Source: a virus (Duplodnaviria > Caudoviricetes). Taken from it: a stretch of 56,391 bases of DNA. Of the stretch, positions 1 to 56,391 are shown piece by piece. Where the stretch lies: the IMG/VR virus record IMGVR_UViG_3300011271_000006, positions 1 through 56,391 of that record; one strand, written 5' to 3'. The notes below the pieces were generated by a model. The model saw only the letters and a list, made by a program, of their open reading frames with translations. It was not told the origin of the DNA and did no database searches. Each line of letters opens with the position of its first letter. Positions within the stretch are counted from its first letter, which is position 1. The translations under genes were made by a program, and so were the position numbers.

Positions 1-123
1 CCGCTGATATAACAGTAGCACCAGCAAATTTTACGCTTCCTGTTGTACAAAGTACATCACTACCAATAGTGCATCCACCTATAGCTAATGATGTTCCGGT
101 AGCAACACCTAATGCAGGAGTAA
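1..123. repeat. Terminal direct repeat, left copy (circularisation overlap)
   Basis: 1-123 (ccgctgatat...gcaggagtaa) is identical to 56269-56391 and lies inside one continuous reading frame. Confidence 0.97.
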
Positions 124-2971
124 TTAATGAGGGATTTGTTTGCATTACTGCAACTGTGCCAGTTCCAGTTAACGTATATTCTCCTAATACACCAGCATTA
201 TCATATAATATGCGTGTAGTTGTACCGCTAGTTATAGCTGTAGTACCGACTACCAAACTAGAGCTACCTCCACCACTACTACCACACGAGAATAGGTCAG
301 TTGATTGAGTATAATTTAAATGATTACCACCAGTATCTATGCAATTAGGAATAACCTTCCATGTTGGTACACCAGCTACATCAACTGGAACTGCGTGAGT
401 TAAAGGTGAACTTGACATATTTGCTAATGGTCCTAATACTATGGGAGCATTATAAGTACCATAATAAAACCCACCATTATATATAAATCCACCTACTGAT
501 AATGTAACATTACTAGAAGTAGTTGCTGTTGTAGATGATGTAATAGGTCCACTTGGACCCGAAATTTGAGAAGTTGAAGAAATTACAGAACCAGGAGGTA
601 TATTAGCTGCAACTATAGCTAAACCACGATAACCAATTGCTCCCATATATTTAGTTGCATATTCGTTAACAGCATCAAAATCAGCTTGGTTTAAAGCAAT
701 AGTATTACTGCCTGCTGTAAAAGTTGCTGATGTAAGACTAAGAACTACACCAGGAAGCCCAAGCAAAGTCGGTCCTGATCCTGTATCTGTTCCATCATTA
801 AGTGCAGCAGCAGGACCAACTAAAGCAAATGGAGGACCGTTATTTTGTGCTACTCCACCACCATCATTTAAAAAGCTTGAGGCATTAGTAGCTAAGAATG
901 CACCTTGATCAAGAGTAACAAAACCTGACAAATATCCAGAAACACCATTTATAGTTAATCCTGATGCAAAAAAGATTTGTGTTTTTTGATCAGATTGAAT
1001 AAAAGCACCTGATGGTTTTGTAAACACTACATTTTTAGCTGATCCTCCATCGCTAGCAATAGTAGTCTTATCAATAGTTATAGTAGTTCCAGTAACATTT
1101 GTAATTTTAGCAAATGGAGGAATACGAGAATAAATTGCTAATCCAATTGGAACAGAAGCATTAGTTACTTGTGTTACAACATCACCAATTGCTAATCCAG
1201 TGTTATTATTAACAATTATAGTAGTAGCAGTAATATTCCATGTTGCAGTTTTAAGATTTTGTGTTTTATTAATTATTATTCCAGTTCCAGCAAAACTAAG
1301 ATTGCTTAAATAACCAGGATTAATATCATTAAAACCTGTAGCATTAGGACCAAAAACAGTATTACTGCCTACAATTAATATATCATTAATGCCAGTTAGT
1401 GTAACCATATCATTACTACTTAAAGAACCATCAAGTGTAACATTTGAAATAGTTAAATGTGCTCCACCAGAAAGAAAAACTGTTCTTTCCGTGGTAGGTT
1501 GAACAACATATAAGGATGGAGTTGTAGTATTACCAGTAAGAATAATTTTAGTTGCGTCACTTTGTCCTGTAAGCGAACCATTAGCATTAATTCCAGTAGT
1601 ATAAGTACCAGCAGCAAATATAAAGGTAACTTGAAATCCATTAAAGTTATAACCTTTAGCCTTTTGCCATGCTCCTGCAAATGTTAGACATGGAGTTATA
1701 TTACTTATGCAATCATTAGAATTGCTACCTGTTGTCGATATATAAAATATTACATTAGAATTTGCTTCAATTATACCTGTATTAACAGTTGAAATTATAT
1801 TTCCAGTACATAATAAACCACTTCCACAAACAATAACTCCTGTCATTCCTCCAATCGATAATACACCAGTAGCAATTGCACTATTTGTATCAGGAGTAGT
1901 TTTAATTATATAATTTAATGAAATAGATGGTTGAATTCGACTAATTGGTGTTGATGGACTTGAGGCATTAACAGCATTATTACTTGCTACTGCACCTGAA
2001 CTATCAATATTATTTACAACAGTATGTGGTGTTCCCGCTCCATCTAAAGTAGCTATTTGATTATATTTTATTGTTAAAGGTGGTATGTTATTAGCAATAA
2101 GTGCTACTTGTTGATTACCACCAATAGCACCTTGTCCTGTAGGATCAATACCAAAATTAGTTGAACTAATTAATCCTCGATCTGTACCGCCCATATTTGG
2201 GCGACCGATAATTACTTGGTCACGAAGATCAGGGACATTGAATGTAGTTGTAGTATTACCATTACCAAATGGAAAAAATACAGCAGAAGAACTTAAAGTT
2301 ACACTTGATGTATTGCTAAGAGTAACTGTTGAAGCTGTTTTGGATAAAACAGTAGTTGTAGGAGTGACACAACTTACTTCAACTCTTGAACCTACTGAAA
2401 CTGAAGTTGTATCAGCAACGCCAGTTAAAATAGCACTTCCAGAAGTACAATTAACATTAAGAGTTTGGGTAATTGCAGTTAATAGATCAGGAAAATTAAC
2501 TCGTATTAATTCTTGACCAGCAGCAAATACATATTGATTAGGAGCAGCTATGCCAGCCCAAGGCTTGATTGTACCAACTAGATCGCCATCCCCTGTTGCT
2601 GGTGTTGATCCTCCTGAACCACCGGGCGCAGTAACAGCGTCCCAAATTATATTTCCATTTCGATCCTTAACAAGTTGCCTATAGGTTCCTTGACCATATA
2701 TACCAGCGTTGCTACCAGAAGGCTTACCACCAGCATCTAGGACAATTGGATTAGTCCAAGGAACAGTTTCTAAACTATCCTTCCAAACAGTCTTTAATGT
2801 TGGAGTAGCAGGAATATAAAATGTAACTGTACCGGCAGAAAGAGGCTTACCATTGTTATCGAAATATTGTTGAAGTGCATTAGGAAGTAATGAGGCTGTT
2901 TGAGCTAAGGCATAATCAATTTGGCAAATAAATAATAACAAATAAAGGAAATATTTAATGTTGGATTTCAT
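1..2971 (-). CDS. Tail fibre/tailspike, 5' part; continues across the junction into 56268..55001 (about 1412 aa in total)
   Basis: ATG at 2971 gives MKSNIKYFLYLLLFICQIDYALAQTASLLPNALQQYFDNNGKPLSAGTVTFYIP..TNPIVLDAGG (P22-type head-binding-like), then a tail-collar motif GTIKPWAG..FNVPDLR. The ORF track reports no stop in this frame and the frame matches the 55001-55984 ORF through the repeat. Confidence 0.88.
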   Translation of the reverse strand, partial: MKSNIKYFLYLLLFICQIDYALAQTASLLPNALQQYFDNNGKPLSAGTVTFYIPATPTLKTVWKDSLETVPWTNPIVLDAGGKPSGSNAGIYGQGTYRQLVKDRNGNIIWDAVTAPGGSGGSTPATGDGDLVGTIKPWAGIAAPNQYVFAAGQELIRVNFPDLLTAITQTLNVNCTSGSAILTGVADTTSVSVGSRVEVSCVTPTTTVLSKTASTVTLSNTSSVTLSSSAVFFPFGNGNTTTTFNVPDLRDQVIIGRPNMGGTDRGLISSTNFGIDPTGQGAIGGNQQVALIANNIPPLTIKYNQIATLDGAGTPHTVVNNIDSSGAVASNNAVNASSPSTPISRIQPSISLNYIIKTTPDTNSAIATGVLSIGGMTGVIVCGSGLLCTGNIISTVNTGIIEANSNVIFYISTTGSNSNDCISNITPCLTFAGAWQKAKGYNFNGFQVTFIFAAGTYTTGINANGSLTGQSDATKIILTGNTTTPSLYVVQPTTERTVFLSGGAHLTISNVTLDGSLSSNDMVTLTGINDILIVGSNTVFGPNATGFNDINPGYLSNLSFAGTGIIINKTQNLKTATWNITATTIIVNNNTGLAIGDVVTQVTNASVPIGLAIYSRIPPFAKITNVTGTTITIDKTTIASDGGSAKNVVFTKPSGAFIQSDQKTQIFFASGLTINGVSGYLSGFVTLDQGAFLATNASSFLNDGGGVAQNNGPPFALVGPAAALNDGTDTGSGPTLLGLPGVVLSLTSATFTAGSNTIALNQADFDAVNEYATKYMGAIGYRGLAIVAANIPPGSVISSTSQISGPSGPITSSTTATTSSNVTLSVGGFIYNGGFYYGTYNAPIVLGPLANMSSSPLTHAVPVDVAGVPTWKVIPNCIDTGGNHLNYTQSTDLFSCGSSGGGSSSLVVGTTAITSGTTTRILYDNAGVLGEYTLTGTGTVAVMQTNPSLITPALGVATGTSLAIGGCTIGSDVLCTTGSVKFAGATVISA

Positions 2972-3188
2972 AATGTTAATCCTAATACTTTATTTCTTAT
3001 ACAAAGCTAAAAATTATATTTGGATGCCTACAATACTTATCCTAATCGCTTATGGTTGGTATAAAATCGAGCCTCTTTACTGGTATGTACGTGTCAAAAT
3101 CAAGGGCCGATTGCTGGTAATGCATACTTTTGAGCACGTTGAAGAAGGGAAGATTTTGGACCTGGAATGTACTGAGATAAAGTCTTAA
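2958..3188 (+). CDS. Possible small membrane protein, antisense to the structural operon
   Basis: Two hydrophobic segments, but it overlaps both neighbours and may be spurious. Confidence 0.25.
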   Translation: MLDFIMLILILYFLYKAKNYIWMPTILILIAYGWYKIEPLYWYVRVKIKGRLLVMHTFEHVEEGKILDLECTEIKS

Positions 3189-5040
3189 TTAATTCATCAC
3201 GATCAGGTCCAGTAGCAGTTAGTAAATCTGTTAATCGTTCATTTCGAGATTTAGCTAATTTAAGTTTTACCATATCAGATAATTTATAACCGCCTTTTAA
3301 TGCTAATACTCCTGCTGTAGCAATGCCAGGAGGACCGCCTTGAGTAGCGGCCATAATTTCCCCTAATGCTGCTGGTAATGCAAGTTGTCCATGTGGTGTA
3401 GGTGTAGGTAAATCAACTCGCTTATCAGACTTCATCCTCATTGCTGTTTGAGAACCTTGAATTAATTTTTGATTAGTATCAGCAATAGATTTTTCATCTT
3501 GTAATTCTTTCATCATTTGATTGACTTCCTTCTTACCAAAAAGAAGTCCTAATTTATCAGCATTAAATTCAATCTCAGGAATATCAGTTCCTTTTTTAGC
3601 AGAAAATCTCATTCCTTTCATTTGCTGTTGAACAGCGATCCTAGCACCTTCCTTAGCTGCTTCTATTTGTTGCTTAGAAGCATTATCAACCCATTCCTTC
3701 CAAAACTCAGACCGATCATCCCATTGACCAGGACGATTACGAGTAATCTGAGCACCTTTAATAAAAGCATCTTCTACTTGTTTTTCATCCCTGAAATTAG
3801 ACAATCCAGGTTTATATTTTCCTCCTGATGCAGCATCAATTGCATTAACAATACCATTACGAACATGCATCAAAGCATATCCAATTTGTCGATCTTGACC
3901 ACTTGAACTATTAGTTAAATCATCAGCTTTTGCTCGCAATGCAGATTGAAATTGATGTAAATCATCAGCATTAGTTCTAACAGATTTGTTATCTGTTAAT
4001 AATTTTCTTGTACTTTCAAGAGCTTTTTGAATTTCAGGATAAGGTAATGGTTGACCAGCAGAAATATTAGACATAATTCCAGGTTTTAATTTATTATCAA
4101 TATCGCTAATAACTCCACTTAAATCTACAGGACCAGAAGCCTTGATAGCAGGATTAATTTCATTCTTACCAACATTTTTAGCAGCTTGCTTAAGCTCGTT
4201 TATCTTTTGAAGTACATTAACAGGAATACCCATTACATCATTATAAATACTTTCAACAGCGCCTTTAGCTGATGTAATACGATCATTGACAAATTCTTCG
4301 AATTTATTTTGATGTTGGCCTTCAGTAGTGATCAACTTTTGCGACATTTGGCGAGTAGCGGGAGAAACATCAGCTAAAGACAATCGAGGATTTTCTTGTA
4401 ATCGTTGAATAACTTGCGGTAAATTTTCAGGTCCAATTGCATCAACAAGTGCAGTAACAGCTTTATTAGATGGTTTAGCTTCACTTACAACTTTAGCAGC
4501 TTTACCAACTGGTAAGCCAAAAGTTGCAATCATTCCTGCGCGTTCACCAGTTTCTTGACTTCCAGTGAGCTTAGTAACAGGTTCCTCAATAGTAGCTTTA
4601 ATAGTTCCTGTTAATGGCGATGTTGCCATTGCCAAAGCGCCTAAACCAATTTTACCAATTCCACTAGCAGGTAGATTTAATCTAATATCTTCTAAACCAC
4701 TGGAAAGTGTTTCGCGTCCTGCTGAATAATTTTCTCCAATTCCTTTTAAAATTTGAGTTGGTAAATTTGTAGCATAATCTACAACATTGCTTAATGGTGT
4801 AGCAGGAGCACCAGAACCTTTGACATTAACTTGACCAGAGGCTTTACGAGCTTCCCATTCAACAGGTGTTGGAATTCTTACAGCTTCCCAAGCCGATGTT
4901 GATGAAACAGGTTCAGGAACAATTTCATTTCCACTGTATTTATTAATTAATCCTTTAACATCAATACCTTTTAATAGATCACTTGATCCATATTTATTAG
5001 TTAAACTTTCAATATCAACATCTTTTAAAGGATCAGCCAC
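3100..5040 (-). CDS. Internal virion / DNA ejection protein
   Basis: 646 aa, helical and Ala/Lys/Gln-rich; third gene of the ejection cluster before the tail fibre, as in P22 gene order. Confidence 0.65.
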   Translation of the reverse strand: MADPLKDVDIESLTNKYGSSDLLKGIDVKGLINKYSGNEIVPEPVSSTSAWEAVRIPTPVEWEARKASGQVNVKGSGAPATPLSNVVDYATNLPTQILKGIGENYSAGRETLSSGLEDIRLNLPASGIGKIGLGALAMATSPLTGTIKATIEEPVTKLTGSQETGERAGMIATFGLPVGKAAKVVSEAKPSNKAVTALVDAIGPENLPQVIQRLQENPRLSLADVSPATRQMSQKLITTEGQHQNKFEEFVNDRITSAKGAVESIYNDVMGIPVNVLQKINELKQAAKNVGKNEINPAIKASGPVDLSGVISDIDNKLKPGIMSNISAGQPLPYPEIQKALESTRKLLTDNKSVRTNADDLHQFQSALRAKADDLTNSSSGQDRQIGYALMHVRNGIVNAIDAASGGKYKPGLSNFRDEKQVEDAFIKGAQITRNRPGQWDDRSEFWKEWVDNASKQQIEAAKEGARIAVQQQMKGMRFSAKKGTDIPEIEFNADKLGLLFGKKEVNQMMKELQDEKSIADTNQKLIQGSQTAMRMKSDKRVDLPTPTPHGQLALPAALGEIMAATQGGPPGIATAGVLALKGGYKLSDMVKLKLAKSRNERLTDLLTATGPDRDELIKTLSQYIPGPKSSLLQRAQKYALPAIGP

Positions 5041-5041
5041 G

Positions 5042-6406
5042 TTAATGCATACCTTGTTTCTGCATTATATCAAGTGTTTTAATAAATTTAATAGCAACTT
5101 TATTACCAGTCTTAGCTTTTTCTAATTGCTCATTAAATATTTTTGTCTGTTGATTTTCTGGCAAGAAATCAAACATAGCAGCGTCTAAACTCATTTTTTG
5201 TGGGAAACTAGATTTATGTGCTCCATATTTAGAATAATCATTTCCTTCAAAAGCTCCCGGCCTCGCTGCTTCAATTCGATCTTGTGCTATAGTAGTTTGA
5301 GTTAATTTAACCAAAGCGGGAAGAATTTGTGTTCTAAGATTTGGATTAGACATTTCTTTAGATGCTAATTCAGCATCAGAACGGCTACCATTTCTTGAAA
5401 CATATTGTTCAAGATATTTATTAACTTCTTGATAAGCTACAGTAGGATCAGCAGCCTTGTCAGATACAACACCTATATTTCGTAATAGCGCTATTCCTTT
5501 ATTCCATGCTTCAGTACCAGGACCAGAAGCAACAAGAGAAGGCATTAACTTTAAAGCTTGTAATGCTGGTGTAACAGCAGTCATTTTAGAAGTAGCTAAA
5601 TTTTGATCTTCAACAAATTGCTTTTTACCTTCCTCAAATAATGGTGGCATTCCGGTAATTGGTCCTCTTGGCATAGGCGGATTACCATATGCTGCACCAA
5701 AACGACTATCTAATGAAGCAGGAGGTTCAACAGGTAATGTTTGAACAGGTGTTCTAGTTGGAGGCATGACAGGAGCAGGGGCAGCCGTAGGCGCGATATT
5801 TCCTACCGGCGGTAGTGTACCTACCGGAAGCGATCTTGCGCCTACTGGTGGCGGTCCTGAGACGCTTCCAGGGGCAAGCTGTGGAGGTTGAGCACCTAAC
5901 ATTTGAGGTTGCCCCGTAGGTCCGACAGTTGGCGTTGTCGGCGGCGGTTGAACCTGAATAGGTGCGCCAGTAGCTCGCATACCAAATTTAGGACTTGTAA
6001 CAGTTGGTGTTATTGTTTGACCTGTATCAACTGCTCCCGGAGTACCGTAATGAAAATTAATCGCTTCTTGTGTTGTTTGTAATCGGGTTCTTATATTCTG
6101 CATAAATGCAGGAATTTGTCTTGGATCAGTAGGAATTTGACTTACAAAATTAGCATACATTTCAGGCTTAACAAAACGCATCTTAACTGCATTTTGAGCT
6201 ATTTTATCTAGTTGTTGGGGTGTTGCATTATCACCAGCAGCAGCTAATTCACGAATTAAATAGCTATAACCTTGATTAACAAGGTCTAATTGTTTTTGTT
6301 CAATACCTAAAGATTGAGACTTTAAAGCACCTAATTCACCCGCTGTTTCCAGTACAGATTTACCCTGATTAGGACGAGGATAGCTAGAGGTATCAATTTC
6401 TGGCAT
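5042..6406 (-). CDS. Internal virion / DNA ejection protein (gp20-like position)
   Basis: 454 aa with a Pro-rich central linker; follows the gp7-like gene. Confidence 0.6.
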   Translation of the reverse strand: MPEIDTSSYPRPNQGKSVLETAGELGALKSQSLGIEQKQLDLVNQGYSYLIRELAAAGDNATPQQLDKIAQNAVKMRFVKPEMYANFVSQIPTDPRQIPAFMQNIRTRLQTTQEAINFHYGTPGAVDTGQTITPTVTSPKFGMRATGAPIQVQPPPTTPTVGPTGQPQMLGAQPPQLAPGSVSGPPPVGARSLPVGTLPPVGNIAPTAAPAPVMPPTRTPVQTLPVEPPASLDSRFGAAYGNPPMPRGPITGMPPLFEEGKKQFVEDQNLATSKMTAVTPALQALKLMPSLVASGPGTEAWNKGIALLRNIGVVSDKAADPTVAYQEVNKYLEQYVSRNGSRSDAELASKEMSNPNLRTQILPALVKLTQTTIAQDRIEAARPGAFEGNDYSKYGAHKSSFPQKMSLDAAMFDFLPENQQTKIFNEQLEKAKTGNKVAIKFIKTLDIMQKQGMH

Positions 6407-6415
6407 TATATCTTA

Positions 6416-6616
6416 CTATTTAATAGTTAATGTTGATGTTAATAATTGATATTTATACTTTTTCTTATTGCACCATTGATATAAATAATCTATTGTTTTT
6501 CCTATTGTCCATTCTAATACAGGAGCAGAATTAGTTATTTTTCTAGTATTGTTATCCCAAATAACACCAGCTACATAATAAGGTGTAGTTATTTGTGATA
6601 AATTAAAAAGCATCAC
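6416..6616 (-). CDS. Hypothetical protein
   Basis: 66 aa; ATGA overlap with the upstream gene. Confidence 0.6.
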   Translation of the reverse strand: MMLFNLSQITTPYYVAGVIWDNNTRKITNSAPVLEWTIGKTIDYLYQWCNKKKYKYQLLTSTLTIK

Positions 6617-7392
6617 GCAGCTTCTTCATACAAAGCAGTAGGCAAAGGTGAACCACCAGGACCAAAAACCATTCTTGAATTATTCACATTACCTGGATTA
6701 TTGCTAGAATTATCATACAATCCTTTGTAGGCATAATAACCACCAACATCACTAGCTAGTTTAGAAAATGCTCCGCCTGTAGCATTGATAGCCGCTGCTC
6801 GTGCATTACCAGCACCAATAGCTGCTCCACCAGCTTGACTACCAGCCGTTACTACTGGTCCTGCTGTTCCTGTTCCTACTGCTCCACCTTGTACCGTAGC
6901 TGTTTGACCACCGCTTACTAAAGCCTGTAAACGATTAAATGCATTTGAACGATTAATATTTTCAAGATTAAATTGTGTTTGATAGGTTTGATCGGCTAAA
7001 CCAGTAGCAAAAGTTGCTGCACCTTTTAATGCTGCTCCTGAAACTCCTAATCCTCTAGCTGCTGCTGAATTCTGTACAGCTTTCAAACCTTGTGTTTTAG
7101 TGAACTGATAACCAGGAGTTTGTTCTAATGCATTTTGATCCATTACAATAGGAGAAGTCAAATAATCAAGTCTACTAGATAAATCATTCGCTGCTTTTGT
7201 TCCTAATTCTCGATATGGAGCTAAATCACTATATGTTGTGTTATAAACTCCCTTAGCATAACTCGCACTATCTTTTGCAATACCAGCGGCGATATTAGCT
7301 GCTTCTGTTTGAGCATTAGCAGCTTTATTAGCTGAATAAGCTGTCGCTGCTGCACCAACAGCACCAGCACCAATAATTGCTACTGCAACCAT
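6613..7392 (-). CDS. DNA ejection protein, P22 gp7-like
   Basis: Gly/Ala-rich N-terminus and the motif LEQTPGYQF..QG..AVQNSAAARG...SGAALK. Confidence 0.8.
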   Translation of the reverse strand: MVAVAIIGAGAVGAAATAYSANKAANAQTEAANIAAGIAKDSASYAKGVYNTTYSDLAPYRELGTKAANDLSSRLDYLTSPIVMDQNALEQTPGYQFTKTQGLKAVQNSAAARGLGVSGAALKGAATFATGLADQTYQTQFNLENINRSNAFNRLQALVSGGQTATVQGGAVGTGTAGPVVTAGSQAGGAAIGAGNARAAAINATGGAFSKLASDVGGYYAYKGLYDNSSNNPGNVNNSRMVFGPGGSPLPTALYEEAA

Positions 7393-7424
7393 TTATTTTA
7401 CCTAGTCAAAAACTTGACCATCTT

Positions 7425-7895
7425 TTAAAACCAATATATATAATGTATCTCAAATAATTCAAATCCATTATCTTTTAATAATTTCTCGAAATGATTGCCT
7501 CTAGCAGCTTTTCGCCCCATTGTCCAACAACGAATTCCTAAACGTTTAGCCTCTTTTTTGATAGCATCAATAAGCAATTGACCACCACGAACACCACCAT
7601 CAAACTTCCCACGATATTGAGGAAGTACATAAAACAAATCTAAACTCAATAACCAAACTCTATAGTGTAAGGAATTAACCAAAAATCCAGAAAAATAACC
7701 AATGAGTTTTCCACCATAACGCAAAGAAATATATAAAAGTTTACCATCATTTTCTAACTTCCTATATTGATTATAATCAGGATCAAGAGGTATTTTATGT
7801 TTTATATGCTCAGAAAGCTCCTTAGCATGAATTTCAAATATAGGTTTCAATTCATCAATACAATTACAAAACTTTTCAATATGAGTAGTAAACAT
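7425..7895 (-). CDS. GNAT-fold acetyltransferase-like protein
   Basis: LIGYF, DLFYVLPQYRG...G.LL....EAKRLG acyl-CoA-binding pattern. Confidence 0.7.
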   Translation of the reverse strand: MFTTHIEKFCNCIDELKPIFEIHAKELSEHIKHKIPLDPDYNQYRKLENDGKLLYISLRYGGKLIGYFSGFLVNSLHYRVWLLSLDLFYVLPQYRGKFDGGVRGGQLLIDAIKKEAKRLGIRCWTMGRKAARGNHFEKLLKDNGFELFEIHYIYWF

Positions 7896-8437
7896 TAATC
7901 ACAGCGCAAATCAACAATACAAACAATTCTATCATCAACAGAATTATTAATTACAGAATGTTCAACTCTATTATCTATCCACCAAATCTCACCAGTTCTA
8001 AAACTAACTTCTTCATCCCCAATCTTGAAAATATTTCCAGGTAAGCATTGTAAAGCAATTTGATATCGTTCGAAATAAGTTGCTGGTGCACCACCATCGA
8101 CATGGGGAGTAATTATTTTACCAGGAGGGAGCTTAGTAATAATAACGCGGCCGAGCCTATGTGCTTCAACTTGCCTCATAAGCGCAAAAACGATCGGACG
8201 CAAGGTTGAAAGCTTATACCATGCTTGATAAGGAATTACATCTTTATCATTAATTATATCTTCATTGAGAGTTTGTAGTTCATTAAAGAAAATCCAAATA
8301 TCAGAAACTTCATCATGTGCAGTACCAGCATGTTTTGTTCGTAATTGATATTCATCCCACAAATCAGATTGATGTTGAATTTGATGTAACAAAGGAATTA
8401 CATCAACATTATTTGCGAGAAGTTGAAAATTCTTCAT
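7895..8437 (-). CDS. Aspartyl/asparaginyl beta-hydroxylase family 2OG-Fe(II) oxygenase
   Basis: LPPG..ITPHVD (HxD), GEIWWIDN...HSVIN....RI..IVD. Confidence 0.85.
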   Translation of the reverse strand: MKNFQLLANNVDVIPLLHQIQHQSDLWDEYQLRTKHAGTAHDEVSDIWIFFNELQTLNEDIINDKDVIPYQAWYKLSTLRPIVFALMRQVEAHRLGRVIITKLPPGKIITPHVDGGAPATYFERYQIALQCLPGNIFKIGDEEVSFRTGEIWWIDNRVEHSVINNSVDDRIVCIVDLRCD

Positions 8438-8775
8438 TTAATTACCGCTCCATAAACAGGAATAAACTTCACTGTTGGTAATCCTGTATATGTAATTTTG
8501 ATAATATCATCTATTGAAACTGGAATTAATTTAACACCAGTTACATCAATGCTTACACTACCACGAGTTAAAGTGATTGCTGATACTACACCACCAGCAA
8601 TCGAAACATATCCAGGTTCTTTAGCTGTATATGAAAATGGTGAAACTCCTACAATAATAGCTAAAAATTTAGGTGGAGCTTGGGTAAATTGTTGAAGATA
8701 GCTATTCCAAGGTGAAACAATTGTTCCAGTTACTTTATTAACAAAAGGTGAAGATTGATTAGGTAAGGGTTGCAT
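8434..8775 (-). CDS. Putative virion protein
   Basis: 113 aa, beta-rich, coupled to the gp10-like gene. Confidence 0.55.
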   Translation of the reverse strand: MQPLPNQSSPFVNKVTGTIVSPWNSYLQQFTQAPPKFLAIIVGVSPFSYTAKEPGYVSIAGGVVSAITLTRGSVSIDVTGVKLIPVSIDDIIKITYTGLPTVKFIPVYGAVIK

Positions 8776-10232
8776 TAGGAACGTGCCTTTACAGCATCAA
8801 TAAATCCACCATTCAATGCTGTCTTGATAGCTCCCGACCATTGTAGCCTGAATATACGATCGCGCGCCATTCCTAGCCTATTCCAAGATACAATAGTCAA
8901 AAATTCGCCTCCTTTCCCCATGCTTTGATCAATAGGAAAGCCAAAAGTTATTCCTCTATCATCGGACCAGCTAAGCGACATGACAGGAGGATTAAGTGCA
9001 CTAGCAGGATCATTTGTACCTACTTCAACATCAGCGTCAAAATGTTTATATATTACTCTGTCTAAATCCTCAACCAAATGAGCAAAAGTCTTGATACGAG
9101 GAATTGGTACAGTATCATCAGTATATAAATCACTATCTAGTTCATAAATTTTACCATTCTCAAAATCACCAACATAAAGATTTTCATTAAAATACATACA
9201 GCAATTAGAACGATGTCTATTTAATATTCCTGTATTCTGATTAAACCAATTCCATTCATTCCATTGTTTTGTTTTCAATTCATAAAGCCAAGTCTTATTA
9301 GCTTGTGGAAAAACAATACAATAAAATGCATGATCATCAATTTGAAAACAAAAACCTATAGCATCATTTACTATCGTATATTTTGAAAATTCTGCAACAA
9401 GAAATGGAGTAGATATTTCATTTACTTGATAATTAGAACCTGCAACAACAATACATTTACCTTGTTTATCTTGCATCAACCAAAAAGCAATAATATCTTG
9501 ATTTGCAGCAGAATAAGCAGCAATACAACCATGCTCAATATAAGCACCTTGAACAAGCTGAAAATAAAAATCTGCCGCTCCTGTCCCTATCCAAACTTCA
9601 GTAGTTAATTGACCAATTAACCAAAGTTCTTTATGATCTGTAATTATCGCTACAATAGGATCAGCAGAACCACTCTTAGCCGCTATGTCAAGAGGATCAA
9701 ACGAAGTACCAGCAGTTAATAGCGTATAACTTACTTGAGATAATGAAATATAAAATTGATTAGTACCGGGGCGATTAAATATAAAAAATGTATCAAGGAA
9801 AACAACAAACGCTGCACCAAAAAATGAAGGATCAATAATAGGACCAAAAACATTACTTACCATATTAATAGCCCAACCGCTTGTACCATCAACAAGTACA
9901 ACAGCTAGACCATTATCAGCCATTATGACTTGGCTTTGTCTATCAGGTATAGTTCCTATAAATGATAATGCTCCATTAACAGCTACAGCATATAAATTCG
10001 GGCCTATGACAGTATAAGCAGTACCCAAACTTGTTCGATATAAACAACGCACTTTTCCATTTGCCATTTGATTAGCAAATGTAAGAGTACCAGGAGTTAA
10101 ATAATATGTTGAAGGTGAAGGTGCTTGAGCATCATCAGAATTCATTTCTTCATAAAGATTGATAGTTTTCATTGCGCCAGCAATGACGCTTCGCTCCTGA
10201 TAGGCTCGACCTGATAATGGTATTCGAGGCAT
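8775..10232 (-). CDS. Packaged DNA stabilisation / tail hub protein, P22 gp10-like
   Basis: 485 aa beta-propeller-like; C-terminal SWSDDRG.TF...MG..GE....V.WNRLG.ARDRIFRL. Confidence 0.85.
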   Translation of the reverse strand: MPRIPLSGRAYQERSVIAGAMKTINLYEEMNSDDAQAPSPSTYYLTPGTLTFANQMANGKVRCLYRTSLGTAYTVIGPNLYAVAVNGALSFIGTIPDRQSQVIMADNGLAVVLVDGTSGWAINMVSNVFGPIIDPSFFGAAFVVFLDTFFIFNRPGTNQFYISLSQVSYTLLTAGTSFDPLDIAAKSGSADPIVAIITDHKELWLIGQLTTEVWIGTGAADFYFQLVQGAYIEHGCIAAYSAANQDIIAFWLMQDKQGKCIVVAGSNYQVNEISTPFLVAEFSKYTIVNDAIGFCFQIDDHAFYCIVFPQANKTWLYELKTKQWNEWNWFNQNTGILNRHRSNCCMYFNENLYVGDFENGKIYELDSDLYTDDTVPIPRIKTFAHLVEDLDRVIYKHFDADVEVGTNDPASALNPPVMSLSWSDDRGITFGFPIDQSMGKGGEFLTIVSWNRLGMARDRIFRLQWSGAIKTALNGGFIDAVKARS

Positions 10233-10282
10233 TAAACAATACGCCTCCTAAAATTACCAGGAATGAGTAATTTATCCATAGC

Positions 10283-11263
10283 TTATATCCCATCCGCGTT
10301 GAAAATATTAAAACTTTTACCTTTTCTAAGTCCAATTGGCATTTGCATTGCTGGTATCTGTGCATTAGCTTTTTTGATTGTATTCAAAGCTACTTTAGCT
10401 AATGCAACAGTTGTTCCTTTAGGCTCTAATTGATAAGCTGAAAGCAATCGAATAGCTAAATTATAATGTAACGCTTCCTCATATTCAGGAGGCATATCAA
10501 TATCACTATCTAAATTAGATGTAGTATTATTGACTGTATAAGTAAATCCTGCTCCTGCTCCACCTAAATTAACATTAGAAGCAGTTAAAATATCACCAAT
10601 ATTAAAATCTTCACCACCATCGCCTAATATAACTACAGTAACAATACCACCAGCAACAGTGATATTAGCTGTAGCTCCTGTACCCACACTCAATAGAGGA
10701 TCAACAGGAGCTAAAGGAACAGCAACATAAGCACCATTAACATAACCAGCGCCAGCAGTTGTGATACTTCCTGCTGAAATAGTTGTGGGGAAACCAATAG
10801 CTGATTTGATTAATAAATGAATTTCATATTGATTATTAGGAATAGGCCAACAAAATACATTTCCATAAGGATAAGCAGCATCATAAAAAAAATGATCAGG
10901 TAAACTATTTAAATTCTTGACTGTAATCCTTATATAGTCCTCATAACTGAATATTGGATATAATGGTAAACTTACAGGAGTATTACCAGTATTCAATTGA
11001 ACAACATAAGCGCCTTGAATTTTATCAGGTCTAGGTGCGTTATAATATTGACCAGGACCAATTTTGTTTGATTTTAAACTATTGCCTACATTAACTACTT
11101 CTTGTAATGATGGCACAAGATATCTTCGACGCTGCCATTGTGCCACCATTCTTTTTAAAAGTGTAAAAGCATCATTAGTATCTTCAGCAAGCGGAGTTTG
11201 GCCGACACCAAGGGGTCCAGCCTCTTTTAAAGCTAGAGTGATAATATCGCGTGCTGTAGTCAC
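10283..11263 (-). CDS. Head-tail adaptor (gp4-like) with an inserted beta domain
   Basis: MTTARDII..AL...G.LGVGQT...ED..DA...L..M N-terminus and MPPEYEEAL.YNLA.RL C-terminus. Confidence 0.75.
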   Translation of the reverse strand: MTTARDIITLALKEAGPLGVGQTPLAEDTNDAFTLLKRMVAQWQRRRYLVPSLQEVVNVGNSLKSNKIGPGQYYNAPRPDKIQGAYVVQLNTGNTPVSLPLYPIFSYEDYIRITVKNLNSLPDHFFYDAAYPYGNVFCWPIPNNQYEIHLLIKSAIGFPTTISAGSITTAGAGYVNGAYVAVPLAPVDPLLSVGTGATANITVAGGIVTVVILGDGGEDFNIGDILTASNVNLGGAGAGFTYTVNNTTSNLDSDIDMPPEYEEALHYNLAIRLLSAYQLEPKGTTVALAKVALNTIKKANAQIPAMQMPIGLRKGKSFNIFNADGI

Positions 11264-11442
11264 TCAGTCCAACCAGCTTTGACTTCATTAGCTTTAGATT
11301 TAGACTTTTCTTCTTTAGTTCCACAAACCTCTGTTTCTTCTTTCTTATTATGAACTACAACTGATTTACCTTCTTTATCTTTTACCCACTTAGGCCAAAG
11401 TGCAAAACCTTGTGCATTCTTTTCATCATCAATTTCAGGCAT
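11260..11442 (-). CDS. Small hypothetical protein after the coat gene
   Basis: 60 aa, WPKWV motif, aagga RBS. Confidence 0.6.
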   Translation of the reverse strand: MPEIDDEKNAQGFALWPKWVKDKEGKSVVVHNKKEETEVCGTKEEKSKSKANEVKAGWTE

Positions 11443-11466
11443 TTGATAATTCCTTTTTAAAATAAT

Positions 11467-11492
11467 AGTAGGACGATAAATATCATCCTACT
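11467..11492 (-). terminator. Putative intrinsic terminator after the major capsid gene
   Basis: agtaggacgat-aaat-atcatcctact hairpin followed by a T-rich run on the minus strand. Confidence 0.5.
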
Positions 11493-11510
11493 TAACCCAT
11501 TCAATACAAC

Positions 11511-12758
11511 TTATACGCGATCTGCACAGACGCACAACCACTCGGGCCTTATATAAGTTTGCCCGAATAAAACATCAACTCTTGTTGCCAACTGATCACT
11601 TCCAGGAAGATAATCAGTCAAAATACGCATGGCGATACCATCATATTCTGCTCGTGCTGCTTCTTCAACAGCCTTGCGAGGCAACACAAGATCAGCGGTC
11701 GCCATCGTAACAGCCTTTTGCGTATAGGCAATGCTCTTACGATAAACCTCACCACTCTTGCTCGCCATGACAATCGCCGCACCATTCAACGGCGATGCAT
11801 CAACAGTTTGGTATTGAACATCAGGACCACCGGCAACACCAGTTGCAGAAGGTACAAGGCCCGGATAAACACTGATTGAAACAGCACCACTAGCAGCATC
11901 AGCAGTAGCAACAAACTGTCGAAGTGTTCCCAAAGATTGTTTGGTAACACGATTGACTGCATTAACAGCACCAAAAGTTAAAATATCACCTTTCTTAATA
12001 GTGCCATTAGTCGCATTAACTACAATAGCGCCACCACTTACAGCAGTAGTTTGACCACCACCATTGACAGTAGCCAAACTATCATAAGTGCCTGAAGTAT
12101 GTTTAATCACAGTTTGATCGCGAAACCAACGCTCATAACCAAGACCTGATTTCATCATACCAGTGCGATATTGTGCACTAATTTCAGTTGCAGGATTAAG
12201 TAGTCCCTGCAATGAAACAGTAGTGCGTGCATCAGTAGTAGGATCATTGACAACTCGCCTAGTCATAGGATCAGCCGAGTTATCATCAAGGATAGCATTA
12301 GCAAGCAGGAATTGCTCAGAAGTCGGGCTAATAATGTTTCCACCACCGTCAACATTAGAAACAAAATTACAAACGCCACCTTCCGAAGCCAACATAACCG
12401 TTGCCGCAACCTTACCAGCTAGGTTATTGATCATTGGTGCCATGACGATTTCCGAATAATCATCAATGGACATAGTACGTTCCGCAGTAGTAAACGGAAC
12501 AGCAACATTCTTTTGTGAGGTTACAGCAAGAGTAGTAAACTGTGCAGTAGTATTCTGCAATTGCATTGCAGGACCATCAGAGACAGTATAATCATTGGGT
12601 AATCTGATACGAAGAATAGAACCAATCTTCGCACCATCAATGGCAAAAGTGCCATCATACTGAGTATCCATATTCATGATAAAGAGATTACTATTTTTAA
12701 ATAATCTAACAGCTTCTCTGGTAATCATATCTATCGTAAGGAGGGATGAACCGGCCAT
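11511..12758 (-). CDS. Major capsid protein, P22 coat family
   Basis: LLTIDMITREA, GAKIG..LRIRLP, C-terminal RVDVLFG...IRPEW; position after the scaffold gene. Confidence 0.92.
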   Translation of the reverse strand: MAGSSLLTIDMITREAVRLFKNSNLFIMNMDTQYDGTFAIDGAKIGSILRIRLPNDYTVSDGPAMQLQNTTAQFTTLAVTSQKNVAVPFTTAERTMSIDDYSEIVMAPMINNLAGKVAATVMLASEGGVCNFVSNVDGGGNIISPTSEQFLLANAILDDNSADPMTRRVVNDPTTDARTTVSLQGLLNPATEISAQYRTGMMKSGLGYERWFRDQTVIKHTSGTYDSLATVNGGGQTTAVSGGAIVVNATNGTIKKGDILTFGAVNAVNRVTKQSLGTLRQFVATADAASGAVSISVYPGLVPSATGVAGGPDVQYQTVDASPLNGAAIVMASKSGEVYRKSIAYTQKAVTMATADLVLPRKAVEEAARAEYDGIAMRILTDYLPGSDQLATRVDVLFGQTYIRPEWLCVCADRV

Positions 12759-12960
12759 AATAAATAATCCTTAAATTAAGGCGCTATAACAGCGCGCAAA
12801 ATAAAAATCCAAAAGCTTTTGAATTCATGGGGAAGCGCGATGCTTGAGGCGCGCAGTTTTACAAGCTTACAGGGTCATTAAGCGGACCAAGACGCTATGG
12901 CAGGGCCTTTAAAGGCGGCCAAGGGCCTAAATCAAAAATCGCTTACAATAAGTCTATAGC

Positions 12961-13191
12961 TTAGTCAATTACAAATCGCTCATCGCGGCGATATTTTTCA
13001 CGCTTACGATTATCAGCAATATCGCTAAAAATTGGAGTTTCAAGCTCATTCTTACCTTTATTTTCACATTTTAATAAATTTAAATATAGTTTACCACTAC
13101 TAAACCATGTACATGATGTAGTAATATTATCACTTATATTGTAACTATTATACACAACACAAGAATAAAATAATAATTCATAAATATTCAT
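12961..13191 (-). CDS. Hypothetical protein
   Basis: 76-aa ORF with TAATG coupling to the scaffold gene; no recognisable motif. Confidence 0.35.
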   Translation of the reverse strand: MNIYELLFYSCVVYNSYNISDNITTSCTWFSSGKLYLNLLKCENKGKNELETPIFSDIADNRKREKYRRDERFVID

Positions 13192-14057
13192 TATCTCATT
13201 CCTGATAATCGCTGTTTTCGCCTTTCCTCAACCTGCTGATTACGAATACGAACAAATTCAGCCATGCTTTCTTTACCAGTCAAAACAGTTGGTGTTCGTG
13301 CACCACCACCAAGAGGTTCAGGAGGCTCAGGAACTTTAGAAAGTTTCTTTTCCTTATCCTTCTTGGCTTGTTCAGCTAAAGTTGCTGAAAGCTTAGCAAG
13401 TCTAACAGCCATACGAGCAGGACTTAATGACCAAATTTCTTCAGCGTCATCAACATTATTAACTAGATGATTTAGGATAGCTCCACCATTATCCAAATCA
13501 TCAAGAATACCAATCATTTGACTTGGAATAGGTCCAATGTCTTCAGCTAAGATTTTAACTTTGCTATCAAAATCCTTATCAATCTTCTTTGCTGCATCAG
13601 CTAAACGATTGCAAGCAGCAGTAAATTCCTTTTCAAGAATTTTACGAGAAGCAATGTTTTCAGCTTCTTTTTCCAAATCTTCGCGAGTTAAGGTTTCACC
13701 TTCCTCTGTGGTTTTAGCTTCAAGCTTCTTTTCAAGATCAGCAACCTTGCGTTCTAATTCTTTGCGTTTGCCAACTTCTTTATCAATGCGTCTTTGAATA
13801 CGCTCTTTATCTTTTTGAGTTTTAGCCGCAGCTAATTCAGCTTCTAATTCTTCTTCAGTTTTTTCGCTTCCTTCTTTATCAGCTTCCAAAGCCGCTTTTT
13901 CAGCTTCGGCCTTTGCTTCCGCTGCTTCTTCATCAGCTTTCTTAGTGACTTCTTCAGCTTCAATTTCTTCAGGAGTTTTTGTCTCTGATTGAGTAACTTT
14001 AATCTTTTCACGTTCAGCAGCAGCTTTCTCAGCAGGAGTTAATTCTTTATCAGTCAT
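13191..14057 (-). CDS. Scaffolding protein
   Basis: Acidic/charged coiled coil (RIQRRID), PEPPEPLGG linker and basic C-terminal helix; upstream of the coat gene. Confidence 0.8.
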   Translation of the reverse strand: MTDKELTPAEKAAAEREKIKVTQSETKTPEEIEAEEVTKKADEEAAEAKAEAEKAALEADKEGSEKTEEELEAELAAAKTQKDKERIQRRIDKEVGKRKELERKVADLEKKLEAKTTEEGETLTREDLEKEAENIASRKILEKEFTAACNRLADAAKKIDKDFDSKVKILAEDIGPIPSQMIGILDDLDNGGAILNHLVNNVDDAEEIWSLSPARMAVRLAKLSATLAEQAKKDKEKKLSKVPEPPEPLGGGARTPTVLTGKESMAEFVRIRNQQVEERRKQRLSGMR

Positions 14058-14275
14058 AGCACCACCAAATTCCGCTTTGTTATTTCGTTATTGACTTCAG
14101 CTTTTAAATCCAAAAATACTGGATTAATGGGCGGTTGTTGGTTCTTAAATTTTTCATAGTATCGAGGATCAGTTTTACGCTCTATAAGAAAATTTTCTAT
14201 CTTGTCAAGAGAAGTTTTAGCATCAAGCAATTGTTGATCAGTTAATTGCTGAACCTCAGTTTCTTGCCACTTCAT
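14054..14275 (-). CDS. Hypothetical protein
   Basis: 73 aa; ATGA overlaps at both ends. Confidence 0.6.
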   Translation of the reverse strand: MKWQETEVQQLTDQQLLDAKTSLDKIENFLIERKTDPRYYEKFKNQQPPINPVFLDLKAEVNNEITKRNLVVL

Positions 14276-14496
14276 TTGATCTTGCCTAATGCTTCCATTT
14301 GCTCCTTAGCCAACAATTTTACATCGCGCATTAAAGCTTTATCAGTTTTAACTTCTTCTGCTCGCTGTAAAGAACGCAAAGCGTCTTCAGCACGATATCT
14401 ACGTTCTCTTTCTTCATCTTCTTTAGTTCTTTTAACAGGAGCACAAGGTGAAGGATAATCAGCTACCGGAAGCTTGTTAACCTTTTTCTTAGCCAT
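14272..14496 (-). CDS. Hypothetical protein
   Basis: Likely start MAKKKVNK at 14496; RAEDALR.L.RAEE motif. Confidence 0.6.
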   Translation of the reverse strand: MAKKKVNKLPVADYPSPCAPVKRTKEDEERERRYRAEDALRSLQRAEEVKTDKALMRDVKLLAKEQMEALGKIK

Positions 14497-14890
14497 TGAT
14501 TTTATCCTTATGTAAAACCGTTTTAGGTTCAGTTTTAATTTCAATAACCTTTTTCTTCTCAATCATTTCAAGATTTTTTATTACCTTATTAATATCAATA
14601 TTCGGCATATATTTATTCAATGTTGGATCATTATGCCTTTCCATAAGTGCATCATAAATTAGTTGTTTAGCGCTTTCAGAAAAGCTAGGATTACCTAATA
14701 TATCAATTAGATGTTGAACTGCGCGTGGTATAAATTTCTCCACATTAGCTCTAGCGTAAGTTCTAGCATTTTTCCATTTACTTGTCATTCCCTGAGAACG
14801 ACCAATTTCGTACCATGTTGTAGCAAGTGCCAATGCTGTTTCCTCAATCACTTTATGCTTAGGTATTGTAATAATGTCCATAACATTCAC
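14489..14890 (-). CDS. Hypothetical protein
   Basis: 133-aa ORF within a tightly packed operon. Confidence 0.6.
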   Translation of the reverse strand: MNVMDIITIPKHKVIEETALALATTWYEIGRSQGMTSKWKNARTYARANVEKFIPRAVQHLIDILGNPSFSESAKQLIYDALMERHNDPTLNKYMPNIDINKVIKNLEMIEKKKVIEIKTEPKTVLHKDKING

Positions 14891-15840
14891 AATAAAAAGG
14901 GGTTATAGTCAACGGGTGTGATCTTAGGTTTCTTCCTATCTTCAAACTCAGGAGTATGATCAACTGGTGTAACACCAGCAGAGAAAAGTGGAAAGCCTTC
15001 TTTCAAAGCTTTAGCTTTTAATTCCGGTGTGAGTTTAAGGACATGAATAGTTTGCTTACCTACAATTGGTTTTAATTCACCACCATATTTTTCAGCTAAA
15101 GCTTTACTTCCATATTTACTTATAGCTTCTTTAAAAGTTTCTCCATTATGCATAGCATTAGCTATATCTGTTAATTGACTATCTTCCCTAGCTGTTAATT
15201 TTAATTTATCAGATTTAGATTTTAATTCATTAATATCCAAATCAGGACCATTATATTCATATCTTAAATCACTTACTTTTTGAATTTCCTTCTGCTCAAC
15301 CTTACTACCATATTTCTTAGATATTGCATTAGCTTTAGCAACTAACATATCATCATAGAACTTCATCATACCTTCACCACCAACTTTAAGATCAAGACCT
15401 GATAGAAAATGAATTTCTTTATTAGGACTTTTATCAGTTGGTGAATTAATAAGTTTATCAGCAGCTTCTTTACCTACATAATCAGTTAATTTATCAGGTC
15501 CAACTTGTTCACGAATTACAACTTTCCCATTATGATCTTTAGCTTGTAAATCATTATTAGTTTTATTCCAACGTAATTCAGTTATTTGCTTACTTAAATC
15601 ATATCTAGCTGCTTGTGCTTCACCAGGGGTCCAACTGATCGCGTCCTTATTTTCCTCCACTGCTTGTCGAATAACTCGCTTTAATAATAAATCAGGCCAA
15701 GAGGTTTTGAATGGAGCGTTAGGTAAATTTTGAACATCAGGAATAAATTTATATGCTTCAGAAGGCAACATTTTTTCTAGCTCTTTAGCTAATTCATCTT
15801 GTGTATATTCTTTACCCTTATATTCAAATCTACATGCCAT
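14887..15840 (-). CDS. Large-polyvalent-protein-type domain, C-terminal half
   Basis: PNAPFK.SW..L.LKR....AVE...DAISWTPG..QA.RYDLSKQI and LKVGGEGM..FYD motifs. Confidence 0.65.
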   Translation of the reverse strand: MACRFEYKGKEYTQDELAKELEKMLPSEAYKFIPDVQNLPNAPFKTSWPDLLLKRVIRQAVEENKDAISWTPGEAQAARYDLSKQITELRWNKTNNDLQAKDHNGKVVIREQVGPDKLTDYVGKEAADKLINSPTDKSPNKEIHFLSGLDLKVGGEGMMKFYDDMLVAKANAISKKYGSKVEQKEIQKVSDLRYEYNGPDLDINELKSKSDKLKLTAREDSQLTDIANAMHNGETFKEAISKYGSKALAEKYGGELKPIVGKQTIHVLKLTPELKAKALKEGFPLFSAGVTPVDHTPEFEDRKKPKITPVDYNPFLL

Positions 15841-16489
15841 TGTAAAATCTCAAAGACGTATTATTAGTTCTATGACCCGAAAGCATGTTATATAAAGTTT
15901 TCATTTTTAAATTATAATTATCAACAGCCTTTCCCACACTCGGGTAAACTTGTTTTGTAAAATCATCAATTACTTTTCTAGCAACTTTGGTAATTTTACC
16001 ATAATTAGGATTTTTATCACTTAATTTAGCTAAAGCTAAATTATCTCGCCATGACTGAGGAAGTTTATCATCACGCTTTACAACACCACCATTACCGTCA
16101 TTCTTTCGAGCAACGCGAATAGCTGAAATCCAAGCTTCTGATCTAAAACCACTAGCCGCAATACTTCTTTTCTTTCTTAATTCATCAGATATAGTTAATC
16201 CACAAAAACTTTCGCTACCATCAGTTAAATTAACAAGATTTTCACGACCTATTATAGCTATAATTTCTTTTTCTAATCGTTGCGCTTCTTCATCAGTTTT
16301 ACAATTAGCTATTACATTAATTATAATACCATGTTTATTAACAATATTTTTCCAATGATTATTACTATGAGTCTCGCGCGCTCTATTATAATTATGAATT
16401 TTGTCTTTAGCGCGATGTGAGCCTTTACCAACATAAAAAGGCATTCCATCGCTGGCTTTAAAATGAATATAAACGTAATGTCGCCACAT
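15830..16489 (-). mobile_element. Free-standing GIY-YIG-type homing endonuclease
   Basis: YVYIH....G.PFYVGKG..RA, A..LE..II, LVNLTDG, with NUMOD-like C-terminal segments; likely ATG at 16489. Confidence 0.8.
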
Positions 16490-16490
16490 G

Positions 16491-17717
16491 CTAATCACAA
16501 ATCTTTTTAATTACACCAGCTTGTATCATACGATCAGTAATGTTGTCAAAATCTTTATTTATAGCTTCTTTAATTTTTATACTTTCGCGTCTATGACCCT
16601 GCCCAAAATCACTTTGTATTTCTTCAATATGTAAACTCTTTCCTACTCCTGGTATATCTCTATCATTCATACGAATATGAGCTAAGACATTAGGTTCATC
16701 CCAATGTGAGGTTTTGAAAGTTTCACTTATATTACCTTCTTTTCGATCAAAACTATCAGCGACCGCTTGTGCTTCCCATTCCTTATTATATTGACCAAAT
16801 TTCTCACCATTGGGCCTTAAAACCTTATAATAACCACCTTCATTTATAATTTTATTTTGAGCACCTTTTCGCTCAGGCAACTGTAACAACAATTCCCTAT
16901 AACTATTACCACCAGAAAGTTGCCATTGAGAATATTTAGGCGAATTAAAATTATCAGGATCAGAAGTTGAACCTCCCTTCCAAACCTCATTCAATCTAAC
17001 CTTATTATCAGCAATATGTTGCTCTAATTGCTGTTTTGTAATCTGACCTTTAGGTAAGCTTTCTAAATTAGTCCAAGCTAATTCCTCTTGTCTAATTCCA
17101 GGTTGATTTTTAAGAAAACCTAACCATTGCTCGGCTGTAGCTGAATTCTGCTTAGCATTGCTTACAGCCTTTTCAACTGTGGAAAAAAAAGTAGGAGCGA
17201 CTTCACCAGTCATTTGTTTACCCATTTGTCTAACCATTCCACTACCTAATGATACTATTCCAGCTTTCATCGCTAAAGGACCACCACCGGCCATACCAGC
17301 AATATCTTGTGCTCGCTGAATTCCTTCCTCACTTAAAGGATCAACTTCACCACTATAAACTTGACCAGGAAGTGTAGCAGCACTTCGCACCATTCTCTCA
17401 GGCCAAATTTGATAACGATTTTCACCAATCAAAGCTTTACCATATTCCTTAACAGGAGCTTGACTAGCCGCTACATCTTCAGGACTAGCTTGCCTAATAG
17501 GTTGTCTAGCTCGCATACGAGCAGCTACAGCTTCCCAAGGATTATAAACTAATTCAGGTGGTGTTTCAACTGGAAGCGCAAAAGATTGAGCTTGAGATTG
17601 AATAGTTTGAGAACTAACTACAGGATATAAAGGATTAACTGTATCGTCGCCAGTAGGTTCATTCTCACCAGCTTGATAATACGGTAAACCTTCTTCAGTA
17701 TATTGAAGCTTAGCCAT
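16491..17717 (-). CDS. Large-polyvalent-protein-type domain, N-terminal half
   Basis: KYSQWQL.GG..YRELLL.LP and SHWDEPNVLAHIRMNDR....K.LHIEEIQSD motifs. Confidence 0.65.
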   Translation of the reverse strand: MAKLQYTEEGLPYYQAGENEPTGDDTVNPLYPVVSSQTIQSQAQSFALPVETPPELVYNPWEAVAARMRARQPIRQASPEDVAASQAPVKEYGKALIGENRYQIWPERMVRSAATLPGQVYSGEVDPLSEEGIQRAQDIAGMAGGGPLAMKAGIVSLGSGMVRQMGKQMTGEVAPTFFSTVEKAVSNAKQNSATAEQWLGFLKNQPGIRQEELAWTNLESLPKGQITKQQLEQHIADNKVRLNEVWKGGSTSDPDNFNSPKYSQWQLSGGNSYRELLLQLPERKGAQNKIINEGGYYKVLRPNGEKFGQYNKEWEAQAVADSFDRKEGNISETFKTSHWDEPNVLAHIRMNDRDIPGVGKSLHIEEIQSDFGQGHRRESIKIKEAINKDFDNITDRMIQAGVIKKICD

Positions 17718-20086
17718 TACTCAACTCTAGAATATTTTCCAGGTTCATGTTCGATATAATAATTTCCATCCTTAGCCTTCCTAGCTCCCTCTATCGGTGG
17801 TTGTTCCTCAGTTCCTTTTCCATTTGGCTTTCCCTGCCCATTAGAAGCCTGTAGGCTCGCTTGTTCTGCCGCCAATTCTGCGGCCGTCTTGATGCCGATT
17901 TCCTCACCAGCGCCCGGCTCACCAGCATTCAACATACCCCTAACCAGCATTTGCACTATAGGCTGTATCTGTTCAACTGATATAGCAGGACCACTATTTC
18001 CTAAAGAAGTTAATCGCCGCGTCTCAGCTTCATAATCAAGCCTAGCTGCTTCTGCTTCAGCTTCCTTACGTCTTAAATCAAGCTCTTGTGCTTTAATATC
18101 CAACTCTTTATCTTTATCAGCTAAATCTTTGGCTTTTTGACCTAACAACGTTGTTAACTGTTGTATCTTATCACTCGCCTGATGCATAACTTGTTCAGTT
18201 TGAGGATCAGGTGCATCACCTGTTATATTAGGAGGAATAAGCTTTTTATATCGCTCAGCTAATACATCAGCTTGCGGAAAATCAAGCATTTTAAAGAAGA
18301 TATCACCACCAACATTCATAAATTCTTTATTTGCTTGTGCTAATTGTGTTAATGCTTGTGCAGCTTCCATACGCTTAGTAGCATAGCTTGGACCTGTATC
18401 AGCTTGAATATCATATATCCCAAAATTAGGATTAAAAGCAATTTCAATAACTTGTTGATCCTTATCCATCATAGGCTGTTGAGGATTACCACCTTTAACC
18501 ATTTCTTGTTGTAATTCAGGATCAATAGTAACATTCATTATACTTCCATCGCTCGCCATAATCCTCTTAACACGTTTAGTGTCATAAATCTTAGGAATAA
18601 GATCAATCAATATCTTGCCAGTATAACGAATAGCAATAGCGAGATTATCAATAAAGTGGTAAGTAGCTCTATCACCTTGTCTTTGACGCGCATTAATTGC
18701 GATACCTGATTTAGCATTTTCATTTTCACCTAATTGAGCTTGATATTGCCCACTCGCCATCATCATTTCATTTTGAGCAATCTTTAATCCTTCTGTATAA
18801 GCCAATCCAGGTTGCGGAGGCTGTGGGCGAGAAGGCGGCGGAATAGATTGACCATCTTCCCCCATATGATTATATGGCAAATAACTATGATTAGTAGTAT
18901 TCGCCGTTTTATAATATTCCTCAAATCCCTCTATTGCGTCAACAGGAGCAATCCAAGGTGCTTTAGTTTGTAAAGCTCCATATTCAACATTCGCCGATGT
19001 ATTGTAGTTATAGATTTGCTGAGCATTAATTAATGATCGTGTGTGCCCCTTACGATCAAGAATGCCATCAATAACAGTTTCAGTACCAATTAAACGTACT
19101 ATAGGAATATATTTACCTAACCATTCTCTTTCTTGAATAATTCTATCGCCAGCTATTTTATACCATTTAATATTATCAGTTAAAACCTTACGTTCCTGAA
19201 ATTTGTAGGCAACTCGATTTTCAGGAAATCCCTTGATTGCTTTATATGTCAGCTTTTCAACATCATTTAATTCACTCAAATATTTAATTATTTGTTCACG
19301 AGTATCGGGCTTTATCCATGCAACAAGTTTATCCTTTTCTTGTGTTTTCTTAAAATATTCACAAACTCTTACATTATCTTTAGTGATCCAACCATCAGTA
19401 CCACCATTATTCAATGTTGTCTGACCAGCTATTGAAGCGAATTCAGGATATTCTTCTTCAAATAATTCCTTTGGCATATCCTCGAATATAAAACCATATC
19501 GAGCGTCTGAACCATCAACCTCATTGATAAATTTATCCAAATAGACTGATCTAGGGTCTTTAATACGTCTTATATAAATTTCTTGATCAAAACTCTTGCT
19601 ACCAATCCAATCTGTATCAACTCGCCAATAACCAACACCAGCTTGTACTTGTGTTACTGTCGCACTATCATAAACATTTTCAGCACTTGAAATATATTCA
19701 ATATGATAAATTAATTCCTGAAAAACTTGTGCTCCCTCAAATGATGCATCATCCCCAACAGGTCTAATTCTGACACCCGGCTTATTTTGCTTGGCGTCAT
19801 TAATAATCATCAAATTGTGTTGAGCAGTTTTATTGATAGTAAGACAAGGCCGATCCTCTAATTCACGCCTTAGAACTAGATCACTATCCCATTGATATTT
19901 ATTGTGGGTATCTCCATTTGCAAATTTGATATCATATTCATATAACAAACGAGCATTATTTTCCCATTCCTCACATTCTTTATAAAGCTTTTTAGCTTCA
20001 ATAATTAATTGATTTTCTTCCTCTGTTTGCTTAGGAGGTTCTTTCCATTCGCTTGACCACATATCAGGCATTACGCGCCCATCCAA
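17717..20086 (-). CDS. Portal protein, P22-like
   Basis: RPCLTINK, N..SGIAI.ARQ.QGD...YHFIDNL, YDI..DTGPSYATKR.EA. Confidence 0.92.
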   Translation of the reverse strand: MDGRVMPDMWSSEWKEPPKQTEEENQLIIEAKKLYKECEEWENNARLLYEYDIKFANGDTHNKYQWDSDLVLRRELEDRPCLTINKTAQHNLMIINDAKQNKPGVRIRPVGDDASFEGAQVFQELIYHIEYISSAENVYDSATVTQVQAGVGYWRVDTDWIGSKSFDQEIYIRRIKDPRSVYLDKFINEVDGSDARYGFIFEDMPKELFEEEYPEFASIAGQTTLNNGGTDGWITKDNVRVCEYFKKTQEKDKLVAWIKPDTREQIIKYLSELNDVEKLTYKAIKGFPENRVAYKFQERKVLTDNIKWYKIAGDRIIQEREWLGKYIPIVRLIGTETVIDGILDRKGHTRSLINAQQIYNYNTSANVEYGALQTKAPWIAPVDAIEGFEEYYKTANTTNHSYLPYNHMGEDGQSIPPPSRPQPPQPGLAYTEGLKIAQNEMMMASGQYQAQLGENENAKSGIAINARQRQGDRATYHFIDNLAIAIRYTGKILIDLIPKIYDTKRVKRIMASDGSIMNVTIDPELQQEMVKGGNPQQPMMDKDQQVIEIAFNPNFGIYDIQADTGPSYATKRMEAAQALTQLAQANKEFMNVGGDIFFKMLDFPQADVLAERYKKLIPPNITGDAPDPQTEQVMHQASDKIQQLTTLLGQKAKDLADKDKELDIKAQELDLRRKEAEAEAARLDYEAETRRLTSLGNSGPAISVEQIQPIVQMLVRGMLNAGEPGAGEEIGIKTAAELAAEQASLQASNGQGKPNGKGTEEQPPIEGARKAKDGNYYIEHEPGKYSRVE

Positions 20087-21432
20087 CCCGTACTACTATG
20101 CAGTGAAATATGTCTTGTGCCACTGGTAACATTTCTAACTTTCTTCGAAGCCGTTTCAGTCTTCAAAGATTGAGCAAATGTCATGAAAGCATCACTACCA
20201 TGGCTATATTGATCATGCTTAGGCTCTTTGCTAAATTGACCATTTTCAGGATCAACAGCATAACAATAACGCCTTAGACATTGCATACCATCAGCGGTAT
20301 TCAATTCATCAAAATTACATAATGGAAATACTGTTCTAGCAGCATTAATAGCATTTACCTTTTTATTGATGCGAGCAACAATCCTAGTTTTATGACCAGC
20401 AGCCCTAATAATTGCATCAATACTTCTACTTGCTAATGTTTCATCTTTTGCATCATGTGGTAGATAGTGCAACTCATAAATATATTTCTTATCTTGTAAT
20501 ATCTGTAGATAATGACCAACTTTTTTTAAATTATTCTGATAAAAATCAATAACATTAAATTCCATTCCTACTCGTTGAATAAACCAAATAGCAGTCTGAT
20601 CGCTATGTCCCAAGTCCCAAGCTGTAAAAACTGGTCTTTGAGGATCATAAGGTACTTTTCCTAATCGACCATCTAAAATTAGTTGATGAATTTCATCAGC
20701 AAAAATCGCTCCATCAAGCACTTGTTTAGTATGACCTTCCCATACTTCTAACCAACGATTTTTATCCTTCGCTCGTAACTGTTCCATTTCCTCTCGAAGA
20801 TCATCAGGAAACCAAGGATTATCAGACCAATTCACTTTCTCAATAATCGCATAACGATTACCATGTTTATCAAATTGATTAGGAGGTTCTAATACAAAAC
20901 GCTTATATGTTTCATCACTATCGAGTTCAGGGTTAAAACTAACCCAAATTTCTGGCCCTTTACCAAATGGCCCTAGATTGCCTCTAGGATCACTTTCATG
21001 GCGGCCACGAATAGTAGGACCAAGTTTGTCCCATGAAGTCTTTGAAACTGTATTAGCTTCCTCAACCCAAGCTAAATCAATTGCAGCCATCGATTTGATA
21101 GCTTCAATATTATACCTGATGCCTTTGAATATAAATTCTGAACCTGTTCTTTTTGATATTATGTTCTTATCATTAATTGCAAACTCATTCTCTAAACCCA
21201 TTGTATAGATTTGTTCTTTTAAATTTTCATGAACACTTTCAGCAATAGAATTTTGAAATTCACGAAAGCACGCTATGCGAAGTTTCTTTGTTGAAGCTAA
21301 AATAATTAAGGCACGAGCAAATCCGATAGTCTTTCCGGCGCCACGACCACCATAGGCAACTTTATATCGAGCCGACTCAGTTAATAAAAACTGAAGCTTT
21401 TCAAGAAATTCAATTTCTTGTTCATTATTCAT
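20071..21432 (-). CDS. terL: Terminase large subunit (PBSX-like)
   Basis: YGGRGAGKT Walker A, WVEEA Walker B, nuclease motifs WDLG and SHGSDAF. Confidence 0.95.
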   Translation of the reverse strand: MNNEQEIEFLEKLQFLLTESARYKVAYGGRGAGKTIGFARALIILASTKKLRIACFREFQNSIAESVHENLKEQIYTMGLENEFAINDKNIISKRTGSEFIFKGIRYNIEAIKSMAAIDLAWVEEANTVSKTSWDKLGPTIRGRHESDPRGNLGPFGKGPEIWVSFNPELDSDETYKRFVLEPPNQFDKHGNRYAIIEKVNWSDNPWFPDDLREEMEQLRAKDKNRWLEVWEGHTKQVLDGAIFADEIHQLILDGRLGKVPYDPQRPVFTAWDLGHSDQTAIWFIQRVGMEFNVIDFYQNNLKKVGHYLQILQDKKYIYELHYLPHDAKDETLASRSIDAIIRAAGHKTRIVARINKKVNAINAARTVFPLCNFDELNTADGMQCLRRYCYAVDPENGQFSKEPKHDQYSHGSDAFMTFAQSLKTETASKKVRNVTSGTRHISLHSSTGWMGA

Positions 21433-21446
21433 TTATCAATATCAAG

Positions 21447-21911
21447 TTAGAATTGAACATACGAAATTGAACCTTGAGCAATGATGCTTCCACTGCTTAT
21501 AGCACACAAAGCATTGCCTATCGGTATATACAAAACAGTTCCTAATCCATTACCTTTAGTAAATACAGTTGAAGTACCAAAAGTGTAAGTACCAGTTAAA
21601 TCATGTTGACCAGTGCCACAATTAGTTCCTGTCCCATAAACCCATTTAAATGTGCCTCCTGCACTACTAACTAAATCCCAAGATGTTACATAAATAGTTT
21701 GACCTGTAACAGCAGCTACAATTTGTGTAGTTGTAGCTGAAGAAATTGCTATAGGTAAACTATTAGACGCTGCCACAGCTTGAGCGCAATTACTCCCATT
21801 CGTTGTATAACAAAGAGCATTAGGCGATTGAGCAGAAGCAAAATTGGCGCCTAAAAACAGCGCCACTGTCACTAAAATTCCCAATAAGCATTTCATATTG
21901 ATAACCCTCAT
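21447..21911 (-). CDS. Secreted-type small beta protein with a signal peptide
   Basis: MKCLLGILVTVALFLGANFASA/QSP; four Cys in the mature part; Ser/Thr/Gly-rich. Confidence 0.7.
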   Translation of the reverse strand: MRVINMKCLLGILVTVALFLGANFASAQSPNALCYTTNGSNCAQAVAASNSLPIAISSATTTQIVAAVTGQTIYVTSWDLVSSAGGTFKWVYGTGTNCGTGQHDLTGTYTFGTSTVFTKGNGLGTVLYIPIGNALCAISSGSIIAQGSISYVQF

Positions 21912-22339
21912 TAAGAAATCTTTGCACCAGCATTAGAGTACCAAGCAGCAACACCAGCAGAACTAACAGAAAGACAATAATAATCACTTCTTTTTGCTGC
22001 CGCTTGTGCAACACCTATAGCAGTAGCTACACCATCAATCGTATCATTATTAGCACCAAAAACTTGAGCACTTTGAGCACCGTCATTTATAACAACAACT
22101 TGTGCACCAGCAGAAGGTTTAGATGGAAGTTTTACACTATCACCACCAGTGGCACAAATTGAAATTCTATTTAAACTTGCTGTTAATTGGTATGCGTTTG
22201 TTTTACCTCCACCGGCTTTAGCTGTTATAGTATCCTCAAAACTTAATCCAGTATAAGGACCGCCAAATAAAGAATTAAGAGATTGACCATTAATTAATCG
22301 AAAACCACGCGGAAATAAAGTAACAAATGTTCCAGCCAT
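21911..22339 (-). CDS. Putative capsid decoration / minor structural protein
   Basis: 142 aa, Ala/Gly-rich: ITAKAGGG..NA.QL, DSVKLP, INDGA....VF. Confidence 0.5.
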   Translation of the reverse strand: MAGTFVTLFPRGFRLINGQSLNSLFGGPYTGLSFEDTITAKAGGGKTNAYQLTASLNRISICATGGDSVKLPSKPSAGAQVVVINDGAQSAQVFGANNDTIDGVATAIGVAQAAAKRSDYYCLSVSSAGVAAWYSNAGAKIS

Positions 22340-22404
22340 AATTCAGTCCTTTCTTTGTTTCTTTAAGTTCTTAATGTATCATATATGTTTTATAATAAAT
22401 CCAT

Positions 22405-23478
22405 TCAGCTTGAAGAAGTAAATATGAAAATATCGCTCCTATTCCAAGCAAGATAACCGCAAACAAATAAAGCCACACAAGCCGAAACAGGCAAATGAAA
22501 CGGAAAATCAAAAATCGAGATAACAATAAATGACCCCACAATATACCTTTCATTTCGTTGTGTTCGCATTACAAGAGTGAAAAAAGCTATCGCTAATATT
22601 GCCCCTATAATCCCAAGCTCAAATAAAATCTGCAACAAATCATTGTGGGCAAACATTGGTTTAGTATATATATTATATAGACTATACATACTAAACGAAT
22701 TTAAACCCCAACCAAACCAAGTTACATGCTCTAAAATATCCTTCCAAATTTTTATCCGATAATAGGTACTATCAACTTTATCATCATTATAATAGTAAGT
22801 TAAAAGAATTATGGCAACAGTTATCAAACTCAACAAGCAGACTGTAATTATTTTAGATTTACTCCAACACCAGAAACTAAACATAACTCCTAAAGTAAAT
22901 ACAGCATTTCTACTTCCATTTAAAATAATTGAAGGCAATATAAATGGAATATACCACCATAATCTATAAACACATAAGCCGATAAGAACTATAACAGCAG
23001 TTTCAGCTAATGTATTTACATTAATAAATAAACCTCCCTTCATCCCAAACAGTATCAAAAAGTTTGATGCAATAATTCCTAATCCTAATCCTTTGAATAT
23101 TGACTTTAGCGAAGTTAAAAACGCTCCTAATATGAAGGCTTCTGCTAATATCAATAATTTAATTAGTTCATAAATTGCCTGATTATTATAAGTCCAACTA
23201 ATTGACCATCCGGCATAAATTATAAATAATAAGCCAATGAAATGAACTAAAGTAAATCTAATCTCTCTATATAACCAAATCAAACCAATCAAACAAAGTG
23301 GAAATGTCACTGAAGCAAAAGCCCATCTTGGTGAAGTAGGAGCACCACTAATATATGGCACATAAATTATAGCCAATAAGAAAGCGAGATAAGCCCCGAT
23401 AAAATCCAATCGAGGCTTATCACTTTGCGTAGTTAATGAATTCGATACCATGTGGTATTGGTTTGGCGATAAACCCAT
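22405..23478 (-). CDS. O-antigen ligase / O-oligosaccharyltransferase family (Wzy_C) membrane protein
   Basis: About 10 hydrophobic segments; GSRNA, R..IW......WFGWG..SF, AHND.LQ...ELG.IG and FPFH.P motifs. The true start may be a few codons downstream. Confidence 0.85.
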   Translation of the reverse strand: MGLSPNQYHMVSNSLTTQSDKPRLDFIGAYLAFLLAIIYVPYISGAPTSPRWAFASVTFPLCLIGLIWLYREIRFTLVHFIGLLFIIYAGWSISWTYNNQAIYELIKLLILAEAFILGAFLTSLKSIFKGLGLGIIASNFLILFGMKGGLFINVNTLAETAVIVLIGLCVYRLWWYIPFILPSIILNGSRNAVFTLGVMFSFWCWSKSKIITVCLLSLITVAIILLTYYYNDDKVDSTYYRIKIWKDILEHVTWFGWGLNSFSMYSLYNIYTKPMFAHNDLLQILFELGIIGAILAIAFFTLVMRTQRNERYIVGSFIVISIFDFPFHLPVSACVALFVCGYLAWNRSDIFIFTSSS

Positions 23479-24002
23479 TCAGGACATGAAGCAGCACCAG
23501 TAGTCGAAGGAACCGACAAGGCAGTTACACCACCACTTAATATAGTCCCTGATCCAGCCGTCATTGTAAGGGCAGTAACAATCTGTGTAGTACAAATACC
23601 AAATGTTTGATTGTCAACAAGCATTGTAGCAGGATCAAGCAAAACAGTTAATGCGGCAATAGTGCCAGAAGGTTCAAGGATCAATCTCCGCGCTAATGGA
23701 TTTTGAGGAATTACTTGACCATTAACAGCAGCTACGTACTGATAAGGACCAACACCAAGGTTCTGAAGTGAAAGTTTAACAGTCTGTGGGGATTGACCAC
23801 CAGAAGCATTAGTATCTGCCGGAATAGTTTCACTACCAGTCAAGGCAGGACCAGCAGGTACGGTATTAACGCAAACAGCGTTAACCGAACTAGAACAAAA
23901 AGATGATCCACCTACAATCGGATAAGGAAACCATTGCTGTGCAACACCAATACTAATAATAGAAACAACAGCAAATAAAGTCAAACTTAATTTCTTAAGC
24001 AT
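23433..24002 (-). CDS. Secreted-type protein with a signal peptide
   Basis: MLKKLSLTLFAVVSIISIGVA/QQW; four Cys; ends ..WVY....TTWYRI like fibre-type domains. Confidence 0.7.
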   Translation of the reverse strand: MLKKLSLTLFAVVSIISIGVAQQWFPYPIVGGSSFCSSSVNAVCVNTVPAGPALTGSETIPADTNASGGQSPQTVKLSLQNLGVGPYQYVAAVNGQVIPQNPLARRLILEPSGTIAALTVLLDPATMLVDNQTFGICTTQIVTALTMTAGSGTILSGGVTALSVPSTTGAASCPEWVYRQTNTTWYRIH

Positions 24003-24064
24003 AATAATTCCTTTCTTTGGTTCTTAAGTTTACTTATCAGCCTCCACCATTCAAGGTGGCATAG

Positions 24065-24661
24065 CTACTTAACTAACTTTAATTTCATAGGCAAAGGAGT
24101 AATCTCTGCTTCTGGTTTCTCAAAAGCATCTTGCTCAATCATTTCTTGTTTTTCTTGTTCAGGCTTTACAAATTTTATAGTCATAAAATTGTTACTAAGT
24201 TTTGTGCTCGCATCAATATCAATTTTAGTCCCAATATAACCCCTAATTTCAGCATAAAGCTTGTATGCAGATAATCTATCCTTACTTTCATGAATAAAGA
24301 AGCGACCATCAGGGGATTTTTCCTCGCTGAATTCGAGCAGTCTCACAGCGAGTGCATCTTTGTCAAGCAATTTTGTTTCTTGCTCGATTTCTTGCGCATA
24401 GGTGTCTCTAGCTGCGATCACAACAGGATCATTCAGCCAATTAACACTTACCCATAATGCTTTGTTGGTGTCTTTACCAAAGACTGCACAAGCGGCGTTA
24501 AACGGCTTAAAATGTTTGCTTAATTCGACACCAAATTGGCGTTTTAGAGCTTCATCGCGTCGCCAAGGTTGATCAATCTCAGGTGGTGAGCCCCACGAGC
24601 TAGGTAGCTCAACTTGAAAGATATCTTGGCGACCGAATGGCATAGAAACGCCGCTTAGCAT
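24065..24661 (-). CDS. Hypothetical protein, possible terminase small subunit
   Basis: 198 aa, helical, first gene of the late cluster, with an IDID...TIKFV tail; the call is positional only. Confidence 0.4.
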   Translation of the reverse strand: MLSGVSMPFGRQDIFQVELPSSWGSPPEIDQPWRRDEALKRQFGVELSKHFKPFNAACAVFGKDTNKALWVSVNWLNDPVVIAARDTYAQEIEQETKLLDKDALAVRLLEFSEEKSPDGRFFIHESKDRLSAYKLYAEIRGYIGTKIDIDASTKLSNNFMTIKFVKPEQEKQEMIEQDAFEKPEAEITPLPMKLKLVK

Positions 24662-24796
24662 AAATGAAACCTCTTGGCAATCTTCGTCACCAAGAGGCTC
24701 ATTTGATGGGGAGTAGTTCGGTAACTCGCCTGTCTTTTACTCCTGTTAGATGCGCTGGCGTGGCGCTAGTGCTGATCCTAATATTCATCAAACTCT

Positions 24797-25036
24797 TTAA
24801 GTCAATGCTGCTTCGATCATCTTAGCCCAAACCTCTTTATCCATATAAGGTTCAGGAGGACCAGCTTCTAGCATAGCTTCAGTAGGTTCTTTCATTGCTC
24901 TAATAACTTCTATAGCCTGAATAAAAGCTACTTCTTTAGCTATTTCCTTATATTTTCTATAATCCTCACAATTACACTCATTCACAAAAGCATTTGGATA
25001 TAAAATTCTAGCTACCCTCTCAATCATTTCACTCAT
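24797..25036 (-). CDS. Hypothetical protein (MIERVAR..REPT.AM family)
   Basis: Paralogous to 34016-34255. Confidence 0.65.
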   Translation of the reverse strand: MSEMIERVARILYPNAFVNECNCEDYRKYKEIAKEVAFIQAIEVIRAMKEPTEAMLEAGPPEPYMDKEVWAKMIEAALT

Positions 25037-25038
25037 TT

Positions 25039-25254
25039 TTAAGCCTTTATTGATTTATATTTAGTCCTCACGTGTTGATGAAAATAACTACCAGGAGATT
25101 TAGATATTTTAATTCCTTCATAATGTTCTTTAGGAACATTCTTAAAATGATGCGTTCCACCATTCTGAAAACACAGAACTAGAGTTTTATTTTCATCATC
25201 ATAATCGCAGCTTGATAATGATGATGAATTCTTGAATACATGGAGATTAGACAT
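25039..25254 (-). CDS. KTSC domain protein
   Basis: SS.L....YD.....L...F..G....F..VP...Y......S.GSYF...VR. Confidence 0.85.
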   Translation of the reverse strand: MSNLHVFKNSSSLSSCDYDDENKTLVLCFQNGGTHHFKNVPKEHYEGIKISKSPGSYFHQHVRTKYKSIKA

Positions 25255-25439
25255 TGTTTATTTCCTAAGTCAAATCTATTTTAATAATAACTTGTGATGT
25301 GTCTAATGCTGGCCAAAGTAATATTTGTCCTGTATTTAGTACAGTAAAATATGAAGGAAATCCTCTAATTTCTTTATTTAAAATTTCAAATTCCTCATTA
25401 CTAATACGATTTAATTCAATCATTTTATTTATTCCTCAT

Positions 25440-25518
25440 TGGTAGGAGCCCTCGGATTTGAACCGAGAATATCACTGCGTTTTAGGCGCAGTCGCTTTGC
25501 CAATTTGCGTAGGCTCCC
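25440..25518 (-). tRNA. tRNA-Leu(UAA) with a short variable region and encoded CCA
   Basis: GGGAGCC/GGCTCCT acceptor stem, D-loop TGG, anticodon arm CTGCG-CCTAAAA-CGCAG, T arm CTCGG-TTCAAAT-CCGAG, ACCA end. Confidence 0.88.
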
Positions 25519-25521
25519 GAT

Positions 25522-25752
25522 TTATTGTTTATCATAATCTTCTTGCGAACACGCTTCAACTACATAATGATTACTACACGCCCAATAAGTTATACGACCA
25601 AGAAACTTACGACATTCATATGAACCATAATCAATTTTTTCTTCCTTAATGAGATTTCCCTTCAAATCATATATCGTAACAACCATTGGGAATGATTTAA
25701 CATAATTTCTTAATGGAGCGTCCCAAGGCCCTTGGGGAGCTTTAACATTCAT
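25522..25752 (-). CDS. Hypothetical protein
   Basis: 76 aa with aagga RBS; resembles 27053-27280. Confidence 0.65.
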   Translation of the reverse strand: MNVKAPQGPWDAPLRNYVKSFPMVVTIYDLKGNLIKEEKIDYGSYECRKFLGRITYWACSNHYVVEACSQEDYDKQ

Positions 25753-25781
25753 TGTTTTTATTCCTTATTCATTAAAAGCAA

Positions 25782-25818
25782 CTCCCTCTTGGTACGCAAT
25801 ACCTTGACCAAGAGGGAG
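25782..25818 (-). terminator. Putative terminator hairpin
   Basis: ctccctcttggt / accaagagggag 12-bp inverted repeat followed by ttgctttt on the minus strand. Confidence 0.55.
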
Positions 25819-25913
25819 CTACCAGCAGTAAAATTATTACGTCATAAAACTAAGTAGTTGGCGGTTACTGCCATAAACCTAATATCCTGTCTATAGGATC
25901 GCCGCTAACTTAT

Positions 25914-26570
25914 TTATTGTGTTCGTGCAATCAATGCTCCCGTTGCTGGTGCAGTCCATGCGCCATAAGACTTTCCAGCTTCAACAGCACGAATGCTGAA
26001 TTTCCGAGTAAACTTGTAAACAGGAACAGTCTTGGTTTCCATGATCTTGTTGCCAGAAGCATCAAGCTCAAGCTTGTTCCTCTTACCACGCTTTGCTCGT
26101 TCAACAATCTTCGTTTCACCAGTATCTTGAGCAAAGCGCATATTAGCACTCGAAACCGTGCTACCAAGCGTTTTAACCGGATTAGGATGCTTTTCGGAAA
26201 CTGGAACAAAGAATGATTGCCCAACCTCCAAGCTATCAAATGGATAAACCGTAGGAGCACCACCACGGCCGCCAAAGCCACGCTTGCTAGGCGGGAGTTC
26301 CGCATTGGTGATCACAGCATATGGCGACGCTTTTGCCTCACCAGTAGTTACACCAGAGCCATTCAGCATAGCTTGACCAGGAGCAGTAAGCCTTACCATC
26401 GCTCGCCCTTGATCGTCAAGCATGTTCGTATTGACTTCGATCAATGCCGGTTCATGCGACAATAGCGGCGAAGCATCTTCCTTGGAAATATGGGTAACTT
26501 GGCCACCAGCAATGGCAGTAAGCAACCCCTTATTAACACTCTTCTTTGCAGGCTTAGCCATTTTCAACAC
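25914..26570 (-). CDS. Hypothetical basic protein, possibly DNA-binding
   Basis: 218 aa; YPFDSLEVGQSFFVP motif that I recognise from other phage proteins; GC-richer codons and its own promoter-like site near 26640-26668. Confidence 0.65.
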   Translation of the reverse strand: MLKMAKPAKKSVNKGLLTAIAGGQVTHISKEDASPLLSHEPALIEVNTNMLDDQGRAMVRLTAPGQAMLNGSGVTTGEAKASPYAVITNAELPPSKRGFGGRGGAPTVYPFDSLEVGQSFFVPVSEKHPNPVKTLGSTVSSANMRFAQDTGETKIVERAKRGKRNKLELDASGNKIMETKTVPVYKFTRKFSIRAVEAGKSYGAWTAPATGALIARTQ

Positions 26571-26676
26571 CTTTCACATTTAAATTTTCGATCCTATTTG
26601 GGTTGCTTGGCATCCCTAGGATCGCTTGGCGATATTGATCATTTAGGATAATTCAGAATGCTTGTCAACACCAAAT

Positions 26677-26937
26677 TCATTCTTTTTTAGGTTCAGTTGC
26701 AGTTGGTTTCTGCTCAACTAGCTTCTGTTGCTCCATCACTTGCGCACGAAGCTTGTTGATCAGGGGAGCTACATCATTGAACGGCATCGAGCCTAAACCC
26801 TTACCAATCAAGTCAACTTCAGCAGGAGTAACTTTCAAGCTGAATTCTTGTGGCTGTTGAGCTTGGACAGGCGAAACTACTACAAGTTCAAGAGCCAATT
26901 GAATAAATATAAAGCCAATTCGAGGATTATTATTCAT
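26677..26937 (-). CDS. Hypothetical protein with a signal-like N-terminus
   Basis: VVVSPVQA/QQ, then LGSMPFNDVAPLINKLR.Q. Confidence 0.55.
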   Translation of the reverse strand: MNNNPRIGFIFIQLALELVVVSPVQAQQPQEFSLKVTPAEVDLIGKGLGSMPFNDVAPLINKLRAQVMEQQKLVEQKPTATEPKKE

Positions 26938-27052
26938 AGTTCACAACTCGCATCATCAATTGCACCACAATTACCAACACATGATATCATATGCCCAATT
27001 ACAGTGACAAAACCATATACAAATAAATATTTTAGCCAAATCAATTTTTATT

Positions 27053-27280
27053 TTATTCATCATCAAGCACGTTGCATATCTCTATAAATTTATGTTCCTG
27101 AATACCCCAAAGGATCAACCGTTGCAACCATAATCGCTTCTCGGGGAAATAAAGATTGATGAATAAATCACGAATAGGATGATCCTTGTCAAGCTCATAA
27201 ACTCTCACTCGCACTGTAACATTCTTGCGATGTTCACGATAAAGATATTCAAATTGACGATCTTCTACAAGTGCTTCCAT
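27053..27280 (-). CDS. Hypothetical protein
   Basis: 75 aa; resembles 25522-25752. Confidence 0.6.
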   Translation of the reverse strand: MEALVEDRQFEYLYREHRKNVTVRVRVYELDKDHPIRDLFINLYFPEKRLWLQRLILWGIQEHKFIEICNVLDDE

Positions 27281-27528
27281 TTAATTACCTTAAAATGCCC
27301 CCCCCCCATCGCATTCACAAGTCCAAGCTTGTTACCGAAGGGTCTACCACCATTTCAGGAAGTAGCGGCACAAATTAAAATTCATCCTTCCACATTCGAT
27401 AATTATTCCACCATTGCTTTTCTTCAGTCTCAAATCGTTCTAGCGCACCAAGGAGCGAGAAGTCAACACCATAAGTGATTAATCCGTCAACTTCTCGCTT
27501 AATTGCAGCTAGAGGACCGATCAGCATA

Positions 27529-27759
27529 TTACTTGACCTTCACCACAATACCATCTTTCAACTCGGCTTCAGCATACCACGTATGAGCTTGTGGGTAATG
27601 CGGACCTTCAAGACAAACCTTGCCAGTAAAGTTACTCAAATCAGGACCAAGGCCCGGTTGATAGCAATTAACCTCACTCTTAGGAACCATTCGAGTTGAT
27701 TTAGCTACAGCCTCTTTCAGAGCCTTCTTTGTCTTAAAGTTGATCACAGTATAAGCCAT
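27529..27759 (-). CDS. Hypothetical conserved phage protein
   Basis: ggaga RBS; NFKTKKALKEAV...EGPHYP..H.WYA. Confidence 0.7.
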   Translation of the reverse strand: MAYTVINFKTKKALKEAVAKSTRMVPKSEVNCYQPGLGPDLSNFTGKVCLEGPHYPQAHTWYAEAELKDGIVVKVK

Positions 27760-27976
27760 TTGTCATTCTCCATTCATTACAGTTGATGAAATTCAACTAT
27801 ACTTGTGCGATCAAAACGTTGGCCTTGAGAATTAGTTATACACCAACAATCACGAGACACAACTTGGACAACACCATGATCACCATAAACATCAACTAAA
27901 ACTATTGTTGCTTTGTTGGCGACTAGTTGATCAGCTTGCTTAGGTGTCACGACACTTCCTCCTGTTGACAACAATG

Positions 27977-28004
27977 ATCATATACTAATCTAACTTCATG
28001 TCAA
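27977..28004 (-). promoter_or_regulatory. Sigma70-type promoter
   Basis: TTGACA-16 nt-TATGAT on the minus strand. Confidence 0.6.
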
Positions 28005-28216
28005 CAGCTTTAATTTAAAATTTTTAGGTCATTCAAATATATTGCATTTATATCACAGCTTCAAAATTCATTCATTTCAGCAATTTTACGGCGGCAATCT
28101 TCCTCCCATTGCTCCAAACTTTCCTCAAAACAGTGATAACAAAGCTTATCCTGTTCTTCTTCATTCTCATCGAATAAATTACCACAGCGAACGCAATTTA
28201 ACAACATAATTTCCTC

Positions 28217-29029
28217 CTATAGCTTCAAAATTCGCCGCAAAACTTCCCATTTCTCAACTGGTATTTTCACGATTACAAATTCATCCTGAGAGTCATCAAT
28301 ATCGCTATATTCAAATACATCAATCACAACCGTCTTAATCTGCTTTCGGCTCTCAGCCTCAGTTCCAGGTATGTTTGACGGCTTAACCTTCGTCTTGCCT
28401 TCAGCCTTAGCTTGTTCCAAGCCTTCCTTAAGCTTTTTTTCAGCATCGGTTCCTTCAACCTTGACCGTGCTAACTGCCATGGTAGCAGAAACGCTACCAT
28501 TGACAACCATTGTCTTGACGCCTTCCGGCAAGGTTAACAGGTCCAACACCTGACTAACCCGACTTGCCGATACACCAGCCTTCTTAGCGATATCGTTCTG
28601 CTGCCAACCAAGGTCAAGCAATCGCTTGAATACTTTGGCTTGTTCCATGCTGGTAAACGGCTTGCCCGTATTGCGCAAGATTTGAGCAAAGGTTCGGTCA
28701 GCTTCATTCGCATAACGATCTTCAGTCTTGACCGGAATGGTCTTAATCTCAGCGCCGTTTTTAATTGCCTTCAGAGTTGCCCACAATCTACAATGACCAT
28801 CCGACACATAGGCTTTGCCGCTTTCCCAATAGACTGTCAGAGGTTCCTTAACTCCAACTTCAGCGATGGAGCTTGCCAGCATCAGAACGTGTTCCTGGTT
28901 GGTAGGATCATTCATATCCCTACCGTTCCAATTAGCTTTGATGTGAAGTTGGCGCGGATCGACACGCCACATATCTGTACGGCCTTGTGCGATAGACTTC
29001 AGGCCGGTAGCTTTTTCGATGTTAGGCAT
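28217..29029 (-). CDS. ParB/Srx-like domain plus HTH protein
   Basis: LA.SI...GV..PL.V.......VSDGHCRL.A, then W....IAKKAG.S.S.VSQ.L.LL.LP; likely start MPNIEK. Confidence 0.85.
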   Translation of the reverse strand: MPNIEKATGLKSIAQGRTDMWRVDPRQLHIKANWNGRDMNDPTNQEHVLMLASSIAEVGVKEPLTVYWESGKAYVSDGHCRLWATLKAIKNGAEIKTIPVKTEDRYANEADRTFAQILRNTGKPFTSMEQAKVFKRLLDLGWQQNDIAKKAGVSASRVSQVLDLLTLPEGVKTMVVNGSVSATMAVSTVKVEGTDAEKKLKEGLEQAKAEGKTKVKPSNIPGTEAESRKQIKTVVIDVFEYSDIDDSQDEFVIVKIPVEKWEVLRRILKL

Positions 29030-29209
29030 GATTACACCTTGAAGTGTTAGAGAAAGACAATTAATGACATTTGCTCTTGTTCGACTTCGATAATGCATAC
29101 TCGTATAAAAACTTTAGGAACGCAAGTTAAATAATTGAATTTAAGATCACAAATTATTACAGATTGTTACAAAATGATCACTTTTTATGCTGCATTGCAA
29201 CATAAACTG

Positions 29210-29530
29210 TTAAAATCCCCATCTATTGCATATTCCGCTGATTTGATTACGAGTTAGACCTAGAGCAGCGGCAATCTTACTGTAACTAAAGCCTCTTAAT
29301 CTCATTTGCTGTATCTTAGTGTGATCATTCTTAGTTACTGATCGTGTTTTGATAACAGCTTTAGATTTAATAATTTCCTTAATAATAGCTTTCCTCGCTC
29401 GCTTGTTTTCTCGCAAGCCCATTGTACCAATACTAGGATTACGAATTTCAGGAACTTCAATCTTAGCAGGACAATCAATTGAAGGCTTAATACTTCGTCC
29501 TGAATGATTATAACCCCGGAAGCTGTACAT
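29210..29530 (-). CDS. Protein with a C-terminal GcrA-like HTH
   Basis: RGFSYSKIAAALGLTRNQISGICNRWG resembles the GcrA G.SASQIA..LG.TRNAVIG..HRLG helix-turn-helix. Confidence 0.55.
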   Translation of the reverse strand: MYSFRGYNHSGRSIKPSIDCPAKIEVPEIRNPSIGTMGLRENKRARKAIIKEIIKSKAVIKTRSVTKNDHTKIQQMRLRGFSYSKIAAALGLTRNQISGICNRWGF

Positions 29531-29744
29531 TTACTCCCTCGATAATTTCAAACTGTTGAGGTTGTGTTAACCAACCACGTCTTACAATTCGAGTTATTTC
29601 ATCTTCAGTGTGTTTAATTGTTATCTGTAAGTCTTCAATGTATTTATTAGTTACCTTAGGAAAGATAGCTTCTTTTTCCTCTTTGAGAAAATCATACAAG
29701 TTATCCAAACGACCACTGAGTTCTAATAGGCGTTGATTAGACAT
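29508..29744 (-). CDS. Hypothetical protein
   Basis: 78 aa with aaggag RBS. Confidence 0.55.
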   Translation of the reverse strand: MSNQRLLELSGRLDNLYDFLKEEKEAIFPKVTNKYIEDLQITIKHTEDEITRIVRRGWLTQPQQFEIIEGVNVQLPGL

Positions 29745-29755
29745 GATAATCTCCT

Positions 29756-30115
29756 TTATTTCTTAGAAGAATATATTAGTTCTCCTCCAACAATTATTTC
29801 TAAACCACTTGGATAATTTTCAAGTTTAAAAGCTATGCAAGTAGGTGCTTTTTCCTCAAACTTAATTAATCCAAGAGCTTCTAATACTTTTAGATCATAG
29901 TTAATACCTTCGTTGGTATCATAATCTAATCTTTGAAGTCGTTTATAAGCTTCTTCTCTAGTCATTTGATTATTTCTCTTTTCATAAATAGGATATTCAT
30001 ATGTCTTTTTCAAAGCTATCAATATTTCATTAGCAGTATATCCAAACATTAAAACATATTTATCATTAGGAAATTGTTCAATATGTTTTTTGTACAAACT
30101 ATCTGCTGTAAGCAT
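29756..30115 (-). CDS. Hypothetical protein
   Basis: 119-aa ORF in the operon. Confidence 0.55.
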   Translation of the reverse strand: MLTADSLYKKHIEQFPNDKYVLMFGYTANEILIALKKTYEYPIYEKRNNQMTREEAYKRLQRLDYDTNEGINYDLKVLEALGLIKFEEKAPTCIAFKLENYPSGLEIIVGGELIYSSKK

Positions 30116-30166
30116 TTTAATCTTTCGCTCACCTTATATCTTGATATTGTTTTGTTCCAATAAAGC

Positions 30167-30310
30167 TCATTTTCTTTTCTTCTTTTTCTTAGCTTGACGT
30201 TGAACTGAGAATGCGATCGCTGCCGCCTGCTTCACTGGTTTACCAGCATGTATTTCAGCAGCTACATTTTCTCTAAAAGCTTTACGAGAAGCTGATTTAG
30301 ATAGAGGCAT
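30167..30310 (-). CDS. Small basic conserved phage protein
   Basis: MPLSKSASRKAFRENVAAEIHAGKPVKQAAAIAFS pattern; aagga RBS. Confidence 0.7.
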   Translation of the reverse strand: MPLSKSASRKAFRENVAAEIHAGKPVKQAAAIAFSVQRQAKKKKKRK

Positions 30311-30360
30311 AAATTTAATCCTTTGTATAGCAATATGTAAAATATTAGTAGAGTTTATCA

Positions 30361-30534
30361 TCATTCTGTTGGTAGCTTTCGCTTAGGATCAAAATGTTTA
30401 CAATGACCACCAGGAAAAATATCACCAATAACTAAAGTACAAGTACCATTCATTCTGAACATAATACAATCTCGACAATGATCTTTATCAGCTTTATCAA
30501 TATATTCAGCTTCAGCTTTGGTTATATGCTTCAA
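30361..30534 (-). CDS. HiPIP-like [4Fe-4S] protein, 57 aa, not in the ORF track
   Basis: TTG start with aggag RBS; MKHITKAEAEYIDKADKDHCRDCIMFRMNGTCTLVIGDIFPGGHCKHFDPKRKLPTE has CxxC-x8-C-x12-C. Confidence 0.72.
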   Translation of the reverse strand: MKHITKAEAEYIDKADKDHCRDCIMFRMNGTCTLVIGDIFPGGHCKHFDPKRKLPTE

Positions 30535-30716
30535 AAACTAACTCCTGCTAACGGAAGAATTTTAAACAACACTATATAAATAGCTATAAGGAATATAATT
30601 ATTTGAATAATTTTAGTAATTAAAGGATCAGGAGAAAATCTAATTGCTACCAAATATGCAACAATAAGAATAGTTATTATTACGATAATTTGGAATAGAG
30701 AATGTGTCATTTCCAT
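30531..30716 (-). CDS. Small two-TM membrane protein
   Basis: Two hydrophobic helices separated by SPDP. Confidence 0.65.
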   Translation of the reverse strand: MEMTHSLFQIIVIITILIVAYLVAIRFSPDPLITKIIQIIIFLIAIYIVLFKILPLAGVSF

Positions 30717-31162
30717 CCCTCATTCGTCGCATACATTCCTTCATGCTTATCATATTCGAGGTAATTAATCAACATCAATCGTGCTTGATCCCATCCTCGA
30801 CATATTGCCGTACCATATCCCTGTGTTGCGAGGAAATCAAGCCAAATACTTTGTTCTACTCTGACAGTTCCCTTTTGTTGCTTCTCAGTCTTTGGTCGCT
30901 TCATTTCAATCCATAATCCAGCCCATTTACCACGTCGAATAGGCAAGCAAACATCAGGAACTCCCGGCTTGACACCTTGCGCTTTCAATCGTGCTGCTGT
31001 GATCTTGTCACGAAACCCACCATTAGGAATAGCAAACAACCAACGTAGTTCAGGATACTTTTGCCTGACTTCTGGTGTTGCACTCCATATGAAAAGTGCC
31101 GTCTGGTGAGCAGCTTCCGTATCAGCTAAAGCGTACTTAGCAGGATCAATAAGAGCGTTCAT
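30707..31162 (-). CDS. VRR-NUC domain nuclease
   Basis: E..HQ, FAIPNGG.R.......LK..GV.PGVPD, IEMK, EQ..W. Confidence 0.9.
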   Translation of the reverse strand: MNALIDPAKYALADTEAAHQTALFIWSATPEVRQKYPELRWLFAIPNGGFRDKITAARLKAQGVKPGVPDVCLPIRRGKWAGLWIEMKRPKTEKQQKGTVRVEQSIWLDFLATQGYGTAICRGWDQARLMLINYLEYDKHEGMYATNEGWK

Positions 31163-31427
31163 AAATTTAATTCACAATTAAATGAGGTATTGAATATATA
31201 ACCAATACACCAACTATAACTATACTAATCCAAAAGAATGAAAATTCAAACCAATCCCATTTAGTCATTTAACACCCATATATCTTAATTACATGGCCTA
31301 TTGTCGGACCACTTGGACTATCAACTTTACAATAGTCAACATTGGAAATCATAAGATAACCTGCTGAAACAACAATAGCTATAATAAATATACAAGCTAT
31401 AGCATCAGCTATTAAATCATTCATGTT

Positions 31428-31622
31428 TTAATCGCCAAAGAAATTCGTTTGTAAATCATTTTCAATTTCAGCAATAATATTTTCTTCTTCTTTCGTTGCT
31501 AAAAGAATTCGCCGTTTAACAATAAATAATAATTGTTTTATCATCCACGCTAAAGCTAAATCACGTTTTTCATTTATATTTGTTGGCTGTAACATCAATC
31601 CGGTACTTTCTTTGTCAACCAA
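31428..31622 (-). CDS. Hypothetical protein
   Basis: 64-aa ORF. Confidence 0.45.
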   Translation of the reverse strand: MVDKESTGLMLQPTNINEKRDLALAWMIKQLLFIVKRRILLATKEEENIIAEIENDLQTNFFGD

Positions 31623-31801
31623 TTACCCATAGCTCTAGCACATTGGCGAGCATTCACAACCTTATCATGTTGGCAGTTAGCACCTTCAGCCATATCAGCC
31701 CACAATTTAACTAGATATCCGCTGAATACATCTTGTGCTCTTAGAACAAAATAAGGTTCATTTATTCCTTCGAGTTTCTTAAGCGTTCATTACCAAAACG
31801 A

Positions 31802-32116
31802 TCATTTTGCATTTGGAGCGCTCCAAAAAGACTTCATCAATTTGATTTCATCCCTGATAGCTTCAATAATCCTCTTAGCTATAAATTCATTATTCATAGC
31901 CTCACAGCAATCCTCACATTGTTCAGGATCACGATATTCCTCTAGCTGAGTACCATCCTGATTACATATAATCCATATCTTATGACGGCAGCAAATCCAA
32001 TAAGGTCCACCATCGGCTTCCTTGATAGCCTTAACAACACGTTCAACTATTAAACCATTAGGTTCTTGTTTAGACTTAATTGAAGTTCCTAAACCACCAC
32101 CTAGACCTAAAACCAT
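31802..32116 (-). CDS. Hypothetical Cys-rich protein
   Basis: 104 aa with gagga RBS. Confidence 0.55.
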   Translation of the reverse strand: MVLGLGGGLGTSIKSKQEPNGLIVERVVKAIKEADGGPYWICCRHKIWIICNQDGTQLEEYRDPEQCEDCCEAMNNEFIAKRIIEAIRDEIKLMKSFWSAPNAK

Positions 32117-32254
32117 TTTAATTTATTCCTCATATTTAATAATCTAAATAATCATTACACAGTGGTATTTTCCCTACTTTATAACCTAATGGAATATGTA
32201 AATTGATTTCCAAACCAATCCATATTAATCTATCATAATCATCAATAATATATA

Positions 32255-32941
32255 TCATATCTGAATACAATTTTTATACTCACCTTTGCTTGCATAACAC
32301 GAGTACATATCTGAGTCAATCTTTATTCTTTTCTCTAAAAATTCGGCTTGTGTTTTAGCAGAACGCCCAAAATTCACAAACCAAATAGGAAGTTGACGAT
32401 TAGCTTTAGCAAGTAAAGAATACATTTCATTAACAACATGAGTTCCTAAATCTTCATCCCATTCAACAATACATCCCCACACATTAGGATGTTGAATTAT
32501 CTTAACTGCTCCATTACCCATTAACAAAGGATTTTTAGCAATACATTTTAATCCGTAATGATGTTCCATTAAATCGTAAACTTTTAATATATCTTGAACA
32601 TTATAAGCATCAGGATTATCCCATTCTACATATTCAAAAGTCTGATCTACAGCCTTCATCGCTTGATTAGTAATATTAGTATTCCATCCTTCACCTGTGG
32701 GATCAATAACGCCTTCACCGTAATCTCGCGCCGTATCAGTATTGATTAGATATGGTCCAAGCTTACCTGAATTCTTTTCATCAAATAGATTACAATACTT
32801 AACAGCGATAATGTTTGATTGTTTTGATTTAGGACTATCATAACCAACTTCAATAATGCTATCAGCAGGAGCGACTACGCAACTAGCATCATTAAGACCA
32901 ATTAAATAATAAAGCTTTTTATGTTGAAGTGGATTGATCAT
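32255..32941 (-). CDS. Possible GH114-like glycoside hydrolase
   Basis: A....FEYVEWDNPDAY and IAKN motifs resemble the endo-alpha-1,4-polygalactosaminidase barrel. Confidence 0.4.
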   Translation of the reverse strand: MINPLQHKKLYYLIGLNDASCVVAPADSIIEVGYDSPKSKQSNIIAVKYCNLFDEKNSGKLGPYLINTDTARDYGEGVIDPTGEGWNTNITNQAMKAVDQTFEYVEWDNPDAYNVQDILKVYDLMEHHYGLKCIAKNPLLMGNGAVKIIQHPNVWGCIVEWDEDLGTHVVNEMYSLLAKANRQLPIWFVNFGRSAKTQAEFLEKRIKIDSDMYSCYASKGEYKNCIQI

Positions 32942-33273
32942 TTTTAATTTCCTTAATTATTAAATTTGAATATGCGCCGATTATCTACCAAGTTAAAAAC
33001 AAATAGAAATGATAATATAATCCAAGAGAAATGAAATTCATTAGTTGATATACAAGACATTTCTAATTCCTCATTGTGCCTTCATGGCTACGCTCCTAGC
33101 GCCAATCCGGCAACTATACCCGCTAGGCTAGGTAATTAATGCGTTAGTTGATAACTTTTCCACTTCGGCAGCGCCAGGAAGCATCTTAACAGTAGGATTT
33201 AATTCCACAAGTTATCTATTTTATTAAACTGATGCTAACGCTCACCTGTTAGGAGAAATAGATGCTTCCTAAC

Positions 33274-33486
33274 TCAATCCTTAATAATACTAATCGTTAC
33301 TTTATCACCTTGCAATAACTCTGGTCTTTCATTCCCAATATATAAAGCTTCATAACTACCGCGAAGGTGAATAAACCAACCTAAGCTAACTTTATTGAAT
33401 GTAGCAGTATTACCAACACCACTAATATATCGCGAGCGAAAGCGTTCCTCGACTTGATCAACAATTGAGCTAAATTTTATGATCAT
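33274..33486 (-). CDS. Hypothetical protein
   Basis: 70-aa ORF. Confidence 0.55.
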   Translation of the reverse strand: MIIKFSSIVDQVEERFRSRYISGVGNTATFNKVSLGWFIHLRGSYEALYIGNERPELLQGDKVTISIIKD

Positions 33487-33622
33487 TTTTCTGGTTCAAT
33501 TGAAATAAGATACCACATTCCAGAAAACAATTCAATCCACACAAATTTATATTTACCTGAATACATCAATTGTCCATTTAAATAAACTGAAGATAATTTT
33601 CTAATTTCTTCTTTGATTAACA

Positions 33623-33961
33623 TTATTTAATCTCCACTGACAAGCACCAATCTCTTATTTTCAATTTAGCTTCATAAACTATTCCATCCTTATAATCATA
33701 ATAATTATCAGGTGTCAAGGCTCTCAGCGCCGTCCAATCCTCCTGATGCTGCTCCTGCACCTTCTGACACCACTTGATTAGCTGATCCTTGGACCAGTTA
33801 CCAGGAGGAATGGCTTTAGCAAAACTAGTTCCAGTTGGAATATGCTTGACAGTCCATCCCCAATCATCTTCACTCTTGACAACACCAAGATCATCTACTT
33901 GTATCCAAGTATGATCAACAGCTTTAGACCAATCGCTAGTCCATTTCATAATCTTAATCAA
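33623..33961 (-). CDS. Hypothetical Trp-rich protein
   Basis: 112 aa; W.V.HIPTG motif. Confidence 0.6.
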   Translation of the reverse strand: MIKIMKWTSDWSKAVDHTWIQVDDLGVVKSEDDWGWTVKHIPTGTSFAKAIPPGNWSKDQLIKWCQKVQEQHQEDWTALRALTPDNYYDYKDGIVYEAKLKIRDWCLSVEIK

Positions 33962-34015
33962 ATACCCAAAAGATGATTAAGATAAGGATAAGTATTCCAA
34001 TTTGATGCATCATTT

Positions 34016-34255
34016 TTAATTATCCTTCAATGAAGCGTCAATTGATTTTTCCCATACAGCATCATAAAATACAATATCAAACATATTATAATAATTATTA
34101 CGCTGTTGGTCAGTAGGTTCACGCATAGCTACGATAGCTGCTTTACCTAAAATATTATATTGTATTTTACCATCTTTAGGACCGCCACTAAAAGATAATC
34201 CATCTAAAGTTTTTTCAATAGCTTTTACCACTTGTTCAATCATTTCATTTGACAT
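34016..34255 (-). CDS. Hypothetical protein (MIE.V..REPT family)
   Basis: ggagg RBS; paralogous to 24797-25036. Confidence 0.65.
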   Translation of the reverse strand: MSNEMIEQVVKAIEKTLDGLSFSGGPKDGKIQYNILGKAAIVAMREPTDQQRNNYYNMFDIVFYDAVWEKSIDASLKDN

Positions 34256-34345
34256 TTCAACCTCCTATTATCACAAGCCATACAGCTATAGTTGATAGGA
34301 ACAGCGTTAGTGCGACAGTAGCAAGTAGGTCTGAGGCGTAGCTAT

Positions 34346-34540
34346 TCATTTCTTATTCCTATAGCTTAAAATAATTTCACGCCGCTTGCGGAACTCACCT
34401 ATTACATTACCATCTTCACCACCAGCTATTTGTTCTGCATAATCCCAAACCATATCCATTAAAGCAGCTTTAGAAAGTTTTTCCATTTCCGTTAAATATT
34501 CTTGAGGTACAAAAACAGGAAGCTTATTTTTGAGGTTCAT
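34346..34540 (-). CDS. Hypothetical protein
   Basis: Likely start MNLKNKLP; LSKAALMDMVWD motif. Confidence 0.6.
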   Translation of the reverse strand: MNLKNKLPVFVPQEYLTEMEKLSKAALMDMVWDYAEQIAGGEDGNVIGEFRKRREIILSYRNKK

Positions 34541-35018
34541 TTTACCCCTTCCTTTCCAGTTTGACAACAGCAGTTGCAAGAGCAATCAATGAAGCTTCAT
34601 CCTCAATCCAATCCTTTCTTCGATCATCAAAAGAAAGACTGAGAGCAACTAGGAATTGATCAGGCTCTATATCGCCTCTGAGATATTGCTGACATACCTC
34701 GATAAGATCATCGATCATTTTTTATTCCTTCGCTTCAACATCATAAGCTCCTGCTCAGCATTATGAGCATTACGAGCTACCTCAAGCAACGCCGCACCTT
34801 CTTCCTCAGTTCCTAAAGCTTCTTGAACAAGCTTGAGCAAGGAACGATAATATTCTCGATTAGCTTGACCATATGTATGCATTTTTATTTCTCCATCCTT
34901 ACTTCATGATTGCCAGTTGGAGAGGTTTATAACTGGCAACCATCAAATAAGCTAGAGAGCTTTTACTATCTCCCGCATGAACAACCTCCTAGGTTTGAGG
35001 TTTACAAGCTACAAGACT

Positions 35019-35046
35019 ACAATACACTAATTCAGTTGGTTGTCAA
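35019..35046 (-). promoter_or_regulatory. Sigma70-type promoter
   Basis: TTGACA-16 nt-TATTGT, upstream of an aggagg RBS. Confidence 0.5.
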
Positions 35047-35246
35047 ATCCATTTATCGATTTCTTCCTTAGCCAAAGCAACTGTTGCTTTTTCACCACTA
35101 TCTAAATAATGCTTTGTATTCATATTAAAAATAGTAAACCTAGCAACTAAACCGTTATCAGTCATAAATTGCCAAACATCGATAGCAATATTATTAATTT
35201 CTGCTCGTTCGCTACTGCGAAGCTTCTTCCAAGTTACTTCGATCAT
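35043..35246 (-). CDS. Hypothetical early protein
   Basis: ggagg RBS; directly downstream of a promoter. Confidence 0.65.
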   Translation of the reverse strand: MIEVTWKKLRSSERAEINNIAIDVWQFMTDNGLVARFTIFNMNTKHYLDSGEKATVALAKEEIDKWI

Positions 35247-35272
35247 CTTCGCCTCCCACTCTCGATATCTTC

Positions 35273-35300
35273 ATCATACACCTTTTCATTCCCTTGTCAA
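35273..35300 (-). promoter_or_regulatory. Sigma70-type early promoter
   Basis: TTGACA-16 nt-TATGAT. Confidence 0.65.
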
Positions 35301-36150
35301 CCATTTAAATAATTTAATTTACGATTTCCTCTATTATGGTATTTCTACAACACTTTCAAGCACTTAACTCACCCATCCTTAACTTATTGTTTCTATTATC
35401 ATTTCTCACTTCTCTCAACAATATCAGTAGCTTAAGCTTATCTTGCATTGCAATATTTTATCCCGCATTGCAACAATGGTATCTAAATACTAGATGCTAA
35501 TATTATCATGATTTCAAATACTTAAACAACCCATTCTTAAGCTATTGATCCTACTGACATTCTCTTGTTTTCCCCAAAATATCAGTGATTTACAGCATGA
35601 AACAAACTGAAACAATTATCAAGTCGATTTAGGCGTTTTATCAATGATTTCAATGGGTTGTAAACAAATAGCCACAAATCAATGGGTTAGAAATTCCTCA
35701 GTAAAATCAATCACTTAACTCTTATAAATTCCAGGAAATAGAGCCTGCTAACCCCTTGATTTCTCTTACTTATATTAATATATATTAGAATATAATAAGA
35801 AGAAATAATGTATATTAGGAGTTATCAAGGTTTTATTATTTAATGAAGTACCAACATTAGTTGTACCACTAAGTTGTACCACTTTCTTGTACCTCTTTAA
35901 TTATTTAACCTAAAGTATCTGACAGACAGAAATATACAGAGCGATATATTTTATACTTCAATATATTCCATCTAAACTCTTGAAATCGCTAATAAAAATC
36001 GATATTTTTACCCCATATATTTTGTTAAGAAATCCCGATAAATGGCTGCACCCAATATTATCCTAGCTCTAACTCATTGATCTATCTCACATTGTGGGGA
36101 AATATGTGACATTTCAACAACATAGCCAATCTCAATGAATTATTTGATTT
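35301..36150. other. Long AT-rich non-coding region, candidate replication origin
   Basis: No ORF of 60 aa or more; several WATCAANNNNTTR sites; 13-bp tandem repeats at 35858-35896; lies next to the primase-helicase gene. Confidence 0.5.
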
Positions 36151-36156
36151 TGATGC

Positions 36157-36399
36157 TTGACAACAGTTTCTAAGCATGAAATAAACAGTTTACCAAAGCA
36201 GGAATCTAGAAAAATGTTAAAATTAACCAAAGCTCAAAGAAACTGGTTAATCTCTATGAACCGGCATAGGCAATGGATTATAGGTCCAGGACGCAAAATG
36301 CGATATTTTCTCACCTCAAATGGTTTAATTGAACAAAACAAAGAAGGTGCATGGAGAATAACACAAAAAGGAATTAACTTAATAACTCCATCTTCCTAA
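36157..36399 (+). CDS. Small winged-helix-like hypothetical protein
   Basis: Likely start MLKLTKAQ; L...GLIE......WRIT.KG pattern. Confidence 0.5.
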   Translation: MTTVSKHEINSLPKQESRKMLKLTKAQRNWLISMNRHRQWIIGPGRKMRYFLTSNGLIEQNKEGAWRITQKGINLITPSS

Positions 36400-39300
36400 G
36401 AAAGAATGCTCGTTGAGTTGTTCCGTGCTTCGCAGAGAGTTCAACCTTATTAATTTCTCTAATTACATCACCATCAATCATGTTCTGAAGTGTTCGTTTG
36501 AGAGCCATTGTTGATCCTAATCTATCTAATCTAAATGCTGAACTAGCTATCAAACGTCTGCTCAAATAGGCATATGGAATAATTTTACTTTCATATATAT
36601 TCCGCTCAACACCATAAGATGATGCACGTTCCCAACCAATATTAAAATAATCTCTAATTACTCGAATAACTTCTTCTGTTTGCTTACTCTCACTTGATGA
36701 TTTACCAATCTCCCCACGATCAAACTTACCTGACAATGCGCGAATATCATTTTGAACCATATTAATTGACCATTGAACATATTCAGGAAGTACAATTGGA
36801 TCAGACATATTAACACCAATGGCAATAAGAGCAGATAGCTTCAAGACTTTCATATGCGCGCGGTTCCAGAGTTGCCGTAAAACCTCTTTCTGTGTAGCGT
36901 TAATTTGATCATCGGCAAATTTATCGAATTTCTTCAACAATTCTTCAGCATCTTTTGATGAAGCTATATTAATTACTCGCTTGTTGTACATAATCATTTC
37001 ACAATTGGCGGCAAGCGAAGCAAACTTTTCAATCAATGAGAACGAAGGTTGAGCTTCAAGGTGAGTGTGGGAAAGTGCTGGTCTCGCACCTTCATATTCA
37101 ACAATAAGAAATCGAGGTAGCAAACCATCAGCAATCATGTCCTCATTCAATGCACCATAAAATGTTGAAGGTGTACTTTCAGCAAGAATTGTGAATGAAG
37201 GCGAAACAGTTACATCAATGTTTTTATCCCTATCGGCATAAATTGTAGGACGAAATGATTGACCAAAGCCAGATTTGTGATATAAGTCTAAAAGCATTCG
37301 TTTGAGAGCTTTTTCAGCCGAATTGGAATGTGGGTTAGCTAACGCTTCTAATCTGAGACCGAATTCACCTAAGATGGAAACAAAACACTGAGAGACTTTA
37401 TTCAAATGTTTGATAAGAGCTTGACCACTTGCAATTTCGCTTGGACCGATGAAACCGATAGAGGTAGGAACTTGGAGGCGAATGGTATTCATCAAACGAT
37501 CTATTCCACTTGCCATTGCCTCCTTACCAGTATTATGATGAACTGTGAAATCAGCAGTTAAATATAAATGATCACCATCTAAGGTAAATCCAAAATATTC
37601 ACTATCAGAAAGTAATTCAATTTTAAATCCAGTTACTAACACATCTTTCTTTTGCTGGCGAGCTTTTGATTTCTTATATTCTAAAACAAGAGGTAATTCA
37701 CTTGTATTACCGCTAATGCTAACTCTATAATAAGTTCCACCTGTTCCATTTTGAGAGAGTTTTTCACAAGATTTTACATAAGCTGCATAACCAAGACTAC
37801 GAGCAATAAATACTACATCTTCAGCTAATTGCTTAGATTTAGAAATATAATCGTATGTATTACCGTTTGTTAAATTTCCATCAGTATCAAGTAAGCCAGC
37901 TAAAATTGCCATACGATCAAAACGAGAAGCAGTTTTATATATTAATGGAATAAATTTGTTTTCAGCTTTCTTTAACCATAAATTTAAATTTTGAATAGCA
38001 ATTTGTAATTGACTTTGACGACCATAATATACAGCGGAATAAGGATTTTTAATATAATTATCTTGAAAAGATTTATTACCAGAAACTTGAGTTGTGACAA
38101 CTTTCATATCAAAATGAAATTTAATAATATTTTTTGCTTTATTTCTAATACTTTCATCTTGACTGGTTAAAGCAATCCTAGGGCCAAATTGACCATCACC
38201 AATCATTGCTCCTAAAAACCAAGGATCAATAGGCAAGTGATTAGATTGAGTAAAATTTACCGCTTTACGCTCAAGTTTATTTCTATGTTTAAATTCATGA
38301 TTTTTATTAATCCAATCACATACTCGAATATTAGTTCTTTTTCTTGTAATTGTATCCACAAGAGATAAAATATGATTAATATTGACAATGAATTCTTGCC
38401 CCTTAGTAGGAATAATTTTAACCATTTGTTCTTTACCACGAGCAAGATTTAACACTTGACGTGATGAACTATCATAGCCCATAATAAGCTCATTAATTTG
38501 AATATCTTCTACGTTCTTTGTGGAACCATCATACATAAGAATTTTAGTTCCACGAGTATGACAACCTGTCTGTGCGAGTAGGAGGACATATTGGTTCAAA
38601 CCTGTGCCACTAATATTATAGGCACGCCCACAAACACCAGCCATTAAGCCAATGGCAGCAGCTAAGGCAATCTCAGGGACAGGGCGGGGAGCAGCTGCAT
38701 AGATAAATTGAGCAATCTCACCAAGCAAACCAGGAGGAATTTGAAGTGGAACATCATTTAAACGTGAATGGATGGTTGAATGTTGTTTTAGGACTTTTTT
38801 TTCTTGGTTTTTTAATTTATCTTCTAATGCAATTTTAAAGCCATCAAAATCTATCGGTGGCAACATACGATCAAACGACTTATTAATCATCCATATTAAA
38901 TAATCTTTACGTTTAGCTTTATCTCTAGTTCCAAGGCTAGATTTGTGGAAGATACGTATGATTTGGTTTCTGTTTTGAGTATAGAATGCAACAATATCAA
39001 TAAATGCGAAGTCTGCTTCGGATTGAGAAGGATATAATGATTGCCATTTTCCGCTGTAAAGATTTTTAAATTTATCTCCGTTGGCAGCATTAGAAGCTTG
39101 TTCAATGATTTGTTCATCTGTTTGCTTTTCCTTGTTGCTACCTCTGTAAACATTTGTTGCTATTCCTCCTGAACCCATTTGTTCATAAAGTTGAGTGAGA
39201 ATATGTTGACGATCAACAATTGGCTTGTTATTATAAACTTGACCAGTAAATGCAGCGTAACGACTTGATGAATATATTTCAATATAACTTCGTCGCCTGC

Positions 39301-39706
39301 CTTGTGGTATTGAACCTTTAATTATTATGTGTAGACCTTTACCAGAAGGTGAGATTTCAGACCAACTATCGAATTCTTTATATATTTTTAATTGTCGATC
39401 TAGCGCAACATTATCACCTTCCGTATCATCCAAATCAATAAATGTATAAGGGTCGCTATCAGTAAACACAAAACCAATCCCGCTATAACCATTGGATAGA
39501 TTATTAAGCACATTATCAAAACTAGACCAAGTGTCAGGATCACTAACACTCGCGAGCATATGCCTGATTGAATAAGGAACCTTCGTAGGCTTGGAAGCTC
39601 CAATATCTTCATTTTTCCACAGCACCCACTGATTTAATGCTTTCAATTCATCGGGAATATTGTTAAGAGATTTGCGCAATTCTTTTAGAATGTCGAAATA
39701 AGACAC
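36374..39706 (-). CDS. Primase-polymerase (NrS-1-like AEP) fused to a helicase, intein-containing
   Basis: IPDELK...QWVLW, FIDLDD, EISPSGKGLHII and SQSEAD motifs; P-loop AQTG/TGKE interrupted by an intein. Confidence 0.88.
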   Translation of the reverse strand: MSYFDILKELRKSLNNIPDELKALNQWVLWKNEDIGASKPTKVPYSIRHMLASVSDPDTWSSFDNVLNNLSNGYSGIGFVFTDSDPYTFIDLDDTEGDNVALDRQLKIYKEFDSWSEISPSGKGLHIIIKGSIPQGRRRSYIEIYSSSRYAAFTGQVYNNKPIVDRQHILTQLYEQMGSGGIATNVYRGSNKEKQTDEQIIEQASNAANGDKFKNLYSGKWQSLYPSQSEADFAFIDIVAFYTQNRNQIIRIFHKSSLGTRDKAKRKDYLIWMINKSFDRMLPPIDFDGFKIALEDKLKNQEKKVLKQHSTIHSRLNDVPLQIPPGLLGEIAQFIYAAAPRPVPEIALAAAIGLMAGVCGRAYNISGTGLNQYVLLLAQTGCHTRGTKILMYDGSTKNVEDIQINELIMGYDSSSRQVLNLARGKEQMVKIIPTKGQEFIVNINHILSLVDTITRKRTNIRVCDWINKNHEFKHRNKLERKAVNFTQSNHLPIDPWFLGAMIGDGQFGPRIALTSQDESIRNKAKNIIKFHFDMKVVTTQVSGNKSFQDNYIKNPYSAVYYGRQSQLQIAIQNLNLWLKKAENKFIPLIYKTASRFDRMAILAGLLDTDGNLTNGNTYDYISKSKQLAEDVVFIARSLGYAAYVKSCEKLSQNGTGGTYYRVSISGNTSELPLVLEYKKSKARQQKKDVLVTGFKIELLSDSEYFGFTLDGDHLYLTADFTVHHNTGKEAMASGIDRLMNTIRLQVPTSIGFIGPSEIASGQALIKHLNKVSQCFVSILGEFGLRLEALANPHSNSAEKALKRMLLDLYHKSGFGQSFRPTIYADRDKNIDVTVSPSFTILAESTPSTFYGALNEDMIADGLLPRFLIVEYEGARPALSHTHLEAQPSFSLIEKFASLAANCEMIMYNKRVINIASSKDAEELLKKFDKFADDQINATQKEVLRQLWNRAHMKVLKLSALIAIGVNMSDPIVLPEYVQWSINMVQNDIRALSGKFDRGEIGKSSSESKQTEEVIRVIRDYFNIGWERASSYGVERNIYESKIIPYAYLSRRLIASSAFRLDRLGSTMALKRTLQNMIDGDVIREINKVELSAKHGTTQRAFFLRKMELLS
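37532..38563 (-). mobile_element. Intein with LAGLIDADG endonuclease (344 aa)
   Basis: Starts CHTRGTKILMYDG, ends FTVHHN followed by Thr; internal LGAMIGDG and LAGLLDTDG. Confidence 0.95.
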
Positions 39707-39731
39707 TTCGCACTTGCCCTCAAAAGATAGA

Positions 39732-39905
39732 TTAATTCAAGCCTTCGAGATTTGCTTGATTATTTAATGCTATTCTTATTATTTGAGATATAGAAATGCG
39801 TTTCTTTAATCTTTGTTCGAAGCTTGATCGAAGCTTGATTAATAGTTCATTATCTTCTTGAGATAGGGCGATGCTGATGCGATGCTCTTTACCATTTGTG
39901 GGCAT
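39732..39905 (-). CDS. Small ribbon-helix-helix-like regulator
   Basis: RISIALSQED..LL..L.......ISISQIIRIAL; likely start MPTNG. Confidence 0.55.
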   Translation of the reverse strand: MPTNGKEHRISIALSQEDNELLIKLRSSFEQRLKKRISISQIIRIALNNQANLEGLN

Positions 39906-39990
39906 ATTTTTATTCGCCTTTAAGTTGAAAAATGAGTGAGGGTTGCCTAGCTGGCACAAAAATAATTAAATCGTCAAGTAGTGAACTCGC

Positions 39991-40019
39991 TTGACTTGAA
40001 AATTTTAGGTAGGTAGACT
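39991..40019 (+). promoter_or_regulatory. Sigma70-type promoter for the replication operon
   Basis: TTGACT-17 nt-TAGACT at the strand divergence point. Confidence 0.6.
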
Positions 40020-40204
40020 TGTGATTGTCTTAATGGTGATATTCAAATGTATATTTATCCTCTTTATAATATTGAACCTAGCGGTTTACCAAAACAAAAT
40101 GTTTATGTTGATTTTGAAGATCATACAATTATTTGGTTTGCAGAAACAGGTGAAGTAAAAACATTTTGTAATAACTATACAACTTATGAAGTTAAAAATT
40201 ATAG

Positions 40205-40438
40205 TTGGGAATTAAATATATGAATAATAAAATTGTTGAAATGGTTCCTACCAAAACTGATTATGAAACAGCTAAAGAAATAAAAGAAGAAGTGATTAAG
40301 CTCTATGAACCACTTCTCAAGCTATTAGCTGATGCTAATCGCAAAGGCTTTCAAGTACAAGTTGGCTGTGGTTTAGGTCCATTAGGTAATTATGTTATTC
40401 AACAGCTTCAAATAGTGAAAGTATTTAAGGATGAATAA
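40205..40438 (+). CDS. Hypothetical protein
   Basis: 77-aa ORF. Confidence 0.55.
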   Translation: MGIKYMNNKIVEMVPTKTDYETAKEIKEEVIKLYEPLLKLLADANRKGFQVQVGCGLGPLGNYVIQQLQIVKVFKDE

Positions 40439-40600
40439 TAATGGCTTTTGAATTTGATATAGCTGTTAACGATAGTAAATGGAAGCGAGTAAATCGCCGT
40501 ATGATAAATTGGCAAGAGAAAAGAAAGTAATAGATAACTTCCTAGATTTATATGGTCCCTTAAGTAAAAACAAATCTATCTATTCGAATTCATAAGGTAA

Positions 40601-41167
40601 TTGAAAATGACTAATAAATTTGAAACATGGGGAGTTAGTCATAAGGATAACTTTTGGTCCTCAACTCCTGCTTGGCCTAATCGTCAAAACTTATCTGTTC
40701 CTATTCCTTCGCCTGATCCTATGACACTTTATGACGCTATGTCACGTGATGAAGTGCTAATTGAATGGGACCAGCGCAAGCGACAATTGGAGAAGGCTAA
40801 AGAAGCGGAAATGGAAATGCGCCAGTACATAGTCAAGCGTGCATTCCCTGATCCAAAAGAAGGAGTAAACCGAGTTGAGCTTGGTAATGGTTATGAATTA
40901 AAAGCAACTGTTAAATATCATTATAATCTCGATAGTGATCTTGACAAGGTTGAAGCAGCGTTAGAAGCCATTGAAAAAGTTGGTAATATTGGACCTTTTA
41001 TGGCCGAAAGGCTTGTAAAATTCGAGGCAAAATTTCTATTGACAGAATACAGAAAATTATGTGACCCTCTTGCGGGGGAAGATGAGAAAAAAATTAAGAA
41101 AATAATTGATAGCGTTCTTACAATAATAGATGCTTCTCCTACATTAGAAATTAAAAAACCAAAGTGA
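40601..41167 (+). CDS. Conserved phage replication-region protein
   Basis: KEAEME.R..IV...F..PKEG.N..ELGNGY.LK...K..Y; C-terminal LTI.DA.PTLEI. Confidence 0.7.
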   Translation: MKMTNKFETWGVSHKDNFWSSTPAWPNRQNLSVPIPSPDPMTLYDAMSRDEVLIEWDQRKRQLEKAKEAEMEMRQYIVKRAFPDPKEGVNRVELGNGYELKATVKYHYNLDSDLDKVEAALEAIEKVGNIGPFMAERLVKFEAKFLLTEYRKLCDPLAGEDEKKIKKIIDSVLTIIDASPTLEIKKPK

Positions 41168-41850
41168 GAATATCTGGTATATATACTATTTTAAATATAG
41201 TAAATAATAAACTATATATTGGAAGCGCTATATATATTAAAGCTCGAATTAATGGACATAAAACAGAGTTAAATCAAAAAAGACATGGTAATTCATATCT
41301 TCAAGCAGCATGGAATAAATATGGAGCTAATAATTTCTTTTTTATTATCTTAGAAACTATTGAAGATAAAACAAAATTAACTGAAAGAGAACAATATTAT
41401 ATAGATGTGTTTTCATCAAATAATAGAAAAATTGGATATAATTTAAGACCTTTTGCAAATAATAACATAGGTGTTAAACATTCAGAACAAACTAAACTAA
41501 AACTGTCAAAAATTAGTAGAGGAAGAAAACTTACAGAAGAAGCTAAAATTAAATTATCCTTGGCTATAAAAGGAATAAAAAAATCTTCAACTATAAATAT
41601 GCGCAAACCTAAATCAGAAGATCATAAAAGAAAATTATCATTAATTCGTCAGGGAACGAAACTTTCAGAAGAAACTAAGATTAAAATAGGTAATAGTGGG
41701 CGAGATAAAAGTAAGTGGCCATGTGAAGATGGTAACAAATGTAAATGCGAAAAATGTAAAGCAAAAAGAAACGAGTATTATAGAAATAAATATCCGTTAT
41801 ATAGAAATAATCTTATAGGAAGTAGATTAAGAAATGAAGAAGGTGATTGA
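41164..41850 (+). mobile_element. GIY-YIG homing endonuclease with NUMOD3 repeats
   Basis: SGIY.I.N..N.K.YIGSA...K.R, REQYYID, GYN, HSEQTK.K.S / LSEETK.KI repeats. Confidence 0.92.
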
Positions 41851-41920
41851 TAGTGTGCTTACGATTACTGATGCTGTTCCAACATTAGCGATTATAGAGC
41901 CAAAGGTGAAAAAGAAATGA
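41834..41920 (+). pseudogene. Displaced duplicate 3' end of the 40601-41167 gene (28-aa mini-ORF)
   Basis: MKKVIDSVLTITDAVPTLAIIEPKVKKK versus KKIIDSVLTIIDASPTLEIKKPK at 41096-41167. Confidence 0.85.
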
Positions 41921-42138
41921 ATGAAGGTAAATCATTAGATTACATAAAAGGATGGCAAGATGCTGTGAATTTTGGTAAGCATCCTAAAATTTTAGCTATA
42001 GAAGAAGTTGATGATTTATTAAAAAAGTGTGAAATAGGAATTATTCAAGGGCCTTCTAATTCTTCATGTGATATGATAGTTCCTGCTGAAGCATTACACG
42101 AATTATTAATGTTATGGAAAATAGTTAGATTAAAATGA
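41917..42138 (+). CDS. Hypothetical protein
   Basis: 73 aa; ATGA coupling. Confidence 0.55.
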   Translation: MNEGKSLDYIKGWQDAVNFGKHPKILAIEEVDDLLKKCEIGIIQGPSNSSCDMIVPAEALHELLMLWKIVRLK

Positions 42139-42187
42139 AGAAGCAAAAATTTCATGGTGAATTTGCTTATTCTGAAAAGGATAAGCT

Positions 42188-42880
42188 ATGAACATGAACG
42201 ATTTAAGACCTGCTAAAGATTTTGCTTGTAGATTTGGTGTTAAATGCATTATCTATGGCCCACCAGGATCAGGCAAAACGCCTCTAATCAATACTGCTCC
42301 TAGACCTGTTCTATTAGTTACTGAACCTGGAATGCTTTCTATGCGTAATTCTACTGTTCCAACATTTCAAGCTTTTAGTGGTAAGCTTATTGATGACTTT
42401 TTCACTTGGTTCTTTACCTCTGCTGAGAGCAAAAATTTTGATACAATCGCTATTGACAGTATTAGTCAATTAGCTGATGTTTATTTGCAAGAAGCTTTAA
42501 AGGGCATTAGCAAAAGTGGTCAGAAGAAACATGGTTTAGCGGCATATGGTGAAATGGCTACGAATGCACTTGAACACTTAAATGCTCTTTATTTTACTCA
42601 ACATAAGCATACTTACTTAGTAGCCAAGCAAGAAATCATAAGCGAGAATGGCTTAACTTTGAAACGTCCTTATTTTCCAGGTAAGCAACTCCCCGTCGAA
42701 ATGCCACATAAGTATGATGAAATCTTACAACTTGATATTCAAAATATACCTGGATATGGTCAATATAAAGCTTTTCGTTGCATAGGTTCAATTGATTGTA
42801 CTGCTCGTGATAGAACCGGAATGTTGAATGAATTTGAACCTCCTGACTTCAGCGCATTAGTGAAAAAGGCAATGCAATAA
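42188..42880 (+). CDS. AAA_24 / Sak4-like ATPase (recombinase)
   Basis: IYGPPGSGKT, EPG..S, DTIAIDSIS, ARDRTG.L..FE motifs. Confidence 0.85.
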   Translation: MNMNDLRPAKDFACRFGVKCIIYGPPGSGKTPLINTAPRPVLLVTEPGMLSMRNSTVPTFQAFSGKLIDDFFTWFFTSAESKNFDTIAIDSISQLADVYLQEALKGISKSGQKKHGLAAYGEMATNALEHLNALYFTQHKHTYLVAKQEIISENGLTLKRPYFPGKQLPVEMPHKYDEILQLDIQNIPGYGQYKAFRCIGSIDCTARDRTGMLNEFEPPDFSALVKKAMQ

Positions 42881-43056
42881 TGCCTAAGTCTGAACTATTT
42901 GATTTAGCTGCTAAGAAAGTTGGTGAAACGAATAAAGCTTTTCGCTTATTCGATGGCGTTAAGACTGAATGGGTTCCTAAATCACAAGTTGAAGATAATG
43001 GCGATGGAACGTTTACAATGCCAGAATGGTTAGCAGTTGAAAAGGGTTTTGTATGA
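42880..43056 (+). CDS. Small conserved phage protein, 58 aa, not in the ORF track
   Basis: MPKSELFDLAAKKVGETNKAFRLFDGVKTEWVPKSQVEDNGDGTFTMPEWLAVEKGFV; coupled at both ends. Confidence 0.75.
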   Translation: MPKSELFDLAAKKVGETNKAFRLFDGVKTEWVPKSQVEDNGDGTFTMPEWLAVEKGFV

Positions 43057-43397
43057 CCGCTACTAAATTAAACGTATCAATAGCTACTTTCAATGAAATA
43101 GCTAATGCTTTGGAGCAAAAAGGTCTGAAGCTTTCCAAAGATGACACAATCATCTTAGGAAAAGATATCAGCTTACAACCTCCTATTGACTATCGTTTAG
43201 TTACTATTCGACGTGATTGTGTAACTGAAGCAGCTAAGGTTTCTGATGGTTCAGGGGATTTTATTGAATTAGTTGATAAAATATATCAATTTGTATTATA
43301 CGGTAAGAAAGAAGATAAGTTAATAGAAAAGGCTAGTTCAATACTTAAACAAGATAATAAATTTGTTATAAGAGAAATGAAAGAAGGATGGAAATAA
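43053..43397 (+). CDS. Hypothetical protein
   Basis: 114 aa, coupled. Confidence 0.6.
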   Translation: MTATKLNVSIATFNEIANALEQKGLKLSKDDTIILGKDISLQPPIDYRLVTIRRDCVTEAAKVSDGSGDFIELVDKIYQFVLYGKKEDKLIEKASSILKQDNKFVIREMKEGWK

Positions 43398-43598
43398 ATG
43401 AGCGAGAATAAAGGTTGGGTTGATGATAATGAAATTAAAGATACTGATGTAACTAAAGAACTTATTGATAAGATAGCAACTAAGAAACATCGACAAGAAT
43501 TAAAAATACAATGCCTTTCAATAGCTCATCAACCTGATAAAACACCAGAACAAGTTGTTGAAAGAGCTAAAGCTTATTATAACTTTGTGAGGACATAA
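43398..43598 (+). CDS. Hypothetical protein
   Basis: 66 aa, coupled. Confidence 0.6.
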   Translation: MSENKGWVDDNEIKDTDVTKELIDKIATKKHRQELKIQCLSIAHQPDKTPEQVVERAKAYYNFVRT

Positions 43599-43843
43599 TG
43601 CATACTTCAACCTTTGAATATTTAATGCCAACAGATAAACAAAAAGACGGAATGGCTCGTGTAAGAGCCGCAGCTAAAGCCTTCAGTGATGTATTAGAAA
43701 AAGAATTACCGGAAGGGCCAGATAAGACATTCTGCATTCGAGCCCATCGCTCTAATACAATGTGGGCAAATGTAGCTATTACTCGTTTGCCTGATGGTAC
43801 ACCACGACCTGATAACGAGCTTCCTAAAGCTTTAACAGACTAA
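43598..43843 (+). CDS. Acb2/Tad1-like helical hairpin protein (candidate immune-signal sponge)
   Basis: FEY..PT..Q...M..VR.AAK.F...L...LPEG.DK....R......MWAN.AI. Confidence 0.6.
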   Translation: MHTSTFEYLMPTDKQKDGMARVRAAAKAFSDVLEKELPEGPDKTFCIRAHRSNTMWANVAITRLPDGTPRPDNELPKALTD

Positions 43844-43867
43844 TCCAAATCAGAAAGGAAACTATTA

Positions 43868-44434
43868 ATGTGCCCATATGAAGCCAGTTTTGATGCCTCA
43901 CAGTTTACTCCTAGTCAAGCGCAAGGTGCACATCCTGCTGGTGTCTTTGATGCTACTATTTCGAATACCTTAATCAAGCCAACTAAGGCTGCAGATGGTG
44001 GATTGTTTGAGGTTGAATTCAGCACTAACAGCGGAAGGATTTCTAATCGTTATAATCTTTGGAACCCTTCGCCTCAAGCCGTCGAAATTGCCCACAAAGA
44101 ACTTTCAGCTTTATGCTATGCTACTGGCATTTTCAAGCTTGATTTTCGTAACGATGGCGCTGCACTTCGCAACGCTCGTTGTAAGATCGAAGTGGCTAAG
44201 CAAGCCAACAGCGAATATATGGAAGTCAAACGAGTGTTGGATATGAATGGTAATGAACCGGGGCGCGCGCCAGCGCCAGCGTCTGTTCCTATGACGCGGG
44301 ACGCTAATGGCGGATGGGGAGCACAAACCGAACCAGCAAAGCCCGCAGCGCTAGCAGGATGGAGTTCAACACAAGCACAACCTCAGTCTAATCCTCCTGC
44401 TAATCCCAATGCTCCGCCTTGGGCTCAGAGATAA
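43868..44434 (+). CDS. DUF669-like single-stranded DNA-binding protein
   Basis: PAG.F.A.I......PTK...G, YNLWN....AVEIA..EL..LC.A.G, low-complexity tail ending PPW. Confidence 0.8.
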   Translation: MCPYEASFDASQFTPSQAQGAHPAGVFDATISNTLIKPTKAADGGLFEVEFSTNSGRISNRYNLWNPSPQAVEIAHKELSALCYATGIFKLDFRNDGAALRNARCKIEVAKQANSEYMEVKRVLDMNGNEPGRAPAPASVPMTRDANGGWGAQTEPAKPAALAGWSSTQAQPQSNPPANPNAPPWAQR

Positions 44435-44452
44435 CTTAACAATCCATTCGTT

Positions 44453-44493
44453 TGATAGCCAATAATTACTCCCCTTTATTGGCTATCATTTTT
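44453..44493 (+). terminator. Intrinsic terminator after SSB
   Basis: tgatagccaataa / ttattggctatca 13-bp stem followed by TTTTT. Confidence 0.75.
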
Positions 44494-44758
44494 GAGGAAT
44501 AAAGTAATGAGCCAACTTGCAGACTGGAAGTCTCATAAAATCATCAAAGCTGGAAAAATCTTAGCGTTCCCTCCTAGCTTTAACGGTCCTATAACTGTCG
44601 AGGATGTTAATGGCGCGGAATGCAAGATTGACATGCCACCGAATGCTTTCGTGCGAGGACGACCTAATTTAGGCGATTACATCGTGATTTATGATGACGG
44701 CTATAAATCATGGTCTCCTGCTAAAGCTTTTGAAGAAGGTTATACAAAAATTAAGTAA
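44492..44758 (+). CDS. Small conserved phage protein (DGY.SWSP..FE.GY family)
   Basis: SHK...A.KI and GDY.V.YDDGYKSWSPAKAFEEGY. Confidence 0.7.
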   Translation: MRNKVMSQLADWKSHKIIKAGKILAFPPSFNGPITVEDVNGAECKIDMPPNAFVRGRPNLGDYIVIYDDGYKSWSPAKAFEEGYTKIK

Positions 44759-45185
44759 AATACCAATGAAAGGGAAACGTATTATGATTGAAGACACAAA
44801 CATTGAACGTCCTGAAATTTTTGCTCCACCTAATCATGCTGCGCGAGTTGAGCAAGCTACTAAATTAACTGCTCAAACTATTCGTAATGCTTGTGATGCT
44901 GCTGGTGAAACTGTTTTAGCATTAGTGACAGAAGCAGAACAAAATTTAGCTTGTGTTCGTGTAGATGCTGAAAAATTTGTAGCTACCTTCAAAGATATTG
45001 GTGGTCAATATGCTGATAGAATTGAAGTAGCTTTATCAACTGTAACTGATACGATGATAGCTATTAAGAAACAACATGATTTAGTTACTAAAATGTTAGA
45101 TATAAAACATGTTGATGAAGAAGCAAAGAAACGTGGTATTAAAGCAGTTGAGGATGCAGTTGAGCAGGTTAAGGCTGCTCAATGA
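44691..45185 (+). CDS. Hypothetical helical protein
   Basis: Coiled-coil-like; the true start is probably near 44766-44783. Confidence 0.55.
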   Translation: MMTAINHGLLLKLLKKVIQKLSKIPMKGKRIMIEDTNIERPEIFAPPNHAARVEQATKLTAQTIRNACDAAGETVLALVTEAEQNLACVRVDAEKFVATFKDIGGQYADRIEVALSTVTDTMIAIKKQHDLVTKMLDIKHVDEEAKKRGIKAVEDAVEQVKAAQ

Positions 45186-45337
45186 TTTATCGATTAAGTT
45201 TTATAACAATTGTATTAATATGCTGGTTTAGTTTTATGCTACTGACCAACTGTTCACATTCTGAACGATTAGATAATAAGCCAGAATGTGAGATAAATTG
45301 TAAGCGATAAATTATCATTTATGATTAAGCAGCGGAC

Positions 45338-45496
45338 ATGGATGAACTCGAACGGCTGATTGAAAAAGTTGAAGGTCCACTACCTGTCCGCATGGAAGGC
45401 GGCGAAGAAATCTGGCGACTCGAATTAAACCGCGACGAACGGAATGTGCTTGCGGAAGCTCTGTACGTCGCGCTGTCCAAAGGAAAGCGGACATGA
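45338..45496 (+). CDS. Hypothetical protein, 52 aa, in a GC-rich patch
   Basis: MDELERLIEKVEGPLPVRMEGGEEIWRLELNRDERNVLAEALYVALSQGKRT; ATGA coupling to the next ORF. Confidence 0.5.
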   Translation: MDELERLIEKVEGPLPVRMEGGEEIWRLELNRDERNVLAEALYVALSKGKRT

Positions 45497-45640
45497 TGGG
45501 TATCTGGCCGGCTCCAAAAACACATGCTGAGTTCATGCGGCTATTCAACTGCTTCAATCGTTGGGTACTGGCGTTCACCGTTATAGATCAACCGCGCGCC
45601 GTCGCGCCGGAAGATTGGCCACCAAACTTTTGGTGGGAGT

Positions 45641-46054
45641 GTGCGTGCGGAAAATCGATCACTTCTGCTTAGTGGACCTTATCAAATGCGTGAAGGCGGC
45701 TATGACGAAATGACTATTGCCAATGGGCTCAAGAAGCTCGAAGGCAGTCTAGCGTTTGGGTGCAATGATAGTGCGGCTGATCTGGTCAGACGCGCGCGAG
45801 AGGAAATTGATCGGCTAGAGAGAATGAGTGCTCAGGCGTTCAGGATTGGTGTCAGCAATCAGGATCGCATTGTGGCACTCGAAGAGGCAATCCATCGAAC
45901 GCGAACACGGCTAGAAAGGTACTGCAATGAGGTAAACGCCGGCCGAATGCCAAGCGATGCGCGTGAATTCATGCGTCGCGTCCAACTTGGATTTGATTCG
46001 CTGATGGAAGAAGCGAACGCCATAACCAAAGCGACGTCACTCAAGGACGAATAG
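45641..46054 (+). CDS. Hypothetical protein in a GC-rich patch
   Basis: AADLVRRAREEIDRLE coiled coil; start uncertain. Confidence 0.55.
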   Translation: MRAENRSLLLSGPYQMREGGYDEMTIANGLKKLEGSLAFGCNDSAADLVRRAREEIDRLERMSAQAFRIGVSNQDRIVALEEAIHRTRTRLERYCNEVNAGRMPSDAREFMRRVQLGFDSLMEEANAITKATSLKDE

Positions 46055-46923
46055 TGATTAATCTATCTCTCAAAGACGATCGTAATACTTTAGCTGCTCG
46101 CATTAAAAGCGACATTAATGAATATTGCGAAAAAACATATAACGATGGTCATAGGGATCATCTTGGTGCTTCGATTATGGGCGAAGCTTGTAATCGTAAG
46201 CTTTGGTATACTTTTAGATGGGTGAAAGAAGAAATTCATGATGGTCGAATGCAGCGTTTGTTTCAAGTTGGTAAAGATGCTGAGCCTAGATTTATTAAGT
46301 ATCTCATGGATATAGGGTTTGAAGTAAAAGCAATAAATCCTGTATCTATAAATCAATTTCGCATTAGCTCTTGTAACGGACATTATGGTGGTTCATTAGA
46401 TGGAATGTGTAAAGCTCCTGCTCGATATGAAATCTCTGAAGATTTAATATTTCTAAATGAATTCAAAACTAATGGTACTGGTGCAGGATTTACTAATGTA
46501 GAAAAAGATGGTATATTCAAGAGCAAGCCTAAGCATTATGCTCAACTTTGCCAGTATGGATTTCATTATCAATTAAAATATGGTCTTTATATAATTGAGA
46601 ATAAAAATGATAGTGATTTGACTGTTGAGATAGTTCCTCTTGATTGGAATTTAGGAGCTCAATTAGAGAATAGAGCTAACCAAATTATTCAAAGTCAAAC
46701 ACCACCTGAACGCATCAGTGATCAACCAAGCTACCAGGAATGCAAATGGTGCCACTTTCAAAGTATATGTCATTTTGCTGAGGAAGTAGAAAAGAATTGT
46801 AGAAGCTGCAAGCAGGCTAAACCTGTTGAAAATGGTGAATGGTTTTGTTCAAGATTTAATGATAAGATACCTAAGGATTTTATTAAAAAAGGCTGCGAAT
46901 ATCATGCGACTATTAATATCTGA
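46054..46923 (+). CDS. PD-(D/E)XK Cas4-like exonuclease
   Basis: R.HLGAS..G..C.R.LWY.FRW, GSLDG, EFKT, HYAQ..Y, CKWC.F..IC. Confidence 0.88.
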   Translation: MINLSLKDDRNTLAARIKSDINEYCEKTYNDGHRDHLGASIMGEACNRKLWYTFRWVKEEIHDGRMQRLFQVGKDAEPRFIKYLMDIGFEVKAINPVSINQFRISSCNGHYGGSLDGMCKAPARYEISEDLIFLNEFKTNGTGAGFTNVEKDGIFKSKPKHYAQLCQYGFHYQLKYGLYIIENKNDSDLTVEIVPLDWNLGAQLENRANQIIQSQTPPERISDQPSYQECKWCHFQSICHFAEEVEKNCRSCKQAKPVENGEWFCSRFNDKIPKDFIKKGCEYHATINI

Positions 46924-47509
46924 TGGACTAACAATATCTCGTCAAGACGCACTAAAAAATAATTTATCTCGTTATAAGGGAGATAAATGTTTAAAAGGTC
47001 ACACAGGCATTAGATATACAAACAATGGAAATTGTGTTGAATGTAAAAGAGAAGAATATATTCCAACAGGAAGGAAAAGAGGAAAAGAAGCTGATCCCAA
47101 TAAGGAATTAGCTAGAAAAAATGGGGAAATATATTTTTATTCAGGCAAACCATGTAAAAGAGGACATTTAGCGAAAAGGCGAATGCAAAGCGGCTCATGT
47201 TACGAATGTGATCGTTTATGTTACAAATTAAAAGAAAAGGATTATGGCTTACGATCTAAATATAATATTACCTTAGAAGAATATAATAAAATGTTTTGGG
47301 AACAAAACGGTAAATGTGCTATATGTGATAACGAAGAAAGCATAATTGATCCAAAAACAAATAAAGCAAAAAAATTATCTGTTGATCATTGTCATGAAAC
47401 AGGAAGAATTCGCGGGTTGTTATGCGGTAATTGTAATAGAGGAATTGGATTACTAAATCATAATGTTAAATTGATTAAAAAAGCAGCCTTATACTGTGAG
47501 GCTGTATGA
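46826..47509 (+). mobile_element. Endonuclease VII-type HNH homing endonuclease
   Basis: KY.IT.EEY..M...Q.GKCAIC and LSVDHCH.TG.IRGLLC..CN.GIG; likely start MRLLISDG near 46904. Confidence 0.88.
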
Positions 47510-49083
47510 TAGAGTTGCGTCGTTATCAAGAAGAAGGTTTAAATGCTATTTGGGATTATTTTCAAAAAGGAAATAATGGCAATCCTGTTTTAGCTTGGCC
47601 AACAGGAACAGGTAAATCAATCGTTCCAGCTATTTTTATAAAACATATAATGAAAATTTGGCCAACACAAAGATTTTTATTATTAACTCATATTAAAGAA
47701 TTAATATCTCAAAATTCTCAAGTAATGAAATTAGTTTGGAATAATGTACCATTAGGATTATTCAGTGCAGGATTAAAAGAAAAAAATGCAGTGATGCCTG
47801 TAGTATTTGCAGGCATTCAAAGTGCTATAAGAAGTCCAAGTATCTTTGGGCATAGAGATATCATATTCATTGATGAAGCTCATTTAGTATCACAAGACGA
47901 AAGCTCTATGTACCTCACTTTCATCGCGACAATGAAATTGATTAACCCACAAATTAAGATTATAGGAATGTCCGCTACTCCATTCCGCATGGGTCAAGGT
48001 TATATAACTGATGGAGGACTTTTTACCGATATAGTTCATAACTTAACAGGCATCGAAGCATTCAATCGAATGATCGCAGAAGGCTATTTGTGTCCAATGA
48101 TACCACGACGAACGAAGATTGAATTAGATGTAAGTCAAGTTGGTATGGCAAAAGGCGATTTTATTGGTAGTCAATTACAAGATGCTGTAGATAAGAAAGA
48201 TATAACTTATAATGGCTTGAAAGAAGTTATCGCGAGTGGTGAAAATAGACGTTCTTGGTTAATTTTTGCATCAGGTATTGAACATGCTGAACATATTGCT
48301 GCTATGCTTAGTAGTTTCGGGATCGATTGTGCCGCTGTTCATAGTAGGCAACAACCTGAGTACAATGATAAGGCGATATTGGCTTTTAAAAACAATGAGC
48401 TACGTTCTATTGTTAATTATAGCAAGCTTACAACTGGTTTTAATCATATTTATATAGATTTAATCGCTGATTTTCGTCCAACAATGAGTATACCACTCCA
48501 CATACAGAAGTTAGGCAGAGGAACACGTCCCGCTTTGGGCAAAAGCGATTGTTTGGTCCTTGATTTTGCTCGTAATGTACCACGCTTAGGACCAATCAAT
48601 GATCCTATTATACCTCGCAAAAAAGGCGATAAACAAGGCGAAGCTCCTGTAAAGATATGCGATGCTTGCGGAACTTACAATCACATGCGAGTAAAGTTCT
48701 GTACTTATTGTGGGGAAGAATTTCACTTCAAGAATAAATTAGTTGCGAAATCTGGGACAGAAGAAATCTTGCGTTCTGATTTTCCTATTGTTGAAACCTA
48801 TGATGTAAGTAAAGTCAGCTATGTAAAAAAAGGTAAAAACGAAAAATCATACTTGCGAGCTACTTATTATTGTGGTATGCATATGTTTGGTGAGAATGTA
48901 TTTCCTGAACATGGTGGATATGCGACAAAGCTATTTCGTTCCTGGTGGCGGCAACGCCATACAATTGAACCGCCTAAAACTACTGATGAAGCTTTAGCAT
49001 TTATGAATGAGTTACGAACACCTAAGAAAATTCGCGTATGGGTGAACAGGCGGTATCCTGAGATATTGAATTGTGAGTATTGA
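47506..49083 (+). CDS. SF2 DEAH helicase (RadD/YejH-like) with Zn ribbon
   Basis: LRRYQ, PTGTGKS, DEAH, SATP, LTTGF, Q.LGRG.R, CxxC..CxxC. Confidence 0.93.
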   Translation: MIELRRYQEEGLNAIWDYFQKGNNGNPVLAWPTGTGKSIVPAIFIKHIMKIWPTQRFLLLTHIKELISQNSQVMKLVWNNVPLGLFSAGLKEKNAVMPVVFAGIQSAIRSPSIFGHRDIIFIDEAHLVSQDESSMYLTFIATMKLINPQIKIIGMSATPFRMGQGYITDGGLFTDIVHNLTGIEAFNRMIAEGYLCPMIPRRTKIELDVSQVGMAKGDFIGSQLQDAVDKKDITYNGLKEVIASGENRRSWLIFASGIEHAEHIAAMLSSFGIDCAAVHSRQQPEYNDKAILAFKNNELRSIVNYSKLTTGFNHIYIDLIADFRPTMSIPLHIQKLGRGTRPALGKSDCLVLDFARNVPRLGPINDPIIPRKKGDKQGEAPVKICDACGTYNHMRVKFCTYCGEEFHFKNKLVAKSGTEEILRSDFPIVETYDVSKVSYVKKGKNEKSYLRATYYCGMHMFGENVFPEHGGYATKLFRSWWRQRHTIEPPKTTDEALAFMNELRTPKKIRVWVNRRYPEILNCEY

Positions 49084-49376
49084 GAATGTCTTTACCAAAA
49101 ACTTTATCATTTGAAAGAATTGAACGAGGAGCTAAAGTGATAGCTCTTTATCTTAAATTAACTAAAGATTTATCATTAAATGTAAAATGCTATTATTTAG
49201 TAGGAAGTGATGAAATAGTATTACACATAATTTATAATGATAAATATTATAAAAGATTAATTTTATATAAAGAATTGTTAATGGATATAGATGATTTTCA
49301 AGAACAAATCACTATACCATTCCTAAAAGAATTAATGCCGAACGAATTAAAATTTATTTATCAAGATTGTTCATGA
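49080..49376 (+). CDS. Hypothetical protein
   Basis: 98-aa ORF. Confidence 0.5.
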   Translation: MRMSLPKTLSFERIERGAKVIALYLKLTKDLSLNVKCYYLVGSDEIVLHIIYNDKYYKRLILYKELLMDIDDFQEQITIPFLKELMPNELKFIYQDCS

Positions 49377-49609
49377 ACATTAAACCTTCACTTCGTTATG
49401 AAACTATTCTTGAGCTTAAAGCATCAATGAATAATGCTTTAACAAGAGCATTAGAAAATGAGCATCATTATCCATATCGAAATTGTCTTAGTTGTAGTCA
49501 TTTTACTGAGGCTAAAGAACTATGCAATTATTGGCAAGCTAAGCCTCCGGTAAGAGTTTTGGTATATGGCTGTGAGAAACATAACGATATAAGCGATATT
49601 CCTTTTTAA
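49367..49609 (+). CDS. Small Cys-rich hypothetical protein
   Basis: C..C.HF......C......PP..V...GC, ending DIPF. Confidence 0.65.
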   Translation: MFMNIKPSLRYETILELKASMNNALTRALENEHHYPYRNCLSCSHFTEAKELCNYWQAKPPVRVLVYGCEKHNDISDIPF

Positions 49610-49611
49610 TT

Positions 49612-49797
49612 ATGGTTAAATATAATTCACAAACACCATTATTTAATGAAGCTAAGAAAAAAACTCGCGATGATATGGCTGAAGTATATAAAACAATTCA
49701 AAAAGATAATCATGCTTTAGCTAGACTACTTTATAAAAAAATGAAGTGGTGCGAAACAGAATTAATAAATAAAATAATTAATGGCGAAATTCTATAA
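49612..49797 (+). CDS. Hypothetical protein
   Basis: 61-aa ORF. Confidence 0.5.
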   Translation: MVKYNSQTPLFNEAKKKTRDDMAEVYKTIQKDNHALARLLYKKMKWCETELINKIINGEIL

Positions 49798-50805
49798 ATG
49801 CCGCGTCCTCGTAAAGTTAAACTTACTGAAGTCAAATCATCTAGTTTCCTAGACGCTCTTAAATTTCTATCTTTGATCACTAAGGAACAAGGATCGCCCA
49901 ATGAGACGCATATCTATCTAAGCTCTAAATGGGCATTCTGTTTCAATGGTACAATCTCTGCTGCTACTCCAATCACCGAAGATATTAATTGTTGTCCTAA
50001 TAATTCGCTAATTATTGAGGCTTTATCCAAGTGCAAAAATGGTTATTCATTCAATTTAAATGAAAACAAACTTTCACTTAAATCAGATAAATTTAAAGCC
50101 TTCATTCCTTGTATTGACCCCACAATTTATCAATTAACTGTTCCTGATCCTCCTACACTTCCAATTGATGATCGTTTTCGTTTGGCTATTGAAGCTGTAA
50201 ATGTATTTCCACATATGGAAAGCTCAGAAAGTATTGTATTGCTTTCAATTTTAATGAATGGGCAAACTGTTGTGGGAAGTGATAGTAAGGTTATATTTGA
50301 ATATTGGCATGGATTAGAATTACCATTAGGATTATCAATTCCTAAGACATTCGCAAGTGCATTTATTAAGATAACAAAGAAATTAATCAAATTTGGCTAT
50401 TCACAGTCAAGCGTAACATTCTATTATGAAGATCAAAGTTGGATTAAAACTCAACTTCATGCTAAACTTTGGCCTGATATATCAGCGATCTTGAATAAGA
50501 CTAGTAATCCTTATCCACTTCCGGCCGACTTTTTTGATGCTCTTGTCGCTGTTGCCCCATTCAGCCAAAATGGACAGGTCTACTTTGATGCTGGAACCAT
50601 GCGCAGTCACTCAGAAACAGGGGTAGGAGCGAGTTTCGAGGTAGTGGGGCTACCACGAGGTCCAGTCTTCCCTGCGAAGCAACTGGCGCTCCTGAAGCCT
50701 TGGGCTGAGACCGTCGATTTCCTCGTACCAGGACCACACCAGGGATCAACAATGTTACTTGCCTATGGTTCTAAGATGCGGGGAGCGATTGCAGGACGAT
50801 CATGA
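49798..50805 (+). CDS. Sliding clamp (DNA Pol III beta-like)
   Basis: 335 aa with a three-domain beta/alpha pattern, WIKTQL....WPDI..IL; upstream of PolB. Confidence 0.6.
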   Translation: MPRPRKVKLTEVKSSSFLDALKFLSLITKEQGSPNETHIYLSSKWAFCFNGTISAATPITEDINCCPNNSLIIEALSKCKNGYSFNLNENKLSLKSDKFKAFIPCIDPTIYQLTVPDPPTLPIDDRFRLAIEAVNVFPHMESSESIVLLSILMNGQTVVGSDSKVIFEYWHGLELPLGLSIPKTFASAFIKITKKLIKFGYSQSSVTFYYEDQSWIKTQLHAKLWPDISAILNKTSNPYPLPADFFDALVAVAPFSQNGQVYFDAGTMRSHSETGVGASFEVVGLPRGPVFPAKQLALLKPWAETVDFLVPGPHQGSTMLLAYGSKMRGAIAGRS

Positions 50806-50999
50806 AACTTAACCTTGATCTAAGCACACGAGAAAATATCGAAGAAGCAGTCGCACATGTTTTAACAATGTCTGAATTTCCTAATATTATAAAACAATAT
50901 CAAGATTTATATAAAGTAATTGGTGATATGGATATTGAAACTACAATAGCACTTGCAATTTTAGCTTATGCAATTGAAGTTAAAGATGAATTAAATTAA
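50802..50999 (+). CDS. Hypothetical protein
   Basis: 65 aa, coupled. Confidence 0.5.
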   Translation: MKLNLDLSTRENIEEAVAHVLTMSEFPNIIKQYQDLYKVIGDMDIETTIALAILAYAIEVKDELN

Positions 51000-52919
51000 A
51001 TGCTTGACGAATTAGGCTTCATAACAACTGAAAAAAAAGTTCAATTAAAGCCTTATGTTGCAAGGCAATCTAAAATCTATGAATTAATGAATGATCAAGA
51101 AATACAAATAGGAGCGGGAGGAACGCTAATATTAGATACTGAAACCTACATCAATTATTTTATCATTGCATTCAAAGATATTAAAACAGGTAAGATTATT
51201 AGATTTGAATTAAATAATCAATTTGATAAACTAAAGCTATCATGGATAATGCATAGTTACCGTATTGTAGGATTTAATAGTATAAAATATGATCTTCCTT
51301 TGATTTGGCTCAGTTATGCTCATCAGAATATTAAAATGCTGAAGGAAGCTTCTGATGTTTTAATATTTGATAATATTTTTCCTAATGAACTTCAAAGACA
51401 ATTTAATTTCCAAATTCATAAAACTAATCATATTGATCTTATTGAAGTATGCCCACTAAAAGGGAGCTTGAAACTTTATGCCGCTCGTCTTCATTCTAAA
51501 CGTATCCAGGATTTACCTTTCGATATCAGTAAACCTCTGACTAAAGAACAAATTGAAATAGTTGCTGATTATAATCTTAATGATCTTGATGCAACAGAAT
51601 TGATATTTAATTTCTCCAAAGAACGTCTTGATTTGCGTCAAGTAATAAGCATAGAATATAAACAAGATTTAATGAGTAAATCTGATGCACAAATTGCAGA
51701 AGCAGTCATATCGAGTGAAGTTCAAAAGATTAATGGGCGATATCCTAAGCGGCCTATTATATCTCCTGGAACTACTTATAACTATAATATGCCGCATTAC
51801 ATTGACTATCAAATATTTGTTCTCAAGAAGCTCAAAGAAGAAATCAGCAATGCTAAATTTATAGTCAATCAGTATGGAAGGATTGATCTTCCAAAAGCAT
51901 TAACAGAAACATCAATCAATATCAATAAATCAGCTTATAGACTTGGTATAGGAGGTTTACATAGCTTTGAAAAGAACGTTTCATATATCGCTACTGAACA
52001 AAATTTAATTATTGACCGCGATGTTTCTTCTTATTATCCTACCATTATTCTTAATCAAGGCTTATATCCCTTACATATGGGGAAAGCTTTTATCGAAGTC
52101 TACAAAGGAATAGTTCAACGTCGATTAATAGCTAAAAAGAATAAACAATATACAATAGATAAAGGATTAAAAATTGCTATTAACGGTTCATTTGGAAAAT
52201 TAGGTTCTATGTGGTCAATTCTTTATTCTCCTGATCTTATGATACAAATCACAATAACAGGTCAATTAACTTTGTTAATGCTTATTGAAATGATTGAGTT
52301 AGCAGAAATTCAAGTAATTTCAGCTAACACAGATGGTATAGTTATTCTATGTTCTAGCGATCGCGAGGCTGATTTAGAAAAAATTATTAAAAAATGGGAA
52401 AATTTGACAGGATTTTCTACAGAAGAAACTCGATATAAAGCCTACTATGCTCGTGATGTTAATGCATATTTTGCTGTGAAAATGAATAATGAAATCAAAG
52501 TTAAAGGACCATATTCAGAGATAGGATCACAATCAGGAACTCAACTTGATAATAATCCTGCTTCATTGATATGTTCAGATGCAATAAAAAAACTCTTAGG
52601 TGAGAATATTCCGATTGAAAAAACTATTCAAGAATGTCGAAACTTAGAGCGCTTCGTAACTGTACGTAACGTCAAAGGTGGAGCGCATAAGGATCAACAT
52701 TATTTGGGAAAAGTTATTCGCTTCTATTATGCTAAAAATATTGTAGGTACAATTAATTATATCTTATCAGGAAATAAAGTACCTGATACAGAAGGCGCAA
52801 AACCAACTATGGATATGCCTGAACAATTCCCTGATGATATTAATTATCGGTGGTACATTGATAAGACAAATGAAATTTTATACGAAATAGGTTATTATAA
52901 GGAAACTAAGTTTTTTTAA
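51000..52919 (+). CDS. DNA polymerase, family B
   Basis: Exonuclease motifs DTETY, FN...YD, YN.ND; polymerase motifs DVSSYYP, K..IN.SFGK, NTDG. Confidence 0.92.
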   Translation: MLDELGFITTEKKVQLKPYVARQSKIYELMNDQEIQIGAGGTLILDTETYINYFIIAFKDIKTGKIIRFELNNQFDKLKLSWIMHSYRIVGFNSIKYDLPLIWLSYAHQNIKMLKEASDVLIFDNIFPNELQRQFNFQIHKTNHIDLIEVCPLKGSLKLYAARLHSKRIQDLPFDISKPLTKEQIEIVADYNLNDLDATELIFNFSKERLDLRQVISIEYKQDLMSKSDAQIAEAVISSEVQKINGRYPKRPIISPGTTYNYNMPHYIDYQIFVLKKLKEEISNAKFIVNQYGRIDLPKALTETSININKSAYRLGIGGLHSFEKNVSYIATEQNLIIDRDVSSYYPTIILNQGLYPLHMGKAFIEVYKGIVQRRLIAKKNKQYTIDKGLKIAINGSFGKLGSMWSILYSPDLMIQITITGQLTLLMLIEMIELAEIQVISANTDGIVILCSSDREADLEKIIKKWENLTGFSTEETRYKAYYARDVNAYFAVKMNNEIKVKGPYSEIGSQSGTQLDNNPASLICSDAIKKLLGENIPIEKTIQECRNLERFVTVRNVKGGAHKDQHYLGKVIRFYYAKNIVGTINYILSGNKVPDTEGAKPTMDMPEQFPDDINYRWYIDKTNEILYEIGYYKETKFF

Positions 52920-52920
52920 A

Positions 52921-53181
52921 TCACTTAACAAAACCTTTTCCATGTTTTAATTCTTTAACATCATCTTCAATACGAGAAATTCGAGTATCTTGAACAGCAA
53001 CTTCAGTTAAAATACTACCAAGCTTATCAAATGAATTATTTAATATCTTTAGATTTTCGTTCATTCCATCCATTTGAACTTTTAAAACTCTTACATCAGA
53101 TTTAATCATAATAATAAATACTATTCCAGCAGCTAAATAGCCAACAATTTGAGCAATTTGTAATATAGTTGAAAATTCCAT
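52921..53181 (-). CDS. Lysis-module membrane protein (TM plus coiled coil)
   Basis: N-terminal hydrophobic helix and heptad tail. Confidence 0.6.
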   Translation of the reverse strand: MEFSTILQIAQIVGYLAAGIVFIIMIKSDVRVLKVQMDGMNENLKILNNSFDKLGSILTEVAVQDTRISRIEDDVKELKHGKGFVK

Positions 53182-53321
53182 CTTATTATTTTCTTTCTAA
53201 GAACTTCAATATGTTTATCTGAAATAAAACCCAACCGGCGGAAGCTGCTGACATAGCTAAATCGCCGGTTAGAATAATATTAACCCAACTTTAATTGTAG
53301 GCCATTAAGCTTGGTAGGCAA

Positions 53322-53579
53322 TTAAACAATTCCTAGTGTAGTTCTAATCAAGCTAATACCTTGTTCAATTGCTGTTTCAGTCTTAGGTCCAAGCCAACCA
53401 TCTTCTATAAGTGGTGGATTAAGATTAAGGACTTTATTCAATAAAGCTTGAAGGTCTTTAATCGCTTGAGAAGGATGCGGTACAGTAGTATTATTTGACG
53501 GTAATGTTGGTGTTTTCCAATTGTTAGCAGCATAATTAAGAAATGAAAGAATAGCTTGACCAAATGTTATAAGGTCCAT
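53322..53579 (-). CDS. Stand-alone peptidoglycan-binding domain protein
   Basis: IKDLQALLN.....L.EDG.LGPKT..AI. Confidence 0.75.
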   Translation of the reverse strand: MDLITFGQAILSFLNYAANNWKTPTLPSNNTTVPHPSQAIKDLQALLNKVLNLNPPLIEDGWLGPKTETAIEQGISLIRTTLGIV

Positions 53580-53591
53580 AATATCACCTAT

Positions 53592-53900
53592 TTAAATTGT
53601 AGGAGGAGTAGCATTTTCTTTTGCCACTTTTGCAAGATCAGGATCAAGAATAGTAATTGTATTTCCCTTAACTTCTGTTGCATTCATTTTAGCAACTGAT
53701 GCGATAGTGTTGGCTTGAGTATGAATATAAATACCCCAAGCAACAGGAGCGATCATAAGAAGTCCACCAGCTATAGGTTGCCATTGTGCTCCCGTGATTA
53801 ATCCATAGGTAGTCAAAAATGTACCAATAATTTGTAATGCATCACGAACAATACTCATAAATTGATCTGAGTTCATTTTATCCGTCCTTTCATTAGACAA
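53592..53900 (-). CDS. Putative holin
   Basis: Two TM segments, directly downstream of the endolysin gene. Confidence 0.65.
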   Translation of the reverse strand: MSNERTDKMNSDQFMSIVRDALQIIGTFLTTYGLITGAQWQPIAGGLLMIAPVAWGIYIHTQANTIASVAKMNATEVKGNTITILDPDLAKVAKENATPPTI

Positions 53901-54867
53901 TTTCCAATTTAACTTTAGTTAATCCTTCATCTTCTTCAGTTTCAGGATCAGAAGCTATACCTAAAGCTACTGCTCCTGCAAAAGTCAAATCAATAATTCG
54001 ACCGTGAACAAAAGGACCACGATCATTAATAGTTACAACTATTGACTTGTTATTATCTTCTCTTGTTACTTTAACTTTAGTCCCAAACGGTAATGTTTTA
54101 TGAGCAGCTTTTAGTAAATCGGATCTAAAAGGTTCACCACTTGCTGTTTCACTATCGTCATACCAACTCGCTATTCCTTCTTCAAATATTTTTGGCTTAT
54201 CTACTTCTTGATCGTTTGCCCATTCCTTCATTAATTGTTCATCACTTCCATCATAGTGACTGATATCCAATCCACCAGCAATTTGAATTCCTGGTATTTT
54301 GTGAGGGATTGGTCCCAGACCATCGCCGGTATATTGCCAAAGCCAATATTTAGACCAAGAGCGTTGCACAACAGGCTTAGTAGTATATTGGGCGAGCCAT
54401 AAACGTCTTGCTCCCCACCAAGTATCAATCTTATTACCTAAATCTTCTTTGATGGTATGACCAGTATATAAAACAATCTTTCGACCAATTCTTAATTCAC
54501 AGTGTTCAGCAAATTGTTTACATTCGTCTATTGAAACATTATCAACTTCAAAATCAAGTGAAATTAAAGTATGATTATCAGGAGCAGCAACAGTTAAAAA
54601 GAACTCTGCTTGTGAAATCATATCACCAGGGCGAATAAAATGATAAGCTCCCCACAATAGACCAGCAGCTTTAGCTAATGTTCGTCTTTGTGTATAATAA
54701 TTATCAATAATACCTAATCCTTCACTTGATTTGTGAATTACTCCTACAATACCAGCTTTGCGAACATCTTGAAAGCCACCACCAATAAGACGATCATAGT
54801 GTGAAATATCTATAACTTTAGGATTAATTTGCATCTTATTTTTCTCTAATCTTTGTTTGAAATCCAT
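53893..54867 (-). CDS. Endolysin: GH25 muramidase plus RlpA-like DPBB domain
   Basis: VIDISHY, K.SEG, GAYHF, LDFE, WLAQY, LWQYT; then GIASWY..TASGE, AAHKTLPFGT, INDRGPF..GRIIDL. Confidence 0.9.
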   Translation of the reverse strand: MDFKQRLEKNKMQINPKVIDISHYDRLIGGGFQDVRKAGIVGVIHKSSEGLGIIDNYYTQRRTLAKAAGLLWGAYHFIRPGDMISQAEFFLTVAAPDNHTLISLDFEVDNVSIDECKQFAEHCELRIGRKIVLYTGHTIKEDLGNKIDTWWGARRLWLAQYTTKPVVQRSWSKYWLWQYTGDGLGPIPHKIPGIQIAGGLDISHYDGSDEQLMKEWANDQEVDKPKIFEEGIASWYDDSETASGEPFRSDLLKAAHKTLPFGTKVKVTREDNNKSIVVTINDRGPFVHGRIIDLTFAGAVALGIASDPETEEDEGLTKVKLEIV

Positions 54868-55000
54868 TTTCTATCAAAGTAAACATATTTTCCATCAGGA
54901 CTATAACCAATAAATCGCCAACCAAGATCAGTATAAGTTTTTATTGTAGTTAAATCATTAAAAGTCCATTCTACTAAAACTAGAATAACATCATATTTAA

Positions 55001-56391
55001 TCATTGATTTATTGCACGTTTAATATTTTCAATTTCAATTCGTAGATTATCGTTATCAGCTTTTAAATATTTAAATGCTGCTGTTAAAGCCGCTGTGTAT
55101 TGCTCGTAACGAAAGCCTGCTAAACTTCCATCATGATTATGAGCAACAATAGGTTTAGCAATATCAATCTTGTCAGCAAAATCAGCTATAAATCCTATTT
55201 GTTCATCAGCAACCCAAGTTGCTAAATCTTTTTTCATTGTATATCGCCATGGTTCCATCGCCATGACAATATCAAATCCTTCTTTAGGAGTAAGAGGCGA
55301 TTTCAAATCTTTTGCACTAAGTAGCGATACAGTGCATGTTCCAATTGTTCCATCGAAAGTTAAAACAAATGTACTTGTATTATAACAAACAGCGCTCGTC
55401 GTTGCAGCATTAGCCATTGCAGCAACTTTCAATGTTGTGTTTACATAAACACTTCCCGTTCCTTGAGGAACAAGTTTCAGATCAATGTTAGTATCAGAAC
55501 CGGCAGCACTTATCAATGGGGGATTGCCGGTTGCTGCTGATCCAAATGTAGGATAGTTAACTGCGCTCGCTACAGGAACAAATTGTGCTAAATTAGCAGC
55601 ACCACCAGCCGATAGAAGACTAATATTTGCAACACCTTTAGTCTCTAAAAAGTATCCAACATTAGCATCAGCACCAGTAGCTTGAATAATTGGATAATTT
55701 CCAGCAATATTACTGGAAATTTGCATATAATTAACACGATTAGCAGCGCTAATAATTTGCATTGCTGTTGATGTACCGGGACCACCGAATGTCCAAATAC
55801 TATTATTTTCATTTAATGTACCAGTCCCATTACCCCAATTAATTGTTGTATTGTCAGCAAGATTTAAAGCTGAAAATCCTAATGAGGTTGTTCCTAATGG
55901 AACTGTATTATTGGCACTTGGATTAAGTGATGTTATAATTGATAGAGCATTTATAGAAACAGCACCAGTATTAGAAACAGTCATTTGGTTGCTAGTACCG
56001 ATTTTTGCACTATCAGCACCTAATGCCCATTTGTTAGTTAATGTAATATTTGTGCCAGCTATAGGATCAATAAAATAAGAACCAAAATAATTAGTAAAAG
56101 TAGTTGCTAATGACGCTGCTATCGTATTTGCTCCCCATACATCAGTATAAGCCGTCGCTACTGTTCCGCTAGAAGATGTATCAGTTAATGTAGCAGCTAT
56201 GTTTTTATATCGAACACCATTTGTAGTCCAAGCTGCACTTGATATATTACCGCTTAATCCAAAACTAGCCGCTGATATAACAGTAGCACCAGCAAATTTT
56301 ACGCTTCCTGTTGTACAAAGTACATCACTACCAATAGTGCATCCACCTATAGCTAATGATGTTCCGGTAGCAACACCTAATGCAGGAGTAA
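55001..56391 (-). CDS. Tail fibre, 3' part, with a C-terminal intramolecular chaperone (peptidase S74-like)
   Basis: The frame is open from 56391 to 55001. S...K, EP.RY, IGFIAD and Y....A.L..A.K.L coiled-coil motifs are present. Confidence 0.85.
   Translation of the reverse strand, partial: TPALGVATGTSLAIGGCTIGSDVLCTTGSVKFAGATVISAASFGLSGNISSAAWTTNGVRYKNIAATLTDTSSSGTVATAYTDVWGANTIAASLATTFTNYFGSYFIDPIAGTNITLTNKWALGADSAKIGTSNQMTVSNTGAVSINALSIITSLNPSANNTVPLGTTSLGFSALNLADNTTINWGNGTGTLNENNSIWTFGGPGTSTAMQIISAANRVNYMQISSNIAGNYPIIQATGADANVGYFLETKGVANISLLSAGGAANLAQFVPVASAVNYPTFGSAATGNPPLISAAGSDTNIDLKLVPQGTGSVYVNTTLKVAAMANAATTSAVCYNTSTFVLTFDGTIGTCTVSLLSAKDLKSPLTPKEGFDIVMAMEPWRYTMKKDLATWVADEQIGFIADFADKIDIAKPIVAHNHDGSLAGFRYEQYTAALTAAFKYLKADNDNLRIEIENIKRAINQ
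56269..56391. repeat. Terminal direct repeat, right copy
   Basis: Identical to 1-123. Confidence 0.97.

Follow-up and report, generated by a model that had tools for sequence, protein, structure and literature searches.

The window analysed here, the whole 56,391-nucleotide stretch of IMG/VR virus record IMGVR_UViG_3300011271_000006, is a complete, circularly permuted P22-like phage genome of 56.3 kb with a GC content of 35.9%, whose ends overlap exactly over 123 bp (bases 56269-56391 duplicate bases 1-123). No near-identical DNA was found among cultured phages for bases 40000-56391. A single fibre gene on the minus strand crosses the ends, running from 2971 to 1 and then from 56268 to 55004. 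Its 5’ part (1-2971, codons 1-990, with the ATG at 2969-2971) runs off the start of the window, and its 3’ part (55001-56391) is a 462-aa piece that comprises codons 951-1412 and the TGA (55001-55003) and includes the 123-base duplicate. With the ends rejoined and the duplicate removed, the product is 1412 aa long, the length estimated in an earlier sequence-only reading of this DNA. The join is supported because the residues that span it, 951-1039, align contiguously to homologue P0001 (38% over 99 columns), and the C-terminal 150 residues match the end of homologue P0072 (70%).

The fibre gene is the last of the structural operon, with the ejection genes before it and the lysis genes after it. 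Directly upstream on the same strand are three ejection-protein-like genes (259, 454 and 646 aa; 3100-7392), which match phrog_598 ‘DNA ejection’ and phrog_5880 and are syntenic with loci L005-L008. Also on the minus strand are the cognate partners of a P22-type tailspike, namely a P22 gp10-like tail hub (head closure Hc3; 8775-10232; phrog_578, E 2.4e-93), the expected docking partner of the fibre’s head-binding domain, and a head-tail adaptor (10283-11263) in which a P22 gp4-like (Ad3) C-terminal part is fused to an extra N-terminal domain (phrog_637, phrog_12985). The lysis genes (53592-54867, minus strand) directly downstream of the fibre consist of a leaderless endolysin with GH25 and DPBB_1 domain matches (53893-54867) and a protein of 102 aa (53592-53900) that contains two hydrophobic stretches and that we read from its sequence as holin-like; inspection by eye of positions 52880-53620 revealed no convincing o-spanin. 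When the gap preceding the fibre gene was scanned for promoters and terminators, one weak promoter-like site emerged, fewer than in shuffled sequences. The genome also carries an envelope-directed module, in which a Wzy_C O-antigen-ligase-like gene lies between two secreted proteins.

The fibre begins with a leader (residues 1-23; 2903-2971), and a P22-type tailspike head-binding, or particle-binding, domain (residues about 24-125; 2597-2902) comes immediately after it. Sequence profiles (PDB 9vyg, E 3.3e-8; 7eeq, 6.2e-8; also phrog_26190) bear out the virion-attachment-like domain that the sequence-only reading had placed after the leader, and so does the fold, with Foldseek matches to 9vyg (5e-5), 7eeq (4.1e-4), 2vnl (4.7e-4), 7sg7 (5.5e-4) and 1lkt (9.8e-4). 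The N-terminal model behind these matches has a pLDDT of 80-93 over residues 41-110 and is mediocre overall (mean pLDDT 66.9, pTM 0.42). A phage tail collar domain (PF07484; residues 133-170; 2462-2575; 33.3 bits against a cut-off of 24) follows, and the remainder of the family-conserved N-terminal module extends to about residue 400 (1772-2596). The distal part (residues about 401-990; 2-1771) is variable and beta-rich and has no family match. The fibre family (537 clusters at 50% identity, E<=1e-30) combines a conserved N-terminus with a mosaic distal part. Near the C-terminus, residues 1312-1353 (55181-55306) match Peptidase_S74 weakly, at 16.7 bits and thus under the cut-off of 22. The same domain (PF13884) reaches 24 bits, above that cut-off, in homologue P0052 (35% over 141 aa to the fibre), and no match to it was found in P0072 (70% over 150 aa). 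The fibre probably carries a C-terminal Peptidase_S74-type chaperone domain, with a direct match below the Pfam cut-off. As to a type IX secretion C-terminal sorting domain, no family of NCBIfam, which presumably contains models of such domains, matches either fibre piece.

By its residues, the leader is of the 23-residue Sec/signal-peptidase-I type. It reads M1-A23 and continues with Q24-T25, exactly as previously quoted, and has a basic n-region (K2 and K6 in MKSNIK), a core of 12 hydrophobic residues (Y7-I18) and a c-region (D19-A23) ending in A21-L22-A23, with small uncharged residues at -3 and -1 directly before Q24, where the cut is predicted. In the predicted structure, residues 2-18 form a detached helix. 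We considered a Tat signal and rejected it, as the leader has no R-R motif; residues 1-23 are without any Arg, which indicates the Sec route, in which the protein is exported unfolded. A lipoprotein (signal peptidase II) signal was likewise rejected, as C16 is preceded by F-I and there is no lipobox; most of the leaders inspected among the best 120 homologues, judged by eye and not by count, show no Cys. The ATG is preceded by AGGA at a distance of 8 nt, and the sole other canonical start codon before the head-binding domain is a TTG at codon 11, within the leader itself.

The leader is conserved throughout the homologues, as the sequence-only proposal would lead one to expect. All five close IMG/VR relatives have it, and it is complete in 118 of the best 120 homologues and in 87 of 90 further cluster representatives, the other two and three sequences beginning inside one; the homologues within each sample are related, so these counts are of non-independent events. 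The architecture is kept while the sequences of the leaders diverge. The N-termini of the best 120 homologues have K/R-rich starts throughout, and the best 9-residue Kyte-Doolittle mean of the hydrophobic core has a median of 2.9 (n=115), with three sequences just below 2.0. At 113 sites predicted with our own heuristic cleavage rule, which is not a trained predictor such as SignalP, the -1 residue is A (87), S (21) or G (5), and the -3 residue is A (50), V (31), S (11), L (9), T (6), I (3), G (2) or C (1). None of 119 other tailspikes with the same head-binding domain has a leader (0/119), and distant relatives without a leader have their initial Met no more than a residue or two from the predicted cleavage point. 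The leader is present in 0/6 matching records of cultured phages, and the cultured-phage collection searched contained no member of the leader-bearing family. Two scans of genome contigs for prophage or MAG relatives returned distant, leaderless or collar-domain-only matches only. In three of six loci examined, a TTG or ATG follows the predicted cut at a distance of no more than about ten codons, so a leaderless isoform is possible at those three; in the window and loci L005 and L007, the stretch from the leader to the conserved motif contains no canonical start.

The predicted mature N-terminus shows the Q-rule feature, with Gln at +1 (Q24) after the predicted signal-peptidase-I cut. Gln occupies this position at 86/113 and 72/88 predicted sites in the family (76-82%), compared with a Bacteroidetes mean of 71% given in one study (PMC5837995). 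The three other predicted secreted proteins of the genome also expose Gln at the predicted cut. A Bacteroidota host is favoured by the GC content and by the Atlas structural neighbours of the Wzy-like gene, which lean to Bacteroidota. Against such a host count the Shine-Dalgarno-like motifs found before 27/59 genes, versus a background of 11.6%, and the nearest cultured phages, which infect Proteobacteria.

The cysteines of the fibre follow a pattern that goes with the leader. There are 13 in total, C16 in the leader and 12 in the mature part, and the latter form six consecutive pairs separated by 6 to 26 residues. When 12 cysteines were placed randomly in 1389 positions, such pairing arose in 4 of 200,000 trials (2e-5). 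All five cysteine motifs quoted earlier are present (382/388, 421/428, 877/896, 967/975 and 1285/1302), and a sixth pair, 175/201, had been missed. Pairs 175/201 (2447-2449 and 2369-2371) and 382/388 (1826-1828 and 1808-1810) lie in the N-terminal module, and their four cysteines, C175, C201, C382 and C388, are invariant in 52 sequences. Pairs 421/428, 877/896 and 967/975 lie in the variable distal part, and pair 1285/1302 (55385-55387 and 55334-55336) just upstream of the Peptidase_S74 match. The variable distal part aligns too poorly for its cysteine columns to be tested for covariation; for pair 421/428, one sequence had both cysteines, three had one only and 48 had none. The mature cysteine count is even in 117/120 and 88/90 of the leader-bearing family samples, across unrelated distal domains and counts that span 4 to 26, whereas it is even in 50/119 of the leaderless tailspikes with the same head-binding domain. 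Judged from these proteins, an even cysteine count is associated with the presence of the leader.

Taken together, the leader features, their conservation, the cysteine parity and the Met starts of leaderless relatives favour the earlier proposal of export and oxidative folding outside the cytoplasm. There is strong comparative evidence that the fibre is probably exported and oxidatively folded. We consider it likely that it folds outside the cytoplasm, because it has a predicted export signal and fully paired cysteines, as in hundreds of relatives.

An exported fibre need not be a virion protein, and the alternative that fares best is that the product works as an enzyme that binds or cuts glycans in the infected cell’s envelope, while the particle uses another receptor-binding protein. 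Possible roles of such an enzyme are removal or alteration of the receptor polysaccharide, a block to superinfection, or easier release. A precedent is WceF of Pantoea stewartii, a non-virion protein in which a cleaved Tat export signal is combined with a P22-like head domain and a trimeric beta-helix (PMC7949094). The WceF structure (6tgf) is among the fold matches of the fibre at E 2.2e-2, and the Wzy_C O-antigen-ligase-like gene with its two flanking secreted proteins would suit an envelope role. We nevertheless regard this alternative as unlikely. Among all six-frame ORFs of at least 60 aa, the profiles of the head-binding domain and the middle module match none but the fibre ORF, the ORFs scanned yielded no further fibre or spike candidate, and the matching P22-type adaptor and hub are present. 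The gene occupies the position at which P22-like phages keep their tailspike gene, and a conserved anchor with a swapped tip is the pattern of receptor-binding proteins.

A less probable alternative, which we think doubtful at best, is that the leader is translated without driving export, acting instead as a hydrophobic N-terminal propeptide or membrane tether removed by another protease, or keeping the fibre on the cytoplasmic side of the membrane, with the cysteine pairs oxidising only once released into the medium. Phage structural proteins can give false signal-peptide predictions, and disulfides could in principle form after lysis in air-exposed water. In a survey of Porphyromonas gingivalis phages, such predictions on major capsid proteins are ascribed to prohead-protease cleavage (PMC10367356). 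However, none of the ORFs scanned here matched a prohead protease family, the -3 and -1 residues fit signal peptidase I at 113/113 scored sites with Gln next at the frequency given above, and the even cysteine count goes together with the leader, all of which speak against a leader without export. Finally, that the start was mis-called and the leader is untranslated upstream sequence merely open in frame, a concern raised by the tendency of gene callers to choose the longest ORF and by the TTG or ATG just after the predicted cut in three of the six loci, is highly improbable and was rejected, because the window, L005 and L007 offer no alternative start, AGGA precedes the ATG, and non-coding sequence would not keep an open frame with signal-peptide architecture in 205/210 homologues despite their diverged leaders.

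The preferred reading, in which the fibre is an exported virion protein, suggests the following route, which as a whole we somewhat favour. The primary product would be a precursor carrying a cleavable Sec signal peptide, and it would be threaded unfolded through the inner membrane. Signal peptidase I would cut after A-L-A23, the same point at which leaderless relatives begin with Met, leaving a mature N-terminus of Gln24 that may cyclise to pyroglutamate. In the periplasm, the six cysteine pairs would be oxidised to local disulfides, and the chains would then trimerise, probably aided by a putative C-terminal self-cleaving chaperone domain. Meanwhile, capsids with the P22-type adaptor and hub would be assembled in the cytoplasm without fibres. 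We infer export, cleavage and disulfide formation, as well as the time and place of docking: once the holin opens the inner membrane, the head-binding domains would dock on the hubs of these cytoplasm-built particles. The particles would become infectious only at lysis, because docking waits for the holin to open the inner membrane. Docking after holin action would need to be fast or to follow dilution, and no factor that would help it was found. In P22, tailspikes are added to finished heads as the last assembly step, which also proceeds in vitro.

Extended to the family, this route leads to a broader proposal on which we are evenly divided: a large P22-like clade (the 537 clusters) may have moved the last step of tail assembly outside the cytoplasm, storing a Sec-exported, pyroglutamate-capped, disulfide-stapled spike in the periplasm that docks after the holin breach, so that infectivity is gained at lysis. 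The waiting spike could bind or cut nascent surface polysaccharide and thereby strip the dying cell of receptor. If true, a receptor-binding protein maturing in the periplasm would add a compartment to tailed-phage assembly, make infectivity dependent on the host’s Sec, signal peptidase and disulfide machinery, and couple the final step of assembly to the timing of lysis. Such maturation would also account for the disulfide-stabilised, extracellular-grade fibres of environmental phages. A practical consequence is that these fibres would misfold during cytoplasmic expression in host-range or depolymerase studies, and annotation pipelines would overlook them if they dismiss signal peptides on structural proteins as spurious.

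The accepted view is that tailed phages assemble their particles wholly in the cytoplasm, and our literature searches returned no description of a Sec leader on a tailed-phage fibre or of such an assembly route. The tailspikes of P22 (gp9), Sf6 (gp14) and cyanophages Pam1 and Pan3 (1lkt, 2vnl, 7sg7, 7eeq and 9vyg) share the N-terminal particle-binding domain with the fibre, and P22-type phages have the same type of adaptor and hub genes and likewise place the gene last in the structural operon. For P22 gp9, folding is cytoplasmic. In Rhodoferax phage P26218, MW202557, Pseudomonas phage PAE2, loci L009-L024 and the 119 leaderless proteins, Met stands at the domain, there is no leader and the cysteine counts are without parity, unlike in the fibre. 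The K1F and phi92 endosialidases and T5 pb1 have a C-terminal Peptidase_S74 intramolecular chaperone, a domain of a kind that the fibre, with its weak match, probably carries; such a domain would permit trimerisation without cytoplasmic chaperones. Unlike the fibre, these Peptidase_S74 fibres and endosialidases are not known to have an export signal. Phage proteins that use host Sec include signal-peptide and SAR endolysins, spanins and the filamentous-phage coat proteins pIII and pVIII, and to our knowledge those of tailed phages are lysis or exclusion proteins, not virion appendages. The pIII and pVIII proteins are virion proteins with Sec leaders, as we propose for the fibre, but filamentous phages assemble at the membrane without lysis, unlike the phage described here. 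Porphyromonas gingivalis prophages encode signal-peptidase-I substrates predicted to expose an N-terminal Gln, like the fibre, whereas the cases given in that survey are five genes of unknown function and not a tail fibre (PMC10367356). WceF resembles the fibre in its cleavable export signal, P22-like head domain, neck and trimeric beta-rich body and is bound for the periplasm or beyond, but it has a Tat signal, is exported folded, belongs to a bacterial exopolysaccharide cluster and is no part of a phage (PMC7949094). The fibre, in contrast, has a leader without Arg, which points to export through Sec in an unfolded state, and its gene is the single spike gene of a complete phage genome.

The fibre gene lies across the two ends of the window (56,391 bases, zero N), which are joined by an exact 123-base overlap. 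In the database the record counts as a complete virus genome flanked by direct terminal repeats; since the gene spans the ends, this 'terminal repeat' is the sign of circular permutation in the assembly, not of physical ends. With the duplicate taken out, the frame runs on the minus strand from 2971 to 1 and then from 56268 to 55004, reaching a TGA at 55001-55003 after 1412 residues, and homologues align contiguously over the join. The sequence-only reading had described a Sec-type signal peptide at the start of this protein, and residues 1-23 bear that observation out: Lys occurs twice among residues 1-6, a hydrophobic core of 12 residues comes next, and D-Y-A-L-A then leads up to Q-T.

The gene belongs to a P22-like structural operon on the minus strand, with the small terminase at 24065-24661, large terminase at 20071-21432, portal at 17717-20086, scaffold-like protein at 13191-14057, major head protein at 11511-12758, gp4-like adaptor (Ad3) at 10283-11263, gp10-like hub (Hc3) at 8775-10232 and three ejection-protein-like genes at 3100-7392. 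The fibre gene follows these and precedes an endolysin that has no leader and carries GH25 and DPBB_1 domains (53893-54867, minus) and a small protein, holin-like in our reading of its two hydrophobic stretches (53592-53900, minus). The adaptor domain occupies residues 238-312 of its product, whose N-terminal fusion partner is phrog_12985, of unknown function, and the part between resembles virion fibre or structural proteins (phrog_6005, phrog_5342). The product of the ejection-protein-like gene at 6613-7392 (minus; phrog_598) is hydrophobic and rich in Ala/Gly at its start. A GIY-YIG-like ORF lies between the portal and scaffold genes (15830-16498, minus; 22.5 bits, below the cut-off of 27), and a GIY-YIG and NUMOD3 homing-endonuclease-like gene lies inside the replication module (41164-41850, plus). 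Elsewhere we found an endonuclease VII domain (46826-47509), a ParB-HTH domain protein (28217-29098, minus; 39 bits), a sole tRNA, tRNA-Leu with anticodon TAA (25440-25518, minus), and no integrase among the window ORFs scanned.

Among solved structures, the family profile of the fibre matched 9vyg, which contains the tail spike chains of cyanopodophage Pan3 (E 3.3e-8), and 7eeq, the 'Tailspike head-binding domain' of cyanophage Pam1 (E 6.2e-8). An AlphaFold model of residues 1-430 has a mean pLDDT of 66.9, rising to 80-93 between residues 41 and 110, and residues 2-18 of the leader stand apart in it as a helix; the fold matches 9vyg, 7eeq, the P22 head-binding domain (2vnl, 1lkt), Sf6 gp14N (7sg7) and in-situ P22 hub-tailspike complexes. 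A tail collar domain lies at residues 133-170. At the C-terminus, a Peptidase_S74 match falls below threshold, while a homologue of the same segment scores above it. The fibre might be an exported enzyme that is absent from the virion, a reading with a bacterial precedent in WceF of Pantoea, which combines a Tat signal with a P22-like head domain. We consider this improbable: the fibre is the only ORF of the genome with a head-binding domain, and the genome also encodes the adaptor and hub that go with it. Neither a type IX sorting domain nor any other NCBIfam family matched the fibre.

The leader recurs among relatives. A scan of viral contigs gave 21 loci. Five are close, sharing 48-56% identity with the fibre from residue 1 to about 430, and all of these encode leaders of the same build and different sequence, with V-F-A, L-Y-A or A-F-A ahead of the Gln. 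Of the other 16, which are distant, the 15 translated have Met right at the domain. Searching a 5.8-billion-protein collection returned 364 hits, and among the best 120 of these a full leader was present in 118, the remaining two (homologues P0056 and P0075) beginning inside it, as expected of truncated gene calls. When 1.84 billion cluster representatives were searched exhaustively with HMMER, 537 proteins reached E<=1e-30, 1978 reached E<=1e-10 and 6077 reached E<=1e-3. Among the matches listed were 91 new representatives; of the 90 analysed, 87 carry a full leader and three begin inside one, and a leader is likewise visible in the single representative not analysed. The cultured-phage collection held only six matching records, each limited to fibre residues 20-113. 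In Rhodoferax phage P26218 and in MW202557 the annotated gene begins one codon ahead of the match, and in Pseudomonas phage PAE2 the frame opens with Met at the domain. This tailspike-like frame (OK041467.1, about 14858-16600) is unannotated; in its place the record has two small CDS on the opposite strand, each called 'hypothetical protein'. The leader is therefore an extra element confined to a single large uncultured clade, and its predicted removal would give back the N-terminus of the leaderless relatives.

Cleavage sites were placed by our own -3/-1 rule at 113 positions; six of the 121 sequences (120 plus query) lacked the anchor pattern and were excluded from this count, although their printed N-termini still show leaders. 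Ala fills position -1 at 87 of the 113 sites, Ser at 21 and Gly at 5. Position -3 has 50 Ala, 31 Val, 11 Ser, 9 Leu, 6 Thr, 3 Ile, 2 Gly and 1 Cys, and position +1 has 86 Gln, 9 Val, 8 Thr, 4 Asp, 2 Gly, 2 Ala, 1 Tyr and 1 Glu. In the second sample, among the matches listed, Gln takes +1 in 72 of 88 placed sites, so that Gln follows the cut in 76-82% of family sites. It also follows all four predicted signal-peptidase sites of the genome (fibre, 21447-21911, 23433-24002, 26677-26937). In one survey, Gln at this position averages 71% in Bacteroidetes and is far lower in most other groups covered (PMC5837995), and another study reports that some phage proteins of unknown function obey this Q-rule (PMC10367356). 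The host signals of the window conflict. The rate of Gln after the cut is typical of Bacteroidota, and the low G+C content (35.9%) and the Atlas neighbours of a Wzy-like gene are in line with that group. Shine-Dalgarno-like motifs, which stand ahead of 27 of 59 genes as against 11.6% of random positions, speak against it, and so do the cultured phages closest in portal and polymerase, which infect Proteobacteria. Whichever the host, the Gln enrichment would be hard to explain unless the leaders are truly cut.

Of the 13 cysteines in the fibre, C16 lies inside the leader and the 12 mature ones form six consecutive pairs, 175/201, 382/388, 421/428, 877/896, 967/975 and 1285/1302, among which are all five pairs noticed earlier from the sequence; random placement gave such pairing in 4 of 200,000 trials. 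When 52 diverse members are aligned, C175, C201, C382 and C388 are present in every one, and past residue about 400 the family is mosaic. The mature number ranges from 4 to 26 and is even in 117 of 120 (best 120 of 364) and 88 of 90 (among the matches listed), with another Cys within 30 residues for 1239/1363 and 984/1100, respectively. As a control we took tailspikes with the same head-binding domain and no leader (119 of 120 analysed; leader in 0/119): the count is even in 50/119, most commonly 9, and 595/927 Cys have such a neighbour. Related sequences occur within each of these samples, so the counts cannot be treated as independent; even then the difference is striking, and an even, locally paired set accompanies the leader, the pattern expected of a protein making disulfides outside the cytoplasm. 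That the leader is present and does not drive export is, given these cysteines and the Gln enrichment, quite unlikely. The ATG (2969-2971, minus) is the first start past a stop. A mis-called start is very improbable, as this ATG has AGGA 8 nt upstream and the only other canonical start codon ahead of the conserved domain, a TTG at codon 11, lies inside the leader.

Other predicted secreted proteins occur in the genome. A 2.6-kb insert between the small and large terminase genes (21447-24002, minus) looks like a surface-polysaccharide modification module. Two of its products are predicted to be secreted, one of 189 aa (cut G-V-A before Q-Q, 4 Cys) and one of 154 aa (cut A-S-A before Q-S, 4 mature Cys); the others are a protein of 142 aa and a polytopic one of 357 aa that resembles O-antigen ligases (Wzy_C, 41.2 bits; cut-off 31.7). 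An 86-aa protein at 26677-26937 (minus) begins much like a signal peptide (cut V-Q-A before Q-Q) and matches no family.

We favour, with moderate confidence, a route in which the fibre would be exported by Sec, cut before Gln24, and oxidised and trimerised in the periplasm, and would join fibre-less particles once the holin opens the inner membrane. Because the endolysin has no export signal, lysis should, in our reading, need a holin that makes large holes. Among the papers listed by full-text literature searches, none described an export signal on a tailed-phage fibre. In P22 assembly, tailspike addition is the last step and works in vitro. We regard the fibre as a P22-type tailspike that probably matures by another route.

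Follow-up and report, generated by a model that had tools for sequence, protein, structure and literature searches.

The head-module gene that directly follows the portal gene in this phage is broken in two by a free-standing GIY-YIG homing endonuclease gene (HEG), and its halves are probably reunited by a clasp of two short end-peptides that belong to the same cassette as the endonuclease. All three open reading frames (ORFs) lie on the minus strand of the window, the whole 56,391-nucleotide stretch analysed, in the order N-half (17717-16491), HEG (16489-15830) and C-half (15840-14887). The initial annotation of this locus gave no strand; its statements about the sequence itself all hold. The features of the locus are these:

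16491..17717, minus strand: N-half ORF of the split head-module gene, 408 aa plus TAG, ending ..DRMIQAGVIKKICD
16608..16709, minus strand: core motif SHWDEPNVLAHIRMNDR..KSLHIEEIQSD, the putative left border of the cassette (N-half residues 337-370, invariant columns)
16494..16607, minus strand: N-tail, 38 aa, FGQGHRRES..DRMIQAGVIKKICD
16497..16499, minus strand: TGT codon of Cys407, penultimate residue and sole Cys of the N-half
15830..16489, minus strand: free-standing GIY-YIG homing endonuclease gene, 219 aa from the ATG at 16489 (phrog_314)
15724..15840, minus strand: C-head, 39 aa, MACRFEYKGKEYTQDELAKELEKMLPSEAYKFIPDVQNL, predicted beta-hairpin plus helix (AF2 model, head profile)
15832..15834, minus strand: TGT codon of Cys3, sole Cys of the C-half
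14887..15840, minus strand: C-half ORF, 317 aa plus stop, starting MACRFEYKGKEYTQDEL
15586..15723, minus strand: core motif PNAPFKTSW..ISWTPGEAQAARYDLSKQ, the putative right border of the cassette (C-half residues 40-85, invariant columns)

The upstream junction reads ..ATT TGT GAT TAG c ATG TGG..., with the TAG at 16493-16491 followed by one base and then the HEG ATG at 16489, just as the initial annotation had it; the HEG could alternatively start from the GTG at 16498. At the downstream junction the HEG end, ..AAT GGC ATG TAG, shares 11 nt with the C-half start, ATG GCA TGT AGA, and the HEG stop (TAG, 15832-15830) is formed from the last base of the Cys3 codon and the Arg codon that follows it, which confirms the overlap between the endonuclease stop and the next start that had been described. 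Since stops and starts abut or overlap, the arrangement appears to suit coupled translation of all three ORFs from a single mRNA.

In unsplit relatives the two halves correspond to a single polypeptide. The motifs LHIEEIQSD and PNAPFK.SW, on either side of the GIY-YIG gene, had been taken in the initial annotation as consecutive parts of one domain in large phage proteins. This reading was sound: the first motif lies in the N-half and the second, as PNAPFKTSW, in the C-half, and the suggested search for unsplit homologues found them. The N-half matches 247 longer proteins (715-2040 aa) over their N-terminal two thirds, while the C-half aligns from PNAPF to its C-terminus with the C-terminal third of the unsplit homologues and has in common with them the end motif K(I/L)TPV.(Y/F)NPF. 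Both motifs stand in frame, with no stop between them, in 74 of the 76 IMG/VR loci that hold both, and in an alignment of 79 longer proteins one and the same chain carries both motif sets with little or no variation. The native linkers between the motifs in unsplit loci are hypervariable and unalignable, ranging over 66-492 nt (22-164 aa).

It could be argued that the insertion broke the domain and that the halves are now independent proteins or a decaying gene, given that polyvalent proteins are modular according to passages of Iyer et al. (PMC5512222) and that no split domain is common to the N and C parts of one split locus, L168. We consider this very improbable: in the window, the core residues that never vary in the unsplit family are all retained in both halves, at least ten diverged loci preserve the arrangement intact, and such a reading offers no reason for fixed-length conserved ends with one Cys each to persist.

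The sequence between the core motifs is almost certainly a three-part cassette, consisting of a 38-aa tail, the HEG and a head of 38-42 aa, which replaces the whole native linker between IQSD and P(D/N)APF. The split locus L005 and its closest unsplit relative, L060, are alike as far as IQSD, show no similarity after it and are 80% identical from PDAPF on. The first part of the cassette comprises about 30 specific codons that close the upstream half (..DF..I...M..AG.I.K.C-D-stop), preceded by the first residues of the N-tail, [WF]xQxxR, which are common to unsplit genes; the third part comprises 38-42 codons that open the downstream half (M-A-C-R-F/Y-x-Y-x-G-K-x-Y...). The N-tail is 38 aa long in 5/5 lineages, likewise in L090, L091, L169 and L170, and measures 37-39 aa in nine database N-halves. 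A profile of the head matches 133 cluster representatives, and the match is N-terminal, at residue 1, in 124 of them, as counted from the protein sequences; the remaining nine are partial, unrelated matches in HTH-repeat or ankyrin proteins, and no internal copy of the head in the host family was present among the 133 matches of this profile search. Apart from the initial [WF]xQxxR, the tails are absent from the unsplit relatives, which have unrelated linkers and no internal head. The linkers of the unsplit genes L003, L010, L046, L050, L064 and P0015 are faintly N-tail-like (..EFNRIDNKIVNSG..); as candidates for the ancestral linker these resemblances were too weak to use.

The initial annotation had remarked that the locus lacks a spacer for a ribozyme core, and this was upheld. 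Non-coding space amounts to 1 nt upstream of the HEG and none downstream, an Rfam scan over 14500-18000 at E<=10 returned no intron families, and in L170, a split locus that lacks the HEG, the halves are separated by a spacer of merely 11 nt, TAA-AGGAGAATTAG-ATG, with a Shine-Dalgarno sequence. At the protein level, the split-locus ORFs have no Hint or intein Pfam match at E<=0.1. The N-tail begins with F or W, where a split intein starts with Cys, Ser or Ala and carries Hint blocks A and B, and the heads end ..VQNL|P, ..VQNI|P, ..GSSL|P, ..IQAV|P and ..AKKL|P, where the rule is (H)N followed by Cys, Ser or Thr. Canonical split inteins are of ~100 + 35 aa, and tail and head together have 77 aa; loss of both tails would moreover leave a linker below the shortest natural one (22 aa). 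Removal of the insert by group I intron splicing or by a very small split intein, to yield one continuous protein, thus seems extremely unlikely, even though introns and inteins are common HEG sites, fractured genes combine a free-standing HEG with a split intein (passages of PMC2677866), the primase gene of the same window contains a true intein, and inteins occupy another site in P0101 and L169, which are homologues of the split gene. Judged on the sequence, the locus very probably holds neither intron nor intein, and its product would be two polypeptides. Ligation of the halves, an option raised in the initial annotation, was not borne out: the tails fall short of the length it would need, intein blocks are lacking, and in the C-half the Cys does not stand at the N-terminus.

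Across the sequences compared, the terminal peptides are most conserved at their Cys pair. Cys is absent from 107 of 120 unsplit homologues and makes up 0.023% of their residues overall, and the Cys content of the other window ORFs of at least 150 aa is 1.07% (131/12,222 residues). In all seven split lineages examined the break-adjacent Cys is the only Cys of its half, with two exceptions recorded. Database proteins gave the same pattern on both sides of the break: 9/9 N-halves carry a Cys within 1-3 residues of the C-terminus (with no other Cys in eight of them), and in every one of the 124 N-terminal heads residue 3, 4 or 5 is a Cys (with no other Cys in 104). The N-tail Cys codon is TGT or TGC depending on the lineage, and the codons for Cys, Asp, Arg and stop likewise vary among lineages. 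One Cys per new terminus in otherwise Cys-free giant proteins suggests a specific chemical linkage across the break, for which an inter-chain disulfide between the break-adjacent cysteines is a reasonable, if tentative, candidate. The cytoplasm, where the protein folds, is reducing and a disulfide cannot form there.

The tails might also be co-converted passengers, kept for their stop, start and ribosome-binding signals, with the halves rejoining through the core of the split domain alone. In L086 and L085 the K-E/D codons that precede the HEG do contain Shine-Dalgarno-like sequences (AAGGAG or AAGGA), and tail and head codons include overlapping stops and starts, so that the tails partly serve in expression as well and some codons are constrained for reasons other than docking; these signals span few codons, yet the 38-aa tail keeps its length and sequence despite saturated dS (N-tail dN 0.24-0.67; for the tails overall, dS at least 0.88 or incalculable and dN 0.19-0.67). 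Pairwise identity averages 46% for the tail, 54% for the head, 45% for the HEG and 32% for the less conserved C-core residues 51-220. Because tail and head are conserved no better than the HEG, common ancestry could account for some of their conservation. The Cys pair, however, is invariant across synonymous codon changes in a Cys-free family, and the tails are kept in L170 and L168, both of which lack the HEG and the second of which also lacks the split core. Although the Aeh1 heterodimer forms without its tails (passages of PMC3045599) and the co-fold evidence given below is weak, we regard a purely passenger status as unlikely, and these observations argue that the tails likely have a docking role.

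An AF2 model of the C-half has strands at residues 4-7 and 10-13 and a helix at 14-22, with pLDDT of 86/91/80 for the first three ten-residue blocks of the C-head, and the head is confidently predicted to be a hairpin plus helix. When tail residues 363-408 and head residues 1-47 were co-folded from 5-row alignments, ipSAE was 0.33, against 0.02 for the best of three controls; three runs agreed in at least 89% of contacts, with partner pLDDT of at least 70. Of 80 solved complexes, 58 pass the co-fold mark, as do 2 of 110 mismatched pairs; at <=0.60 just 7 of the 80 solved complexes pass, together with both of those mismatches. The co-fold lends weak support to tail-head pairing. The initial annotation had proposed that the two peptides form a docking module; in their Cys pattern and their dS and dN values they behave as a selected junction module, and for binding between them the co-fold support is weak.

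The cassette is present in at least ten diverged loci. Those that bear the HEG are L005, L022, L085, L086, L090, L091 and L169; L168 matches the window solely in the tail (365-408) and the head (1-42), the split core being missing on both sides. In a C-core tree of 82 rows the five split genes require five changes, with L005 sister to the unsplit L060/L062 (99*) and L086 sister to the unsplit L057 (97*), and an AU test against one clade of split genes gave dlnL 148.6 and p 0.0005. On this tree the cassette is polyphyletic on the host gene and a single origin is rejected. The sequencing runs listed for this locus were two soil-metagenome DNA runs, which may be the source of the window, with no RNA run among them; contigs of these two runs contained no joint and no HEG-less variant, an observation that weighs neither way.

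The host gene lies between the portal and scaffold genes. The domains ART-PolyVal, LPD3, LPD23, LPD37 and LPD38 occur in its relatives and in other C-parts that bear a head, and its BFVD neighbours bear polyvalent-protein names. Polyvalent proteins that are packaged and injected are likewise encoded in the head module beside the portal, as passages of Iyer et al. 2017 (PMC5512222) describe, and from this literature and the gene position we infer that the split protein may be packaged in the virion. Unlike those polyvalent proteins, the halves in the window match no Pfam LPD model: their 725 aa contain no Pfam domain, and neither half matches PHROG. The words 'intein', 'homing endonuclease' and 'cysteine' are missing from the main text of PMC5512222, which accordingly describes neither the split nor the Cys pattern. 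INPHARED tblastn gave one record for the N-half and four for the C-half, all distant, and a single-protein scan of IMG/VR with the N-half gave three pattern matches with no relative among them. A profile of the split domain had no match among PDB sequences, Foldseek against PDB at E<=1e-3 had none for a 779-aa unsplit model or for the C-half model, and an ESM Atlas search on the split domain found unnamed viral clusters only. A PD-(D/E)xK-like nuclease was suspected from the invariant D..E.Q; it was supported by no tool and is not claimed.

We propose that the cassette spreads by homing, in which the endonuclease would cut intact alleles and repair would copy the HEG with its flanks; the DNA coding for the conserved motifs probably provides the homology arms. 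The end-peptides would be the cassette's remedy for the gene break. The N-tail (helix plus terminal strand) would pair with the C-head (hairpin plus helix) as a small clasp, joining the halves, allowing the split domain to refold and keeping the C-part tethered to the N-part, which presumably bears the signal for incorporation into the capsid. At each new terminus the invariant Cys would most likely contribute to a disulfide between the chains, or else to a metal site that they share, and with the virion outside the cell such a link would make both chains act as one. In its fullest and more speculative form, this model has a portable clasp whose disulfide restores chain continuity after virion exit: HEGs would have a third route beside introns and inteins, the split polyvalent protein would be packed and ejected as one chain, and the clasp would later become a general linker joining parts of polyvalent proteins, also in loci of the L168 type, which have lost both the HEG and the split domain. 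Such an arrangement bears on phage packaging and ejection of large effector proteins, and suggests that free-standing endonucleases can evolve cost-free insertion without splicing machinery.

The precedent invoked in the initial annotation, Aeh1 nrdA/mobE, fits these observations. [quoted passage not shown] 2010 (PMC3045599). As there, a free-standing HEG splits a conserved gene and overlaps its downstream half, and novel C- and N-terminal tails at the break apparently arrived with the endonuclease. The Aeh1 endonuclease is of the HNH type and its host is a ribonucleotide reductase broken between active-site strands, whereas here a GIY-YIG HEG interrupts a polyvalent-type head-module gene in a variable linker. 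The tails also differ: in contrast to the Aeh1 one-off, they are a conserved family in many diverged genes (124 cluster representatives), their charges are not complementary, each has an invariant terminal Cys, and they outlast the HEG. Opposite tail and head charges as in Aeh1 were considered as a conserved feature and rejected, being inconsistent across lineages. In the same passages Crona et al. predicted such tails elsewhere and expected them to be case-specific. One experimental case, Aeh1 NrdA, underlies the principle that tails mend a HEG-broken gene; in the loci described here the principle would take the form of a conserved, mobile and widespread family with a clear signature, testable across many genes.

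The T4 topoisomerase genes gp39/gp60, split by mobA, also have tail-like extensions on both products (passages of PMC3045599) and resemble the present locus as a HEG-associated phage gene split with such extensions. No conserved tail family or Cys pair is reported for them in those passages, and nothing in the present locus corresponds to the gene-60 bypass element. A prior description of a tailed, Cys-bearing split was not found in the portions of text that our literature search covered. The clasp may serve as a compact natural heterodimerisation or disulfide tag and, if the model is true, would be a small orthogonal coupling tag for split proteins.

[quoted passage not shown] 2009 (PMC2677866) describe. 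The present locus is like them in the order N-part, endonuclease, C-part, in control elements that come with the HEG and in conserved, co-travelling flanking peptides. It is unlike them in that it has no intein blocks, in flanking peptides of 38 + ~39 aa and in junction residues unfit for splicing. The endonuclease families differ as well, being mostly Vsr-like in fractured genes and GIY-YIG here. The HEG of the window matches phrog_314 'homing endonuclease' at 2e-15 and scores below the cut-offs of the Pfam GIY-YIG models (22.5 vs 27; 14.6 vs 22.6), and YVY..FYVGKG and the catalytic positions R36, E73 and N87 are invariant in 5/5 HEG homologues; by these residues it is a GIY-YIG homing endonuclease and apparently intact. 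Its GC content is 32.0%, against 35.9% for the window.

The split gene comprises three consecutive open reading frames (ORFs), all on the minus strand in the ORF listing:

17717-16491, minus strand: N-half, 408 aa, C-terminal end ..LHIEEIQSDFGQGHRRES..DRMIQAGVIKKICD
16498 or 16489 to 15830, minus strand: middle ORF, the GIY-YIG homing endonuclease gene (HEG), 222 or 219 aa by the start chosen
15840-14887, minus strand: C-half, 317 aa, begins MACRFEYKGKEYTQDEL.., then ..LPNAPFKTSW..ISWTPGEAQAARYDLSKQ

The upstream junction reads ATT TGT GAT TAG, one further base, then ATG TGG. At the downstream junction the end of the HEG (AAT GGC ATG TAG) shares 11 nt with the start of the C-half (ATG GCA TGT AGA), with the C-half codons for Cys and Arg together supplying the endonuclease stop. 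The middle ORF hits PHROG 314 ('homing endonuclease', 2e-15) and scores under the cut-offs of the Pfam GIY-YIG models; no variation is seen at its GIY/YIG, Arg, Glu and Asn positions across five homologues. Upstream of the split gene lie the large terminase and portal genes, and downstream those for scaffold, major head, head-closure and a P22 gp4-like tail accessory protein; such neighbours mark a podovirus-like head module. Among public sequencing runs, this DNA was traced to two soil-metagenome DNA runs only. The window also contains (36374-39706, minus strand) a 1110-aa primase/polymerase gene with an intein between two stretches of PHROG 3022, DNA primase; this intein carries Hom_end_hint at 4e-18 (residues 382-450) and a LAGLIDADG_3/Hom_end domain (residues about 599-672). 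Homing elements of two kinds or more are therefore present in this phage.

The initial annotation had taken the motifs on either side of the HEG for consecutive parts of one domain in large phage proteins, and unsplit homologues bear this out. An N-half search limited to longer proteins (E<=1e-3, 715-2040 aa) matched 247, and when 79 were aligned, the two sets of motifs lay in one chain and were invariant or nearly so. Nine of nine long homologues inspected read ..SLHIEEIQSD-WHQxGRKxGY, a variable stretch, then VP(D/N)APFKK(T/S)W..ISWTPGEAQAARYDLSKQ, and the two halves combined align over the whole length of the homologues, down to the common C-terminal K(I/L)TPV.(Y/F)NPF. C-half relatives are encoded in 174 IMG/VR stretches, the best 80 of which were retained; four of these loci are broken by a contig end, and in 74 of the other 76 the motifs are in frame without a stop, 66-492 nt apart. 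The remaining two, L005 and L022, are interrupted by 891 and 916 nt.

ART-PolyVal and LPD domains are present in homologues of the split gene, and its structural neighbours in BFVD (28 matches at E<=1e-3) bear polyvalent-type names; this places the host family among the phage polyvalent proteins, predicted by one account (Iyer et al., PMC5512222) to be packaged and injected. Neither a profile comparison with PDB sequences nor Foldseek against the PDB returned a relative of the split-domain fold. A 2387-aa protein of Dolichospermum phage Dfl-JY45 (PP438435.1; L001:4404-11567) contains the entire domain twice, in tandem and unsplit, with N-motif/C-motif pairs at about residues 866-1185 and 1652-2129. 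In the database protein P0101 and at locus L169:2-622 the homologue has an intein-like insert (LAGLIDADG_3) at another conserved site, within YQLPGG-..-NYRE; the first-position residue of the P0101 insert is not Cys, and the L169 gene combines the insert with the HEG split.

L005 and L022 are arranged like the split gene, with an N-part, a GIY-YIG gene starting MW.. and a C-part. Their N-parts end in ..KDFDGIAAKMIEAGIIKKICD or ..KNFDDLAAKMLKDGVIKKECD before the stop codon, and their C-parts start MACRFEYKGKTYDQDEL.. or MACRFTYQGKTYDQDGL... Metagenome contigs searched with a degenerate DNA pattern based on the C-half start yielded two further lineages, L085 and L086, as well as a near-copy of L022 (L084) and one chance match (L087). 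The upstream ends in L085 and L086, which lay outside the search pattern, are ..AGIIQKDCD and ..DGLITKECD, each followed by a stop codon. Independently of either peptide, a profile of five endonucleases found two more lineages: L090, with junction ends ..KDGILKVVCP (stop) and MRPDCTYFLNGKKLSYDEF.., and L091, with ..ADGVLEVVCD (stop) and MACRYTYQGKTFEAHEF... The same scan detected related endonucleases in unrelated contexts (L089, L092, L114, L115, L131). A MACRY-variant pattern added L169, which has the HEG, L170, which is without it and keeps the core domain, and L168, also without it, where only the end-peptides match the window. Loci with DNA context number ten distinct cases, eight with the HEG and two without.

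Splicing was assessed for both RNA and protein. A permissive Rfam scan of window positions 14500-18000 gave no intron family, its four matches being to unrelated small RNAs with E-values of 0.87-6.3, and no Hint/intein domain was matched in either half with Pfam. The N-half end-peptide starts with F or W, and the C-half end-peptide ends without the residues required for protein splicing. The strongest argument against splicing is L170, which has the same split and the same end-peptides, its halves parted by TAA-AGGAGAATTAG-ATG; with a spacer this short and no HEG, there is nothing to splice. The split gene has a gene order in common with the fractured genes of PMC2677866 but lacks the defining features of an intein.

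In unsplit genes the linker between the motifs is hypervariable, 22 to 164 aa among the 53 extracted, and unalignable past the first WHQxGRKxGY. In the split genes, including L090, L091, L169 and L170, the N-half ends in a tail of exactly 38 aa and the C-half begins with a head of 38-42 aa. The unsplit gene closest to L005, that of L060, resembles it up to IQSD and is 80% identical to it from PDAPF on, with no similarity between. A maximum-likelihood tree of the C-core was built from 82 rows and 239 columns, L055 being excluded as too short; the 77 rows labelled unsplit include four cut by contig ends (L008, L028, L043, L047), for which that label is provisional. The five split genes are scattered on this tree, requiring five changes, all forced by starred branches: L005 is sister to unsplit L060/L062 (99, starred) and L086 to unsplit L057 (97, starred). 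Constraining the split genes to one clade cost 148.6 log-likelihood units (AU p 0.0005). The tail-HEG-head cassette has therefore moved between distant alleles, or recombined among them. Such a pattern would be the expected outcome of homing with co-conversion of the flanks, and we infer homing from it.

Mean pairwise identity among five lineages is 46% for the tail, 54% for the head, 45% for the HEG, 47-56% for the flanking core motifs and 32% for the rest of the C-core. Synonymous sites of the end-peptides have reached saturation (dS 0.88 to above 2, or incalculable), with dN at 0.19-0.67, and lineages use different codons for the conserved Cys, Asp and Arg and different stop codons. The transfers are accordingly old, and what is conserved is the protein sequence. 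Some end-peptide codons double as ribosome-binding sites or stop/start overlaps, and such expression signals explain a few positions but not entire peptides. These comparisons indicate selection on the end-peptides.

The host family avoids cysteine. The residue is absent from 107 of 120 stored unsplit homologues (0.023% of residues) and makes up 1.07% (131/12,222 residues) of the window's other ORFs of at least 150 aa. A search for N-half relatives of 224-714 aa gave 67 matches: 56 of the 58 untailed proteins are without Cys, and the nine that end in the tail (the window's own and eight more) all have one 1-3 residues from the end. In all seven split lineages examined, the N-part has its sole Cys as penultimate residue and the C-part has its own at residue 3 (5 in L090), two exceptions aside: the L091 C-part has an additional Cys close to its end, and L022 has one ahead of the true start.

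A head profile (40 positions, seven heads) was run against 1.84 billion cluster representatives at E<=1e-3. The head lies at the extreme N-terminus in 124 of the 133 proteins matched, some short ones, e.g. P0310, being doubtful members. All 124 have a Cys, at position 3 (117 proteins), 4 (four) or 5 (three), and 104 have no other, though lengths reach 2229 aa. The nine internal matches are partial, to tandem helix-turn-helix or ankyrin proteins, and among the 133 no head was found inside a chain of the host family; the head thus exists at breaks only. The position and invariance of the two cysteines suggest a possible inter-chain disulfide, with a shared metal site as the alternative.

Three consecutive large ORFs at 3100-7392 on the minus strand (646, 454 and 259 aa), which are included in the 1.07% figure, have no cysteine; the two longer ones, scanned against Pfam, gave no match. 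They may be further internal or ejection proteins sharing the Cys-avoidance of the split gene. In contrast to the Cys-free ORFs of the virion module, two overlapping ORFs at 46054-47509 on the plus strand (289 and 227 aa) are exceptionally rich in Cys, at 4.2% and 5.7%.

In the AF2 model of the C-half (mean pLDDT 78.9) the head forms strands at 4-7 and 10-13 and a helix at 14-22, with pLDDT of 86, 91 and 80 in its first three ten-residue blocks, and Cys3 directly precedes the first strand. The tail could be a helix with a short terminal strand (..G-V-I-K-K-I-C-D) that adds to the head hairpin. Co-folding of the tail (363-408) with the head (1-47), on five-row alignments, gave 'weak support', with an ipSAE of 0.33, the best of three controls scoring 0.02. 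Of 80 solved complexes 58 reach the mark applied, as do 2 of 110 mismatched pairs; at 0.60 or under it is reached by only seven of those complexes and by both passing mismatches. Runs shared at least 89% of contacts, and the pLDDT of the partners was at least 70. As to origin, the head may have descended from a DNA-binding module of an endonuclease. Tandem helix-turn-helix repeat units in P0286, P0293, P0311, P0313 and P0320 weakly match the hairpin-plus-helix of the head profile (F/Y-x-Y-x-G-K-x-Y..EL), and the start of P0320 resembles the end of a GIY-YIG domain.

The closest known system is Aeh1 NrdA-a/mobE/NrdA-b, for which PMC3045599 describes endonuclease-borne tails essential for activity and predicts similar tails elsewhere. 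The split gene described here differs in HEG family and host gene. Unlike those of Aeh1, its tails form a conserved, portable family, each bears a Cys at the break, and they outlast loss of the HEG. We file this case with the HEG-split, tail-assisted kind.

At L168 the halves are separated by an 81-nt spacer in place of the HEG, and BLAST matches this locus to the window only in the tail (residues 365-408) and the head (residues 1-42). Its C-part continues into a region like that of P0261, a protein carrying LPD3, ART-PolyVal, LPD23 and LPD38, of which the head alone aligns with the window family. Here the peptide pair persists on two large polypeptides with no split domain in common, and this is hard to account for unless the pair itself joins them. 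Plausibly, the capsid-incorporation signal would lie on the N-part alone, so that the C-part must ride along. An inverted repeat, AATGCTCC..GGAGCATT, lies in the L168 spacer (L168:8737-8820); the GGAG before the C-part start is part of its 3' arm, and the repeat could form a hairpin masking the ribosome-binding site.

Follow-up and report, generated by a model that had tools for sequence, protein, structure and literature searches.

We found that a complete, uncultured soil phage of the P22-like podovirus type (56.4 kb; the whole stretch of 56,391 nucleotides that we analyzed is called the window) encodes a predicted Wzy_C-family membrane enzyme next to genes for exported, disulfide-type tip proteins, and that its tail fiber itself has gained a cleavable signal peptide. 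Judging from its sequence, this catalytically intact-looking enzyme is fixed in the late structural operons of several uncultured phage lineages. The reading that we favor, albeit tentatively, is that it may be a late periplasmic transferase of glycans linked to undecaprenyl pyrophosphate (Und-PP), acting on the co-encoded exported fiber-like proteins. Nothing like this cassette was found in print.

The cassette consists of four tightly packed minus-strand genes at positions 21447 to 24002, encoding sp189, the Wzy_C enzyme, p142, and sp154. These genes, their borders, and the other genes relevant here are as follows (a slash marks the predicted signal peptide cleavage).

24065..24661, minus strand: terS, small terminase, the upstream border of the cassette (phrog_5334, E=1.2e-17; syntenic in 7 related loci)
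23433..24002, minus strand: sp189, Sec-signal protein (N terminus MLKK...IGVA, cleavage at about GVA/QQW, 4 Cys)
22405..23478, minus strand: Wzy_C-family polytopic membrane enzyme (PF04932, E=1.8e-10)
21911..22339, minus strand: p142, small protein without a signal peptide (no family match)
21447..21911, minus strand: sp154, second Sec-signal protein (...FASA/QSP, 4 Cys in the mature part)
20071..21432, minus strand: terL, large terminase, the downstream border of the cassette (PF04466, E=6.4e-42; phrog_3717)
1..2971, minus strand: N-terminal 990 aa of the tail fiber (signal peptide MKSN...YALA/QT, conserved fiber N-terminal domain, Collar domain)
55001..56391, minus strand: C-terminal part of the tail fiber (weak Peptidase_S74 match, E=0.0089, below the cut-off)
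26677..26937, minus strand: additional small signal-peptide protein of 86 aa (VQA/QQ; no Pfam family)

With terL directly downstream and terS directly upstream, the cassette lies between the two terminase genes, a detail that was absent from the original prediction. All genes from terS to terL are on the same strand and either overlap or are separated by at most 65 nt. Much of what had been predicted was recovered here: the four minus-strand genes upstream of terL, the two signal-peptide proteins with four cysteines each, the polytopic Wzy_C-type enzyme with its AHND motif, the signal-peptide tail fiber, and the Ser/Thr richness of both secreted-type proteins (Ser+Thr fractions of 0.21 in sp189 and 0.23 in sp154, with 0.22 in the fiber, versus 0.128 in the proteome). 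Also as predicted, PHROG and Pfam scans of the other ORFs detected no glycosyltransferase or sugar-synthesis gene; neither an integrase nor a repressor was seen in these scans. Signal peptides were called with a crude hydropathy rule of our own making rather than with SignalP. Terminator-like sites were no more frequent in the cassette region than in shuffled sequences (4 versus 3.6), and a combined promoter and terminator scan, whose scope leaves out Bacteroidota promoters, returned nothing above shuffles. When 8 kb was compared with deposited phages by blastn, the sole match was 88 bases of the portal gene. Two sequencing runs contained the sequence, both from soil metagenomes that may be its origin, and no RNA run was among them.

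The sequence of the 357-aa enzyme places it, as an intact protein, in the Wzy_C (WaaL/PglL/Wzy) family. It is 348 aa long if started from the second Met (at 23451), and its gene overlaps the end of the sp189 gene by 46 or 19 nt, depending on the start. Residues 181 to 296 align with positions 7 to 148 of the Pfam Wzy_C model PF04932 at 41.2 bits (cut-off, 31.7; E=1.8e-10), and the same model scores 50.4 bits in a six-frame search. The FAHND motif occupies residues 276 to 280. H278, N279, D280, E287, and G289 are kept in 53 of 53 viral homologues that share only 18 to 34% identity with the window enzyme, R241 is kept in 52 of them, and R190 in 43. The invariance of H-N-D, E, and Arg over such divergent proteins argues for a kept catalytic site and not a mere scaffold. 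Our own hydropathy script, used instead of a dedicated topology predictor, gave about 10 to 11 hydrophobic segments, nine passing the threshold and two to three added by eye. The K/R-rich loops alternate according to the positive-inside rule, which places R190, R241, and H278 on the predicted periplasmic side, the latter two in a 61-aa loop (residues 227 to 287). The protein is thus probably a periplasm-facing glycan transferase.

The enzyme resembles WaaL in its Pfam Wzy_C domain, its many transmembrane helices, and a large predicted periplasmic loop with conserved Arg and His. In Escherichia coli WaaL, the Wzy_C motif contains R215, R288, and H338, which are also conserved in PglL (PMC3643930, excerpt). 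The phage protein has an R...R...H pattern in its Wzy_C region, matched to these residues through the Pfam region alone, and its spacing differs (51 and 37 residues between R190, R241, and H278, versus 73 and 50 in E. coli WaaL as given in the accessible part of PMC3643930), in keeping with a shorter loop. Unlike WaaL, it had no profile match to any solved chain: searches of the PDB with profiles of 16 and 53 homologues returned neither WaaL nor any other chain at E<=10. Its gene also lies outside any lipopolysaccharide (LPS) core or O-antigen locus, in a late operon between terS and terL. PF04932 was the only Pfam match at E<=0.1, and PglL_A (PF15864) was not among the matches. A single-sequence search of viral contigs and bacterial genomes yielded no close relatives, tblastn against 50,697 deposited phage records, which presumably include D3, gave no similarity at E<=1e-3, and NCBIfam and PADLOC returned nothing meaningful for any of the four cassette proteins.

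The tail fiber gene starts at 2971 and spans a 123-bp terminal repeat; with one repeat copy removed, it encodes 1,412 aa. The protein has a Phage Tail Collar domain above the cut-off (E=4.8e-8) and a weak endosialidase-chaperone match at its C terminus. Its signal peptide is found in nine records, i.e., in the window and in homologues from 8 other related records, where it is conserved in kind but not in sequence, and it is absent from 16 distant homologues. Its predicted cleavage would generate an N terminus matching the start of those 16 signal-less proteins. Wzy_C was found in 6 of the 9 records with signal-peptide fibers, compared with none of the 16 with signal-less fibers. When the fiber N-terminal domain was searched for in bacterial genomes, two matches in metagenome-assembled genomes (MAGs) were obtained, which were uninformative about the host.

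The sp189 protein is composed of an N-terminal Cys-loop region followed by a C-terminal beta domain ending in W-Y-R-x-(Q/H), which its sequence relationships identify as a tail-fiber tip domain that is likely to be receptor binding. This domain has 4,012 representatives at E<=1e-3. Among the best 150 of these, all 18 proteins of at least 400 aa carry the domain and 17 of the 18 lack a signal peptide, whereas 93 of 112 short members have one. In most of the long proteins, the domain ends at or a few residues from the C terminus, the exceptions being P0109, P0148, and P0182 (internal) and P0165 (N-terminal); five of the 18 match PHROG tail-fiber or virion-structural families, and a fusion in locus L028 matches phrog_4492 (tail fiber). 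The Atlas structural neighbors of sp189 are viral Mtd_N, T4 gp9/10, and depolymerase-C clusters (TM 0.46 to 0.60). No Pfam family covers the domain, its weak StcE beta-sandwich matches being below the cut-off, and the best hit in a PDB profile search, a "Tailspike protein" chain (7rfv_A, E=0.15), was not significant. A D-T-N-A-S string in sp189 was considered as an N-glycosylation sequon and dropped, as it is not conserved across the sp189 family.

Relatives of the enzyme were found in 63 viral contigs of at least three phage lineages, among late genes wherever these were examined. Same-strand genes with a predicted signal peptide are concentrated around wzy: over 64 loci, they make up 46 of 124 genes at distance 1 (37%) and 29 of 118 at distance 2, compared with 27 of 452 (about 6%) at distance 3 or more (odds ratio, 7.1; p=8e-18, a value that overstates independence because the loci are related). 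At least one such gene lies within two genes of wzy in 48 of the 64 loci, leaving 16 without a predicted signal-peptide neighbor. When wzy was collapsed at 40% identity, the pattern was kept in 20 of 25 clusters. Hence, the co-occurrence with signal-peptide proteins that had been suggested as a check of the original prediction holds across the 63 viral contigs and survives this collapse. Cysteine counts are even in 57 of 69 signal-peptide neighbors, versus 183 of 402 other proteins, and 46 of 74 have an AXA-like site followed by Q. We are highly confident that the neighbors are truly exported. In Porphyromonas gingivalis phages, signal-peptide proteins obey the Bacteroidetes Q-rule; the accessible part of that report links them neither to a Wzy_C enzyme nor to tail fibers.

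Eleven related loci keep the cassette at the same position. Besides the window, 19 of the 63 loci have an sp189-family gene upstream of wzy. A second lineage, whose head genes are unrelated (L020, L030, and L044), also contains the sp189-wzy-sp154 module, in the order terL, portal (phrog_332), protease, major capsid protein (MCP; phrog_212), module, fiber, and tail tubular proteins; in L011, it lies between the portal and MCP genes. On a tree of 53 enzymes from a non-exhaustive tree search, adjacency to sp189 is clustered (8 changes versus 15.8 in shuffles), as would be expected for kin, and we give this result no weight. On the other hand, G008, a 58.3-kb genome rated 100% complete by CheckV whose terL is 61% identical to that of the window, keeps the exported fiber and five signal-peptide proteins upstream of terL, with no Wzy_C detected by the 16-homologue enzyme profile or PF04932 at E<=1. 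Two MAG contigs, L113 and L114, have sp189-like proteins and no wzy nearby, and the L114 genome had no match to the phage Wzy_C profile. G008 and L114 thus indicate that the exported proteins also occur in the absence of the enzyme.

Wzy_C-family enzymes transfer Und-PP-linked glycans to acceptors in the periplasm. Going by its family, the phage enzyme would take a host glycan built on Und-PP and hand it to a periplasmic acceptor, and the cassette would be a late-expressed extracytoplasmic module. As it has no glycan-synthesis genes, the donor would be a host Und-PP-glycan. The candidate acceptors are the co-encoded Sec-exported, disulfide-bonded, Ser/Thr-rich sp189 and sp154, and possibly the 1,412-aa fiber. 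They are proposed because of the gene neighborhood and by analogy with pilA-tfpO/pilO and comP-pglL; we put forward these neighbors as acceptors with reserve, and with no more confidence in the reading as a whole. The prevailing view is that virion parts of tailed phages are all made in the cytoplasm, and we know of no route by which an exported tailed-phage fiber returns to the particle. Because tailed-phage heads are built in the cytoplasm, the exported parts might, speculatively, have no contact with the P22-like particle until lysis or later. The export signal on the fiber and the position of the enzyme among small exported tip-like proteins together hint that host-recognition parts of the phage may be completed outside the cytoplasm.

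O-oligosaccharyltransferases encoded beside their targets provide the closest comparison, namely, PilO/TfpO with pilin in Pseudomonas aeruginosa and PglL with ComP in Acinetobacter baylyi, with PglL of Neisseria as a further member; 21 of 31 pglL homologues adjoin presumptive target genes (PMC3643930, excerpt). The phage arrangement is similar in that a polytopic Wzy_C-family enzyme and a Sec-exported protein are encoded by adjacent or overlapping genes on the same strand, that glycan-synthesis genes are lacking, and that an Arg/Arg/His pattern is present like the one described in the accessible part of PMC3643930. As with pglL, an exported-protein gene (sp189) is adjacent and co-oriented, which makes sp189 a putative target. 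It differs in that the neighbors are fiber-tip-like beta proteins instead of type IV pilins, that the gene is in a late operon with an enzyme activity that is predicted, and that PglL_A was not detected. This motif separates PglL from WaaL, and PilO also lacks it, according to the same excerpt (PMC3643930).

The idea that the phage exports structural subunits and decorates them, the core of the original prediction, is therefore upheld only in part. The enzyme family, its embedding in a late operon, the co-occurrence, the extracytoplasmic neighbors, the sp189 tip domain, and the fiber signal peptide fit it. A strict coupling is disfavored, since G008 and the MAG contigs hold exported proteins without a phage-type Wzy_C, and neither the missing PglL_A motif nor the sequon content lends it support. 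The host is probably from Bacteroidota; for this probable host group, the sequon D-(S/T)-(A/I/L/V/M/T) was not enriched in the neighbors (39 seen versus 41.5 expected), and none occurs in sp189 or sp154. The broadest form of the proposal, in which a large group of uncultured tailed phages would have their fiber and tip proteins Sec-exported, cleaved (leaving an N-terminal Gln, in Bacteroidota hosts), disulfide-bonded, O-glycosylated with host Und-PP-glycan by a phage WaaL/PglL-like transferase, and joined to the P22-like particle only at lysis, appears unlikely to hold in full.

The main rival, raised in the original prediction as receptor modification and in our view somewhat less likely than the favored reading, is that a WaaL-like ligase or Wzy-like polymerase remodels the host surface late in infection, its substrates being lipid-linked host glycans (LPS, capsule, or the glycoprotein pool). 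One purpose would be to block the adsorption of progeny or competing phages to debris and to the dying cell itself. The exported tip-like proteins would then not be acceptors but partners of the enzyme that, e.g., bind or mask the glycan receptor; the likely receptor-binding tip domain of sp189 would suit such masking. The lack of PglL_A, the lack of a sequon in sp189 and sp154, and the enzyme-free G008 and L114 are all consistent with this, as is the fact that the described phage Wzy_C proteins (D3 Wzy-beta, phi297, and VarioGold VG_p25) act on O-antigen (PMC9658991, excerpt). Like the window enzyme, D3 Wzy-beta (with Iap and Oac) and VG_p25 are phage Wzy_C proteins accompanied by small transmembrane or signal-peptide proteins. 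Their genes, however, belong to temperate phages, lie beside an integrase, are oriented against the late genes, and are thought to be expressed in lysogeny, as described in the accessible portion of PMC9658991. Here, rather than occupying a lysogeny or moron site, the gene is embedded in late packaging and structural operons of at least three lineages, with no integrase in the PHROG and Pfam scans and no tblastn similarity among the deposited records. Surface remodeling would also leave the export of the only recognizable tail fiber of the phage unexplained.

It is improbable, but conceivable, that extracytoplasmic fiber maturation is the core system and Wzy_C an optional accessory that does something other than glycosylate proteins, such as serving as a membrane platform or anchor for exported fiber parts or locally supplying or removing Und-PP-glycan, while the exported proteins assemble with the exported fiber in the periplasm. 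Export signals on fiber and tip proteins both with and without Wzy_C, the even Cys counts that point to disulfide-stabilized extracellular parts, and the signal peptides prevalent in the short sp189-family members among the best 150 representatives would agree with such a role. The invariant H-N-D, E, and Arg residues favor a kept catalytic site instead, and no finding points to a noncatalytic role. It is very improbable that the cassette is simply a moron or a lysogenic-conversion element of the D3 serotype-conversion type (D3 and VarioGold being precedents in the excerpt of PMC9658991) that landed between terS and terL. In favor of this, the four genes interrupt the usual order of terS, terL, and portal, and no wzy lies within 9 kb of any of 23 portal relatives in bacterial genomes. 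Against it are the shared strand and close spacing with the packaging genes, the absence of integrase and repressor from the scans, and a place conserved in 11 related loci and within structural operons of other lineages.

To our knowledge, all previously described phage Wzy_C enzymes function in lysogenic conversion. In a mycobacteriophage study, virion proteins were reportedly glycosylated by phage-encoded soluble cytoplasmic glycosyltransferases. Phage-directed modification of its own structural proteins would be a shared outcome, achieved here by a predicted periplasm-facing transferase of lipid-linked glycans with exported candidate acceptors, unlike the soluble cytoplasmic mycobacteriophage enzymes. 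Abstracts on virion glycosylation retrieved in a literature search likewise concern cytoplasmic mycobacteriophage systems (e.g., PMC11256854). Literature searches found nothing on exported tail fibers or periplasmic virion glycosylation in tailed phages, only VarioGold as relevant to phage Wzy_C with signal peptides or tails, and only filamentous-phage and display work on tailspike signal sequences and the periplasm.

If periplasmic maturation and glycosylation were true, they would give a tailed phage a second assembly line, located in the periplasm, and with it the first phage-encoded oligosaccharyltransferase that acts on virion proteins. Glycosylated neighbors would represent a new route of virion modification bearing on host range, particle stability in soil, and host-glycan camouflage, and the compact, self-contained enzyme-acceptor pair could be of use in glyco-engineering. 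Were the hosts also Bacteroidota, the pair might give a handle on the O-oligosaccharyltransferase or ligase of the general glycosylation system of that phylum, described as still undiscovered in the accessible part of PMC12871550. Exported tail fibers would need explaining even if the enzyme acted on host glycans alone.

The sp154 protein, which has one more Cys within its signal peptide besides the four mature ones, showed no relative in the PDB (profile search) or Pfam and no similarity to sp189. Members of its family immediately follow wzy in L020, L035, L044, and L052, lie near wzy in L006 and L014, and also occur in G008. For p142, which had been called decoration-like, no Pfam, PHROG, NCBIfam, or PADLOC family was found, and the label is not supported by any family search. 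Its 24 homologues are all unnamed or "hypothetical," its Atlas feature neighbors are large viral clusters of 113 to 125 aa, and its family is present in 9 related loci. In a profile-profile comparison of seven neighbor families, matches were confined to signal peptides except for one between the sp189 C-terminal domain and p142, a weak match with an hhalign probability of 28%.

The window was found to be a complete virus record that spans 56,391 bp and carries a 123-bp direct repeat at its termini. Its particle genes are P22-like, comprising a portal (PF16510, E=5e-146), a coat protein (PF11651), and the tail accessory factor gp4 (PF11650), together with head-closure Hc3 and a DNA-ejection protein, and the replication module lies on the opposite strand. 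We found no integrase, glycosyltransferase, or sugar-synthesis gene among the window ORFs in PHROG and Pfam scans. The sequencing runs containing the region were all labelled soil metagenome, which may be its source. A single tRNA-Leu gene (anticodon TAA; 25440-25518, minus strand) is located just upstream of the late operon. The original prediction described a four-gene cassette in the late operon, encoding a Wzy_C-type membrane enzyme among signal-peptide proteins, and this was confirmed as described, with all four genes present on the minus strand and terS and terL as borders (a slash marks the predicted cleavage site):

24065-24661, minus strand: terS (phrog_5334)
23433-24002, minus strand: sp189, a Sec-signal protein (MLKK...GVA/QQW) with 4 Cys
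22405-23478, minus strand: wzy, a polytopic protein of 357 aa that matches Pfam Wzy_C above the cut-off and contains FAHND
21911-22339, minus strand: p142, a small protein with no signal peptide and no family
21447-21911, minus strand: sp154, a Sec-signal protein (...ASA/QSP) with 4 Cys in its mature part
20071-21432, minus strand: terL (PF04466)

The cassette genes overlap or are separated by gaps of at most 65 nt, and terminator-like sites were no commoner than in shuffled sequence. The Ser+Thr fraction was 0.21-0.23 in sp189, sp154, and the tail fibre, compared with 0.128 in the proteome.

To this window we added 63 loci from viral contigs that carry relatives of the enzyme, using crude ORF calling followed by iterative profiles; for all neighbour counts, signal peptides were called by a home-made rule based on hydropathy. 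Same-strand genes were signal-peptide positive in 46/124 cases when adjoining wzy, in 29/118 at distance 2, and in 27/452 farther away (odds ratio, 7.1). The proposed co-occurrence of wzy with signal-peptide genes was thus upheld, with at least one such gene within two genes of wzy in 48 of the 64 loci. Since the loci are related to one another, we collapsed the enzymes at 40% identity, and a signal-peptide neighbour was kept in 20 of the 25 clusters, in all members for 18 of them. The sp189 family was found upstream of wzy in 19 loci besides the window, and the sp154 and p142 families near wzy in six and nine, respectively, again besides the window. The neighbours belong to many families: Pfam gave no family for 69 of the 70 scanned (74 minus 4 duplicates), and a PHROG scan of 61 placed five in any family, with only one named function, tail fibre.

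A window-like order, in which terL and the portal follow closely after wzy, was seen in 11 loci (L002, L004, L005, L007-L010, L012, L013, L019, and L028). In L020, L030, and L044, whose lineage is unrelated to that of the window, the major head protein and the tail tubular proteins flank the module, and in L011 it lies between the portal and the head protein (the PHROG scan of loci covered 94 of the 141 ORFs of nine loci, namely those outside the module and outside L052). From these positions, the module belongs to the late operon in three or more lineages. It is therefore not a lysogeny moron of the kind represented by D3 Wzy-beta or VarioGold VG_p25 (PMC9658991).

Two independent signs indicate that the neighbours are truly exported. 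An even number of Cys, as expected for disulfide-bonded extracytoplasmic proteins, was found in 57 of the 69 Cys-containing neighbours versus 183 of 402 other proteins of the same loci, and 46 of the 74 neighbours have an AXA-like site followed by Gln, which was far commoner there than E, K, D, N, or R. In the window, Gln occupies position +1 in each of the four signal-peptide proteins (A/QQ, A/QS, A/QT, and A/QQ), an observation that also takes in L065-L069 and L071-L073. Gln after the cleavage site is known as the 'Bacteroidetes Q-rule' (PMC5837995), and Q-rule proteins have been reported in Porphyromonas phages (PMC10367356). Together with a G+C content of 35% and a scarcity of SD-like sites, which precede 9 of the 49 window genes, these sites suggest a Bacteroidota host; we infer this host rather than assign it, because most bacterial-genome relatives of the portal belong to high-G+C prophages of proteobacteria.

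The sole recognisable fibre of the window phage (1412 aa), which has a Collar domain and, at its C-terminus, a weak match to a chaperone, also begins with a signal-peptide-like segment. Every homologue from the eight other related records has a signal peptide as well; these differ in sequence and are alike in kind, ending AXA/Q, while 16 more distant homologues start straight at the conserved domain (MASVLLSP...QQYFDNNG); predicted cleavage would give the same native N-terminus as in these 16. Wzy_C was found in 6 of the 9 exported-fibre records versus 0 of the 16 without export, the two groups being different clades and just 3 of the 16 being at least 94% complete.

The sp189 profile matched 4012 cluster representatives at E<=1e-3, a number that fell to 1158 when the threshold was E<=1e-10. 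Among the best 150 of the 4012, 112 were 160-240 aa in size; a signal peptide was predicted in 93 of these short relatives, and the Cys count was even in all but two. Another 18 of the best 150 were at least 400 aa, 17 of them without a signal peptide, and in most of the 18 the sp189 C-terminal domain lies at their own C-terminal end, the exceptions being internal in P0109, P0148, and P0182 and N-terminal in P0165. Five of the 18 had a PHROG tail-fibre or virion-structural match, two had YadA-head repeats, and one had collagen repeats. Because the domain ends long fibre-type relatives, and because the viral structural neighbours of the sp189 Atlas model fall in the Mtd_N, T4 gp9/10, and depolymerase-C clusters (TM, 0.46-0.60), sp189 is, by prediction, an exported, stand-alone version of a tail-fibre tip domain. 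For p142 we found only unnamed relatives, and for sp154 no nameable relative outside these phages. Two long proteins of 472-503 aa, P0017 and P0018, begin with a signal peptide and an N-terminal region of the sp189 type and end in ...SSEP and ...SAEP, respectively.

The enzyme had 16 homologues in a collection of 5.8 billion proteins, several of them on contigs of 43-60 kb, and no relative in deposited phages by tblastn. Among 53 viral homologues, each just 18-34% identical to the window enzyme, H278, N279, D280, E287, and G289 were invariant, and R241 and R190 were kept in 52 and 43, respectively. A hydropathy and positive-inside reading places R190, R241, and H278 on the periplasmic side, the latter two within the largest loop (residues 227-287). 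The three residues required in E. coli WaaL (R215, R288, and H338) fall within the Wzy_C motif and are shared with PglL (PMC3643930). The conservation pattern is consistent with an active member of the Wzy_C family. The enzyme did not match PglL_A in Pfam or any NCBIfam family, and its sequence profiles matched no chain among solved structures. One viral contig, L014, has two divergent Wzy_C genes (4335-5552 and 7875-9098) separated by approximately 2.3 kb and surrounded by genes for signal-peptide proteins of the sp189-like and sp154-like kinds; in a quick tree the copies fall in different branches.

Several results stand against a strict coupling of enzyme and export. The complete relative G008 (58.3 kb) encodes an exported fibre, and upstream of terL five signal-peptide proteins, one of them sp154-like, and neither the phage profile built from enzyme homologues nor PF04932 at E<=1 found a Wzy_C gene in it. 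In the MAG contigs L113 and L114, sp189-like signal-peptide proteins adjoin the terminase without wzy, and the L114 genome had no match to the 53-sequence enzyme profile. In bacterial genomes, 23 relatives of the portal were examined, and none had wzy within 9 kb. The Bacteroidota sequon was not enriched in the neighbours, and neither sp189 nor sp154 contains it. The wider trait is therefore the export of fibre-like proteins, and the enzyme is its frequent but dispensable companion.

The best-supported mechanism is that the enzyme, made late and facing the periplasm, would transfer a host Und-PP-linked glycan. Its most likely acceptors would be the exported fibre-like proteins encoded alongside it, which we regard as quite possible, if short of probable. 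The model is the pairs pilin-TfpO/PilO and ComP-PglL, in which the OTase gene likewise lies beside its target gene; pglL genes adjoined their targets in 21 of 31 cases in PMC3643930. The main rival, which we judge somewhat less likely, is that the enzyme acts on host LPS, capsule, or another lipid-linked glycan, with the exported tip-domain proteins serving in parallel, e.g., as receptor masks. An exported fibre could conceivably join the cytoplasmically assembled head at lysis, because P22 heads can reportedly be completed with tailspikes in vitro. In the open-access literature, we found no description of tailed phages whose fibres are exported or whose virions are glycosylated in the periplasm.

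The structural operon of the window also encodes, between the genes for head closure and those for ejection proteins, an Asp/Asn beta-hydroxylase-family cupin (7895-8437, minus strand; PF05118, E=3e-14) and a GNAT acetyltransferase (7425-7895, minus strand). PF05118 also includes the lipid A hydroxylase LpxO, and the two proteins may be additional enzymes that modify proteins or lipids. A phrog_1249 acetyltransferase is encoded near wzy in L047. No spanin was recognised in the window by PHROG and Pfam scans; its lysis genes (53592-54867, minus strand) encode a GH25 muramidase-DPBB (lytic transglycosylase-like) fusion and a Pam3 gp28-type holin. There are two homing-endonuclease-like genes (15830-16498, minus strand, and 41164-41850, plus strand; phrog_314), the latter GIY-YIG plus NUMOD3. 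The structural operon contains one of them, located downstream of the portal gene with a 408-aa ORF (16491-17717) in between. A primase/helicase of 1110 aa (36374-39706, minus strand) has an intein-like insert at residues ~382-672 with Hom_end-associated Hint and LAGLIDADG domains, and the 821-aa TerL of G008 (L093:6518-8983) has a Hint and LAGLIDADG intein near its N-terminal ATPase motif.

Follow-up and report, generated by a model that had tools for sequence, protein, structure and literature searches.

Free-standing homing endonucleases are well known from the T-even coliphages, in which the Seg and Mob proteins of T4 support intronless homing. Belle et al. are said to have described, in 2002, such intronless homing by SegF, a free-standing T4 endonuclease, and Parker, Belisle and Belfort reportedly showed in 1999 that a T4 intron can be acquired with homology on one side only, through illegitimate double-strand-break repair and with partial duplication of the recipient. 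We know of no natural phage genome in which the core of a gene is followed by a new tail, an endonuclease gene and the old tail. A full-text search of the phage literature, carried out mostly without subscription journals or supplements and so no proof of absence, found no description of this layout, and duplicated target ends are nowhere mentioned in a survey of phage nucleases at the boundaries of exchanged segments (PMC10448857).

The closest described systems are found in fungi. The mORFs of fungal mitochondria occupy atp6, atp9, cox2 and nad3 of Glomus sp., and a case in atp6 of Allomyces macrogynus is cited in the same study (PMC3630166). The native C-termini of the Glomus mORFs are 91-98% identical to those of a relative, and the inserted ones 64-81% (PMC3630166). 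The WHO elements of Torulaspora and Lachancea yeasts are relatives of HO that home into FBA1, where the old 3′ end is left behind as a fragment and identity is 99% on one side of the cut and 85% on the other (PMC7282813).

The window considered here, that is, the whole 56,391-bp stretch of DNA that was analysed, is a complete viral genome with direct terminal repeats from soil metagenomes. A homing endonuclease gene lies in it between two copies of the 3′ end of a DUF7173 gene. The features of the locus are given below; L109 is the contig of the nearest real relative, obtained from a scan of metagenome contigs.

40607-41167, plus strand: whole DUF7173 gene (Pfam PF23791, E = 7.8e-34)
40607-40965, plus strand: presumed resident 5′ part of the DUF7173 gene, codons 1-119 (85.3% identity to L109 over 40708-40965)
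40966-41167, plus strand: presumed imported 3′ part of the DUF7173 gene, codons 120-186 and stop, the tail in use (58.8% identity to L109)
41077-41164, plus strand: upstream tail copy, within the gene in use, aligned to 41818-41905 (65/88 bases)
41164-41850, plus strand: GIY-YIG/NUMOD3 homing endonuclease gene, 228 aa, GTG start (PF01541, PF07460)
41829/41830, plus strand: right junction between the presumed imported block and resident DNA (ungapped comparison with L109)
41830-41920, plus strand: presumed leftover of the resident DUF7173 3′ end (77/91 bases identical to L109 1125-1215)
41834-41920, plus strand: 28-codon ORF of the leftover, MKKVIDSVLTITDAVPTLAIIEPKVKKK (ORF list)
41917-42138, plus strand: orf73, the next gene, 73 codons (ORF list; no Pfam match)
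42188-42880, plus strand: Sak4-like AAA_24 gene, conserved right border of a variable slot (PF13479, E = 1.8e-19)

The locus resembles free-standing GIY-YIG homing in T4 in that the endonuclease gene has conserved genes on either side, occurs sporadically in relatives and would have been accompanied by co-converted flanking markers; it resembles illegitimate repair in T4 in that one-sided homology would have led to a partial duplication of recipient sequence. The T4 systems differ in being experimental ones of T-even coliphages. As in the mORFs, a gene core is followed by an apparently foreign C-terminus, an endonuclease ORF and, downstream, the native C-terminus; the native copy is closer than the inserted one to an endonuclease-free relative, and in one case, atp9, the enzyme is likewise of the GIY-YIG type (PMC3630166). 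Differently from the mORFs, which reside in an organelle and in which the endonuclease of atp6 and nad3 is an in-frame fusion, the present host is a tailed phage and the endonuclease a separate ORF with a GTGA overlap (PMC3630166). Moreover, the leftover here adjoins the following gene and overlaps its start, and phage relatives bear the same endonuclease family as a plain intergenic gene. With the WHO elements the locus shares discordance between the trees of the gene's 5′ and 3′ parts, whereas their enzymes, of intein-like LAGLIDADG and zinc-finger type, are encoded in a nuclear genome (PMC7282813). The same logic is established already in fungal mitochondria and yeasts, and we claim no new principle.

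The duplicated 3′ end of the DUF7173 gene

The protein in use ends in ...KKIIDSVLTIIDASPTLEIKKPK, the stop codon ending at 41167. A first, sequence-only reading of this DNA had noted that its last 23 codons recur after the GIY-YIG gene, and so they do: over the common codons, 17 of 23 residues are identical when read off the sequence, six codons differ synonymously only, six change the residue, and 56 of 75 bases agree in register. That this duplication is more than chance is confirmed by several observations. The 28-aa ORF of the second copy matches positions 120-145 of the 145 of Pfam DUF7173 (the last 26), a match (E = 0.0012) too weak to reach the curated cut-off; tblastn of the DUF7173 gene against its own genome recovers the second copy (E = 2.2e-5); local alignment of the tail to the region downstream gives a score of 83, while none of 100 shuffled tails exceeds 39; and the copy matches the true 3′ end of the L109 gene in 77 of 91 bases (E = 1e-23).

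The stop of the second copy overlaps the start of orf73 in an ATGA at 41917, as had also been read from the sequence. The same reading had given the copy an ATG of its own inside the endonuclease tail. The position holds, 17 nt inside the 228-aa endonuclease ORF, but the codon is nothing new, being the native internal Met of the motif REMKKV in P0002 and P0003, two members of a homologue set (72 proteins besides that of the window, from 5.8 billion proteins searched).

P0003 is encoded by L109, in which no endonuclease gene lies beside DUF7173 and another gene follows it directly. DNA identity to this endonuclease-free relative along the locus is as follows.

40220-40441: upstream neighbouring gene, 83.3%
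40708-40965: DUF7173 5′ part, 85.3% (220/258)
40966-41164: DUF7173 3′ part, 58.8% (117/199)
41090-41164: tail in use, 72% (54/75)
41830-41920: downstream tail copy, 84.6% (77/91)

Comparison with an endonuclease-free relative had been set as a test, with the downstream copy expected to be the closer one, and it is (84.6% versus 72%); at the protein level, 24 of the 28 residues of the leftover are identical to P0003. Since it is closer to L109 than is the tail in use, the downstream copy appears to be the resident gene's own end, and the end in use appears to be foreign. The same picture is obtained when all 160 loci retrieved as encoding DUF7173 are ranked. L109 is the best match both of the 5′ part (83%, the next by identity reaching 61%) and of the leftover (86%, the next 77%). 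For the 3′ part, L029 is best with 66%, and L109, at 60%, ranks fifth, behind the window itself.

Extent and junctions of the divergent block

In 45-nt windows, identity to L109 is 82-93% over 40738-40918 and 42-67% from 40948 on. The DUF7173 gene is, judged by its sequence, a chimera that breaks at 40965. The same breakpoint is independently indicated by a contig of low depth, from an L109-like strain, which has 17 differences from the window over 40839-40965, departs from it at exactly 40965 and carries L109-type sequence onward. Among the 72 homologues, residues 40-119 are 100% identical to P0002 and 91% to P0003, the next homologue reaching 75%, whereas residues 120-186 find their best match in P0012 (72%), with P0002 at 54% and P0003 at 60%. 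Genome-wide GC content is 0.359; the resident 5′ part lies above this value (0.407), the imported tail (0.327) and the endonuclease gene (41164-41829; 0.255) below it.

These values alter two points of the sequence-only reading. It had taken the imported piece to be 23 codons long; the drop in L109 identity from 85.3% to 58.8% at 40965 extends it to some 67 codons plus the endonuclease gene (40966-41829). It had also taken the replacement tail to be a recoded version of the old one, and the tail looks instead like a foreign allele, with six of 23 codons changing the residue and a best match anywhere of 72% (P0012). The order it gave, gene core, replacement 3′ end, endonuclease gene and old 3′ end, is borne out.

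No foreign DUF7173 sequence would be needed if the tail had been duplicated within the genome, one copy diverging in place and the endonuclease gene inserting between the two. Identical tail copies do exist in the relatives L087 (67/67), L052 (55/55) and L131 (32/32), in keeping with such a duplication. However, the divergent stretch measures 202 nt (40966-41167), more than twice the duplicated stretch (88-91 nt), and its identity to L109 of 59%, against 85% in the adjoining 5′ part, is incompatible with the roughly 85% seen in every flanking segment. Together with the GC shift of the imported part, this makes in-place divergence a very improbable account.

The donor of the block was looked for and none was found, the best match of the imported tail being the 72% of P0012. 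A second copy of the block (imported tail, endonuclease gene and fragment) was found in neither the viral nor the metagenome collections, and single-protein scans of viral and genome contigs returned no close relatives. A phage collection gave distant matches only, of 60-80%, to the endonuclease and Sak4 genes, and the best viral homologue of the endonuclease is 54% identical over 118 residues.

On the right the boundary is sharp: when the sequence is compared with L109 without gaps, resemblance sets in at 41830 and is absent upstream. The last six codons of the endonuclease (RNEEGD) and its stop, 41830-41850, are read from the leftover in another frame. Between the KRN motif of the endonuclease and the junction there are 19 residues, and in the homologue of L074 there are 19 residues after RRN and then the stop. 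Because the block ends 19 residues after KRN, just as the L074 protein stops 19 residues after RRN, it appears to end at the natural stop of the endonuclease, or within about a codon of it. The left junction lies in homologous DUF7173 sequence and the right one is abrupt, with recipient sequence duplicated. The sequence with which microhomology of a donor's right flank could be judged at the right junction is AGAAATGAAG. Note also that the junction coincides precisely with the point where the endonuclease gene ends, which is rather neat for an illegitimate join made at random and speaks against such a join.

Nothing suggests that the endonuclease has decayed, and its catalytic residues appear intact. 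Pfam identifies a GIY-YIG domain (PF01541, E = 2.1e-12) and, as a separate DNA-binding module following the catalytic domain, NUMOD3 (PF07460, E = 1.5e-8), and residues 4-95 align with the catalytic domain of I-TevI (E = 2e-9). An R and an E are kept where the I-TevI crystal chains 1ln0 and 1mk0 bear an engineered A; we take the residues replaced in these chains to be R27 and E75. The enzyme also has a Cys-rich stretch, WPCEDGNKCKCEKCK, in common with the homologues in L046, L054, L055 and L074.

As the genome is a metagenome assembly, two co-occurring strains might have been joined by the assembler. The runs do contain an L109-like strain, with roughly one fifth of the depth (2.3 versus 11.3), and P0002 shows that mixed forms exist or can be produced. 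Yet the longest exact word common to the two tail copies is 9 nt, too short for an assembler to be misled by it, no sequence is shared at the right junction, and the leftover is only 84.6% identical to L109. Contigs of 15 kb made by another assembler from two runs also show no differences over 39900-42459, an agreement that weighs little, as these runs may be the source data. We give an artefact hardly any credence.

Two further arrangements were considered and set aside. Campbell-type integration of a circular fragment would leave 67 resident tail codons, not 28. Arrival of orf73 and the leftover as an incoming cassette does not fit either, as the DUF7173 5′ part and the leftover both belong to the L109 lineage and the middle is the odd one out.

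The DUF7173-Sak4 interval in relatives

From the loci encoding DUF7173, 80 viral and 80 metagenome loci were taken, of which 143 are non-redundant, and in 118 of these 143 both the DUF7173 3′ end and the start of a downstream Sak4 gene are in view. Across the 118 loci, between 9 and 3587 nt separate the two genes, a range that marks the interval as a variable slot. A GIY-YIG homologue lies in the slot in 13 of the 118 loci and is absent from 105. The endonucleases of these 13 relatives are 31-45% identical to that of the window; in nine of them the endonuclease match starts 12-23 nt past the end of the DUF7173 match, and in the six loci examined by ORF list (L039, L041, L046, L054, L055 and L074) the start overlaps the DUF7173 stop. 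The usual state of the family is that of a free-standing gene just after DUF7173. The left junction of the window, with the GTG start of the endonuclease set on the DUF7173 stop as GTGA, is therefore ordinary, and only the right junction is unusual.

A leftover tail between DUF7173 and Sak4 was found in none of the 13 endonuclease-bearing relatives, their best scores lying within the shuffled range; the tail score of L147 (35, against a shuffled maximum of 34) comes from a match in a Lys-rich stretch of the endonuclease gene. As the endonucleases of these relatives are distant (31-45%), the count is weak evidence about the window's own element. The proposal that the endonuclease gene had inserted without an intron agrees with the reading preferred here; an element built to insert inside the gene seems the less apt description, the family sitting after the DUF7173 stop in relatives, with a leftover in none of 13. 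Given 13 of 118 loci with the gene in the slot and no leftover among the 13, ordinary intergenic homing with an illegitimate right end would be the better reading.

Other duplicated gene ends do occur around the slot. An alignment scan found further DUF7173 tail copies in six loci (L087, L088, L052, L131, L116 and L120), as follows.

L087 and L088: 67/67 bases, forming the end of an inserted 205-codon ORF
L052: 55/55 bases, embedded in the downstream ORF
L131: 32/32 bases, just before an endonuclease gene, after three small inserted genes
L116: 42/57 bases, after a 75-codon ORF
L120: 14/16 bases at the DNA level, 18 residues at the protein level

Copies of the Sak4 5′ end also occur: those of L184, L061 and L054 form in-frame fusions with the beginning of a GIY-YIG ORF, and that of L152 occurs in the absence of an endonuclease gene. 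Apparent Sak4 5′ duplicates in L091, L081, L186 and L187 are self-matches and were left out.

The leftover of the window is also of interest for the gene that follows it. Of 135 non-redundant relatives, 91 have a start codon that overlaps the DUF7173 stop (79 as NTGA, 12 as TAATG or TGATG), start codons being counted irrespective of what they open. With 91 of 135 relatives showing it, such an overlap is the common state of the DUF7173 3′ junction, whatever gene comes next. The leftover preserves this native overlap for orf73, its stop lying on the orf73 ATG, and a leftover tail overlaps the next gene in this way in the window, L087, L116, L120 and L131. It also holds AAGGTGA 9-15 nt upstream of the orf73 ATG, where L109 has AAAGCGA. 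The sequence-only reading had cast the retained old tail as a translational coupler; from the sequence this is plausible, and one may reasonably suppose that orf73 stayed translatable through retention of the old tail. orf73 itself matches no Pfam family and gave no tblastn match in the first 80 (viral) related loci or elsewhere in the window. A promoter and terminator scan of 39700-43000 returned 16 promoter-like sites, where 15.0 are expected, and no terminators, where 1.2 are expected.

The layout could also be that of a composite element of the WHO/mORF type, a three-part unit made up of a resistant 3′ end, the nuclease and a retained fragment of the old end that would serve as right homology arm and as coupler. 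The architecture is that of the WHO elements, in which the fragment is a proposed recombination site (PMC7282813), and of the mORFs (PMC3630166). The frame of the leftover is open, with its native ATG and the stop/start overlap kept, the junction lies exactly at the end of the endonuclease gene, and end duplications recur around the slot in other loci. Only P0002 is identical to the resident part, and it resembles an intact recipient allele. The leftover differs from it in 2 of 18 overlapping residues and the 5′ part in 0 of 119 (Fisher p = 0.018, computed as 2/19), as if the two had separate histories. These differences fit either decay of the leftover or a leftover that arrived with the element, and the latter would favour a WHO-like origin. 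However, P0002 is a protein-level catalogue entry without a contig and could itself be an assembly chimera, hence the little weight we give to the comparison. Other observations are also at odds with a composite element: none of the 13 endonuclease-bearing relatives has the fragment, even allowing for endonucleases only 31-45% identical, no second copy of the block turned up in the viral or metagenome collections, and the own stop of the endonuclease ORF was lost at the junction, which looks accidental. In the WHO elements, moreover, the fragments accumulate in clusters and have been suggested to supply a homology arm that homing requires (PMC7282813), whereas here there is one fragment, with no sign that it travels with the gene (0/13 relatives, distant endonucleases). 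On balance we find a composite element rather unlikely.

If this doubtful phage version of the WHO/mORF strategy were nevertheless true, the DUF7173-Sak4 slot of these soil phages would be a site of repeated turnover of such units. The six loci with DUF7173 tail copies and the four with Sak4 5′ copies, three of them nuclease-fused, would then be scars left on both borders of the slot.

A proposed homing event and its significance

With moderate confidence, we consider it probable that the block arrived by intronless homing from a diverged relative, its left end settled by co-conversion and its right end joined illegitimately. The donor would have had the endonuclease gene directly after its DUF7173 stop, as several relatives do, and then some other gene. 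The enzyme would have cut an endonuclease-free DUF7173 allele of the window's ancestor, near the 3′ end of the gene. Repair would have copied the donor, and the left exchange would have been resolved by homology inside DUF7173 at 40965, so that by co-conversion some 67 codons of the donor would have come in along with the endonuclease gene. No matching sequence would have been available on the right, since orf73, the resident gene downstream, gave no match in the 80 viral loci; that side of the copied block, at the very end of the endonuclease gene, would therefore have been joined illegitimately to resident DNA, broken or resected, at 41830.

Three products would have resulted from such an event: a working chimeric DUF7173 gene, whose new tail would presumably resist cleavage; an endonuclease ORF with its last six codons and stop taken from resident DNA; and a 91-nt leftover of the old tail, still bearing the original stop/start overlap along with orf73's ribosome-binding stretch.

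Read in this way, the locus would preserve a clear trace of a single natural homing event in the genome of an uncultured phage, with both junctions mapped to the base. The co-conversion tract would comprise about 200 nt of the host gene, and the old allele would be preserved beside the new one. The record also permits a guess at the target of the enzyme, namely the 3′ end of L109- or P0003-type DUF7173 alleles, at or downstream of the position matching 41830. A selfish nuclease could thus rewrite the end of a conserved recombination-module gene, neither breaking that gene nor uncoupling the one that follows. Finally, the survey of the slot suggests repeated insertion at the DUF7173-Sak4 junction, with gene ends becoming duplicated there, which bears on how mosaic boundaries arise in phages.

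Stop junction of the DUF7173 gene and the genes behind it

The final bases of the DUF7173 gene are strikingly uniform, reading GAAATGA in most of the related viral or metagenomic loci that encode this protein (L029-L188), despite the varying gene downstream, and the gene end may be a docking sequence shared by any occupant of the slot, the variable interval that precedes the downstream Sak4-like gene. The gene found 3′ of DUF7173 varies between phages, and in L109, the nearest endonuclease-free relative with DNA, an unrelated gene of 56 codons lies at that place. In the window, orf73 (41917-42138), the ORF directly 3′ of the leftover resident tail, had no Pfam match and no tblastn match among 80 related viral loci.

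Duplicated gene ends in related loci

In six relatives the DUF7173 tail likewise occurs twice, with a cargo other than an endonuclease: three small genes, or an ORF of either 75 or 205 codons. In L052 the second tail sits within the downstream ORF. Three of the tail pairs are identical at the DNA level and two have diverged.

DUF7173 tail pairs in relatives
L087:3375-3441 and 4048-4114 (same in L088)
L052:2852-2906 and 3037-3091
L131:3440-3471 and 4039-4070
L116:421-477 and 773-829
L120:1271-1286 and 1446-1461

Copies of the Sak4 5′ end are the mirror image of the DUF7173-tail finding in the window, at the opposite side of the slot. Three GIY-YIG ORFs open by repeating the 12-18 codons with which the downstream Sak4 gene begins (for example MNINDLKAAGDFAQNFGC, then SGIY...), and the nuclease would therefore be translated from the duplicated Sak4 start.

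Sak4 5′ copies in relatives
L184:239-874, GIY-YIG ORF
L061:3770-4399, GIY-YIG ORF
L054:4046-4639, GIY-YIG ORF
L152:3677-3781, copy without a nuclease gene

A co-occurring strain and a putative intein

Low-depth contigs of a related strain were found in the same runs as the window genome, each piece showing between 6 and 18 differences. Relatives with which this phage could exchange DNA are therefore present in its sample.

Window pieces matched by related-strain contigs
40383-40438
40839-40965
42430-42610

Adjoining the region is a further ORF, the translation of which was read by eye.

36374-39706, minus strand, ORF of 1110 aa

It looks like a primase/helicase-type protein split by a putative intein with a homing endonuclease domain, extending from ...AQTG/CHTRGTKILMYDG... 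to ...FTVHHN/TGKEAM.... If this reading is right, the window genome would carry two kinds of selfish nuclease elements.
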